This document shows, piece by piece, positions 1 to 64,000 of a stretch of DNA of 64,000 nucleotides (the stretch's first letter is position 1; every line of letters begins with the position of its first letter). The notes under the pieces are model-generated. The model did not search any database. It worked only from the letters and a program-made list of their open reading frames with translations, and was not told the DNA's origin. The position numbers and the translations under genes were made by a program. Source of the stretch: Heptranchias perlo (Eukaryota); NCBI RefSeq assembly GCF_035084215.1, contig NC_090325.1, positions 182,714,001 to 182,778,000 of the forward strand, written 5' to 3'.

Positions 1-858
1 GATGGTGCTCGAGCCAGCCGGGAGCAGCTCAGCATGAAGGAGGCTGCAGATGTCCACGACTACACATCAAGTGACTCTGAGCCTCCGTATGCACTGCTGC
101 ACAGAGAGGTCCAGGAAGCTGAGCCTCTGTCTGTAGACCCGGTGGCGAGGGTAGTGCCTTATGCGACGCATCTCTCTCTGCGGTTGCCCTCCCTCCTGCT
201 GTGCAGGTGAATGTATCACAGCACTGTGTTGTGGAGCTCCACGTGTCAGAGGTGGACGCGTGGCCGGTGATGCTGTTCGTCTTCCGAGGAGGTCATGACT
301 GCAGCTACGGCGGCCCCCATCCGGAAGATGTACATTTGAGGGGGTCCGCAAGGTAGGTAAATGTGTCTGCACACCGGGGTAAGTGTGCAAGTTTGTGAAT
401 TTTATTGTTAGGAGGAGGGTGGTGGAGGCCAAACTTTGTCCAAAGTGACAGAGTGGCCTCCTGCAATGAGTGAGGGTCTCCCCCCCGACCTGTCAAATGG
501 ACCTTTGCAGCTGCCACAGGCTGATGGCTGCAACATGTTCATTTCAACTGGGAGTGTTTCCCCCAGTACGGGAAACAGTCTCAGTTATTTGGAAAATCCC
601 ACCCCTCCTAAAATATCATGTTAATCAGGTCTGTTAACGACCTGAAGTACCTAAATAATTACCTTAAGTGGCATCCCGCCGGCTTTAATTGCCAGTGGGA
701 GTCCCACATGCGGGGGCTGCGCGCGCATGTAAGCGTGTCACTGAGGAACCCGGAAGTGGGCGGGTTGGAGCCGGGCCCCGGACCCGCCCTGGGAATCCCC
801 GATTTTCGGAGCCCCACCACCACGAACGCACCCGCTCAGGGGTCCGAAAATTGAGCCC
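1..858 (-). mobile_element. PIF/Harbinger DNA transposon, one terminus with a disrupted transposase N-terminus (truncated by the window edge)
   Basis: Minus strand reads RHYPRHRVYRQRLSFLDLSVQQCIRRLRVT*CVVVDICSLLHAELLPAG, resembling a Harbinger/HARBI1-type N-terminus with a premature TGA. The GC-rich block ends sharply at GAAAATTGAGCCC (TIR-like GGGCTCAATTTTC) followed by TAG. The other TIR is not visible. Confidence 0.75.
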
Positions 859-861
859 TAG

Positions 862-1084
862 GAATATCAGTTACTTCGAAAAAAATGGTCAGCATGATGG
901 CAAAGGAAATGCTTATCTTTGATATCGGGTTTCCCGTTATAAATGTTTCTACAGGATTTTCGATGTTAGCTGTTGACAAAAAGCATGATTGAAAATCGTG
1001 ATAGCAGGAAGTGAGGTTTGTGGACAGGAAGTCAGATTTGTGGACAGGAAGTCACAATGTACTCAAGATTTTTAATAATATAGA
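862..1084 (-). mobile_element. Probable Helitron 5' end fragment with a 20-bp subterminal repeat
   Basis: Minus strand begins A|TCTATATTATTAAAAATC, a Helitron-like TC start after a host A, followed by three ACTTCCTG units at 20-bp spacing. No 3' CTRR end is visible. Confidence 0.45.
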
Positions 1085-1274
1085 TTCCTATACCTTTAAA
1101 AAAATAGTTGCTGCTACTTTATACAACTAATTTCCCCATTGTACTTTGTAATATGTGTATAGGGGAGTATATTCGGGTACAGTTTGGGTATGACTGGTAT
1201 AAATAAATGTATACAAATTAAAAGATCGCTTTCAGACACAACAGAAAGATGGAATAATACATTTTCAAACTTAC

Positions 1275-1360
1275 ATTTTCTGTAGGACCTGCGCCATCAC
1301 AACTCCACTTGTCAAATCATCTATTTTCTTGCATGGCACCTGCACACCAAATGTCTGGAC
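1275..1360 (-). CDS. HOOK3: HOOK3 coding exon 2 (VQTFGVQVPCKKIDDLTSGVVMAQVLQKI)
   Basis: Polypyrimidine tract plus TAG acceptor (ttctttgccttttag), 86-nt exon, GTAAGT donor. Phase 0 joins exon 1. Matches human IQTFNVDAPCQTVEDLTNGVVMAQVLQKI. Gene continues beyond the left edge. Confidence 0.95.
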
Positions 1361-2382
1361 CTAAAAGGCAAAGAATAGAAACCATTACAGTTTATGCATA
1401 TCTACAGTTTACTATTTAATCCAAAAAAATCAGATTGCTCTGTTTTTCTGTATTTGCTAACATATTGGCATGTTATTTCTGTTGCTGTATGCTAATAAAA
1501 AATGTGCTACAATTGTAATACTGTTTTCTTTTGTGTAACTGATACTGTCTTTCCGAAGTTGGGAAAGGGGTCTCTGGGAGCATGTCAGTATTTGCAGGGG
1601 GTATCAGGAAGTGCATTAATACTTGAAGGAGGTCTCACACACAGAAAAATTTGGAAAAATACCAATTTGCACATAATGCATCTTTGATGTATAATTTGTT
1701 GACGCTATAGTGTTTTTTTTAAAAACACTAATCTACTAAATGGAGAAAAGTAAATTTAGCAACACAACAATGATTGAGAGCATGACTAAACTGATGGGCC
1801 ACTGGGTGTATTTCAACAGACAAATCCTCACTAGTTTACTTCTCCACAAATAGGACAATTGTTTCTCAGACATTTCAAAGACTCAAATTGACAGCTGTTT
1901 TAAGATCTTATAATGTTGAAACACTTGCTTTTCCTTTCAACCACCTTGCTAACTGCTTTTCTTTTCAGCATGTCCTGGTCAATAACTATCCCAGCATGTT
2001 TCAGTATTTCACAAAAAATGCACACAAAGTGAGATTTAAATACTGCTATATACTTTCGCACAATGGTTGTGACAGGATTTCTAATTAGTTCGCTCCCAGA
2101 ACATTTAGTTGGGTTGCTGAATTTGGCATACTAAAGAGCCAAAATTTAACAGTGAAGCCATTACAATTTGGGATACTTCCCAATGCTCTTCCATTCACGC
2201 AGTCTGCCATAGTCAGCTTCTACAGGCAAGCTTCCTATAAACCAAAATTTGACCTTACGTGCAAAATATCTGGAATTGCAGGCCACAGGGCAAAAGGAAA
2301 ACCCTTACACTGTTCAGGGATACACGAGAAATAGTACAGATATCACTGTATATTTTTGCAAACTGGCAGAAAAGCATATTAG

Positions 2383-3462
2383 ATAGATTTTTGTTAGATA
2401 ACGGTATTAAGGGATATGGAGCAACGGTACAAATGGAGTTGAGGTACAGATCAACCATCATCTAATTAAACAGTGGAACAGGCTCAAGGGGCTGAATGGC
2501 CTAAATAGGGAACAAGCAGACAAGTTGCCAAGGGACCTGGACAAGTCGGGATATTGGGCCACACATGTCATTTAATGTGGAGAAATGCAAAGACATGAAA
2601 TTGGGAAAAGAAAACAAAATCTGGAAGTACAAAACAGTTTACAGGTAAGCACACAGGAAAGAGATCTAGAAATATTAGTGGCCAATACCCTTAAACCATC
2701 AGCATTAGTGAAAGGGGAAAACAGCTATTTGGGATGTATAGTTCAAGGGAGTATGTCCCAAGTGATAATTAGTTTGTACAAACCACTGGTCCATATCCAC
2801 CTTGTGTGTTGCGTGCAGTTCAATGCAAAGCACCACATTCTGGCTTTGAACATGGTACAAAGATGGGGAACTAAGTTTAGAAATGGCATTGAGCACCTGA
2901 GTTACAAGGAGGCTATAAGGGAAGGATACTTGGGAATGTTTAAAAGTTGAATAAAAGCAGCGTAACAGTTAACTTATTGAGATGTTTAAGGGAACAGTAG
3001 TAGAAAGGTACAAAAAGCAATCAAAAAGGCTAATGGAATATTGGTCTTTATCCGAAGCAGGCTGGAATACAAAGGGGATGAAGTTATGCTTCAGTTGTAT
3101 AGAGCCTTGGTGGAGTACTGCGTTCAGTTTTGGGCACCACAATTCAGGAAGGATATATTGGCCTTGGTGGGGGTGCAGTGCAGATTCAACGGAATAATAC
3201 CAGGGAGACAGGGTTAAATTATGAGGTAAGGTTGCATAAATGTTGCTTGTATTCCCTTGAGTATAGAAGGTTGAGGGGTGATCTAGTCGAGGTATTTAAA
3301 ATGATAAAGGGATTTGATAGGGTAGATATGGAGAACTATTTCCTCTGATGGGAGGATCCAGAACAAAGGGGCATAATTTTGAAGTTAGCAGTAAGCCAGT
3401 TAGGAGTGAAATCAGGAAGCATTTTTTCCACACAAAGGGTAGTAGAAATCTGGAATTCTCTC
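2383..3462 (+). mobile_element. Cluster of degenerate CR1-type LINE 3' fragments
   Basis: Broken ORFs with LEYRRLRGDLVEVFKMIKGFDRVD and RTKGHNF...RKHFF, the CR1 ORF2 C-terminus. Confidence 0.8.
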
Positions 3463-3479
3463 CCCATTCCTCCTTACAA

Positions 3480-4425
3480 ACTACTGCCCCATCTCCAATC
3501 TCACTTTTCTCTCCAAAGACCTCAAATGTGTTGTCATCTCCCAAATCCATATTTGCATCTCTCTAATCAAGTTGCTGCCTATGCCTAACAGCCTAATCAA
3601 AGTCACAAATGATATCTTCTGTGACTGTGACAGTGGTGCATTATCCCTCCTCGACCTCGCTGCAGCCTTTAACACCGTTGATCACACTATTCTCCTCCAA
3701 CACCGCTTCCCTATTGTTCAGCTCAGTAGGACTGCCCTCGCTTGGTTCCACTCTTAGCTGATCACTGTGAGAGCATCTCCAGCAATGGCATCTTTGCTAC
3801 CATTGCACCGTCACCTTTGAAGTCCCCCAAGGTTCTATCCTTCATGCCCCTCCTCTTCCTCATCTAGATGCTGTCTATGGACATCATTCATAGACATGGG
3901 AACAGCTTCTACAGGAACGATGACCTCTCCAGACCATTTCACTGCCTCCGTTGTCAAATTGCTTCTCTAACATCCAGTCCTCGATGAGCTGCAATTTCCT
4001 CCAACACTGGTAAGACCACTGTTATGATCTTCAGCTCCCGTCACAAACTCCATACCCTCGCCACTGATTCAATCACCCCTGCCTGGCCAATATCTCTGGC
4101 TAAAGCAGGCTGTTCACAATCTAGGTGTTCTATTCAACCCCAAGCTGACATTTCCAACCCATATATTCTTCATAACAAAGACCCCCTACTTCCATCTCTA
4201 ACATCGCTGGCCCCCGTCGCTGCCTCAGCCCATCTGCTGCTGAAACCCTCATCCATGCCTCACCCCCATACTCTACTATTCCAATGCCCCTCCTGGCCGG
4301 CCTCTCATCCTCTGCCCTCTGTAAACTTTGGCTCATCCAAAACTCTACTGCCCATATCCTATCACACACTAAGTCCTGCTCATCCATCACCCGTCCTTGC
4401 TGACTTTCAATGGTTACTGATCCCA
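3480..4425 (+). mobile_element. L2-type LINE reverse transcriptase fragment
   Basis: LIKVTNDIFCDCDSGALSLLDLAAAFNTVDHTILLQ...TALAWFHS, typical of L2 RT; many indels. Confidence 0.8.
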
Positions 4426-7400
4426 AAGCCACAAATATATTTTTGTTGAATTCTTCTCAATAAAATGACTAATGCCTCTGTTTCTCTTTCAAATAAAATA
4501 AATTCTGTGAAATATGTAGCAGAAAATACCAAAACCATTGTATCTTGAAAAACACATTCAGAAAACTACTGTGTTGCAGCAAGAAAAATAAAACTTGCCA
4601 ACAAAAATGTAATGAAGTCACAAAAATTACAGGAGTGAAGACAGCCAGTTGGCCAATGTGCTAGTGCTAGCTATCTATAACAATCCCAATTCCCCACCCT
4701 GTTCCTATGTCTTTTATATGCTTCAAATATATAATCAATTCTCATTTAAATATTATAATTGTTGACTCAATAGCTACTTATGGGAAAAAAAATTTAACTT
4801 CCCCTTTAGTTCCCCCTAGAACTTGGCAATCAAATAGTGAAGTGCATACATGAATGTTTACAGTTGTTACAGGTGACTTCAATTTAGATTGGAAAATTTA
4901 TAAAGGGCACAATAGGAGTGAAAATATGACCCTTGTCAATGTTGGATTGTTACATGGAATAATTGGTCAAGGAACCCATGCAAGCATGGGCAGTTTTGGA
5001 CCGGATATTAAATAACAACCAGTAAATGGTAGAGCAGGTCAGAGTCAGAACAGCTTGGCAACAGTGACCACAATATGGTAAAGTCTAGGCTTGTAATGGA
5101 AAAGATGATGAATGCAAAGAAACATTAACTTTAGAAAGGCAGATTTTGAAGGGTGAGGGGTAGCTAAGGAAATCACACTGAATGGAACAGTTAGAAGGAA
5201 AAAGTAAGGAAGAAAAGTGGATCATGTTTAGAGATCCTATACAGAGTACAGAACATATGCATAACTCTAGAGATGAATGGTAACAGAGGGAAAAGGACAA
5301 TTAAAAGACTATTCCTAAAGTATAAAGCTACAAGCAGCATGGTAGACAGATGAATATGCAAAGGTAAAAGAGGTTACAAAACATGAGAATAGCAGGGAAT
5401 TTTAATTAAAAATTCTATAAAAACATATTCACAGCAAACAGACAAAAAGGAAACAATGGGGCCACTGAGAGCTCCCAAATATGACATGAAATCAAATGAT
5501 TATTAAGAGCCATGGGCAAGAAAAGGATTAAATGTATTTTAACAGCAGAGGCTGAATAACAGAATTTCATGCTTTTCCTATCTCTCCTAGAATGCAAACA
5601 AGGTCTCAAGCATCTGCATGCTTATCTCGTCCCTTATGAAAAAGCCGATACATGGTATTCCATCATATTGTGCTGGGACTTAAATGAAGTGGGTTTGGTG
5701 ACCTCGAATGAGGAAGGCAAGATATATGGGAAAGTGAAGGGAAATAGTACGAGATGAGGTCATCTCACCCACGTCAATCAATAGTATAACTTTACCCATT
5801 GGTCATATATACATATATAGTTTAGAGGTAGCTGCATGCCTTATAAGGACATTTAGATTAGTGATTTGTAGCTCAAAAGGGTATAAAAAGTGGCAAATTG
5901 AAACAGGAATTTGAGCTCAAGTGACATATAATCGATAGCCAGATCAGGTTTGCTTTATTTTTGTAGGTATTTTACGTTATTTGAAGGATTAAACTTTGTA
6001 TAAGTAATACTTTGCTTGTGTGTGCATTGTCTTACTGTCATTGAATGAACTAACATGACCAAAGGAGAGCAAATAAAGTGAAGAAATTCTTTGTTTCTGT
6101 GTTCACAAAAAAGACCATGGGCAGTCTTCCCAGCACAGAAGCTGAGTTTCTGGAAGGGAGGGTGCACAATGTTGAGTTCAGGATAATCCTTATCCTTCAG
6201 TTTAATGCAGGCATGTGGACTCAAGAGGTAGAGACACATCTGATTAATGATCTTTATTAATAAAAATACTAATACAACCCATTACATGTAGCGTTCATGA
6301 AATCGATGTCACTTACACTCATGAACAGTGTGTGGCAGCAGTAAGGAAAGCTAAACCAATCTTGAGATGTATAGAGGAATAGAGCACATATCCCAGGAGG
6401 CAGTAAGTTTGTGCAAGGTGCTGATATGGTGATACCTGGAATACTTTATACAATTCTGATCTAGGCACTAGAAGTGCAGAGAAGAACAACCACACTGCTA
6501 CTTAGCTTAAGGCATCTGAGCTATACTAAGCCTGCAATTGTTTACTCAGAAAAGATGACTCATGGAAGGTATTATTAAGATTCCTGAGGAAAGAGATGAA
6601 CTGAACCCTAATGATGTGCTTGAGATTCCCACAAACTCTAGAACCACTGGTGATTTAACTACTTTACAGAGGATGGTGAATGTATGGAATAGACTCTCCA
6701 TAGGAGGCAGATAGTGCAGAAAAATTTAAGGGAAAAATCTGAGGGAATGAGCAATTGATTAGTTATTGGGGCTGAGCAAATGAACTAGAGTATTTTCTGG
6801 TACTGTACATTTCTATCTTCCCAATGTTCATTCTTCTAGTGATAATCCTTCTTACTAATTCTTCATTAACATTCACCAATAATGGAAACAACCTTTCACT
6901 AATTGTCATCTCAAAAACTTTCAAATTATTAAAAACCTCTATTAGATCCCTTTGTGTTCCAGTGGAGAAAAACTCAATTTTTCAAGCCTCTCATTCAATA
7001 TTCTAACAGATCTGCATTGCACCCTTTCACTAGCTCTCATATTCTTTCTATAATAGCTACCCAGAACTGCAAGCAATCTCCAAATATGGCACAACCCAAT
7101 TCAAGTATTAAATTCTTGTACAAATTCAGTACCAGTTCCTTGCTTTTATATTTAAAGTCTCTATGTATAACACCCAGAATCCCAAAATACTTTTTAAGAG
7201 CACTCTTCCACCTGCACTGCCGTAGATTTCAACATTTTCAGAAGTTACGAAATGTCACTTTTTGTAACAGTGGAAAATTCTCCTTAAGTGCAAAAAGCAA
7301 GTCAATAGTAATGAATGGCTGCTGATGTAGTTCCAAGATGGATGATATGGTTCCCACAAACAAATCACAGTACTGCAACATCAGGCCTGCAATATACATG

Positions 7401-8184
7401 GACCAATAACAGTAAGAACTACTCACATGATTCTCCAGGAGCTCACACTGTTGACATTCAGAAATAACCCATTAAATAGGTGGAAGAAACATGCAGGTGC
7501 AGACTAGTGAAAACACTGCAAGCTTTAATGCTAGATGCTCACCTTATTATAATTACAAAATAATATTAATGAAGGTAGTGTTTATCATTCGGAATTCTTC
7601 ATGGATTGTTTCACCCATCAGTTAGTGTAATTGTGTCATATTTCAGTTGGGTTTGCTGTTTTTGATGGTTTTGGCTTGGAAAGCAATGGAACAGGATATG
7701 GACTATAGCTTGATTCACATCTACCAATGTTACCCTTTGGAACATGAAGATATTAACCTCAATGGTCTTACAGGGCCGTGTTCTCCAATATGTTAGCCAC
7801 TAGCCACGTGGTTAATTGGGAATCCGGATACAGCTAATTGCACTTTTGATTAGTAAATAAAAAATTAGTAATAGACACCATCGTTGGGTATGTGATCTCA
7901 ATACTCATTCATGTACTTTAACCATTTTGTGCGCTTGTTGGTAAAATGGTAAGACGAAAAGCAGAGTGTGCAAGTGTTTTTTGATCGTTGTATGTGCTTT
8001 ACTTCCTTGGTTACTGCTTATTGGTTATCTGCTAAAATGGTGTGTAACATGGGTTAAAAATGCCAGACCTCAGCACCATGGAAACACCAGCAACATTGTA
8101 TGGAGATGCTAGTGATAGATTGGGGTGGACAAATGTAAGCAATCTTACAACACCAGGTTATAGTCCAACAGTTTTATTTGAAAA

Positions 8185-8221
8185 TCACAAGCTTTCGGAG
8201 GCTTTCTCCTTCGTCAGGTGA
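8185..8221 (-). ncRNA. Minimal type I hammerhead ribozyme motif (outer element, sense)
   Basis: TCAC-CTGACGA-A-GGAG-aaagc-CTCC-GAAA-GCTT-GTGA: core boxes, helix I, helix II, and palindromic AAGCTT in place of helix III; AATAAA follows. Activity untested. Confidence 0.75.
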
Positions 8222-8469
8222 GTGTGGAATTCCTTGAAGGTTACCGCATATATAGTCAGAGAACAATGCCTGGTGATTACAGATAATCTTTCCAACTGCC
8301 CATCGTCAAGGCAATCAGACAGAGAGACAGTACATACAGGACTACTGAATATACGAACGGTCCGAACCCAAAGACAGAGATGATGTGGAGATGCCGGTGA
8401 TGGACTGGGGTTGACAATTGTAAACAATTTTACAACACCAAGTTATAGTCCAGCAATTTTATTTTAAAT

Positions 8470-8506
8470 TCACAAGCTTTCGGAGGCTTCCTCCTTCCTC
8501 AGGTAA
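8470..8506 (-). ncRNA. Minimal type I hammerhead ribozyme motif (inner element, sense)
   Basis: TTAC-CTGAGGA-A-GGAG-gaagc-CTCC-GAAA-GCTT-GTGA. Differences from the outer copy fall at the variable core N, the loop, and a G-U-compatible helix I position. Confidence 0.75.
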
Positions 8507-9253
8507 ATGTTCAGGAGCTCCTCGAAGCCTACGCATTTGAACATATAGAACAATACATGGTGTTTACAGAATGCCACTGCAACTGCCCGTTGCCAAGGCA
8601 ATCACCGTGTTCAGACAGAGAGGTGTCACCTGCAGAACCCCCGAATACACATTCAACAAAAAAACAAACAGGAAAAAAAAAGAGGCAGAAACATCCGGAA
8701 GGCAGAGAAAGCCAGCAAATGACCCATTATATTAAAAACAGATAACTTTTGTTCGCTGGTGGGGTTACGTGTAGCGTGACATGAACCCAAGATCCCGGTT
8801 GAGGCCGTCCTCATGGGTGCGGAACTTGGCTATCAATTTCTGCTCGACGATTTTGCGTTGTCGTGTGTCTCGAAGGCCGCCTTGGAGTACGCTTACCCGA
8901 AGGTCGGTGGATGAATGTCCATGACTGCTGAAGTGTTCCCCATGAGGACGGCCTCAACCGGGATCTTGGGTTCATGTCACGCTACACGTAACCCCACCAG
9001 CGAACAAAAGCTATCTGTTTTTAATATAATGGGTCATTTGCTGGCTTTCTCTGCCTTCCGGATGTTTCTGCCTCTCTGTTTTTTTTTCCTGTTTGTTTTT
9101 TTGTTGAATGTGTATTCGGGGGTTCTGCAGGTGACACCTCTCTGTCTGAACACGGTGATTGCCTTGGCAACGGGCAGTTGCAGGGGCATTCTGTAAACAC
9201 CATGTATTGTTCTATATGTATAAATGCGTAGGCTTCAAGGAGCTCCTGAACAT

Positions 9254-9290
9254 TTACCTGAGGAAGGAGGAAGCCTCCGAAAGCTTGTGA
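9254..9290 (+). ncRNA. Hammerhead motif in the inverted arm of the inner element
   Basis: Reverse complement of 8470-8506. Confidence 0.7.
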
Positions 9291-9406
9291 ATTTAAAATA
9301 AAATTGCTGGACTATAACTTGGTGTTGTAAAATTGTTTACAAAGACAGAGAGACAGAGACAGACCAGTTGTATTAAAAACAGATAACTCTTTTTTCGCTG
9401 GTGGGG

Positions 9407-10640
9407 TTACGTGTAGTGTGACATGAACCCAAGATCCCGGTTGAGGCCGTCCTCATGGGTGCGGAACTTGGCTATCAATTTCTGCTCGACGATTTTGCGT
9501 TGTCGTGTGTCTCGAAGGCCGCCTTGGAGAACGCTTACCTGAAGATCGGGGCTGAATGTCCTTGACTGCTGAAGTGTTCCCCGACTGGGAGGGAACCCTC
9601 CTGTCTGGCGATTGTTGCGCGGTGTCCGTTCATCCGTTGTCGCAGTGTCTGCATGGTCTCGCCGATGTACCATGCTCCGGGGCATCCTTTCCTGCAACGT
9701 ATGAGGTAGACAACGTTGGCTGAGTCACAGGAGTATGAACCATGTACCTGGTGGGTGGTGTCCTCTCGTGTGATGGTGGTATCTGTGTCGATGATCTGGC
9801 ATGTCTTGCAGAGGTTGCCGTGGCAGGGTTGTGTGGTGTCGTGGACGCTGTTCTCCTGAAAGCTGGGTAATTTGCAGTGAACGATGGTCTGTTTGAGGTT
9901 GGGTGGCTGTTTGAAGGCGAGTAGTGGAGGCGTGGGGATGGCCTTAGCGAGGTGTTAGTAGTCATCGATGACATATTGAAGGCTGCAGAGGACATGGCGT
10001 AGTTTCTCCGCTCCGGGGAAGTACTGGTTGCGTCCCGTGTTTGTCTTCTGAGGAGGTCTATGCGATTTTTCGCTGTGGCCCGTCGGAACTGTCGATCGAC
10101 GAGTCAAGCGTCATATCCCATTCTTACGAGAGCGTCTTTCAGCGTCTGTAGGTGTCCATCACGTTCCTCCTCGTCTGAGCAGATCCTGTGTATTCGCAGG
10201 GCCTGTCCATAGGGGATGGCCTCTTTGACGTGGTTCGGGTGGAAGCTGGAAAAGTGGAGCATCGTGAGGTTGTCTGTGCACTTGCGGTAGAGTGAGGTGC
10301 TGAGGTGCCCGTCTTTGATGGAGATCCGTGTGTCCAAGAAAGAAACTGATTCTGAGGAGTAGTCCATGGTGAGTTTGATGGTGGGATGGAACTTGTTGAT
10401 GTTATCGTGTAGTCTCTTCAGTGATTCTTCGCCTTGGGTCCAAAGGAAGAAAATGTCGTCGATGTATCTGGTGTATAGTGTTGGTTGGAGGTCCTGTGCA
10501 GTGAAGAAGTCGTGCTCGAACTTGTGCATGGCAATGTTGGCGTATTGGGGTGCGAATTTGGTCCCCATGGCTGTTCCATGTGTTTGGGTAAAGAACTGGT
10601 TATCGAAGGTGAAGACATTGTGATCCAGGATGAAGCGGAT
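9407..10640 (-). pseudogene. Disrupted Penelope-like RT / GIY-YIG endonuclease ORF
   Basis: RT motifs QTHGTAMGTKFAPQYAN and YTRYIDDIFFLW; Cys-rich linker PCHGNLCKTC (Neptune-type); endonuclease NVVYLIRCRKGCPGAWYIGETMQTLRQRMNGH; C-terminal GLNRDLGFMSHY. Contains stops and frameshifts. Confidence 0.9.
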
Positions 10641-10860
10641 GGGGTTACGCCACACGTAACCCCACCAGCGAAAAAAGCGTTATCCGTTTTTAATACAACT
10701 GGTCATTTTCGTCCGTCCGGACCGTTTGTATATTCAGTAGTCCTGTATGTTCTGTCTCTCTGTCTGATTGCCTTGACAACGGGCAGTTGGAAAGATTATC
10801 TGTAATCACCAGGCATTGTTCTCTGACTATATAAGCGGTATCCTTAAAGGAATTCCACAC

Positions 10861-10897
10861 TCACCTGACGAAGGAGAAAGCCTCCGAAAGCTTGTGA
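10861..10897 (+). ncRNA. Hammerhead motif in the inverted arm of the outer element
   Basis: Reverse complement of 8185-8221. Confidence 0.7.
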
Positions 10898-11396
10898 TTT
10901 TCAAATAAAACTGTTGGACTATAACCTGGTGTTGTAAGATTACTTACAATTGTATGGAGAGGGTAACTACCATTGTCGTCAGCTCGACCAATTGGAATAA
11001 CAGATTCAGGCCAGCAGAAGAAAGCAAGCCTAACCAATAATGAACACCTCCAAAAGGGCACGTCATGGCAAACAGCATCCAACTCTGAATGAAGAGGAGG
11101 GACAGGTCTGACACATTTCGTTGCGTGAGTCAACATTCTCAGCAATTACTCTGATGAAGTCAAAGTACCACTCGCAACTGTTGGACAAAAACCTAGAGGC
11201 TGCACTAAAATGTGCTGTGTAATAAATTCATGCCAGAATTCCAAACTTTGGAGGAAGTCTGCAAAATTTTGCACTAAATGGTGATAGATGTTTGTTAAGT
11301 AAGTATACATGTGGCATACATTTACCTGTATTATCGGTCAGGGGTTTTCTACTAAAATTAGTGCTTGTGGTTAAGACTGTGGCTAGTCAGCAAATT

Positions 11397-11985
11397 CATA
11401 AAATTGTTACAGCACGGAAGAAGGCCATTCGGCCCGTCAAGTCCATGCCGGCTCTCTGCAAGAGCAATCCAGCTAGACCCACTCCCCTGCCCTTTCACCA
11501 TAGCCCTGCAAATTTTTTCCCTTCAAGTACTTATCCAATTCCCTTTTGAAAGCCACAATTGAATCTGCCTCCACCACCCCCTCAGGCAGTGCATTCCAGA
11601 TCTTAACCACTCGCTGTGTAAAAAAGTTTTTCCTCATGTCACCTTTGGTTCTTTTGCCAATCACCTTAAATCTATGTCCTCTGGTTCTTGGCCCTTCCAC
11701 CAATGGGAACAATTTCTCTCTATCTACTATGTCTAGACCTTCATGATTTTGAATACCTCTATCAAATCTCCTCTCAATCTTCTCTGTTCTAAGAAGAACA
11801 ACCCCAGCTTCTCCAGTCTATCCACGTAACTGAAGTCCTTCATCCCTGGAACCATTCTAGTAAACCTTTTCTGCACCCTCTCTAAGGCCTTCACATCCTT
11901 CCTGAAGTGCAGTGCCCAGAACTGGACACAATAGTCCAGTTGTGGCCGAACCAGTGTTTTATAAAGATTCATCATGACTTCCTTG
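11397..11985 (-). mobile_element. CR1-type LINE 3' end inserted just inside the right hAT TIR
   Basis: LYKTLVRPQLDYCVQFW...RRLRGDLIEVFKIMK and RTRGHRFK...RKNFFTQRVVKIWNALP; same family as 19800, 21305 and 59661. Confidence 0.92.
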
Positions 11986-12794
11986 TATTGGACAACACTG
12001 TTACAGGGTCTGGGGCTGGCACTGCTAATTTCTCAGCCATGCAAATTTTGCATGATTCTGATTGGTTTAACAGTTGAGAATTTTGGGCAGGATGTAAAAT
12101 GGCATAATGTATGGATATGTACAATTCCACTTTACTGCAAAATTATTTTTTCCTATTTTCTGAGTTTAAAGTTCCAGTTATTGCTTCGAAGAGGGTGTCG
12201 AGGGAGGAAAAATGATTGAAAACATCATGATCAGAATCGACCTTCCCCTTTTTGAGGATCAGTATAATTTTTTAGACAGTAAATTTGGTGGTGTATTGAG
12301 TTAAATGTTGTTCCTCAACTCTAACAGCTGCCTTAAATTCCACTCAGATGAGAAGAGTCTCCTCTCTGATGAGAGGGAAGTGGATACAGCAAGCCAAGTC
12401 TGCATCAGTACAAAATTAAACCCTATAGTCCTGCTTGAAAACATCGAAGTAGCAAGATTATAGCATAATTCAGAGCTCATACATTATCAATTCTTCTGAC
12501 ATCTCATTTGCTGAAGTAAACTTCCCATAAGCCTGGGTGACTGGTCATCAAGCTCGCTTCTCTACCTTTGGACCTGCACAGCATTCATCCACACTCAGAA
12601 TACAATCTGTCTGTCTAATTAAAGGAACCTTTCGATAATCTCCTTCTACATTAACAATCATAACATTCCACACACCACAGTCGTTTATTGGTCTTATTTA
12701 TGCTAAGTAGAAGAAAAATAAATTAATGGAATCAAACCAGCTCCTATACTCAGAGGATGGAAATTAATACAACATACATCGGGTACTGAGTGTT

Positions 12795-13900
12795 CAGTTC
12801 TCAACTTCTTTGAGGAAGTGACAATTCAAGTGAACTGTAGAAAGCCCAAGCGGTGTACTAGATTTCCAAAGGCATTTGACAAAGTTCCATGCAAAAGCCT
12901 CAAAGGTTGAGCCCAAAGCAGTGGGGATCCAGGGTAAATCTTAGGAATGGATAATAAAAAGGCTGATGGGTAGAAAACAACCGATACTTGTTACAGGAGT
13001 TATGTTAGATGGGACTTTTATTGAGTGAGGTGCCCCACGGCTCAATGTTGGTTCAGAAACTCAATGCAAATTAGTCAAATTTACAGTCAATATCAAACTG
13101 GGAGCAGTAGAGGGGGAGCCAGCTTATAAATTACAAAATGAGTTGGACAAAATACTCATGTGGGTACACAGATGGCTGATGAAATTTAATGTAGACAAGT
13201 GCAAGTAACCTGCACATAGGAAGGGAACATGGGTGAATATATTCCATGAATCATGTTGAAATAACTAAGAATGAAGTTGAAAGAGACCTAGGAGTCTTGG
13301 TAAACTCAACGCTCAATATGTCCAACAAATGCAGAGCAGCAAATGAACAAAGCCAACAGAATGCTGAACTTTGTAGCCAAAACAGTAGACTATAAATCAG
13401 AGGAGGTAGTGATTATAATGTACAGTGCTCTGGTCAGACTGCACCTTGAGTAGTGTCCAGTTCTGATCACTGAGAAACAAATAAAACACTGAAGTGCTGA
13501 AAGCTGTGCAGAGAAGAGCCATGAGGCTGATCCCTAGTGTAAAGGGTCTGAATTATGAGGAAAGACTGGTGAAACTTGAACTTTTCATTCTGGAAAGGAG
13601 GCATCTGAGAGATGATCATATAGAGACATACAGATAGTTAATGGTATGGAAATGGTAAATCCAAAATATTACTTTAAATTAAACTGCCAATTAAGGGGAC
13701 AGAGGTTCAAACTACTAAATGATAAATTTAAGACAGACAGGAAGAAGTTTTTCTTCACACACAGAGTGGCCAACACACGGAATTGATCTTCAGCAAAGTA
13801 GTCAAAGCAAAAATCCTGGAATTGATGTAACAATGGAGGGAAACGTATAGTATTTCTTGACAGATGAATTAAGATAGGCCAAACAGCCTTCCTCATCTGT
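12795..13900 (+). mobile_element. Old CR1-type LINE RT fragment
   Basis: Degenerate DFQKAFDKVP (gatttccaaaggcatttgacaaagttcc), GVP(Q)GS and FFFTHRV motifs. Confidence 0.8.
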
Positions 13901-14077
13901 GGTGATCTATCTCGACCTATCATCTTAGCCTAAGTATAGGACCCATTCAGATCATTTCATCTCTCCTGTTGGCAGTAAGTTCACCAAATTAAATAAACTA
14001 AATAACTATGATTGCACCCAGACACCTAACTAGTTTGAGATAACCACATGATTAATGTACGATCAGCCACATGGTTG

Positions 14078-14305
14078 TTATTCACTCTCGGGATGTGGGC
14101 ATCACTGTCAAGGTCGGCATTCACTGCCCATCCCTAGATGCTCTGAGAAGGTGGTAATTGGCCATTCTCTTGAACTACTTACGTCCATATTCATAGCAGT
14201 TTGATACAACTCAGTAGCTTGGTAGGTCATTTTAGAGGGTAGTTAAGAGTCAACCATATCCGTGTGGGACTGGAGTCACATATAGGCCAGGCCATACCAG
14301 GTAAC
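14078..14305 (-). mobile_element. Short non-autonomous retroelement: LINE 5' UTR segment fused to the same LINE's 3' end
   Basis: Minus strand has ggcctatatgtgactccagtcccac...gactcttaac (like 32190-32280) joined to gttcaag...gggatgggca...gcccacatccc (like 35125-35220). Confidence 0.7.
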
Positions 14306-15104
14306 AATACTGTACCTCCAGTTTTCTGGGCAATATAGATCACTCCACCCAGACAAGTGGTGAGAGACTAGAGGCCTCCTACCTACTGAGTACTCCCCCA
14401 TAGGCTTTGTCAGCTTTCAAAACTCAACTTACTTGTTTTGAAATTTTAAAAATATATCAAATTAGAATGAAGAAAGAGTTTGTGTTAACAAGTGTTAACA
14501 ATTAGAGTCTGACAATTATCTTTTCTGTCAACAAAACACAGGTGAAATCATTAATTTGCTTGAATTTATAGAATACATTGAAGGTACATGACTTTTTCAT
14601 GTTGCTTTCCTGCAACTTTAAGTTGTAGTGGCTGTAAAACAAAAAGCAAGCAGTGGCCAAAACACATGACACAGGACTGTTCCATACCCTACTACATAGC
14701 AAATGAAATGGATTTTGGACCACTTACCAGTGCCCTGACTCTTTTATTTAAAATGAAGAGGAATGAAAATAAAAGTGATTAATGTTTTTGATTCATCCTG
14801 ATTTAAACAGCACTGTTATCAGAACTTGTTTAATTTGTGTTATGGAGCAATCAGACTTACTAATATCTATTGCTTCCTCTTTTCTTCCTTATGATTCCCT
14901 TGCCATTACTATTGCTAACAAGTGATCAAGACTTGACTTTAGTGCAATTTTTTTATGGACCACTTACCATTTCAATCAATGTACTGTGAATTTGGCTTAG
15001 CTGAGTATAATAAATACTTTAATTCTCTTTTTAAAAACTTAATTTAAAAGAAGAAGCATTATGAGCTTGAACCATTTAATAACTTCAGCACTAAAATGAA
15101 AAAG

Positions 15105-15545
15105 AAACAATCAGTTATGAAGTGGCTCGTCACAGCCTCAGCACATCTAAATTGCTTTACAACCAATGAAATATTTTTGAAATGCATTATTCTCATGTAA
15201 CCAAACACACTAACTTATCTGTACACAGCAAGGTCCCACAAACAGTAAACAAGAGGAATACTCATTTAATTAGTTTTTGACAGTATTGGTTGAGTGAAAA
15301 ATGTATTTCACAATACCAGGAGAACTCCTTGCTATTCTTTGAAAAGTGCCATGGGAAACACCGGAGCAAGCACACAGACAGAGCCACAGTTTGATCTATT
15401 TCAAAAAGCAGCACCTTTGGTAATACTGCATTCCCTCAATACTGCACTGAAATATCAGCCTGAATTACATGCTCAAGTACTCAAATGGGATTGATCTTGT
15501 AATTCAGAGGTGAGACTACTACCAACAGAGCTATGGTCACACTTG
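15105..15545 (-). mobile_element. Deu-domain tRNA-derived SINE (SacSINE1/AmnSINE1-like), degenerate
   Basis: Reverse-complement similarity to the fuller copy at 56959-57390 (ccaggagaactcct, agtgccatggg, cagcctgaattacatgctcaagt). Confidence 0.65.
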
Positions 15546-15724
15546 AATTGAAGGAGTTTGAATCCAAGGAAACAATAGAAAGAACATGCAATTATCAGCA
15601 ACATGACGTAAGTCTCTCCTCATATCCAAAAGGGAATAAATAAGTATATATTTGTAGTCAAAAATGTTCACTTGAAACTGCTTGGTGATCTCGCTTTGAT
15701 ACCATGAATTTAAATCTGCAGCCT

Positions 15725-16645
15725 AGTAATTTTCAAACGGTTCTCTCGACCCCTCCATTGCCTGTATTGTCAAACTGCTTGTCCAACATCCAGTCCCGGA
15801 TGAGGCAAAATTTCTTCCAATTAAATTTTGGGAAGACCATCATTAAATTGATTCCATCCCCCTCCCTGGTCACTGTCTAAAGCTGAACCAGAGTGTTTGC
15901 AACCTATTTGACCCCGACCCGAGCTTCCGACTCCGTATCCTCTCCATCACAAACACTGCCTACTTCCACCTCCGTCTCCACCCCGTCTCAACTTATCTGC
16001 TGCTGAATCCCTCATCCGTGCCTTTGTTACTTCCAGACTCGACTTTCCAATGCTCTCCTGGCCGGCCTCCCCTCTTCCACCCTTTGTAAACTTAAGCTCA
16101 TCCAAAACTCTGCTGCCCATATCCTAACTCGCACCAAATCCCATTCACCAATCACCCTGTGCTAGCTGACCTACATTGGATCCTGGTCCGGCAATGCCTC
16201 AATTTTAAAATTCTCATCCTTGTTTTCAAATCCCTCCATGGCCTCCCCCCTCCCCCCTCCCTATCTCTAATCTCCTCCAGCCCTACAACCCCACCGAGAT
16301 CTCTGCGCTCCTCCAATCCTGGCCTCTTACGCAACCCCGATTTTCATCGCTCCACCATTGGCGGCTATGCCTTCAGCTCTCTCTCCTCCTTTAACACGCT
16401 CCTTAAAATCTACCTCTTTAACCAAGCTCGGTCACCTGTCCTAATATAGAGTCATAGAGTTACACAGCACGGATAGAGGCCCTTCGGCCCATCGTGTCCG
16501 CGCCGGCCATCAAGCCCTGTCTACTCTAATCCCATAATATCTCCTTTATGTGGCTCGGTGTCCAATTTTGTTTGATAACACTCCTGCGAAGCGCCTTGGG
16601 ATCTTTTACTACGTTAAACGTGCTGTATAAATGCAAGTTGTTGCT
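15725..16645 (+). mobile_element. L2-type LINE 3' end, interrupted by an 87-bp CR1-type tail (16448-16534, TSD TAATAT)
   Basis: VLADLHWILVRQCLNFKILILVFKSLHGL L2 C-terminus; tail gcgccttgggat...gctgtataaatgcaagttgttgctg. Confidence 0.85.
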
Positions 16646-17373
16646 GTATATAAATGTAAGTTGGGGTTGTTGTCGTCGTCTAGATGGTATGCAGGGAGGA
16701 GCCCAACTCTAGCTCCGCCATCTCCAAGAGAAACAGAAAAAAGTGAAGGAACGAGAGAGAAAAAGGAGTGACGAAGTGAAGGAGAAAGGCACCGACTGCT
16801 AAAGAGACCGGTCAAAGTGGGGAGACAAGAAGAAATAAATCGAAGTGAAGGAAACAGGGAAGTAGACAGACACGAAAGTGAAGGCAGAGAGACAAATTAA
16901 GCTAAAAGACACAGGTGAAACAGAGAGGATGATGACAATGCATTGAAACAGCCCTGTTAAACAACAGCAAAGGAGATTGTACACCCGCGCTGTCAGCTGA
17001 CGCATCCCAGCACGGATGATGTTAGAGCCGGTGCCCACGCTCAGGCCCGCGATCGCTGTCAACTGTGCGGGCTCCGCAGAGGCTGAATACGGGAGAGTCA
17101 GCCTCACACACCGGGCAAACGCCGCTCCGCCACGTAAATGGCGGCCGTGTCATTAACCGCAGCGTCTGGCGACAAAAACAGCAGGGCCCGGCGGATGCCA
17201 GGTTCACTGCCCAGGGCCCGCCGTTAGACCCCGCCGGTGTGCGCTCATCACCGGCTTGCCTGAGGCGAGGCAGGTCAGCGTCAGGGGCGGTGTCAGGGCA
17301 CCGGACCGCTTCCACACAGCGACAGTCGGTACTTCCATTATGCCCGGAGCCTTTGACCTGACCGCGCACTTAC

Positions 17374-17418
17374 CCAAGTGAGCAGGCTCTCGCAGAGCTC
17401 GATCCGGTCCACGTTCAT
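17374..17418 (-). CDS. HOOK3: Hook microtubule-tethering protein 3, coding exon 1 (MNVDRIELCESLLTW)
   Basis: Minus strand reads ATG AAC GTG GAC CGG ATC GAG CTC TGC GAG AGC CTG CTC ACT TGG then a GTAAGT donor. Matches the HOOK3 N-terminus (human ...ERAELCESLLTW). Lies in a CpG island head-to-head with RNF170, as in human. Confidence 0.93.
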
Positions 17419-17639
17419 CTCTCTCGTCCGCTCGCACTGCTGCCGACAACAAAGAAGCCGCCGCCAACTGCCCGAGGTTCCACAACGTCACCACATTCCA
17501 CGTTCAGTTGGACCCGCCCGCCGCCAACTGCGCTTGCGCCACGCTGACCGAGCTGGCTATCTCGCTGCCTGAGTGATTAGAAAGAGCCAGAGGGCAGATC
17601 CACAGTTGGGGGGCGCCGATCTTTTTTTTTCCTCTTAGT

Positions 17640-17774
17640 GGCGGCAAGATGAATAAAAAATAGGAAGAAAAAGGGGGTGTTCGCGGCAGTAACCGAGACA
17701 AGAACAGTACAGAAAGTAACAAAGCTCAAGGTTGCTGAGCATATCGACGAAGTTGCTTCTCCTGAAAGGGACAG
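17640..17774 (+). other. RNF170: Putative first (5' UTR) exon of RNF170; start site approximate
   Basis: CAG|GTAACA donor at the downstream edge of the CpG island, oriented toward the first coding exon, which begins at an acceptor and so needs an upstream exon. No transcript evidence. Confidence 0.55.
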
Positions 17775-19387
17775 GTAACAGCGGCCTGCTAGTGCGAGCC
17801 TTAACACTCTGATATCGCAACCGTGCACTTTGGTTTGTTTTGTCATCTTTGAATATGATTGCCTCTGAGAATTGCTTCCGTCATACAGTTAAAAGTCGTA
17901 ATATACGTGTATCAGAAGAAGATGATGAGGGTTAATCGGGATGTTTTTAAAAAAAACAACACTGGATATATTCAGCAGGCGAGTCACTATGTGAAAAGAG
18001 AGGGGAAATTAACGTTTTGGATGTAGACCCTTTCTCGGAACTGGAAAGGACAAATCCCCCAAAACATTAATCAAGCTGGGAGGGCAACTGTTTTTTTCTG
18101 TTTTTATTTCGGATTTCCAATATTCACAGTTTTAACTCTGAAAGTAGTAATGTTCTAGCGATAACTTTTTTAAAAGTAAATTTCATTCAACATCCTCAGT
18201 ACTCTCTGCCTCCTGCAAAGAAGTACAGTAGATTTTGACAGGCTCATCTTAACCCAGTTTTCTTAAGGAGCCATCTCAGAAAATTATCTGGAGTATCATC
18301 AAAGAAAATTGAGTATTATACCTATGTTTAATTGTTCCTCGTGCAGTTGTCAAGACTTGGGGAATGTTAGTTACGTTTAGTAACAGTAACACTGACTACG
18401 TGGGGCTGTGTTTATTTTTCAACAACAAAACAGATCAATTTTTAAACCAAAATGAGTTAATCAATCTGAATATCTGGATTGGAATGCTTTGAGATGAATG
18501 ATGTTGATGGCAAGAAAGAGCATTTACAATTTTTTGTTTGCACCAGTGTAATTTTGTTTGCCTTGCTACACTTCCACTATTGTGCCCCAGTTAGCCCTCA
18601 ACATGAAAAGAACATCTCTTGTATCAGTCTAAATTGTCCTTTTTCTCACTGGCCATCTGTATGATGTTTCTAAGTAAGGTGGTCAATTTTTCCAAATCAT
18701 GGACAGCTTTATGTTGAGGACTTGCTAGGAACTGGATTGAGTCCCAGTTTCACTAATAACTGCACTGGACAGAACCATTCTGTTCATTATTACCCTCTGA
18801 TCATTATTGCCCTCTGTTTTGGCTACTTCCTGCTTGTTAAGAAACTTTTGTACTGGGAAAAAGGTGAGAGTTCATTTTGGGTATTGCAGGTTAGCATTGT
18901 GCACAAGCTTGTCACAATTATGTTGCAAATGACTTGACTCATGAAGCTTTTAGCACAAGCAGTAATCTTCCATTTGGGCTTTTTTTTGTTAGCCAGCGGA
19001 GAGAAGATAGGCTTTCACTTCAGGTCCCAAAGGAACATAGGAATTGCTAGATGAAAAAAGGCCAAAGTCCACCTTTTTCGCCTTCTAATGGAGTTGTTGA
19101 CTAATCATGGCAATCAATCGCTATCAATTAGCCTACAGCAGACCCTGACAAGAGGTGAGAAAAATCCCCAGTGGTGGAAAGCTTTGGGAACTGTAGATCC
19201 AAGTTACCTGTTCCTCCCAAGCATTCTACACTTCCCATATGGCATGTCTCAAATTACTCATATACTGTATCCCAAAATATTATTTTCTGAAAGAAATCTG
19301 TCTAATTTGCATTTGAATGAATGAATCAATACTATCTGCTTCCACCATCTTCCATGGGGACCTGTTTCCATAGATTTACCACCCACT

Positions 19388-19745
19388 CACTCACTGAAAG
19401 AGACAGAGAGACTTAGGGAAGGAATTCAGAGTTTAGGGCCTAGACGGCTGACGGCACAGCTGCCAGTGGTTGGGCGAAGGAAACGAAAGCTGCAGAACAG
19501 GCCAGAATTGGAGGAATGCAGAGTTGTCAAAGGGTCGTAGGGCTGGAGAAGATTAGAGACAGGACGGGGCAAGGCCATGGAAGGATGTTAACACAAGGAT
19601 AAATAAGAATCTTAAATTTGAGGTGTTAGTGGAGCCAGTGTAAGTCAGCGAGCACAGGGGTGATGGGTGAGCGGGACTTGGTGCTGATTAGAGTTTTGGA
19701 TGAGATCAAGTTTGTGGAGGACGGGAGGCCAGCCAGGAGAGTTGA
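19388..19745 (-). mobile_element. L2-type LINE fragment
   Basis: Reverse complement resembles 16060-16380 (cacaggggtgatgggtgagcgggacttggtgc, gagttttggatgag). Confidence 0.75.
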
Positions 19746-19799
19746 GTCTCAAATTAGTCATGCAACTACTGTGTAAGCAGTGCCATTTTTTTTATTTTA

Positions 19800-20517
19800 A
19801 TCATAGAATGGTTATGGCACAGAAGGAGGCCATTCGGCCCTTCGAGTCCATGCCGGCTCTTTGTAATAGCAATCCAGTTAGTCCCATTCCCCTGCTCTTT
19901 CCCCATAGCCCTGCAATTTTTTTCCCTTCAAGTATTTATCCAATTCCTTTTTGAAAGCCACGATTGAATCTGCTTCCACCCCCCTTTCAGGCAGCGCATT
20001 CCAGATCATAACTACTCACTGCATAAAAAAAGTTTCTCCTCATGTCTCCTTTGGTTCTTTTGCCAATCACCTTAAATCTGTGTCCTCTGGTTCTTGACCC
20101 TTCTGCAAATGGCAACAGTTTCTCTTTATTTACTTTATCAAACCTCCTCTTAACCTTCTCTGCTCTAAGGAGAACAACCCCAGCTTCTCCAGTCTATCCA
20201 CGTAACTGAAGTCCCTCATTCCTGGAACCATTCTAGTAAGTCTTTTCTGCACCCTCTCTAAGGCCTTACATCCTTCCTAAAGTGCGGTGCCCAGAATTGG
20301 ACACAATCCTCCAGTTGTATAAAGATTCAACATAACTTCCTGCTTTTGTACTCTATGTCTCTATTTATAAAACTCAGGGCCCCATATGCTTTTTTAACTG
20401 CTTTCTCAACCTGTCCTGCCACCTTCAAAGATTTGTGCACATATACCCCCTTTAGAATTGTACCATTCAGTTTATATTGCCTCTCCTCGATCTTCCTGCC
20501 AAAATGTATCACTTCGC
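19800..20517 (-). mobile_element. CR1-type LINE 3' end
   Basis: CEVIHFGRKIEERQYKLNGTILKG...KKAYGALSFINRDIEYKS; ends in a CR1-type tail (catagaat). Confidence 0.92.
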
Positions 20518-21304
20518 AGTGAGTAGGGTGATGCATTGTGGTTTATATCGGTAGCTTCTGGGGATTTTTATTTCTGTGTTTGATTGACTAGGTTTGTGTG
20601 TAACATCGTTCTAGATTAATGCACTTACACCTAAATGGGAGAGATTTTTTGAAGTTTGAGTGGTGCAACAACCTTCCATTTTCCTGATGTCTGCTAGATT
20701 AGAAGCAGTTTTGGAGAGAGAAAGGATGATGCAAGATGTAAGCTTTGAACCCTTGATGAGGATGAGTTCTAGGTATGTGTTCAGGAGCCATCTACACTGT
20801 GTATGGTTCAGAAATTCAAGGAGGAGAATTCTGGAGGAATTTATGCAACACAGCGTGAACACAATTGGAATAATATTAGGATAATTACCTATTATATTGG
20901 GGAAAATATAAGCAGCAAGAGGTAGATCTGATGGAAACAATTAGTTTGGAAGTAAATATACAGAAAAGAAAGAAAGATTGACCACGCAAGCAGCATGTCA
21001 CATTCCAGGATTTCAGATTATGCCGTCACAGCAGAATTTTGGTGTAATGTGTAGTAAAAATACTACTGTTAAGCGAGACTTAACAAAACCATGAGACTGT
21101 AGAACTGATAAGTGTAAACATATTGGAGATAATAAAAGGTGGTTTGACATTTCCAGCAATCATTTACATTTCACTGCTGCTGTGTCAACTCTTCATTCGA
21201 ACCCAGCAGGAGTCATTGCCAAGTTACATTGACACTGGAGTCGTTTTTTTTAAACTCAGAGTTCGAGGTAGTCAGGCGGCAAAGAGCTATAGGAAAGATG
21301 GAGT

Positions 21305-22518
21305 AACAGAGGGTAGTTGAGGGCAATGCGGTTGATGTGTATATGGACTTTCAAAAGGCATTTGATAAAGTGCCGCATAATAAGCTTGTTAGCAAAATTA
21401 AAGCTCATGGACTAAAAGGGGCAGTGGCAGATGAATACGAAATTGGCCAGGTGACAGGAAGCAGAGAGTGATGGTGAACGGTTGTTTTTCGGACTGGAGG
21501 AAGGTTTACAGTGGTGTTCCCCAGGGGTCGGAACTAGGACCACTGCTTTTCTTGATGTATATTAATGATTTGGACTTGGGTGTACATGGCACAATTTCAA
21601 AATTTGCAGTTGACACAAAACTTTGAAGTATAGTAAACAATGAGGAGGATAGTAATAGACTTCAAGAGGACATAGACGGGCTGGTGGAATGGTCAGACAC
21701 ATGGCAGATGAAATTTAACGCAGAGAAGTGCAAAGTGATACATTTTGGCAAGAAGAACGAGGAGAGGCACTATAAAAAATGATACAATTCTAAAGGCGAT
21801 GCAGGAACTGAGACCTGGGCGGGGTAAATGTGCACAAATCTTTGAAGGTGGCAGGACAGGTTGAGAAAGCAGTTAAAAAAGCATGTGGGATTGTGGGCTT
21901 TATTAATAGAGGCATAGAGTACAAAAGCAAGGAAGTTATGTTAAACTTTTATTAAAAAGTTCGGCCACATCTGGAGAATTGTCCAATTCTGGACACCGCA
22001 CTTTAGGAAGGATGTAAGGCCTTAGAGAGGGTGCAGAAAAGATTTACTGGAATGGTTCCAGGGATGAGGGACTTCGGTTATGTGGATAAACTGAAGAAGC
22101 TGGGGTTGTTCTCCTTAGAGCAGAGAAGGTTGAGAGGAGGTTTCGTAGAAGTGTTCAAAATCAAGAAGGGTTTAGATAAAGTAAATAAAGAAAAACTGTT
22201 CCCATTGGCGAAAGGGTCAAGAACCAGAGGACACAGATTTAAGGTGATAGGCAAAAGAACCAAAGGCAATATGAGGAAAGACTTTTTTACGCAGCTAGTA
22301 GTTATGATCTGGAATGCGCTGCCTGAAAGTGTGATGGAAGCAGATTGAATCGTGACTTTCAAAAAGGAATTGGATAAATACTTGAAGGGAAAAAATTTGC
22401 AGGGCTACGGGGAAAGAGCAGGGGAATGGGACTAACTGGATTGCTCTTGCAAAGAGCCAGCATGGTCTCGATGGGCCGAATGACCGCCTCCTGTGCTGTA
22501 ATCATTCTATGATTCTAC
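21305..22518 (+). mobile_element. CR1-type LINE, 3' 1.2 kb (RT to tail)
   Basis: DVYMDFQKAFDKVPH, SGVPQGS, RRLRGGFVEVFKI; tail gggccgaatg...ttctatgattcta. Confidence 0.93.
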
Positions 22519-23874
22519 AGGAGAGAGGAGTTAGAATATTAGCGCTAACTTCAAGCAAGACAACCCATGCTGCCACCGTCAAATCCTACTGATTCATATC
22601 AAGTCTTGACTCACCAAGTGTTTGCTCAGTCCATCTTCAAAGAGATCGAAAAAGTACAAGTGCAAAAGACATGTTTATCCAGTCAGATCACAGGGGGATG
22701 CTATTGTTAAATCCCTCGGTTATGCAACCATACAGTAGATGTAGGACAGTGTGAGTCAACTCCCGTGAAAGTAAGATGCTCAGACCACTTAAGGAAGCAA
22801 CTGACACTACTTAAACCACAAAGGTATCTATGGCAGACCCAAATCCATATAACAGTTCTATTTTGTTTGGAACAATCACCTGTAGTGGGATATCCTCTTC
22901 TATTTAAAGTCGTGTGAATGTGTGTCTGCAATATAGTATTGTGGTGTTCCTTCAACCAATTAGATTAGATTTAAGAACCAGAAGGCACTGCCCCATCAAC
23001 CTGATAACGACGCGTTGTGCACCATCCAACAGCAGATTAGCTACTTCTGCTAACTGATTTTCTCCAGATGAGCGCAGAGCGTCAAGACTTCCTGTTGGTA
23101 CTTCTCACACCCCTGTTGCAATCTTCCAATTTATTGCAAATACCATCATCAGAGATCCATTAGTAACCCACTGTAAATACTAAAATGAAACAGTCATATT
23201 GTGATTATGTGGAGAGAGGAAATGGAGATCTCCTATTATAAACTTCCCTCAGGAACTGATGAGCAAGCTTATTTTGCTTCCTGTTTTTCCTGAGGCACAG
23301 ATAACTTGTGTCTGTGATGTAGTAATAATAATTCCTGTTATGTTTTGAGTAAGATAAAATTGCATTGGTTTAAAAAAAAGTGTCGTGAGGAGACATGGTC
23401 ACTTTCTGATTTCATGTTCCTGATAGGGAGGTACACCTGGTGGAAGTGCACATCAGAAATTCCAGCATACACTCACATAATTTTTCAACCATTTAAATTA
23501 AAGGTTGGAAAATTCTGCACAGCGAGTGCCTGAATTTTTCCAATATGCATTATTAGTGAGTAAGACCACTGGAAGCGCAAAGTCAGAATTGCAGTTTCCA
23601 TAGTGGATGCTTCCCTTATAATCAAAAATTTATAATCTTGGAGATCCTGTGATCAGCTTATGTACCTCACATTTATCAATTAGCCATTTATTGGAACATT
23701 TCTACAACAATTGCACAGGTTTCCCACTATGCACTCCTGTTCTCTCCAATAGCTGGAAAAACACCTCGGATTGTTCAGACAAGTTGGATTTATTTACAAG
23801 AATTAAATACAGATAGAAGCATAGAAACTAAGAATTGAGTAGTACAATTTTTGTAAAAGCAACAAACATTTAAA

Positions 23875-24970
23875 TTAACCCACACCTTTGGTTGAGGAGT
23901 CAGTGACGAGGGGTCATCAATTTAAAATTGTCAACAATGAGGAGAAGGGTTAAGAGAAATTTCTTCATGCAAAGAATTGTTAGAGCATGCAATGCTCTAC
24001 CACAGGGCATAGTTGATGCAGACATCATTGTTTCTTTGAAATGAAAAGTGGATAAATCTTTGAAGCAGAGGGAAATAGAGCTCCGGGGAGAGAGTGGGAT
24101 TAATTTTAGATTGCTCTAGGAAAAGGTCACCACAGACATGATGAACCAAATGGCCTCCTTCTGTGATATCATAACTTCTATTGTTCTAAGAATTTGATAT
24201 CTTGTCCATAGAACCATGAAGAATTTCAGAGCACAGAACGGTGTCTGTGCTGGCTGTCTGAAATACTATCCACTTAAGTCCCATTCTCCTGCCTTTTCCC
24301 ATACCCTTTAAATGTTTTTCTTTTTCCACTTCCCTTTTAAAAGCTATTATGGATTCAGCTTCCATCACTGTTTCTGGTGGGGCATACCATGTCCTAACAA
24401 CTCTCTGTTTAAATAAAATCTAACTTATACCATTGTTCTTTTGGTGATCATCTTGAGTATATTCTCCCATAGTTAGGGAGTCACTATCCAACGTTTCCTG
24501 ATTTACCTTGTTAAAACCTCACAATTTTGAATACCTCTATCAGATCTTCTCTTAACCTTCTTTATTCTGCTGAAATTTCTTTTGTCTTTCCTCATAGCTA
24601 AAGCCTCTCTGCTTATCGTCTTAGTGCATCTCTTCTGTACCCTCTTTGTGGCTTCCTAAAATAAGGTGCTGAAAACTGGACACAATATTCTAACTACGAT
24701 CTAATAAACGATTTGTATAGGTTCAGCATTACCTCTTTTGCCTTTTGCACTCTGTGTCCCTATTTATAAATCTTAGGATCCCAGATGCTTTTTTACCAGC
24801 TTTATCAATGTGTCTTCCCATTTTTAGTGGTTTATATATCTGAATCCCTAGTTTTCTTTGCTTCTCTACTCTTTAAAGTTTCACCCATGTGGTGTACATA
24901 TTCTCTCATTCTTACTTCGAAATGTATCCCCCTACATTTAGCATTTTTGTGCTGAATTCTTTAGCCATTT
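23875..24970. mobile_element. Two older CR1-type fragments in tail-to-tail orientation (plus about 23875-24185; minus about 24210-24970)
   Basis: Degenerate TRGH/RNFF segment and tail on plus; MMEAESIIAFKRE on minus. Confidence 0.7.
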
Positions 24971-25089
24971 TCCCCCAAAAAAGACATTGAAATAAGCTAT
25001 TTTAAAGTGTTTTGGCTGAGAGGGAGTAGTTTCTCCAAACAACCCCATGGTGGGTTGGCCATTCGTAGGCAAATGAGAGGTGATTTAAA

Positions 25090-27878
25090 AACAGCCTGAC
25101 ACAACCATACTCACGAAATCATAGCGCTCAGCCAACGTCCCAGACTCTTCCATTACCGTCCCTGGGTATGTCCTGTCCCACCGGCAGGACAGACCCACCA
25201 GAGATGGCAGTACAGTCATACACAGTCAGGAGGGAGTGGCCCTGGGAGTCCTCAACATTGACTCCGGACCCCATGAAATCTCATGGCATCAGGTCAAACA
25301 TGGGCAACGAAACCTCCTGCTGATTGCCATCTACCAACCTCCCTCAGCTGATGAATCTGTCCTCCTCCATATTGAGCACCACTTGGAGGAAGCACTGAAG
25401 GTAGTAAGGGCACAGAATGTACTCTGGGTGGGGGACTTCAATGTCCATCACCAAGAGTGACTTGGTAGCACCACTGCTGGCCGAGTCCTGAAGGACATTG
25501 CTGCCAGACTGGGCCTGCGGCAGGTGGTGAGCGAACCAACACGAGGGAAAAACCTACTTGACCTCGTCCTCACCAATCTACCTGTCGCAGATGCGTCTGT
25601 CCAGGAGAGTATTGGTAGGAGTGACCACCGCACAGTCCTAGTGGAGACAAAGTCCCGTCTTCGCACTGAGGACACCATCCAACGTGTTGTGTGGCACTAC
25701 CACTGTGCTAAATGGGATAGATCCAGAACAGATCCAGCAGCTCAAAACTGGGCATCCATGAGGCGCTGTGGGCCATCAGCAGCAGCACAATTGTATTCCA
25801 GAACAATCTGTAATCTCACGGCCTGGCATATTCCTCACTCTACCATTACCAACAAGCCAGGGGATCAACCCTGGTTCAATGAGGAGTGTAGAAGAGCATG
25901 CCAGGAGCTGCACCAGGCGTACCTAAAAATGAGGTGCCAACCTGGTGAAGCTACAACACAGGACTACATGCATGCTAAACAGCGGAAGCAGCATGCTAAA
26001 CAGCGGAAGCAACATGCTATAGACAGAGCTAAGCGATTCCACAACCAACAGATCAGATCAAAGCTCTGCAGTCCTGCCACATCCAGTCATGAATGGTGGT
26101 GGACAATTAAACAACTAACAGGAGGAGGAGGCTCTGTGAACATCCCCATCCTCAATGATGGCAGAGTCCAGCACTTGAATGCAAAAGACAAGGCTGAAGC
26201 GTTTGCAACCATCTTCAACCAGAAGTGCCGAGTGGATGATCCATCTCAGCCTCCTCCCGATATCCCCGCCATCACAGAAGCCAGTCTTCAGCCAATTCGA
26301 TTCACTCCACATGATATCAAGAAACGGCTGAGCGCACTGGATACAACAAAGGCTATGGGCCCCGACAACGTCCCGGCTGTAGTGCTGAAGACTTGTGCTC
26401 CAGAACTAGCCACACCTCTAGCCAAGCTGTTCCAGTACAGCTACAACACTGGCATCTACCCGACAATGTGGAAAATTGCCCAGGTATGTCCTGTCCACAA
26501 AAAGCAGGACAAATCCAATCCGGCCAATTACTGCCCCTTGAGTCTACTCTCAATCATCAGCAAAGTGATGGAAGGTGTCGTCGACAGTGCTATCAAGCGG
26601 CACTTACCAATAACCTGCTCACCGATGTTCAGTTTGGGTTCCACCAGGACCACTCAGCTCCAGACCTCATTACAGCCTTGGTCCAAACATGGAAAAAGAG
26701 CTGAATTCCAGAGGTGAGGTGAGAGTGACTGCCCTTGACATCAAGGCAACATTTGACCGAGTGTGGCACCAAGGAGCCCTAGTAAAATTGAAGTCAATGG
26801 GAATCGGGAAAAACTCTCCAGTGGCTGAAGTCGTACCTTGCACAAAGGAAAATGGTAATCGTTGCTGGAGGCCAATCACCTCAGCCCCAGGAAATTGCTG
26901 CAGAAGTTCCTCAGGGCAGTGTCCTAGGCCCAACCATCTTCAGCAATGACCTTCCCTCCATCATAAGGTCAGAAATGGGGATGTTTGCTGATGATTGCAC
27001 GGTGTTCAGTTCCATTCGCAGATAATGAAGCAGTCCGTACCTGCATGCAGCAAGACCTGGACAACATCCAGACTTGGGCTAGAAGTGGTAAGTAACATTT
27101 GTGCCAGACAAGTGTCAGGCAATGACCATCTCCAACAAGAGAGAGTCTAACCACCTCCCCTTGACATTCAACAGCATTACCATCACCGAATCCCCCACCA
27201 TCAACATCCTGGGGGTCACCATTGACCAGAAACTTAACTGGACCAGCCACATAAATACTGTGGCTACAAGAGCAGGTCAGAGGCTGGGTATTCTGCGGCG
27301 AGTGACTCACCTCCTGACTCTACAAAGCCTTTCCATCATCTACAAGGCACAAGTCAGGAGTGTGATGGAATATTCTGCACTTGTCTGGATGAGTGCAGCT
27401 CCAACAACACTCAAGCAGCTCGACACCATCCCGGACAAAGCAGCCCACTTGATTGGCACCCCATCCACCACCCTAAACAATCATTCCCTTCACCACCGGC
27501 GCACCGTGGCTGCAGTGTGTACCATCTACAGGATGCACTGCAGCAACTCGCCAAGGCTTCTTCGACAGCACCTCCCAAGCCCGCAACCTCTACCACCTGG
27601 AAGGACAAGGGCAGCAGACGCATGGGAACAACACCACCTGCACGTTCCCCTCCAAGTCACACACCATCCCAACTTGGAAATATATCGCCGTTCCTTCATC
27701 GTCGCTGGGTCAAAATTCTGAACTCCCTACCTAACAGCACTGTGGGAGAACCTTCACCACACGAACTGCAGCAGTTCAAGATGGCGCCTCACCACCACCT
27801 TTTCAAGGGCAATTAGGGATGGGCAATAAATGCTTGCCTTGCCAGCGAAGCCCACATCCCATGAACAAATTAAAAAAA
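25090..27878 (+). mobile_element. Near full-length APE-RT LINE (CR1/L2 group, exact clade uncertain), copy 1, disrupted
   Basis: APE motifs WVGDFNVHH, LLDLVLTN, GRSDH; RT motifs KAMGPD, ALDIKATFDRVWH, MFADD; 3' end gggcaataaatg...cccacatcccatgaac plus an A-run. In-frame 21-nt duplication (HAKQRKQ twice). Confidence 0.93.
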
Positions 27879-30239
27879 GGATGGGCGGCTGTTTGCACAT
27901 ATCCCAAACAATGACCAATTTGTTAGCAATGTCTAGTCATTCAGGAAGAGGAGCACTTTGTTGACAAACTCTCTTGAGCTCTGTGGGTCAGAGGAGAAAG
28001 ACTTTTTACAATTAGGATATAGACACCAGAAAGTCCGTACAGCATCAGGATGGTTGCAAAGAGAGTAATGCAGCAGAAAGTCTTGTGAGGGAGAAGTAAT
28101 TACTGCACTGTTGACAGGACAGATGGCAGAGCAAATCTATCTTTCTACATTAAGTAAGAATCCCCCAAGTGGGCTAGTGTACGTGTGTTCTTTACTTTTG
28201 GACATAAGCTGAACTGATTGTACCAAGTGACTTTCACCATACTTGATGTTCTGTATGTTGTATCTGCTGTGGAATAAAACTGCTTGTGAAGAGAACCAAA
28301 CAATGTTTCGCCTAGTGTTAACTCAGTCCGCTTCAGAGAGATTAAAGGAGTACACGTGCTTAAGACATGGAGATCCAAACTAGATCACAAGGAGTTTCAT
28401 TATTTCACTCCCAGGTTCCTTAAGCCAGCAGCTACAAGGCAGTGGGAGTCAACTTTTTTTTTAAAAAGCAGGCAATCGAATTGCTTAAGGAAGTGACTGA
28501 TACCACTGAACCTCAGTATATATCTGTTTTGAACCCAAATTTATAGCACTGCCCAATCTATTAATTTGTCTGTGAAAGGAAGGAAAGGAAAGACCTTCCA
28601 TTTATATAGCACTTTCAAGACCTCAGAACTGCAAATGTTGGAAATCTGAAATAAATACATGACACTGCAAATACACCACAGATCCATTAGCACCTGTAAG
28701 GAAAAACGAAGAACATTTCAGGAGTATATCCTTCAGAACTCGAAGAAGAACTGTACAACATGAAACATTAACCTGTCTTTTCTCCTAACTGATGCCAACA
28801 GACCTGCTGTGTATTTCAAGCATTTTCTTTATTGTTGTAAAATTTATAAGTTTTCTTTCTAACATGGGTCTTTTGCACCTTTTAAGGGTGCCACACTAGA
28901 AAGAAGGGCTCAAAGGTATTGTACCTTCAAAGAACTTTATATCCATAAAGCAAAAGAAGTGGTTACTTTGAGCCAATCAAATATCCAATTGATTAAATGG
29001 GAATGAACTAAAGGTAGCAGAAAAGTACAAATGAGGAATAACTAATCAGGGGAAAACTGACAATCAAATTTCGATTTTTTTTTTCAAAGCTGCAATTCAG
29101 GAAAAATTACCACAAAATCAATGTATTAAATCACTCTTTTTTTACATTTGTTTTTCGTTCTCATTTTCCTTACTCTGGAAAGTTTGTGCAGCTAGGGATA
29201 TCTATAACAAAATAAGTGCTTGGAAATGTTAGAAATGCATGCAATAAATTTTGCCCATATAAACCTACCCTTCTGTCTGGAGCCTATGGCTTGAATTAGA
29301 AAGTTCACCTGCTGTGGTAATTCTGTGTATGAAATAGAATGATGCATCTCAGAAGTTTTCAACCTGCTCCAGTGAAACTACAATACCAAAAGTGTACTGT
29401 GACAACCAGGCAGAACAGTAATAAACTGTGATACATGAATGGCAAAAAAAAATATTGAAGATAAAAAGATTCTATTTTTTTCCCCTTGTTTTGTACAATT
29501 TAACCTGCTGAACAAAAATTCTGAGCTAATTCTGAGGGTGAGCTTTTTTGTGTTGCTAGGAGGTACAACCCAAGGTGGGAAGTAGAGTATAAAAATAAAC
29601 ACTTTTTTTATAAAATGTGAATAACTGGGAATAAGGTTCTGGAGAGGAAACCAGTTACTTGCATCTTAAGTTTAATAAAGTGTTGAGTAAATACCATTAC
29701 AAATATATCTGTGAGGCCTGTATCTTTTACTAACAGTAAAGTGTTTACTATTTTTGTTTGGAGTCAGTCATGTGGCTGTGCTGTATTACCATGATGAGTG
29801 AACAGCTGTAGCAGTTAGATTGCAGCAGAACACTAGTAAACAACCGTAAATGCATTTTGGCTCCCGGAATACCAATAAGCAATAGGAAGATCTGCTAAGT
29901 TTTACTAATAGATATTATTGAATGCACTGTTTTGCTGATTTTGAAAGAACTCTGAATTTAACATCTTCAAGGCAAAGTAAGCTGTTTTGATGGGTAGTGT
30001 GACAATAGTTTATAGTAGCTGTTTTTGAATACATAGAACCATTTCCATGCTGGTGATGAAACATTTATTTATCACATAGTAAACTTTGTGATTTAAAAAT
30101 AGAACTCCCTTTTCCACCTAAATAAGTTCTTATAGTTGTCCCTTCAGCTTTGAATTTGAATATAGTGAGCACAAAAGTGTTACTTGCCCTGGTAGCTGTT
30201 TAGTCTTTTGTTTTCTTCCTTAGGCATCTGTCATCTGGA

Positions 30240-30376
30240 ATGGAACAGCATCCAGAGCAATTACTTGGAACAAGATTTGATGAGGTTTCACTGATTGAAG
30301 GAGTAAGCAACCAGGTTCTTCTGACAGTAGCTATCACCATTACAATGTTGGGTGGTTTGGCAACATTCCTGTATAG
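30240..30376 (+). CDS. RNF170: E3 ubiquitin ligase RNF170, first coding exon (MEQHPEQLLGTRFDEVSLIEGVSNQVLLTVAITITMLGGLATFLYR, includes TM1)
   Basis: Acceptor ttttcttccttag ends at 30223; ATG at 30240; AG|GTGAGA donor; 137 coding nt. Matches human [20 protein letters not shown]. Confidence 0.92.
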
Positions 30377-31039
30377 GTGAGATAATATACTTCTAAAACA
30401 ATTTAATTTTAGAGTTTGTTGGACATAATTTTATTCTATTTTTAAATTGCTACCCATCATTCATACCGTATTTTAGCGACATTAAGCCACACTTGCAATA
30501 CACTGTATATTATTAAGCTGCCAGGAACCATTACTTATTCTAGTGTCATGGGATATTGCTATCACTCAAAGAATAGAAACGAGTTAAGCAAGTTTCTTTT
30601 ACAACAACTTGCATTTAAATAGTATCTTTAGCTTAGCAAAACTTCCCAAGGGCTTCACAAGGGTAAATGGGAGAAGCCGAGGCATTAGAGTAAAATTTTA
30701 ATGAATGCATTAAAAGACCGCTCAATGGATAAATTTAATATTGCTATTAAGAAATATATATTTTGAATTTATTTATTTTGTTTAAATCCTCATTTGGAAA
30801 GTTTTTTCACTGAGAAAAATGGCAGTTGAAAAATGTTCGGCTAGCATTTTCAGCAATTGTAGAGAAAAATCCATGAGGTGACCAGATTGTGTAATTACAG
30901 GGTGACAAGTTTACATGTGCAGTTTGCATCATAAATATGAACATAGGAATTGATAATGGAGAAAAAGTTGATACAAAAGCTGTTTCATTGCAGAAAAGGG
31001 TTTCGCTGATTGGTTGCGGTAGCCATATTTTAAGAAAGA

Positions 31040-31930
31040 TCTTGCCTTTATATAGTGCCTTTCACAGCCTCAAGATGACCCATTGCACTTTATAGCCAAT
31101 GATATACTTCTGAGGTTCACTGTTTTGTAGGCTAAGACAGCAATCAATATGTGTATAGCCAGGTCCTACAAACTGCAATGAGGCTAATGGCCAGTTAATC
31201 TGTTTTTGGTGGTGCTGGTTGAGGTCTGCATGTTAGCCAGGACACCCTTCTATGAATTGTGACATGGGATCTTTTGCGTCCAACTGCATAGGAGAATGAG
31301 GCCTCTTTTGGCTGAAATATTATAAAATATCTCCATATTATAAAAAGGTTATAAAGGCATTGGAGAAGGTGCAAAAAAGATTCACAAGGATGATACCAGA
31401 ACTGAGAGGATATACTTAATAGGAAAGGCTGAACAGGCTGTGGCTGTTTTCTCTAGAAAGGAGAAGGCTAAGGGGTGACCTGATAGAGGTCTTCAAGATA
31501 ATGTTTCCATTTTTGGGGGAGTCCAAAACTAGAGGTCATAAATATAAAAGTTGCTAATAAACCCAATAGGACATTCAGGAGAAACTTCTTTACCCAAAGA
31601 GTGGTAAGAATGTGGAACCCGCTACCACAAGGATAGTTGAGGCAAATAGCATTAATGCATTTAAAGGGAAGCTAGCTAAGCACATGAGAGAGAGAAAGGA
31701 ATAGAAGGGCATGCTGATAGGGTTAGACGAAGTAGGGAGGGAGGAGGCTCGCGTGGAGCATTAATGCCGGCATAGACCAGTTCAGTCGAGTGGCTTTTTT
31801 CTGTGCTGTAGATGACACCTCCAATAATGCAGCTGTCCCTCAGTACTGCACTGACGTGTCAGCTTAATTTACGTGTAGTGGGGCCTTAACCCATTACCTT
31901 CTGACTCAAGTAAGAATGCTACCACTTAAA
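31040..31930. mobile_element. Deu-domain SINE (minus) split by a CR1 3' fragment (plus, about 31340-31812)
   Basis: SINE tail and body at 31040-31305, SINE head at 31815-31930 (ccctcagtactgcactg...ttctgactc); the CR1 piece is nearly identical to 44060-44555. Confidence 0.75.
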
Positions 31931-32160
31931 GAAATTAGCACCAGTAAAGTGCAGCAGTGGAAAAAATATTGATCTTTGAACAATGAAAGTAATGGGGTGG
32001 CAAAAGAAATATTTTTAAACTGAGGTGAAAATACTGATTATTTTTTAAATGAGGTGTTGAAAATGCAGAATAAAAGGACTGCAGTGGAGAAAATGTAATT
32101 TCTTCAGCTGGGGGAAATAATGATTTTAAATGTTGATGCGCAGCTAGTCTATATATATAT

Positions 32161-35100
32161 AGGGAAGGAAATCTGCTGTCCTTACCCGGTCTGGCCTACA
32201 TGTGACTCCAGACCCACAGCAATGTGGTTGATTCTTAATTGCCCTCTGAAATGGCCTAGCAAGCCACTCAGTTGTAAAATCTCGCTTAACAAAAGTCATA
32301 ATCAAAATTAAACCGGACGGACCACCCAGCATCGGACCACTAGGCACCGGACACGACAAAGGCAAACCAAGCCCAGTCAACCCTGCAAAGTCCTCCTCAT
32401 GAACACCTGGGGACTTGTGCCAAAACTGGGAGAGCTGTCCCACAGACTAGTCAAGCAACAGCCTGACATAGCCATACTTACAGAATCATACCTCTCAGCC
32501 AACGTCCCAGACTCTTCCATCACCATCACTGGGTATGTCCTGTCCCACTGGCAGGACATACCCACCAGAGGTGGCGATATAGTGATATACAGTCAGGAGG
32601 GAGTGGCCCTGGGAGTCCTGAACATTGGCTCCGGACCCCATGAAATCTCATGGCGTCAGGTCAAACGTGGGCAAGGAAACCCCCTGCTGATTACCACCTA
32701 CCACCCTCCCTCAGCTGATGAATCAGTCCTCCTCCATGTTGAGCACCACTTGGAGGAAACACTGAGGGTAGCAAGGGCACAGAATGTACTCTGGGTGGGG
32801 GACTTCAATGTCCATCACCAAGAGTGGCTCGATAGCACCACTACTGACCGAGCTGGCTGAGTCCTGAAGGACATAGCTGCCAGACTGGGCCTGCGGCAGG
32901 TGGTGAGCGAACCAACATGAGGGAAAAACCTACTTGACCTCGTCCTCACCAATCTACCAGTATTGGTAGGAGTGACCACCGCACAGTCCTCGTGGAGTTG
33001 AAGTCCTGTCTTTGCACTGAGGACACCATCCAACGTGTTGTGTGGCATTACCACCGTGCTAAATGGGATAGATTCAGAACAGATCTAGCAGCTCAAAACT
33101 GGGCATCCATGAGATGCTGTGGGCCATTAGCAGCAGCACAATTGTATTCCAGCACAATCTGTAACCTCATGGCCTGGCATATTCCTCATTCTACCATTAC
33201 CAACAAGCCAGGGGATCAACCCTGGTTCAATGAGGAGTGTAGAAGAGCATGCCAGGAGCAGCACCAGGTGTACCTAAAAATGAGGTGCCAACCTGGTGAA
33301 GCTACAACTCAGGACTACATGCATGCTAAACAGCGGAAGCATCATGCTATAGACTGAGCTAAGCGAATCCACAACCAACGGATCAGATCAAAGCTCTGCG
33401 GTCCTGCCACATCCAGTCGTGAATGGTGGTGGACAATAAAACAACTAACAGGAGGAGGAGTGTCTGTAAACATCCTCATCCTCAATGATGGCAGAGTCCA
33501 GCATGTGAATGCAAAAGACGAAGCTGAAGTGTTTGCAACCATCTTCAGCCGGAAATGCCGAGTGGATGATCCATCTCGGCTTCCTCCCGATATCCCCACC
33601 ATCACAGAAGCCAGTTTTCAGCCAATTTGTTTCACTCCACGCGATATCAAGGAACGGCTGAGTGCACTGGATACAGCAAAGGCTATGGGCCCCGACAACA
33701 CCCCGGCTGTAGTGCTGAAGACTTTTGCTCCAGAACTAGCTGCGCCTCTAGCCAAGCTATTCCAGTACAGCTACAACACTGGCATCTACCCGACAATGTG
33801 GAAAATTGCCCAGGTATGTCCTGTCCACAAAAAGCAGGACAAATTCAATCCAGCCAATTACCGCCCCATCAGTCTACTCTCAATCATCAGCAAAGTGATG
33901 GAGGGTGTCGTCGACAGTGCTATCAAGCAGCACTTACTCACCAATAACCTGCTCACCGATGCTCAGTTTGGGTTCCACCAGGACCACTCGGCTCCAGACC
34001 TCATTACAGCCTTGGTCCAAACATGGAAAAAGAGCTGAATTCCAGAGGTGAGATGAGAGTGACTGCCCTTGACATTAAGGCAGCATTTGACCGAGTGTGG
34101 CACCAAGGAGCCCTAGTAAAATTGAAATCAATGGGAATCGGGGAAAACTCACTAGTGGCTGGAGTCATACCTAGCACAAAGGAAGATGGTAGTGGTTGTT
34201 GGAGGCCAATCATCTCAGCCCCAGGACATTGCTGCAGGAGTTCCTCAGGGCAGTGTCCTAGGCCTAACCATCCTCAGCTGCATCATCAATGACCTTCCCT
34301 CCATCATAAGGTCAGAAATGGGGATGTTCGCTGATGATTACACAGTGTTGAGTTCCATTCGCAACCCCTCAAATAATGAAGCAGTCCGAGCCCGCATGCA
34401 GCAAGACCTGGACAACATCCAGGCTTGGGCTGATAAGTGGCAAGTAACATTCGCGCCGGACAAGTGCCAGGCAATGACCATCTCCAACAAGAGAGAGTCC
34501 AACCACCTCCCCTTGACATTCAACGGCATTACCATCGCCGAATCCCCCACCATCAACTTCCTGGGGGTCACCATTGATCAGAAACTTAACTGGAGCAGCC
34601 ACATAAATACTGTGACTACAAGAGCAGGTCAGAGGCTGGGTATTCTGCGGCGAATGATCCACCCCCTGACTCCCCAAAGCCTTTCCACCATCTACAAGGC
34701 ACAAGTCAGGAGTGTGTTGGAATACTCTCCACTTGCCTGGATGAGTGCAGCTCCAACAACACTCAAGAAGCTCGATATCATTCAGGACAAAGCAGCCCGC
34801 TTGATTGGCACCCCATCCACCACCCTAAACATTCACTCCCTTCACCACCGGCGCACTGTGGGTGCAGTGTGTACCATCCACAGGATGCACTGCAGCAACT
34901 CGCCAAGGCTTCTTCGACAGCACCTCCCAAACCCGTGATCTCTACCACCTAGAAGGACAAGCGCAGCAGGCACATGGGAACAACACCACCTGCACATTCC
35001 CCCTCCAAGTCACACATCATCCCGACTTGGAAATATATCGCCGTTCCTTCATCGTCGCTGGGTCAAAATCCTGGAACTCCCTTCCTAACAGCACTGTGGG

Positions 35101-35225
35101 AGAACCTTCACCACACGGACTGCAGCGGTTCAAGAAGGCGGCTCACCACCACCTTCTCAAGGGCAATTAGACGATGGGCAATAAATGCTGGCCTCGCCTG
35201 CGACGCCCACATCCCATGAACGAAT
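32161..35225 (+). mobile_element. Near full-length APE-RT LINE, copy 2, including 5' UTR
   Basis: Same family as 25090-27878: NTWGLVPKLGEL...PDIAILTESYL APE start, GVPQGSVLG, MFADD, same 3' end; stops and frameshifts present. Confidence 0.94.
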
Positions 35226-35235
35226 TTTTTTTAAA

Positions 35236-35515
35236 ACTAGCAATTCAGAGGTCATGAATCCAAATCCTACCATGGCATGTTGTGAAATTGAACTCAATAA
35301 ATCTGGTAATTTGTGGACTAGCACCATCGAACAATGACCATGAAAGATCCTGGATGGTCATTAAAAACTGGTTCACTAATGTCTTCCCTGCCACCCTTAC
35401 TCGGTCTGGCTTACATGTTACACTGGTCCCACACTGCATTGTTGACTCTTAATTTCCACAGGACAATGGGAATAAATGCAATCTTGGCAGCTTTTCCCAT
35501 CTCACAAGAACAAAA
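35236..35515 (+). mobile_element. tRNA-headed SINE carrying a body like the LINE 5' UTR and a tail like the LINE 3' end
   Basis: B-box-like gaatccaaatcc; body ccttactcggtctggcttacatg...gttgactcttaat; tail tgggaataaatgc...cccatctcac. A related head and body occur at about 57536-57737. Confidence 0.65.
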
Positions 35516-35694
35516 TTTTTTTTTAAAAAGTGACCATTAAAAAAATTATTCAGAGCAAGGCCTGCGTTGGATTAAGCACAGCTGAAACAAATGCAATTAA
35601 AAACATTATTTTCAGTACAAAAAGAAACAGCAGGGTATAAATCAGAAAAATGAACAGGAGCGAAATGGTGCAAATCAGGCATATATATAGAAAT

Positions 35695-36115
35695 TCATAG
35701 AAGTTACAACACAAAAATAGGCCATTCGGCCCAACCAATCCATATTGGAATTTACCCTCCATGCGAGCAAATAGTCCTAATCTTATTTATCTGTCTTGTT
35801 CCCATATCCCTTCATTCCTTTTCCTTCATCCACCTATCCAAACTAATCTTGAATGTTGGTATAGTTTCTGCCTCAACCATTGACCCTGGGTGTGAATTCC
35901 ACAACATTACAAACTCTGTGTAAAGAAGTTTCTCTTCTCTCTGTTCCAAATCTCTTGCATTTAATTTTGTGTCTATGGCTCCTTGTTGTAGATCCCTTAA
36001 CTACTGGAAACAGTCTGCTGCTATCTACCTAGTCCCATCTTTACTTAATTTTAAACACTTGTATCATGTCTATCTGTGTTGTCTTAACAAAAAACAGCTT
36101 CAATTTTTCAGGTCT
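35695..36115 (-). mobile_element. Old CR1-type 3' fragment
   Basis: catagaagttacaacac...ggccattcggccc tail and a degenerate aagaagtttctc segment. Confidence 0.7.
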
Positions 36116-36976
36116 TCATAGTTGAAATTATTTATAATAAAATGGGTAGCCGCAAAAGAAACTGGGATGGATGGAAACCAGAAAAGAAATTTTAAAATTT
36201 ATTTTTGAAAAAATGTAATATGCAGCAGGCTGGACAAGAATACCAGTGCAAATGGTACAGAAAGTGTGTAAAAAGGTGAGAAATTAGAGTGGATGGCCTC
36301 AGAGGCAAAGAAAGTGGGACAGAAATGGAAGAACATTTTTTAAAATTACTTTAAAACATGTATCATTTCAATATGGAGGGGTTTGAATGAGCATGGAAGA
36401 GGTGCAAATGGAGTATAAAGCAGATGGGCATGCTAGAAGTGATTCAAAGTAAAACAATTGGTGGGTTAGGAAAAAGATGTATCAAAAATCAATATTAAAG
36501 TATGTATTAATTTGTCAATTGCATCCTATTTGGGGATGTTAACTCAATGGACAAAGAGGAACAAACTGGCTTAAGCTGGTAAAATCGCAGACAGATGCTG
36601 TAAAGGGAAGCAAAGTGACTGTGTTGGATGGGAACCAGGACTGAAGTTTGATAAGTAAATAAATTAAAATTTTTCATTGTTTTTGAAGAAGCAACCTGGA
36701 TGTAAATGAGACGGCCAATAAAAATAGACAGCATGGCAAGCGGGCTTGAGCACAAGCGAGGCATTCGCTCTGAACGGAAACTCAAAGGATGGGCTGGACT
36801 GGAACCAGGATAGAATTTTTTTTTTAATTAAGTATTTTTATATATTTATGAAATCTTTTAAAAAGCATGACATGGATGTCAATGGAGATGTTGAAATAAA
36901 GTTAGATATTTCTCCTCCGGCTCCTATAACCTCCTGAATGACCAGTTCTGGTAGTTCCTCAACAGTCGCTAACGCC

Positions 36977-37111
36977 AAAACAAAAGCAAAATACAGCAGA
37001 TGCTGGAAATCTGAAATAAAAACAGAAAATGCTGGGAATACTCGAAGTCAGGCAGCATCTGTGGAAAGAGAAACAGAGTTAACGTTTCAGGTCGATGACT
37101 TTTCATCAGAA
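36977..37111 (-). mobile_element. Solo terminus of a second Penelope-like family with a hammerhead motif
   Basis: Minus strand CTGATGA-AAAGTC-atc-GACCT-GAAAC-GTTAAC followed by ...cagatgctgcctgac...cagcattttctgtttttatttcagatttccagcatctgc. Related pieces at about 17955-18135, 28625-28835, 59190-59300 and 63835-63880. Confidence 0.6.
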
Positions 37112-38560
37112 GCCACTGTTTTTAACATTGATCTGTCAGAGTAGCTTTTTCTGCTGTATGGATGCCTTTTGGTCTCCCTAGTTGCATTATTGGCTTAGCT
37201 GCCCTAATTCCCAGAGTTTCTCGTCTTCATGCTTTTGCTGGCCACCTCGCTACTTAGAGTTTTTGTTCCATGGACTTTCGTGGGCTGCCCTCCCCCACCC
37301 CCCACCAAGAATTTTTTTCGCTCTGTTTTACCAGCTATCCTGCTCTGGACTTCTTTGTGCACCTGGCCCATCTTACAGTCTGCACCACAGCTGTCCCGCT
37401 GCCTGAATTTTTCTGTGCCTAACCCACTTGCATCTACCAGTTTTCAATAGATTGTGTAGAAGTGTGGGGGCACTTTTTCATTGAAGAGGCAGAATGGGAT
37501 GCAGTAGTTGGCAGCAGGGTGAGGCACAGGGGGAAGGATGACAATGGAAAGGCATCATGAGAGACCCATGAAGAAAGTGGGGACAGCTGAAGGATTGTCA
37601 GTTTATATGTAAACTGAAATTTTGAAGTGAACACATTTTTAAATTTAAAATATTTAGAAGTTAAAAGGTCCAATAAAAGGTTCACTGCTATCTTTCTGCA
37701 ATCTTGCCAAACAAAAAAAGATAGCCGTTTAGCTATTTGAGAAAGTCACAAATGCACTCCACAGCACCACCTGGTGGCCAGATTGTGCAGCTGTCGTAAG
37801 ACAGTTTACATGGATTGGTTCCATTATAAACCTGGACATAAGAATCTATAATGGAAAAAATTGACACAAAAGTGTATCAAAAAGAATTAAGGTTTTGCAT
37901 ACAGGAAGTGCATGCGGATGTAAGATGTAGATAGATTAGCTTTCTTCGTAGATTTGTGATTTTATTTTGTCTGTTCAAGGAGTTAAGTGGAAGGTTGCCC
38001 ACTGTAAATATTTATAATATATGATTGTTACTTAGGTCATGTTCACCTTTTGTAAAATAAATTTTAAAATAAGTGTTAAACTTAAAAGGAGGTCTGATGT
38101 GATGCTCTACCACTTTGAAAAATTGGAATAACATCTTGTGAAGACGTAATTTAATTCCAGCACCTAAATGTGATTGCCAGGCAGGATTTGCTTTTGGTTT
38201 CTGATCATGTTACTGAAAGCTTACGTAGATCTCTAGGCAAGGATGGACACTTTTGAATGTATGCTGAGCTGGGACTCACTCATGAGATTGATATACGATG
38301 TGAGAGCCGAAATAAGAAAGGGTAAGAAAGTTTAAAAAAAGAAACAAAAACTTGACTGGGAGATAAAGGACCTGCTGCACTATCCAGTCCCATGAGATTT
38401 AAAGATCTCGTCCGCTCTATCTGTAGCTTTTTAAAAAAAAGTTCTCTTCTGGGGTCAGATTCACAAATCTGTAATAAAGATGTACATCTTGCTGGAATAT
38501 GTCAAATATATTTTTATATGATTTAGTCTAGCTATTTTTTAATATATTCTGTTATTCTAG

Positions 38561-38648
38561 AACTGAGCATCAGAACATCCATCCTGAGAACCAGGAACGT
38601 GTGAGGGAGCTCCGGCAACATCTCCAAGCTGAGGCTTTAAATTACCAG
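38561..38648 (+). CDS. RNF170: RNF170 coding exon 2 (TEHQNIHPENQERVRELRQHLQAEALNYQ)
   Basis: ttattctag acceptor, CAG|GTGAGA donor, phase 2 in and phase 0 out. The HQNIHPENQE motif is identical to human RNF170. Confidence 0.95.
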
Positions 38649-38799
38649 GTGAGATTTTCATTCATTAATAATTTCACTACATCATTTGGTATTGTTTGAC
38701 CACTATATCACAGAAATATCTCTAGTGGCCAAATAAGTAAAATCAAAACCTACGGCTTAAAATAGTTTATAAAGCATAGGTAGATACTATGGGTTGCTG

Positions 38800-39090
38800 C
38801 ATTTATGGAGGTGTCGTTGTTCAGACAAAATGTTAAGCTGTTCAGGTGGATGTAACAGATCCAATGGCACTATTTGAAGAAGAGCACAGAGTTCTCCCGA
38901 TATTTCTCCCTCAACAGAAACCACCAAAAGCAGTTTGTGGGATCTTCCTTTGTGCAGGTTGGCTGCTGACTTTACCTACACAACAACAGTGGCTACACTT
39001 CAAAAGTAATTCATTAGCTGTGAAGCAATTTGGACAGCATGAGGGTGTGAAAAGGCACTACATAAACACAACTTTTTCTTTCTTTGTTTG
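38800..39090 (+). mobile_element. Deu-domain SINE body and tail
   Basis: gatgtaacagatccaatggcactatttgaagaagagc...ctacacttcaaaagtaattcattagctgtgaagc. Confidence 0.75.
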
Positions 39091-40089
39091 CTGATGTTTA
39101 GTTGGAGGAAATTTTGATTCATCCAATCTTGATATCAGACAGGTAGGCTGACAACACAGAGACAGTCTTGAGATCAAGTGAATTGATGGAGGGGTACAGC
39201 AGGGTATCATCAGTATGTATTTGAAAGCTGACCCCATGCATCTAGATGATGTAACTGAGGGAGTCACAGAGGATTGTGATTTTGGCCAAGGCGATCTTGA
39301 AGTTGGACTGAGAGGATTTGATTGAGAGAAACATTGGGCAGGACACCTGGAAAGTTCCCAGCTCTTTAAATAGTGCTGGGAAGCAATTAAATGTTTAATG
39401 ACCTTGGTGAGGAAAGGGAGGTCGGAGATGGGATGCAGCTGAGGAGGATGACTGGGTTGAAGTTAAGTTTTTTTGAGGAGGGAGTGGTGACACCAATTTT
39501 GAAAGGGTTGAAGCCTGAACAAAGAACAATGCCAGAAAGCATGTCGGCCAAAACTTTAAACATGCAAATCTGTTAACTGTTACAAGATCAAATTTCACAC
39601 GCTAAGAACAATTTGTTACTTTTAAGGGGAATAAATATATTAGAATGAGGCAGTTGGGTCGGAATATGGGCCATAGGCTCACATTGACCATGTTAAAACC
39701 CAGATCCTTAATTTACCCCAAACTAACTAGCTGATGGTAGCATTTTAACACAAATTTCAAATTTTGTGCAGGCATTCAAATGATAACATTTGCTCACTTT
39801 TAAACCACAAATGGCACCTTGGTGATGGTACTTGGATATTCAGAAACTTTTTATGGGAGTGTTTTGTATAACTTTTGAAACCTGATTGATAGTAATAGGT
39901 CACTACACCTTTACCCATAACATATTTAAAAGATTTGTTTCCAACTTGCCAAACACATGTGTCTTGCATCACACTTGAAAGAGTCACACTTGCACCTGAT
40001 TGGATCAGATAACCTTATTGATTTGTTCAAAATAGGTAGATAAGAAAACCTACCAGTCATAACCTACCAATTTAGACAAAACCAATCAA

Positions 40090-40412
40090 GTGTCAACTTG
40101 GCTCAATTGGTAGCAGTCTTTCCTCCAAAGTCAGAAGATTGTGGGTTCCAGCCCCACTCGAGGACTTGAGCATGTAACCTAGGCTGACACTTCAGTGCTG
40201 AGTTGCTGCATGAGACATTAAGCCGAGATCAGTCTGCCTGTTCAGCTATACTTAAAAGATTGTATGGTGTTTATGGAACAAAAGCAGGGAGTTATCCTGG
40301 TAACCTCAACCAACATTTGCAGGACCATGCTATGCACAAAAGTAATTCCTTGGCTGCGAAGCACGTTGCAACATCCTGAAGATGTGAAAGGTACTATACA
40401 AATGCAAATTCA
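40090..40412 (+). mobile_element. Deu-domain SINE with a tRNA-like head
   Basis: A-box TGGCTCAATTGG and B-box-like GGTTCCAGCCC, followed by an internally deleted body and an L2-like tail. Confidence 0.75.
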
Positions 40413-40964
40413 ATCATTCTTTCAATCAAATTGATTTTAAAAAATTTCAAGCTTATCTGGAACCAGCAACAATGACAAAACGAACCAATGAAATCACTCA
40501 AAGAAATGTTGACTCTTTTGGCCACTATGTTCTTTCCTCAGCTAATTAACTGTACACAGATTTTTAATAATACAATTTATAAATTAACATAGACAAAATT
40601 TAATTTGCAAAAAATGTTTTACATTTTTTTTGTAAAATTGTCCAATTTGAGTTGGAAGTATGTCCAGTAAGATTTTCTTGAAGTCCTACTTGTGTTTGAG
40701 GCCTTACTGCTTGAGTTTAGCTCCTTCCCTTGATCTGGTTTCTTGTTGTAAATTTGCAGTAGTTTCTCCTGAACAATTTGTATTAATCATGGCAACCTCC
40801 TCCCTTCAGCAAAACCACAAGTGTGCTAAGGCAGGCCTGACCCACTCCCTGTGCTACCAAGGTGCCTCAGCTCACTCACTTCCACTCCATGCACTGCAGA
40901 GTTGTGCCATGATCTGCTTCTTCCCAAATGATCGTGTGAATACTGCAGGCAAATAGGGAGAGAA

Positions 40965-41200
40965 ATGTTTTGCAGACAACAGGAAAGTAAGGGGGGGGGG
41001 GGAAGGGAAAGGAAAAATGAGGATAAAGTGAGAAGTAGAGGAGAGTTAAAGAGAAGATGAAGTGAAAGAGGAGAGTAAGCGAGGACAGAAATGTCATGGG
41101 ACAGCAAGAGAAAAACAGAGGAGTAAGATCAGTGAAGAAGAACAATAGGCGTGAAGGAGAAGAGAGAGGCAGAAGTGTAGGTGAGGAAAGAGAGAGGCAC
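40965..41200. repeat. Purine-rich (GA) low-complexity tract with a long G run
   Basis: Almost exclusively A and G on the plus strand; a similar tract lies at about 16725-16935. Confidence 0.7.
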
Positions 41201-42069
41201 TTTAGTAAACTTAACAGTACCATTATGCTTAGCTAGCAGGGCATATGAAGCCTCAAATCTTTTGGTGAGGCTTGATGCAATAGAGTTTGAGAATTACTGA
41301 ATTGGATAGTTTTTGGTGACATTTATTCTCTCAGGTGGACATGCGTGAATGGGCAGTAGAAAGGAGGAAATTAAAAATATAGGAAAATATTTTGCTCCAT
41401 AGTTTTAAAACATTGCTCCAATGAAATTAGGTGTACCCATCCCGGCTTGCCGAAGAGATGCGATGGCAACACTTCAATTACTGAGATTTGGCCACATTGT
41501 TATCCCCTCCAGCACCTCCGATTTGTTTCCCACCTAAAAACATTTTTCTGCATTGTCTTCCATCTGTTTCTTTCCCAATTCCCACAGCTGCCAACTCTGC
41601 CACATTGTGGCATATCTATTGTACTACCGGCCGTTCTTGTGTTTGGCCACAGGCCTACACACTAAACTGCTTCCAGACCCACCTCCCGTACCTCCCAGCC
41701 TCATCTGTCCACCTAGTGCTTCAAGGCCTCGAATCACAATTCCACCAAATGTCTTGAGACTCCAGCGCTTCCACACCGCATCCCAGGCACTAGGTTCCAT
41801 CCTCCATTGTTCACATGCCCCTCACCTTATCATACAATTACATCCAAGTTCAGTCCTCCCACCAGTGCCTCCAGGCTGGGTCCTCCGTCTGCTCCATTCG
41901 ACACACCAACCCAACCTCCTCTTCCTCTCAGGTGCAGGCACCTCTTTTACCATGTTGCAGCATATCTCCGAGAGCCTCTCCGCACTGCAGCTCCAGCCCA
42001 GTATATTTTGCAATGCATCCTCCAGTGTAAAAAGTTCTTTATAAATAGTAATTAAGTACATTAAAAAAA

Positions 42070-42681
42070 GGGATCGATTTTGAGTACCCTCGCCTGGTGT
42101 TAACAGGGCAGTAACGGCTTCAAAATGGGATCGGTAGTATTACCATCCCGTTAACACCAGCAATGCGTCGGGCTCCATTTTGAAAGGGGCCTACCACCAG
42201 GTTTTCAAAGCGCCAGCCTGTTTCAAGCGATAGGTCCCTTTTTTATATGGAAATCAAGGTCCTATGACACAAATAGGATCCTGATTGCCATTTTAGGTAG
42301 GAACTGGTTGGAGGCTGTGCAGTGCAGGCTTCAATCAGTTCCAGGGGAGATGGAAGAGATAAGGCCCTCTAAAGCCAAGTCTTTTTGTGGCACCCGGAGG
42401 AGCAGGAGTGCACCTCCGGGACCCGCATAATTAGTCAGCCGCTGCTGCACTGGGACCTACACAACTGCAACCATTGCCCCAGGCGATTTACCTTGCTGGA
42501 GTCAGAGCCAGCTCCAGCCCGATTTCCCATCTTCAATCTGGAGAGCTGTGCCGGGATGCCTGTTTGACGCTCTGCAGCTCACCTGGCGAATTCAAATGAG
42601 GCTGGAGCCTCAAAATCTTGGGGGCCACTTCGCCATCAATGCACTCCGCTGGTCGGCCACCCAAAAGTCAAAATCTACCAC
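42070..42681. mobile_element. Probable non-autonomous Harbinger-like MITE
   Basis: GC-rich 0.6-kb block bounded by imperfect inverted ends GGGATCGATTTTGA and TCAAAATCTACCAC, similar in style to the TIR at 846-858. No clear TSD. Confidence 0.5.
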
Positions 42682-42752
42682 CGGGTGTTTGAGAGCCACA
42701 CAGACATTGGGGATGTGAATTATTTCATTTGACTTTCTTTCTATTGTTACAG

Positions 42753-42861
42753 GATGGATTTGAAAGGGATAGGCACCAATTCTACACTGATATGTCCTGT
42801 CCCGTCTGTTTACAGCAAGCTGCATTCCCTGTTGAAACCAACTGTGGTCACCTCTTCTGTG
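42753..42861 (+). CDS. RNF170: RNF170 coding exon 3, first part of C3HC4 RING ([36 protein letters not shown])
   Basis: ttgttacag acceptor, G|GTATGT donor, 109 nt. Matches human [29 protein letters not shown]. Confidence 0.97.
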
Positions 42862-43299
42862 GTATGTGACTATTGCATTGAAATGAAAACTAAAATAAAA
42901 AACAAAAGGATTTTACAATATTTAGGGTTGTGTTTCAATTTGAATTTCAACCACTTGAGAAGACTTCAGTGATCTAGTGAAATTCATAAAGGGTTTAAAT
43001 GGTAGAAGATAGGAAGACTCCTTAATAATTTGGAAGTGAGTTGAGTAGGTCTTCTGAGAGTAAACTGTATTTCTTTGTTTTGAGCACAGTCCTGTTAGAC
43101 TCCACATATGTCAAGTAATGACAATCATTAGGGATATCGATCTTTTAAAACATTTTCTCCTGCACTGTGATTTTTCTCTTCTCATTTCCTACTTATAGTA
43201 GGTTTTATTTGTGAAGGGGGTTTATGTTACCTGATTTATTTGGATTGTTACTGTAAGGGAGAAACCAGAAAGATATCTGGAGAACGAGTATATAACAAA

Positions 43300-44577
43300 G
43301 AATAGTCAGCACAGATTTCAGAAGGGAAAGTCGTGCTTGACGAACCTTATTGAATTCTTTGAAGAAGTCACAGAAAGTGACATGGGTGATGCAGTAGATG
43401 TAATATATTTGGATTTTCAAAAGGTCTTCGATAAGCTACCGCATTGTAGACTCATGGCTAAGATCAGAGCATGTGGAGTCGGGGGACAGGTAGCAGAATG
43501 GATAGCTAGTTGGCTACAAAACAGAAAAGAGAGAGTACGGGTCAGACTGGAAAAAGGTGATAAGTGGTGTACCACAGGGATCGGTGCCGGGACCCATTGT
43601 TGTTCACAATTTACATTAACGATTTGGATTCGGAAATCGGAAGTACAATTTCAAAATTTGTGGACAACTCCAAATTGGGGGTGTAGTTAATGCAAAGGAA
43701 AAATGCGTCAAAATTCAAGAGGACATTAATAAACTTGCAGAATGGGCGTGTAATCGGCAAATGAATTTCAATATAGTTAAGTGTGAGATGGTGCATTTTG
43801 GTAGGAAGAATAAGGAGGCCACATACTGCTTGGATAATCGTCTAAACAGGATAGAGGAGCAAAGGGATCTGGGGTACAGATACACAAATCACTAAACGTA
43901 GCAACGCGGGTTAATAAGGCCATTAAAAAAGGCAAATCAAGCACTAGGGTTCATTTCTAGAGGGATAGAATTGACAAGTAAATAAGTTCTGTTAAACTTG
44001 TACAGAACCTTGGTTCTCACACTTGGCAAATTGTGCACAGTCCTGGTCTCCATATTATAGAAAGGATGTAGAGGCATTGGAGAAGGTGGAAAAAAGATTC
44101 GCAAGTATGATACCAGAACTGAGGGGATATACTTTTCAGGAAAGGCTGAACAGGCTGGCGCTCTTTTCTCTAGAAAAGAGAAGGCCGAGGGGTGACCTGA
44201 TGGGGGTCTTTAAGATAATATGGTTTGATAGGATAGACGTAGAGAAAATATTTTCACTTGTGGGGGAGTCCAAAACTAGAGGTCATAAATATAAAATAGT
44301 CACTAATAAATCCAATAGGGAATTCAGAAGAAACTTCTTTACCCAAAGAGTGGTAAGAATGTGGAACGCGCTACCACAAGGATAGTTGAGGCAAATAGCA
44401 TAGATGCATTAAAGGGGAAGCTAGATAAGCATATGAGGGAGAAAGGAATAGAAGGTTATCCTGACAGGGTTAGATGAAGTAGGGAGGCAGGAGCCTCATG
44501 TGGAGCATAAATGCCAGCATAGACCATTTGGGCCAAATGGTGGTTCTGTGCTGTAGTTTCGATGTAACTCTGTGTAA
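43300..44577 (+). mobile_element. CR1-type LINE, 3' 1.3 kb (second subfamily)
   Basis: TNLIEFFEEVT...DVIYLDFQKVFDKLPH; RRNFFTQRVVRMWNALP; tail atgtaactctgtgtaa. Confidence 0.93.
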
Positions 44578-47067
44578 GAAGCATCACACCCCCATGACCT
44601 GCATTTTCTGTATTTGCGCTGTTACTGTAAAGGAGAAGCTGGTTTTGTAACTTGCTTTGTGTATTTCTGAGTTCCTCATAAAAATTTTTTTGGGTGTTTC
44701 AACTTCAAAAAGCTGTCAACTGCAGGAGTAACCGCTGGGCACAATCAGTGCCTTTTATATGGCTAATAATTTCATTTTGTACAAATTTTGCCAACCAGAG
44801 TAAGAAGTTTACATCAATTCCAGTGACTAAGCTTAAAATCAGGGCTGGTTTAAGTTGCATGCTTTGTTTTTGTTAAGGTTAAGAAGCTGAGAAATTCTGC
44901 TCTTAAGTCTTACTCTTACCAGTGCTTCTTGGGAAAAATTCAGCAATGAAGAATTAGGAAGGAGTTGGTTTGTACTTGTGTCTATAAAAATTATCTTCCA
45001 CTCCAAATCTGCACCAAATCTCTTGTTTGTTTGAATGTGGATCCAAGGTAGCATCACGAAAGCATCTGTAGAAGTGAAACATAACAAGAAAGGAACTCAT
45101 TGTTGATCATGGTTAAGTTCTCTCCCAGATCAGGAGTAGGACAAGATAAGTCTCGCATCTAAGCCCTGTTCCAAATATGGGTACCAATAACCATCACTCA
45201 TAAAGAAAGAACTTGCCTTAAAACGTTTTCATATCTCACAACGCTTTACAGCTAATGGATTATATTTGAAGTGCAATCACTGTTGCTATCAGTCTTATAA
45301 CCTGAGCTGCTTGTTGCATGCATTAAGAGAGAGACAGAAGGGGAGTGTGGCCATTAATAGCAACCAAATCATTTTGATTTCCAGATTTGCCAGTGAGTAC
45401 CTGCTCAATGTGTACAGGTTACATGTTTCCTGTGCCAGTCTGCAATGCCATATATTTTTAAATTTTAACTGCTTTCCTAAGTCTATGGGCTTAATATATT
45501 CATATGCTTTCAGTATCTACACACTGTTCACCTTGTCACATAAGTTGGGTGCTGCCATAAAACCTTGCACATTGCCCAGTTACCCACACATCATAAGATA
45601 GCCACATCATTTGTAAGTAGTTAAAGCAGCAAGGGTTGGAGAAGGGATCACTGCCAAAAGTTAAGGTCAGGACTCCCCAGAGCCTTGTTTATTTTCCCTG
45701 CTCTTTGATTTCTACAGCTAAGCCAGTTTTAAATTCATTTGGATAATTTTCTGTTAATTTGATCTATTTATTCAATTTATCAAACAACTTCTGAGAAAAT
45801 CCAAATGAAATGTATCCATTGATGCTCTTCACCCACCAACTTAATGACCTTCTCAGAGAATTCCAATGCATCTTTAAGACATAACTGCTTCTAAATCATA
45901 CTGGCTGCAGTTTATAGCATCTATATTCTTTAGGTTAACTAAGATTGACACAAAAGTTGACAAAAGTTTATGGTTAGACTCCTTGTACAGCTGACAAGTT
46001 AACAACTTTGAATAACAAGTCTGCCAGATATAATAAAAGTCTCGTTATTGTTGATGAACTCAACTTTTTAGTAATGATTTTTGGAATTTATATAACCTCA
46101 ACCTTCTAAGTTGCCCAGCTGAGTTGGTTGTCCCGCCCCCCGCCCCCCCCCCCCCCCCACTCCCTCTACGATGCTCCTGTTGGCCTTCTGGAACGTGAGT
46201 TCACTGAATCTCCATCTGTAGATGATGTCTATCTGGGTAGATCCATCCTGCATGTCGGTAGCTATTTTTGGACTGGAACTAGTTCAAATTTTGATTCCCT
46301 TATTCTCAGGAACGCTTTTGCTGCCTACAAGTGATGCACTTAAACCTTTCTTTATATCTAACTAGACTTCTGAACTTTACAGAAGTAATCTCCTGCTCAG
46401 AGACCTCTGGTATGCCAGACACTAATGTAGGACAAAGTTAGCTAAATATCTGAGTTGACCTTTTAAGGAACTCTCCTGTCCATCGATACCAAAGAAACTG
46501 GCCCAGAACACCTTGCGCAACACAGTCCTCCGCACTTCCTCTTCTACTGTCAGTGTGTATTTTTTTTGGTGTTCTGAATTACTGTGCCCCATCACAAAGA
46601 TTCACAATTTACACATCAAAATTGAATAAAATTTGCTGAATAAATCGAATGATGTGTATTGCCTTAGTAAAGAAAGAAGGAACTTACATTTATATAGCGC
46701 CTCAAACAATCTCAGGATGTCCCAAAGCACTTTACAGCCAATTAAGTACTTTTGAAGTTTAGTCACTATTGTAATGGAGGGAAATATGGCAGCCATGCAG
46801 CCTACCACTGCTGAAACTATGCTGGTCCCAGTAGGGGTTAGAAGATATTTTCTGTGGTCCATAAGGGGGTGCCTTGTGTTTGCTTTTTCCATCCTGTTAG
46901 AGCTTGTCATTTCTATATGGGAGTTCCCTAAATGATGGGGTGTTTTTGCTTTGTAGGAAATTGCAGTCTGCTCCAGCGATACTGAAGATACATTTTCTCA
47001 GTTAGAATTTTGAGCCTAGCAGGATAATTTATCCTGAATGGATGTCTTTGTTACAGATAGCAAATTT

Positions 47068-47379
47068 CCACCTCCCAAACCCACGACCTCCACCACCTAG
47101 AAGGACAAGAGCAGCAAGCACATGGGTACAACACCACTTGCACGTTCCCCTCCAAGTCACACACCATCCCGACTTGGAAATATATCGCCGTTCCTTCATC
47201 GTCGCTGGGTCAAAATCCTGGAACTCCCTTCCTAACAGCACTGTGGGAGAACCTTCACCACACGGACTGCAGCGGTTCAAGAAGGCGGCTCACCACCACC
47301 TTCTCAAGGGCAATTAGGGATGGGCAATAAATGCCGGCCTTGCCAGTGACGCCCACATCCCATGAACGAATAAAAGAAA
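47068..47379 (+). mobile_element. 5'-truncated copy 3 of the APE-RT LINE
   Basis: Nearly identical to 34921-35225; 11-bp TSD ATAGCAAATTT (47057-47067, 47380-47390). Confidence 0.93.
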
Positions 47380-49134
47380 ATAGCAAATTTAATATCAAAA
47401 GCCTTGCTTTTCTGTAGGAGCTCAGGTGGCATGTGCAAAAATCGAGGCATAGTTCATCTTGGCTCTGGTCTGGTTCATTTTTAGTTCCTTAGTCTGGAAA
47501 TTAATGACTTTTACAAAGGCCCTAATGTGATGTGGGTCTGCAACTATGGAGGTTAATGTGCTGTTGGTGTGTACTAGTGTCCATTCGTGGGAAGGACCTA
47601 TAGGCCTCCTGGGTGAAGGGATTGGTCTGTCCCTCGCCAGGTGTTCAGGGATAGTGAAGATCCTAATAATATTGTTGATATTGTCTATTTTTGCAATCAG
47701 TAGGCTTGTGTTTCTGTTAGCTTTTCTTTACCTTTGAGGATGTAGGACTGCAATTGCATTCTCTACTCAATTCTGACTGAGCACAAGGATTTTGTGCCAA
47801 TGGTCTGGATGGTCATCAAACGTTTCATTCAGCTTTATGGGTTACACCATTAGATTGGGGCAGCTAGTTAGTATCTGTCGATGGCTTTGCCCTGTGTTTA
47901 TTTATGTAGTTCTATCCTGGCTAGTGTGGGTGATTTATGTTCACACTACCAGCGGTAATGCAGTACATGGGGTCATGGTGTGGGCAGGGTTTTCTGAGTT
48001 CCAGGAAAAGATTTTTACTGTGAGAAACTTAGTGTGTTGGGTAAAGGGTAGGAGTTCACCAAAAAAAAATGAGGATGTAAATAAGGGCCTAGCAATCTGG
48101 TGTGTTTTTTTAAAATTTTAAAATAATGCCACTCTCATAAGTATACTTAGTGCATGCTAAATGGTAACATCCTTAATGGAGGAACATAGATCTAGGAGTG
48201 CTCATATATAGATCTTTAGAGGTGGTAATGCAGATAGAAAAAGTGCAAAACCACAGATTAGGCATTTTTAATATGAAAAAGGAGAAAGCTAAAATGGCTG
48301 TGGTGTAAATTGCTAGGTCAGGATAAGAAGGAAGACAGTTTCCTTATGAAGAGATAGGAAGGGTATATGAGAACGGAAGATATGTTTTAATTGGAGACTT
48401 CAACTAACCACATGTAATTAAGTATATTTAAAAAGAACATGTAAATTTGAAATATCCAAATGCTCCAGAAATCTGCGTTAATAAAAGTAACTTAGGACTG
48501 CTTCATGATCAAGCGTCTTAAAGTAGTGCACATCTTGAGTTGGTAATGTTAAGTGACCCACATAGCATGCAGAAAATGAACTCATGGCCTCTCTAGGGGG
48601 ACAGCAACCGCAGAATGATCAACTTCAACATAATCTGGGATTCAGAAGATCAGGAGCCTAGGATATAATTTTAAAAGGCTAACTCAAGGGTTTAACACAC
48701 TCCAGTACAGGAGAAATTAAATACTTTTAAAGCCATTCAGCTGAGCACTGTAGAATAAATATATAGCTAGGACTGGGAAGCATAGACCAAATAAACATAA
48801 TTCTAAATGGATCAACAAAATAACCAACAGTGATATAAGGAAACAAATTAACTAACATAAATTCTGCATGCCATGAGGGAGGACACTGGGATGAAAATCA
48901 GAATATTCAGAAACATGTTAAAAGGGTGGACAGAGGAGCAAAGAGGAATCTAGAAATGAGAGTAGCTACAGACCCAAAACAAACAGTAAGAAATTCTTTC
49001 AGTATCATAACAGGACAATCGGAGAAGGGGTGCAAACGGGGCCAAAGCTGAGATTAATATACTAAATGATGATTTCCTCAAAGAATTCACTAAGGAAGAC
49101 ATGAGCAATGGCAAGTCCCCCTACACTGAAAACA

Positions 49135-49548
49135 GGCTAATCTACATTGACTCCCTGTTTTCCCCAATGCATTGAATTTAAAATCCTTGTTCTCATCTTC
49201 ATAACTCTCCATGGCCTCACGCCACCTTATTTCTACAACCATCTCCTGCCTTGTATGTCTTCTTGCATCCTTTGATCCTCCGACTCTGGCATCCCGCCCT
49301 CCCTTCAACCCAAAATTAGTAGCTACTCGTAGCACTGCACTCCGGAACAGTCTCTCTCTAAATCTCTCTCCTTTTAAGAACCTTCTCAAAATCCATCTTT
49401 TCAATCAAGCTTTCAGTTGCCTCTCCTAACTCTCCCACCATGACTTGGCATCTGTTCCTTTATCCATTTTTTTTTCATTTCCTCTTTGTAGAGCGCCTTG
49501 ACACATTGCCTACATTAAAGACACTATATAACTGCAAGTCATTGTTGT
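49135..49548 (+). mobile_element. L2-type LINE 3' end, degenerate
   Basis: ctacattgactccctgtt...tttaaaatcc and tail agcgccttg...ctatataactgcaagtc. Confidence 0.7.
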
Positions 49549-51766
49549 CTGATGATATTTAAAGATGATCCGATGGATATGATTGTTAATACTTACACAC
49601 AATCCATAAACCTGGGAATAGTACTGATACAACAGGGTACACCAGGCAGTTTTGTAGTACTTACAAAAAGACTTTTGGACTATTATAAGTTACATTGTGT
49701 CGCTTAATCTGGAAATGTTCACTATACTGCATGTCCGTCACTTTACTATGCAGTACACAGTGTGTATTGTAATCTCGGAAGAAGGTATGAAAGCATTTGG
49801 CGTGGAAGAAATGGAATTTAGGTATCCCAGTACTGACTAGGGAAACAGGGCCAATCTCTCAGAAATAGGTCAAAGATTTCAATGTCTAGCATCTGTGTAA
49901 TCCTGCTGAATGTAAAATATGAAAATCAACAGAAATCTAGTTATGCTGAACATGATTAAAAATAAAATTACTCTTTCAGAATTTTTTTTAAATGAACCAG
50001 TTTCAAACGTGATTATGTTAATCAAGTGCATAATAGCTCCGAGATCCACTAATCACATCCGTGGCATTGTAGTGGAATATTTTGCTTAGTGGATGTGAGT
50101 TCTTTGTAGAGTGATATTTCTCCTCTTATAGATGCTTGTGCTTGTCAGTTGACTATGACTTCGTCCCTCTTTGTCATGTTCTTGAACGTCTGTTCCCTTA
50201 ATTGGGGAGGTGGGATTCAGCTACTTAGTTATCTTCTCAGTCAGTTTCTGACAGGACCTACAATGGGGGAGGGAGGAATTGATATCTCTGTCAAAAGTTT
50301 CAAATCTCCTTTTTGGCACCTCATCCACAATGAAATCCACCTCTGTTCCTGGGATTCTAACTGTTTTCTGTGTGGCTTGCAAGTTGGCCACATTCATTAA
50401 GTGTGATAAGGGTCAGAAAAGTCTGCTTTCAGGCTCATTAGGCTTATTAACACAATAATTTCAACTATTTTCTGATTTACTACCTTAGCCTACTGCAGAA
50501 GATAAACTCAATGATGTTGGAATGTGAACAATACTGTCTTGCCACATGGCAAATATTTTTTCATCCAGTTGCTGTCAAAACGTACCGGCACGTTTCCTCC
50601 CAGATTGTGTAAAATCTGTACATTTTTTTAATTAACTTCTTATCGTATACCTTTTATTAATTCAATTCTAATTGATAAAAGGCAGAAAATCAGCATTGAG
50701 GTTGACATTTTCACTTATTAGGTATCCTGGAACGAATCTCCTGTTTGTTGAGATAATGATTCAGAACTTTCAGGAACAGTGTCCAATTTGACATCCATCA
50801 TCATTGAAGATGTAATAAAAAGATTCAGACCAATAATTTATGGCTGTTCTTTTAGCAGAACTGAGGTTTTAGTTGCCAGTTGCAGAGCAGCATTACCGAG
50901 GGGCCTGGGAGTAGGTCACCTGACCAAATAAGGGAAGTAGGGAAAGGAACAATAGAGAAAGGAAGATACGCAGAAATTTGTTCAAAATCGTTTTAAATCA
51001 TGCCTTCTTTGCTTCTGAGATTCTGCCCTTCCCCACTCAAACTTTTGAAATCCCATCCACCCATATCAGCTGGAAACAGCTGTTGCCATTCCCTCTGATC
51101 CTTGCACTTAAAGTGACACAAGAAGCATTGTAGCAGCACAACAATTCTGGTATTCTTGTGAGAAAGCTGTTGGTGTCCTCATTCTTTTACAATACCAATC
51201 TGGTAGAAGTGCATTTAAAAAAATCATTTAGATATAATCATTTTGAAGAACAATGATTACATTTTTAGCTAAGTAAATCTACCTTTTTAATTTCCAAGAT
51301 GATTTGGTTACTTTTTGCTTAAAATAAAATTAAATGTTAATTTTGCAGTGTGATAACACAAGTATTGTATATGCTGTTTGACTCCAGATGTTGTGCTGTA
51401 AGGAGCGAACGGGGGCGGAGGATACAGATAAAGCTAACCACTTCTGTTCCCACTTGCATACATAACAACGGTGACTACACTTCAAAAGAGATTCATTGGC
51501 TGTAAAGTGCTTTGGAACGTCCTGAGGACGTAAAAGGCACTATATAAATGCAAGTTCATTTTTTCTCTTTGGCATTGGCGGTTGACCCCTCTTTCAATTC
51601 AAGTTAACAAAACTTAGCTATGGATCTGGGAGTAGGGGGAGAGGGAGAAAACATTACCAGGACTAACATCACATGGGTTTTTTTGTGCTAAAATGAGTAG
51701 CATGAAAATTGGTAAGTAACCATAGAAATGGCCTGTTTTACAATATAATTGTTCTTTTTTTCTTAG

Positions 51767-51840
51767 GTTCCTGTATTGTTGCATATTGGACATTTGGCAC
51801 TTGGTTGGGAGCAGTTAACTGCCCCATTTGCAGACAAATG
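51767..51840 (+). CDS. RNF170: RNF170 coding exon 4, second part of RING ([25 protein letters not shown])
   Basis: ttttttcttag acceptor, ATG|GTAAGA donor, 74 nt, phase compatible. Matches human [25 protein letters not shown]. Confidence 0.97.
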
Positions 51841-52089
51841 GTAAGATAAATAAAGCCATTAAATTATGATATTGGGTACAAAATTCATTACAAATGGTTT
51901 GACATATTAGAATTGGAGAAATGTTGCCAAAATCTTTTTTTACTTTTTCTTTACAAGATTCTTGGCAAGAAAAGCTTTTGATTTGATGAAATAATTCATT
52001 AAAGCAACTGCCATAGTAATAAGGCGTCAACTAAAGCAATCAAGTATATTTAATAAAGGATGGTAAAGTGCTTTACCCACAATAAGCAA

Positions 52090-52800
52090 TTTTTGCTTGT
52101 TGGAACATGTGCTCATTTTATGGGCAAGTTGTACCAACCCTGGCAGTGGGAGCCATTAACAGTATTACAAATATTAGAGCCAGGAAAGGTAACTGGTTTA
52201 ACAGTTGGGTGGGGAGGAGATCTAGGGAGCAGGAGGTGGGTCTCAAGGAAGAGATGAGCTTGGAGAGGGCAGTGGGAGAGAAACTGCAGAGCGACAAGTG
52301 ATCAGATGTAGCTGCACAGATGATTTTACAGACAAATAGATCCATGAGCTCTTTGCACTTAGTCTTGGAGGTGAGGGTGACAAAAAGTGATTGGAGGAGT
52401 TTGTGGGTCACTGTTGTCTTCCAAAATAATCCTGAAGAAATGGCAGGTTTAGAAGAAGAAAGCGAGCTAGTGCTTAATGTGGCTGAGCTAGATCTCATGA
52501 TAAAAAATAAGACCATTCACGTGCCAGGCACGCTTAAGTTTACGGTCCTTGAACTTAAGATTAAAGATGGAAATTGTAGCCACGGAACAGAGTGGGAGAC
52601 TGAGCGACTTGTTGGGAACAGTGGCATTGAAAACAGACAAGGGACACTTGAGCAGATGAACAACGGCCGAGCTGTCATGAAAGTACAGGGCCAGAGAACA
52701 AGAAATTGGAGTTTAAGTGAATCTGTGAAAGGGTTGAGGGAAGATGTTTTTTCCCCTGGGCAGGGTGAGGATACTACAGTTGGAGGAAGGTAGTGGCTGT
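52090..52800 (-). mobile_element. L2-type LINE ORF2 fragment upstream of the RT domain
   Basis: SPTALSKLISSLRPTSCSLDLLPTQLLNQLPFL resembles the L2 TxCxLDPIPT motif. Confidence 0.6.
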
Positions 52801-52859
52801 AGGTAGTAAAAGAAACAAGAAAGTGGTCAGAGAGAGTCTTAACGGTGATAGATACAGGG

Positions 52860-53235
52860 AAGTGGAGAGGCAGTGTGAGAGGGTGAGGTTGGTGGGCCTA
52901 TTCTGCCCATGGAACAGTACATACACCAGCTTGGTGATGCAGGCGTCTGGGATGTCGACTGATAGATATGATTTTTTGAGTAAGATTATGACAGGCTGTT
53001 GCTTAAAAGTCTGTGGGACAGGCCTTTCTCCAGTCTCCAGATGTTAGTGAGGAGGACTTTGCAGGGTTGACTTGCTAAGATTGCCTAAGTCTTATCCTGA
53101 TACAATGCCTGGGCCATTGCTGACAGGTCTATCCAATATCTTCCTTCCTTTTATGCTTGGTAGCAATTGCTACGTCAATTCAGAATCAACCGCTTAGTGT
53201 GGGACTTGACTCGTGTAGGCCAGACCAGTGTAGGT
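52860..53235 (-). mobile_element. Old 5' fragment (UTR plus ORF start) of the APE-RT LINE family
   Basis: gtgaggaggactttgcagggttgact and gtaggccagacc are reverse complements of 32375-32400 and 32188-32199. Confidence 0.65.
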
Positions 53236-56200
53236 TGAAATCACAGAACTATAGATGTTCACAGCATAGAAGGTGGCCATTTGGCCTATAACGTCAATAC
53301 CCTTCCTATAGTGTGGAGCCTAATACTGAACACAGTACTCTGAGATCTTAAGTTTTTATACAGGCTCATCATTTCCTCTTTCCTTTTATATTCTATAGCT
53401 CTTGAGATGAAACCTAAAATTCCACTACCTATCTGAGATACTTTCAACAGGGAAAACCATGTAACTTTATATGAGGGTTTATAATCCATAATTAATACAA
53501 ATGGGATTGTTATTTATGACAAACAGTAATAGTCCAAATCCACTGTAGTTATGTAGAACTGATCCTCTTCCTCTGCTCCAAGCCTCAGCCCCAGCCCCAG
53601 AAATGCTTCTGCTCCTGGCCTGTGTTGCTCCCAGTTGCTAGGTAATAGGAAACTGATGCCACTCCATCCCTGCACCAGCTCAATCCTCCTGTCATGTTTT
53701 AGTTCTGTTTCAACTCCCACTTCATCCAATTCCTTTATGTTTCATTCCATGGTTGACTGATCTGCTCCACTCCCCGCTATGAGTTCCATTCCCCAACCTC
53801 ACTGCTTTGTTCCCCACCTCATCTCCCAGACTTCTTGTGAGCAATACCACAGACGATCTACTGTTTCTAAATAAATTGTAACTATTTTTAATTCTGCGCA
53901 CTCTCTTCTCCCTATTTTCCTCTGTTGCCTCGTTCTCCATTTTCTTTATCCCATTTTTATTAATTTTATCCTTTTTTAAACCTAATCTGATGTCCTATTC
54001 TAATTTTTTTCTCCTCCAAAAATTATTTTGGAATCTGTACTTGTCTTGTTTCTTCTTCCTCATGGTTCTTATTAATAATTTTGGAAATTAAAACAATTTT
54101 TTTTTTACAAAATGGGCTTTAGTTGGCTGAAAAATAGTTTTAAGGACCAGTTTTTCAGCCAATTGAAAGTCCAGACTTTGAAGATTGACACAGATGTGAC
54201 CAGATCAGTATTTGACACTTTTTACCTGTCAAAACATGAGGAGGATACTCGTTAATGTCCCCCTGTGCATTAATGGTACCCAGATGAGTACATTTATCTA
54301 TGGTGCTAGAAGGGTTAAAATGGAGAAAGTTGTCACATTAAAGGAGAAGGAAAACCTAGAGGAAGACTTTGCTATATACTTACTTGTGTTTTTCAATGGA
54401 GAACTTGTGTCTTAATGGGAAGGGCAAGTGATTTCTTGCATTTACCCCTGACAGCATAACCTACTCAGTCAGTTAGTTTCTCTCCTCACAGCCAGTTTAG
54501 TTTCAAAGTGTCGATGTTCCACCTCGCTCCATCTGCTGAACTGTAAAGGAAGTTTCCAGCTGTTACGGTAGCCAGCTAGAAATTTCCTTTGGTGAAGAGA
54601 GGCAGAATACTGCCAGTAAAAGTGAGTGAGTGGATACTGTTATGTCAATTCAACTGAATTTGATTTTGAAAAATGTCCGGGAACCCAAATCTTCAATTCT
54701 TTTTATTGTGGTGAATCTGAACCAATGTGTTCAGAGATCAAAAGCAACATATACGATTATTAATCTGTGAAATTATCTGCTGCAAAAGTACCTCCCTGCA
54801 ATTTTTGACAGCTTTTCCCACGCTAAATCACTTGCCCTACTCGAAGGAGGTGACTGAATAAGTAGTGGTTACTTACTTCAATTTGGCTAGGTGAGATACT
54901 TCAAACTGAAAGCAGCTTTCCTTCTTTGTTCCATGATGGTACTACCTACCTCTAACATTCTTTAGAAAAGATTAAATAATTCCAACGGGAAACATCACAT
55001 CCATGCTAATTTTTAAAAATAAATTATGTACTCCTGAAAAGGTAACAAAAATCCTGTGCAAACCAAATCAAAATTTTAGTTTTTCTCCATCAGACAGCCA
55101 GAGCTGCAAGGGGAGGGCTCAGAGCACACGGTGGGCTTTCATCCTCCACCCAAAGAATTAACACTGGAATTATTCATCAGCTGCATGGACAGCAGCCAAC
55201 TGCAGCTTCAAACACAAAGCAGGAACGGGCCATCACAGAACTGAACCAGAGAAAGTTATGCTATTCATTACAGAGCGAGGGTACTGTGGCTCAGAGTTAG
55301 GTCATTGTCAGTCAGCATTAGTATTAGAAAAACTTTTTTTCCTGCAAAGGCTCATTATATTATGGAGTGCTTTCCATCAAGTGGCTATTGAAGCTAAGTA
55401 TACTTAAAGAAAAATATTCAAGGATATTGGGGGAAAGCGATTAAACTAGATGGCTCAGTGCACTTGCACAGTCATAATGGGTTGAACTTTCTACAATTCC
55501 ATAAACTGTGCTTATACTTAAGAATTAAAGACTTCTTTAGCCATATTTCTCAAAGCACCTGATTCAACTGGGAGCTGGAGAAGTGCGTGATGGAATAGTT
55601 GAGTCATATGAAGCTGCAGTGGACTTGAATCAGAACCAAAATTTCTGCCTGAATTGGCATCTGACTTCCACTTTCATTGGTTTAAAGAAAAGGATTTTCA
55701 GTTCTGAGATTGATGGACTGTAGACTTATGTTTATCCGACTAACTTCATGTATCCTGTAGGAACAAAACCTTATGCATCAGTGTCCAAAGATGATTGATT
55801 TATTGAATATTAACTACACCAGTAGTACATCCACCACTGGGGAACATTTCCCAATGTGTTCTGGAATTGATTCCTCGAGGACTGTTACGGATTAAAAGAA
55901 AAATATATTCATGAAGGAACTGTGTCTGACTCTGCAGACCCGGTGTGTTTGGGGTGCAGAGGCTGGTAATAATCTTTGAGCTTTTTCTGTGATTTAGTAA
56001 CAAATATTATTTGATCTGTGGGCCTTAGATAGTCCAAAAGTTTCAGAAAGGTGGTGTGCTTCCTTTTTTTTATAAAATGTGGGCCTGGGGGTGGGGGGTG
56101 TGGGGGATGAGAAAAATCCAAACCAAATAAATGTCAAAAGAACCTCTATATGAGGAGAAGAAATAGAACGAGAAGGGCCAGGGAACGGAAGGAAGTAAAA

Positions 56201-56689
56201 AAAAAAACAGAAGAGTGCATCAATAACATCAGAGTTGTGCTGAACAATAGTTAGTGTAATTGTAGTATTTAATTCAATCGTTTCCAGTTCAGATGAATTA
56301 TTGCTGCTCTCAATTGTTGTCTTAGTTATTGACTTTCAAATCCATCTCAATAAATGGAACAGGTCTGTTAAATAACGGACAGATTAGGGAGACTAAAGAA
56401 CATGAGAAGTTAGGAACAAGATATTGTAGGATATATTATTCAGGAAATTAGTGTAATCAATTGCAGTCCTTGCAAATAAGTGAAACCTCTGATCATTCAA
56501 ACTGGAAGAAGCTATTCAAGCACTCAACATTAATTAACATCAAGTTATGTGTTTTCTATAACTGACCAGCTGTGTCAGTGAAACCTGCAGTGAGTCACTG
56601 CATACTGGAAGTTTAGGTGGGGCATCTTTTGCCTCAAACATCATTTTGTTGGTGCTTGCTGCTTAGCTAGAAACTACTGGTGTGGAATT

Positions 56690-57740
56690 TCTGTTGAAGG
56701 CTTGGGTTAGTGAATGGCAGTTAATATTCCCACTTGCCAAGTGCCAGGTAATGACCATCTCCAACAAGAAAAGCCCAACAACCTCCCCCCTGACCTTCAA
56801 AGGTACCATCATCACTGAGTCCCTATTAACATCCAGGGAGTCATCATTGACCAGAAGTTTAACTGGACCCGCCATATCAATACCATAATTGCAAGAGCAG
56901 AACAGATGCTGGGCACTTTTTGACCTTTCAAAGCCTTTCTACCACGTACAGGGCTCAAGTGTCAGCCTTGGCTGAGTGATAGTACTCTTGTCTCTGAGTC
57001 AGAAAGTCACAGGTTCAAGCCCCATTTCAGAGACTCGAGCGCATGATCTAGGCTGACATTTTAGTGCAGTATCGAGAGAGTGACACACTTTCAGAGATGT
57101 CCTCTTTTGTATGAGACATTAAACCAAAGCCCCATTTGTTCTTTGGTGTATGTAAAAGATCCTATGGCACTATTTGAAGAAGAGTAGGGAGTTCTCCTGG
57201 TGCCCTGGCCAACATTTTATCCCTCAACCAACACTACTGAAAAACAGATTATCAGGTCATTTATCTCATTGCTTTGTGAGGCTTTGCTGTGTGTAAAGTG
57301 ACCACACTTCAAAAGTACTTAATTGGCTGTGAAACACTTTGGGACATCCTGAGGACATGAAAGGTGCTAAATAAATGCCAGTTCTTTCTCTAAGTCAGGA
57401 GTGTAATGGAATATTCACAACTCACCCGGTTGGGTGAAACTGCAACAGTACTCAAGAGGAAAGAGCACCTTTACCACTGGATATAATATCCACCCCCTCC
57501 ACCATGGGCACCTTGTGGCTGGAGTATGTATGTTAGCATAGTGGTTATGTTACTGGAATAATAATCCAGTGGCTTGGACTAATAATCCAGAGGTCATTAA
57601 TTCAAATCCCACTATGGCAGTTTGAGAATTTGAATTTAGTTTTTAAAAAATGGAAATAAAAAGCTGGTATCAGTAAGAAGTGTCCATGAAGCTGTCAGAT
57701 TGTCATAAAAAAGGAACTGTTCTTTAGGGAAGGAAGCTCT
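56690..57740 (+). mobile_element. Old APE-RT LINE fragment interrupted by a full-length Deu-domain SINE (about 56959-57390) and followed by a second SINE type (about 57536-57737)
   Basis: KCQVMTISNKK LINE segment; the AQV|RSVMEYS coding stretch is split by the SINE; the SINE has A/B-box-like head, Deu body and L2-like tail. Confidence 0.8.
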
Positions 57741-59329
57741 GGGTCTTGGATATTCTCTTGGTTACAGCAGTGCTAAAGGTACTATATAAATGAAAGTTGT
57801 TGTTACCGGTCACTCCTATAAGAATATGTCTCCTACTATTCTCTAAATAAATAGGGGCTATCATGACTTAATGGGTCTGAGCTAAGACAATTGACCCTTT
57901 TTGTATCAGTTTGAAGTAGACAGTGAGCCATGACATTCCACAAACTAACTTGTCTAGCTTTAATACACAACTTCGATACCTGCAGCCTGTGTTTTTTTTA
58001 AACCTGTGTAACTTTGCTTTGTTTTAAAACACAATATTTAACAATAACTCATTCCCACATCCTTTACCTGGAAAAAATAGTGATCATAAATCCTGAAACA
58101 TGACAGAGCCCTTACCATGGGATTCAGTATGGCCATTCCCTTGTATGTCCTTATGATGGAAGTAGAGTAGAAGCAGGAGGAAGAGGAAATAACTGAGGCA
58201 AGCAGGATAAGCCTACACCAAAGGAGAAGACTACCAACTTAAGAGGTACACTTCCACCACATCACTCCCTCAAGATTGTAAGATATCTGGTTAAAGAAGC
58301 AACAGTTCATTAAGGAGGCATAGAAGGAACTGTCTCAACCATTCAAAACAACTTCTCAAATACATAAATCAAACAAAGAACAGACATACCTCAGAACACT
58401 GGACTTTGTATCACAAAGTGCATACAACAGGTGCTTCTTTTAACCACCATAACTACCCTGGTGGCTCCCCGTGCTGTTCTTAAACCTATCCTGGTTCTGC
58501 ACACCAAGGTGCTCCCTGAGGGCCAGAGACACCCATGGGCTTGGCTGCACTGTGGTGTTACAAGCTTCTTGGGACTAAGGTGACCCTCGTCTCAGGGCTT
58601 CTGAGTCCCAGGAGGACTTGTCCGGCTGAGTTGTCACTGCAGTTGCATGGACAGCCTGGTCCTGTATCCTGCTACCAACATGAGCACGCATCTGAGGAGG
58701 CTAGCTAAAAAAAGTCACTAGCTGTTACTGTGAAGGTAGATTCTATTCAGGCCACTTGTGCTAGGTCCTGGACCTGAATGCCCACTGATCAGTGGGAGGG
58801 CAGACTTCATGGTATCAGATAGATCCAACACACCCCGAGAGATGGCACTCCAAAGCTCTTGGAAGCTAGTTTTCATTGTTCTCTCCAAACGGGTCCCCAA
58901 GGCATTAAGTGGGCGAAGCACATGAAATCCTTGCAGCTGCAGGATCAGTGGATCAGGCAGCTCCAACAGCATTCTGGAAGAATATAGAAGCAGCACCGAG
59001 CTGCAGGAGGAGCACTCATGTGCATATATGAACAATAGTTGATGAGGAAGTAGAAGTGGAAAGTGCCACTTCCATGTTAGAGAGGCCTGCACTTTACACA
59101 TTCACCATAACCCAGAGACATTGAACTCTAGGTCTTGTCTGTTTATAGCCTGAAAAATAGCACTCAACAGTAGAGTTGCGCTCATAGTCGTTGTCAGTGT
59201 CGCAAATTTAAACATTATATCCTTTCTCTTTACAGATGATGTCTGGCCTGCTCTGTGTTTCTAATATTTTCTGTTATTTCAGATTTCCATCATTTGCAGT
59301 TTATCCTTATTTCATATGGTTTATGAGCC

Positions 59330-60465
59330 ATTTAAACAGTTTATATTTGTTCCATTCACAAGGTCTATATCTGTGATATTCACAGGTTATATCTGAGTCA
59401 TTCCAAAAATTTCTATCTGTTCTATTTACACAGTTTATATCTGATTTTCACAGTTTATATCTGCACTATTCAATTTAAGTCTGCTATTTACAGTCTACAT
59501 TTGTGCCAATCACAGTTTGTGCCATTTAAACAAATTATGTCTTTGCTGTACAAACAGTTTATATTTTCTACTCACACAGTTTATGTCTATGCCATTCACC
59601 AGGTCTATAATCTGTGATATTCACAAGTTATGTCTGTGCCATTGTATCTGTGCCATTTATAAGGGGTACAGGAACAGAGAGACGTGGGGGGTATATGTAC
59701 ACAAATCGTTGAAGATGGCAGGGCAGGTTGAGAAAGCAATTAAAAAAACATACGGGATCCTGGGCTTTATAAATAGAGGCATAGAGTGCAAAAGCAAGGA
59801 AGTTATGATGAACCTTTATAAAACACTGGTTCAGCCACAACTGGGAGTATTGTGTCCAGTTCTGGGCACTGCACTTTAGGAAAGATGTGAAGGCCTTAAA
59901 GAGGGTCAGAAGAGATTTACTAGAATGATTCCAGGGATGAGGGACTTCAGTTAGGTGGATAGACTGGAGAAGCTGGGGTTGTTCTCCTTGGAACGCAGAA
60001 GGTTGAGAGGAGATTTGATAGAGGTATTCAAAATCATGAAGGGTCTAGACAGAGTAGATAGAGAGAAACTGTTCCCATTGGTGGAAGGGTCAAGAATCAG
60101 AGGACATAGATTTAAGGTGATTCGCAAAAGAACTAAAGGTGACATGAGGAAAAACTTTTTTACACAGCGAGTGGTTAAGATCTGGAATGCACTGCCCGAG
60201 GGGGTGGTGGAGGCAGATTCAGTCGTGGCCTTCAAAAGAGAACTGGATAAGTACTTGAAAGGAAAACATTTGCAGGGCTATGGGGATAGGGTGGGGGATT
60301 GGGACTAGCTGGATTGTTCTTGTATAGAGCTGGCACGGACTCAAAGGGCCGAAAGGCCTCCTTCCGTGCTGTAACCTTTCTATGATTCTATTCTATGGTT
60401 CAATATCTGTGCCATTCACAAGGTCTATATCTATGATATTCAAAGGTTATGTCTGTGCCATTTGT
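59330..60465 (+). repeat. Degenerate minisatellite of about 22-23 bp (consensus near TATATCTGTGCCATTCACAGTT), split by a CR1 insertion
   Basis: Recurrent tatatctg/tatgtctg...cattcaca units at 59330-59660 and again at 60400-60465. Confidence 0.7.
59661..60397 (+). mobile_element. CR1-type LINE 3' end
   Basis: DRLEKLGLFSLERRRLRGDLIEVFKIMKGLDRVD...IWNALPEGVVEAD; tail ttctatgattctattctat. Confidence 0.93.
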
Positions 60466-61450
60466 TGGGTTTATAGGATAGTAATTTATCCTTACCCTTA
60501 ATACAAGTTCGAGGACCAGGAAACACTGAGACATCTGATTAATATTTTTTATTCATCAAAACATTGATATAACCCATTGTAGTGCCCATGAGACTGGCAC
60601 CAAAAGCACTCACGTGCAACGGACTCATTGGGTGCTGTAGGCATCTTGACTGCTCATGCTAGCCTAAGCAAGACTAGGTAAAAGTCCCTAAGGGGGCTCT
60701 GGTGTGCTGTATCTTTATAGGATTAATTATGTCTCCCTAATGTGACAGTTTTACATCAGCACGATCTATTTACATCTAGGAAGTGTGTGCACACTTCCTG
60801 CCTGTCATTTTGGAGGTGTAGGCTGCATAGCACCTGAAAAATGGGTGCTACACGGCCCAATTTCTAGGCCGGTGTCTTTTATTTGGACGTTTGTGAACCA
60901 ATACAGTGCAGCACATCAGAGGGCCCAGTCCAACAGACATACAGGGTTGTATTAAAGTAAGCTGGAATAGAACAATAATTCAGCTGGTTTCATTCCTAAC
61001 TGTGTCGTCAGCAGCACTGTTACTAGCAGGCCCTTGGTAGCTGACACCTGAATAATATCCATGGATGCAGCACACCTTTTACCATCTCCAATGGCACCAC
61101 TACACAACACATAACCCCCGGAGATAGCCAGGGCCGATCAAATGGCCCCTAGAAAGACCTATTGTTTGTCAGCTTGGTTCTCAATATATGAGGATACCAT
61201 GAGCAACACCACAAGAGATCTGTTAAATGTGATCATAATGTACAGATTAACCATTCAAACCTCCCCTCAGAATCTATACAGATAATTAATATGGTCATGA
61301 ACAGCACTATGACTTTAGGTCAAAATTTGAGTTAAAGCCTGTCGGCTAAAATAATTTTAATAGTAAACAAATTAGTAGATTAATTGCCATGTATGCTTAG
61401 ATTATGTACAGTGATAATTTAATTTGTCATTTTAATTGTCTTGTGAGCAG

Positions 61451-61561
61451 GTTACATTGTTATTCCCACTGTTCCCAGTGAATGACCAGCAGCCAGAATC
61501 TATGCAGGTTATTCAAGATATAAATGACTATAACAGAAGATTCTCTGGTCAGCCCAGATCT
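61451..61561 (+). CDS. RNF170: RNF170 coding exon 5 ([37 protein letters not shown])
   Basis: gagcag acceptor, TCT|GTAAGT donor, 111 nt. [16 protein letters not shown] is identical to human. The final coding exon was not found in the window. Confidence 0.96.
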
Positions 61562-64000
61562 GTAAGTTGAATGTATACTGGAATTTTATTACTGTAAATC
61601 ATAAGTTAATACTAAAAGTTAATATAATTAGGAAAAAAATGATTTTCACTAACAATATTTACTATTATGTTTGGGTTAAAATATTTTATATTTCAGTAAT
61701 TCTGTAGCCACATGTCTCCAGCTTCAATGTAAAATAGTTAAATCTAAACCGCTGTGCACCTTCCCTCTTCTAAGTTTAAGCCTATTTTTGAAGGAATAAC
61801 CATCTTTTGGAATACACATTCCAGAAATCCTTCCTCCACATATCTAGTATTGAGTGTACCCAGTTATTGTGCTTGTCCTTTTGAGCTATGACGGGTCCAC
61901 CTGAAAAGATTCCTTCTATGTGTGGTTGTCCCAGACATTCTTAGCCTCCAGAATTTCCCACATCATGCAAGTTGTGCACAATATTGGTCTTGTCTGTACT
62001 GCCATACTAATTATACACTAGTTGATAATTAACCTTCACCTGATCTAGTGTGGTGGATCAGCCCAACTCTCACTCATTACCTAACTCCTGCTCAGACTAA
62101 ACTCTCTCTTTAGATTAATCTCACTCTGTTGCTCCTCACTCAGGTGCATCATAGCTTATTATGTATAACAACTCCATGATCTTTACAAGATCCATCCAAA
62201 CAAACCCCTCATTATGTAATTCCTTATTGACTATAGTGGCTTTTGTTTTTAGACCGCGTTGATCTGATCATAGTACCATAGCAACTCCTTCAGGATTGAA
62301 TAATTTGTATTGAAGTGTGTAAATTTTTTATCCTGGGCATCTTTGAGGGATTGGTTAAGGAGAAATTCCAGAGTATCTCTTCTTGTAAATTCTAGCCTGT
62401 GTTTATTCACCTGCCCAGTGGAGTATATAATTTGTACACAAATTAATGGCAATGATGGACTGAATGACCTTATCTCTTTCAATACTTACATTGTTACTTC
62501 AGTTGTCCCATTCATGTCTCTTTTTCCCCCCAACTTCTTAATTATCCTATGCATGTAATTCATTCTAAGCTTAGGGGTACTTGAGTTACAGTAATTACTG
62601 TGAAAATTGGCCACTCATTTAATGATCAGCCCACCATATCTACATTTTGGAATGTTGACCCTCTAGAAATCAGGAGAATGCATGTAGTTTCCTGAGCACT
62701 TTGTTTCATCCAAACAGGACAAAATCCATCCAAAAACCCGATCAATTTCTTCCCTATTCATTAATAACATTATTGATGCAGTCAGTGGCCACATATAGTC
62801 CATTTGCCCCTCACCTCTGTCTCTGGGCCTCCATGACTTAAGCTGTAACTATTGCTGGAGCCATGATACATGAAGAGGCTGGGGAGAGCTGAGTTGCAAG
62901 TCAAGTCAGACCTTGCTACAAGCTGCTAGAACATCACAGGTGACTGAAATCTGACGAACAGGTCTAACTATAGGCAGAGATTTTTTAAAAGGGTGATCGC
63001 TATATAACTGGAAGTAAATGTTTTGAGATTGAGCTGCTGCTTTTCATTCAATTCAATCCATTCGTTCAATTCACATAAGCAAACTGTTGCAAATTTTGAG
63101 TCTGCACTAGATATTTTCATAGCCTCAACATCACCAGTCACTCCACTAAATGGTCCTTAAATCCCCTATAATCAGGAGTATACTTTTAAAGCCCAATATT
63201 TAGTTAAATTATTGTGTAACCCTGGGACTATAACAATAAGATGTTTTGTTCTGGATACTGTGATCTTGCACATACCACTACATGTTGTCCCATTTAACAA
63301 AAAGCAAACTAAAAAGCCAATTGTAAACTCACAAGCTAGTTTATTTTACCTGTAATATATGAATGAACAGAATACAGTTTTCACGGTGAGATTTACATAT
63401 TTCCTATCACTCTGTCGATGCAAAATTTGCCCTTTGATGTAGGCCTACCTCACTTTACAAGGCAGCAACCCTGAACTGACTTGGCATTAACTTTAAAAAG
63501 TGTCCTCTGCCCCTCTAACTGTTTCCAACTCAAACCTGCATTCCAGAGAGAAGAGAAGACAAGCTTGACCTCTGACCCCCTTGTCTGTCGGACAGGCTTG
63601 CCAAGCTACCAATCAATGTTGCCACTTTGAACCCCCCCCCCCCCCCTCCCCTCTTGGTGTGGGAGCCATGGCGATTGCATTACCTGATCAATTGATGCCT
63701 CTGACAGTGCCTCTGAGTGGAAACAATTCAACATTACAGGTGTGAATCTCCCTGGAATGTGCTAATGAAGCCCTCTCCCTGTTGTCTCAAATCTCATATA
63801 GATAGTGGTTTTGAAGATAGGTCTGCGCCCAAAACAGATTTTGTTCAGATTTCCAGCACCTGTAGTTTTGTGCTTTTTGCTACATAACCGTTTTAATGGC
63901 TTACCCGTTTTGCTTTGGGATAACCCATCAAAATTCTTAATCACCCTTCATTTCAGCAGCTCCAGGCAATCAAGTCAGAAAAGTATGCTTCAGCTCTGAG

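What the first reader, a model, noticed from the sequence alone, without database searches (positions are those of the whole stretch)
8185..8506. Nesting places two same-strand minimal hammerhead ribozymes 285 nt apart in HOOK3 intron 1
Seen: two 37-nt hammerhead motifs on the minus strand, which is the HOOK3 sense strand. Each has CUGANGA and GAAA cores, helices I and II, and palindromic AAGCUU in place of helix III. Their few differences preserve the fold. Known: Penelope-like elements carry minimal type I hammerheads with a palindromic helix III, proposed to cleave as dimers from tandem copies. Inference: each element here has only one sense-strand motif, so the nested insertion supplied a cis partner from a different subfamily. 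The pair could cleave HOOK3 pre-mRNA and release a 285-nt, retrozyme-like RNA. The inverted arms are transcribed earlier and could sequester the motifs, so folding might act as a switch.
Basis: partly seen in the sequence, partly recalled or inferred. Interest (0 to 1): 0.7.

Follow-up and report, generated by a model that had tools for sequence, protein, structure and literature searches.

The report
Nested Penelope copies with passenger hammerheads
One copy of a very common jumping gene landed inside another in the first intron of the HOOK3 gene, leaving two of the family's standard self-cutting RNA motifs 285 bases apart, but each is predicted to be locked up by its own mirror-image copy in the gene's RNA, so the pair is likely an ordinary, inactive by-product.

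Summary
Two 37-nt minimal type I hammerhead motifs lie 285 nt apart on the HOOK3 sense strand in coding intron 1. They belong to two Penelope-like retroelement copies, B nested in A, each with a 12-bp target duplication, inverted arm and one-sided tail. The pair is not special: the motif has about 33,000 genomic copies, 6 of 49 sampled neighbourhoods hold a same-strand pair within 700 nt, and three other independent insertions sit at the same site of an A-type element (291-307 nt spacing). A mixed double hammerhead is geometrically possible, but in pre-mRNA both motifs are predicted to pair 37 of 37 bases with antisense arms transcribed earlier (94 kcal/mol against the dimer), so this is not a plausible switch. 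Family copies break off about 9 nt before the core, 30 nt after a TATA-like box (520 against 51 at a control position), and show no excess at the cut site (69 against 43 and 213), so inserted copies likely come from uncut RNA. No RNA run could test the locus. This scan noted similar fold-back Penelope insertions in other genomes. Verdict: ordinary member of a known kind.

The parts
8185..8221 (-). Minimal type I hammerhead motif of outer element A (sense to HOOK3); predicted cut 3' of 8189
   Evidence: 5,660 exact copies in genome
8470..8506 (-). Minimal type I hammerhead motif of inner element B (sense to HOOK3); predicted cut 3' of 8474
   Evidence: 2,557 exact copies
8189..8473 (-). 285-nt piece that a double cut would release (hypothetical)
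   Evidence: no tandem arrays or spread copies of this junction found
8095..8106 (+). Left target-site duplication of A (12 bp)
   Evidence: a contig of another copy of the surrounding older repeat carries the left flank directly before 10949 (table 7)
8107..8368 (-). 3' end of A: 3' UTR downstream of the B insertion, TATA-like box, hammerhead, tail
8369..8380 (+). Left target-site duplication of B, at the edge of the (CT)n tract of the A-type 3' UTR
8381..8941 (-). Element B, sense part: 5'-truncated, last 71 codons of the ORF, 3' UTR, hammerhead, 37-nt tail; 97% identical to an intact full-length copy (L066)
8536..8541 (-). Position of B's TATA-like box, changed at two letters in this copy
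   Evidence: other copies carry the common letters at 8539-8540 (table 3)
8939..9342 (+). Inverted arm of B, no tail; holds the antisense hammerhead at 9254-9290
9340..9351 (+). Right target-site duplication of B
9352..10643 (-). Body of A: 5'-truncated, broken RT, Zn-finger-like linker and GIY-YIG-type coding region (residues 474-902 of the full-length ORF), start of 3' UTR
10644..10953 (+). Inverted arm of A, no tail; holds the antisense hammerhead at 10861-10897
10949..10960 (+). Right target-site duplication of A
17374..17418 (-). HOOK3 coding exon 1, followed by a GT donor
   Evidence: recognised by recalled likeness to Hook N-termini
1275..1360 (-). HOOK3 coding exon 2 (86 nt, AG...GT)

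Best explanation
Two truncated copies of an abundant Penelope-like retroelement family are nested in HOOK3 intron 1, and their two same-strand hammerhead motifs are likely inert passengers because each is predicted to base-pair with its own antisense arm in the pre-mRNA. Shown: the anatomy, copy numbers, target duplications and recurrence of such pairs. Inferred: A inserted first into an older repeat and B later into the edge of A's (CT)n tract. Each insertion was likely made by copying from two start sites about 37 nt apart, which gives one tailed and one untailed arm. The motif normally sits just behind the family's likely promoter and serves, if anything, the element's own cycle. Predicted: the intron folds into two long nested hairpins and is spliced out uncut.
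For: Family membership: B is 97-98% and A's body 93% identical to a full-length copy with a 901-aa RT-containing ORF between two same-strand motifs 3,066 nt apart. Abundance: 32,916 matches to a degenerate 33-mer. Standard layout: 19 of 21 inverted insertions examined have one tailed and one short end, and 15 of 21 gave a duplication of 11-16 nt including overlaps. Same-strand partner within 700 nt for 7 of 60 anchors (5 with intact core) and in 6 of 49 neighbourhoods, against 0.007 expected per anchor. Three further independent insertions at the homologous site, spacing 291, 307 and 307 nt. Folding: both motifs pair 37 of 37 with their arms in 10960-8100; forcing the dimer costs 94 kcal/mol with B's arm and 9-14 without arms. 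No excess of copies starting at the cut site: 69, against 43 two bases upstream and 213 three bases downstream. Literature: low in vitro activity even as dimers (PMC4209133); cleavage needs the element's protein, and no RNA-seq ends were seen at the site (PMC11167929); PLEs tend to insert into or beside earlier copies (PMC6765202).
Against: Both cores are intact and the mixed dimer is fully compatible; without arms its penalty (8.9 kcal/mol) is the second lowest of 9 pairs compared (range 8.4-20.8). Nearest-neighbour folding ignores core tertiary contacts, proteins, editing and kinetics. A transcript starting just before B's motif would lack both arms. The 60 anchors are the first 30 hits of each exact motif on one chromosome end, not a random sample. 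The break-off counts use different letter sets and denominators and are confounded by microhomology. No RNA data for this locus.
Confidence: 0.85

Rival explanations
1. A short RNA started at the residual promoter just before B's motif (near 8511) carries both hammerheads without the antisense arms, forms the mixed dimer and releases a 285-nt piece at low level, without touching HOOK3 pre-mRNA.
For: Family copies break off about 9 nt before the core, 30 nt after a TATA-like box (520 against 51 at a control position; 12 or more of 41 sampled B motifs), which suggests a start site there. The arm-free dimer costs only 9-12 kcal/mol for RNAs starting at 8516.
Against: B's TATA-like box is changed at two letters in this copy. 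The promoter is inferred, not shown. Pairing probabilities for dimer helices are 0.004-0.22. Published rates are low or need the element's protein.
Confidence: 0.08
2. One reading: the pair cuts HOOK3 pre-mRNA co-transcriptionally, and competition with the inverted arms works as a switch.
For: Sense orientation, intact cores and compatible helices.
Against: The arms are made first and form duplexes of about 240 and 400 bp at 96-98%, 94 kcal/mol in their favour. The inserts are young, so there is no sign of selection on the pair. Such pairs are common in this genome.
Confidence: 0.03
3. The locus affects HOOK3 through long double-stranded RNA (editing, altered splicing, dsRNA sensing), not through ribozyme cleavage.
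For: Two nested near-perfect inverted repeats in a transcribed intron. The antisense arm reads as a pyrimidine tract followed by CAG at 9258 and came up as a candidate acceptor.
Against: 35 of 60 sampled motifs have an opposite-strand partner within 1.4 kb, so such hairpins are routine here. The hairpin lies 6.7 kb or more from either exon.
Confidence: 0.04

Closest known systems
Minimal type I hammerheads in the pLTRs of metazoan Penelope-like elements (Cervera and de la Pena 2014, PMC4209133; parts 1-2 of 4 read)
   Same: Short helix I, unpaired base between positions 9 and 10.1, G10.1-C11.1, palindromic 15.2-16.2 with no helix III, thousands of mostly single copies, opposite-strand pairs nearby, dimer model.
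   Different: Here the same-strand partner comes from a nested second subfamily at 285 nt, not from the element's own second pLTR about 3 kb away; helix II is 4-5 bp.
EN+ Penelope-like insertions with inverted 5'-truncated copy, one-sided tail and target duplication (Craig 2021, PMC8557442, introduction and passages; Arkhipova 2013, PMC3846280, passages)
   Same: Inverted arm, 30-40-nt tail on one end, target duplication, microsatellite bias; Pen2a is itself a secondary insertion into Pen3, and its pLTR has a putative TATA box and initiator.
   Different: Nothing structural; four independent insertions at one homologous 3' UTR site were found here, a detail not seen in the passages read.
Anolis Poseidon element PAc (Frangieh 2024, PMC11167929; parts 1-2 of 4 read)
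   Same: Two reverse-transcription starts that delimit the tail; uncut RNA is the main template; the enzyme may target its own pLTR; no RNA-seq ends at the hammerhead site.
   Different: In PAc the ORF starts inside the hammerhead; here the ATG lies about 120 nt after the core, at the end of the tail, and the protein has a Cys linker before the endonuclease (Neptune-like).
Animal non-LTR retrozymes (Li 2026, bioRxiv 10.64898/2026.07.22.740005; part 1 of 5 and passages)
   Same: About 300-nt spacing between type I hammerheads; pLTR-derived sequence.
   Different: Retrozymes are amplified head-to-tail repeats of one unit; here two 80%-alike halves from different subfamilies form a single junction with no sign of amplification.

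Membership tests
PLE minimal type I hammerhead | CUGANGA and GAAA cores, NUH triplet, helices I and II | tested here: met
   64 of 64 cells paired in 8 hand-picked variants, but no change on both sides of any pair
PLE minimal type I hammerhead | Unpaired base 9/10.1, G10.1-C11.1, palindromic 15.2-16.2 | tested here: met
   against PMC4209133
PLE minimal type I hammerhead | Self-cleavage as a dimer | not testable with these tools
   geometry compatible; no genomic trace of cut RNA as template
Rfam hammerhead families | Match to a curated covariance model | tested here: not met
   no hammerhead match at E up to 10 on 1-20000; expected for motifs without helix III
EN+ Penelope-like element | Single ORF with RT and C-terminal GIY-YIG endonuclease | tested here: met
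   901-aa ORF in L066 with RVT_1 at E 3.3e-10; the endonuclease was read by eye from the VVYLIRC...WYIGET motif, with no Pfam hit for it
EN+ Penelope-like element | pLTR partial tandem, inverted 5'-truncated copy, one-sided tail, target duplication | tested here: met
Neptune clade | [quoted passage not shown] | tested here: met
   PC...CKTC motif before the endonuclease; feature shared with Nematis per PMC8557442
Neptune clade | RT groups with Neptune in a tree | not tested
   no named reference RTs were fetched
Non-LTR retrozyme | Tandem repeats of one unit, each with a hammerhead | tested here: not met
   units 79-80% alike and from two subfamilies; the junction occurs 4 times in the genome, none seen as an array
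Non-LTR retrozyme | Circular RNA accumulates | not testable with these tools
   no RNA holder listed

The most novel reading that the evidence does not exclude
This family repeatedly inserts at one site in the 3' UTR of its own relatives (four independent events found), each time placing a promoter-proximal hammerhead about 290-310 nt upstream of a second one; such mixed pairs can cut as cis dimers from arm-free transcripts, release a circle-sized RNA and are the raw material from which non-LTR retrozymes are born.
Probability: 0.07. Interest if true: 0.55.

Novelty: new member of a known kind. Interest (0 to 1): 0.17.

Why it matters
As it stands it matters little: it is one of likely more than a thousand close same-strand pairs in this genome (rough extrapolation). 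Two side results are of use to people who study Penelope-like elements. Copies break off just behind a TATA-like box and not at the hammerhead cut site, which fits the in vitro result that uncut RNA is the template. Insertions also recur at one site in relatives' 3' UTRs. If mixed pairs did cut and circularise, they would give a concrete, testable route from pLTRs to retrozymes, and intronic pairs could then affect host genes.

Tried and rejected
Rfam scan: no hammerhead hit. Loose CUGANGA...GAAA pattern: not above chance. A direct genome-wide count of tandem pairs could not be obtained, so the rate rests on 60 sampled loci. RNA: no RNA holder listed; the four runs offered are contigs of one sample, RNA only by guess, dominated by other repeat copies (thousands laid), with no piece spanning the stretch and no table of ends, so they say nothing on expression or cleavage here. 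Idea that A's two arms came from different subfamily templates: rejected; the arms differ mainly by separate deletions of the (CT)n region, and the right arm's version had no close match among 40 of 1,383 candidates scored. Covariation of the hammerhead helices: none on both sides in 8 variants. A degenerate junction pattern was too strict and found only the window. Self-targeting against simple sequence preference is unresolved: of 8 exact tail-junction hits, 6 (4 events) lie in relatives' 3' UTRs and 2 elsewhere; one control site gave 0. Luense 2017 (PMC5785218) is not held; only its citation and a review's summary were seen. No supplements were read; those of PMC4209133 may list similar fish or shark motifs.

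Full report
Observation. The two 37-nt motifs are at 8221-8185 (A) and 8506-8470 (B) on the minus strand, 285 nt apart. They differ at three places, none in a conserved core base: a C-G to U-G pair in helix I, N7 and one loop II base. The flanking 187-222 nt are only 79-80% alike. A structure-aware scan finds 4 hits in the 64 kb, these two and their antisense copies at 9258 and 10865, and none in 200 shuffles; the loose core pattern is not above chance and Rfam finds no hammerhead. Coding exon 1 (17418-17374) and exon 2 (1360-1275) of a Hook gene flank the site on the minus strand. Exon 2 and a later exon match Hook3 better than Hook1, and the genome has three HOOK_N loci. HOOK3 intron 1, sense strand, is accepted; HOOK2 was not tested directly.

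Anatomy. Element A spans 8107-10948 between 12-bp duplications at 8095-8106 and 10949-10960, and B spans 8381-9339 between duplications at 8369-8380 and 9340-9351. Each has a 5'-truncated sense part that ends in hammerhead plus tail and an inverted arm without the tail. B sits at the edge of the (CT)n tract that intact A-type 3' UTRs carry. A's flanks are an older repeat, seen uninterrupted in a contig of another copy. A full-length relative (L066) has a 901-aa ORF with RT, a Cys linker and a GIY-YIG-type end between two same-strand motifs 3,066 nt apart. B is 97-98% and A's body 93% identical to it. The linker points to the Neptune or Nematis clade (PMC8557442); no tree was made. That the host is a shark-like fish is my recall of these repeats, not a call result.

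How common. Exact A motif 5,660 copies, exact B motif 2,557, degenerate 33-mer 32,916. I examined the first 30 loci of each exact search (60 anchors, 49 neighbourhoods, one chromosome end). 7 of 60 anchors have a same-strand partner within 700 nt, 5 with an intact core; 6 of 49 neighbourhoods hold such a pair; random placement predicts 0.007 per anchor; 35 of 60 have an opposite-strand partner within 1.4 kb. The same nested junction arose independently at least three more times: L070-L072 (one event, flanks 98-99% alike, 291 nt), L135 and L136 (307 nt each). Of 8 exact tail-junction hits, 6 are in relatives' 3' UTRs and 2 elsewhere; a control site gave none. The numbers are too small to separate self-targeting from a preference for this pyrimidine-rich sequence. 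19 of 21 inverted insertions have one tailed and one short end, and 15 of 21 gave a duplication. The 3' ends fall in two classes, about 85 and about 122 nt after the first core base, matching the two start sites described for the Anolis element (PMC11167929).

Could the pair cut? All 20 pairs of the B-A double hammerhead are standard or G-U. Without arms the dimer lies 9-14 kcal/mol above the minimum-energy fold, with key pair probabilities of 0.0-0.22 depending on the ends chosen. With B's arm it lies 94 kcal/mol above, and in the whole 10960-8100 transcript both motifs pair 37 of 37 with their antisense copies. The arms are transcribed first. These models omit tertiary contacts, proteins and kinetics. 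Published minimal PLE hammerheads cut weakly even as dimers (PMC4209133), and the Anolis one needs the element's protein and leaves no RNA-seq ends. The triplet here is CUU, a weaker one by my recall.

Traces of cleavage in the genome. If cut RNA were a common template, copies should begin at the cut. B-type copies that break off exactly there number 69, against 43 two bases upstream and 213 three bases downstream; the 30 of 69 inspected are mixed truncations, inversion joints and a few deletions. Copies instead break off just upstream of the core: 520 at position -9 against 51 at -16. About a fifth of the first 100 listed carry a letter that may mark another subfamily, and many joints use a 2-nt microhomology, so the excess is approximate. 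In the sample, 26 of 41 B motifs match for 12 nt or less upstream, four of which are other subfamilies, and 20 of 38 A motifs for 16 nt or less. A TATA-like box lies 36-39 nt before the core in both subfamilies. Inference: the family's RNA starts about 9 nt before the hammerhead and is copied uncut. A putative TATA box in pLTRs is already described (PMC3846280), while Drosophila Penelope has a TATA-less promoter (PMC2377424, abstract). In the window, B's box is changed at two letters, which weakens the one route to an arm-free transcript of both motifs.

RNA evidence. None usable: no RNA holder was listed, and the contigs laid are other repeat copies.

Comparison with what is known. Minimal hammerheads in pLTRs, the dimer model, inverted arms, tails and insertion into or beside earlier copies are all published (PMC4209133; PMC8557442; PMC3846280; PMC6765202). 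Retrozymes are amplified tandem repeats derived from pLTRs (bioRxiv 10.64898/2026.07.22.740005); this locus fails that test. Five literature searches listed no paper on nested mixed-subfamily hammerhead pairs or on the break-off profile; I read only the parts named and the library lacks most subscription papers. This scan has unreviewed notes on similar fold-back insertions in other genomes and none for these words in this genome. One note reports ends at the cut site in another genome; I do not see that in this family.

Verdict. A real, correctly described feature that is an ordinary product of a young, abundant Penelope-like family. Most likely the motifs are inert in HOOK3 pre-mRNA (0.85). 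Interest 0.17.

Noticed in passing
genome-wide; window 8511 and 9219-9249: Family copies break off about 9 nt before the hammerhead core, 30 nt after a TATA-like box, and not at the cut site, which suggests copying of uncut RNA up to its start.
   Followed up: partly
L066 (G000:C1:42351000-42357500), 1685-4441 minus: Full-length element with an open 901-aa ORF in partial tandem with a second copy; the B subfamily is young.
   Followed up: partly
L063 1540-2100 (G000:C1, near 66,240,700): Head-to-tail 256-nt pair from one subfamily (ORF start joined to the TATA-like box, hammerhead, tail), closer to a retrozyme-like dimer than the window's pair.
   Followed up: partly
L070-L072 (C1392, C284), L135 (C30), L136 (C6): Independent insertions at the same 3' UTR site as in the window; L070-L072 lie beside a satellite-like array and are duplicates of one event.
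   Followed up: yes
window 8748-8907 and 9390-9549: 97% identical ORF ends of B and A although their 3' UTRs are about 80% alike, suggesting recombination between subfamilies.
   Followed up: no
window 9258 minus strand: The antisense hammerhead reads as a pyrimidine tract plus CAG, a possible cryptic splice acceptor in the HOOK3 sense direction.
   Followed up: no
L062 3043-3084 (G000:C1, near 182,697,060): Another short inverted pair of the same family about 170 nt from a later HOOK3 exon.
   Followed up: no
window 25125-27816 and 32312-35170, plus strand: Two broken LINE-like copies with endonuclease- and RT-like frames (recognised by eye).
   Followed up: no
window 37085-37109 minus: A CUGAUGA...GAAA match that did not pass the strict hammerhead scan; possibly a decayed motif of another family.
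   Followed up: no
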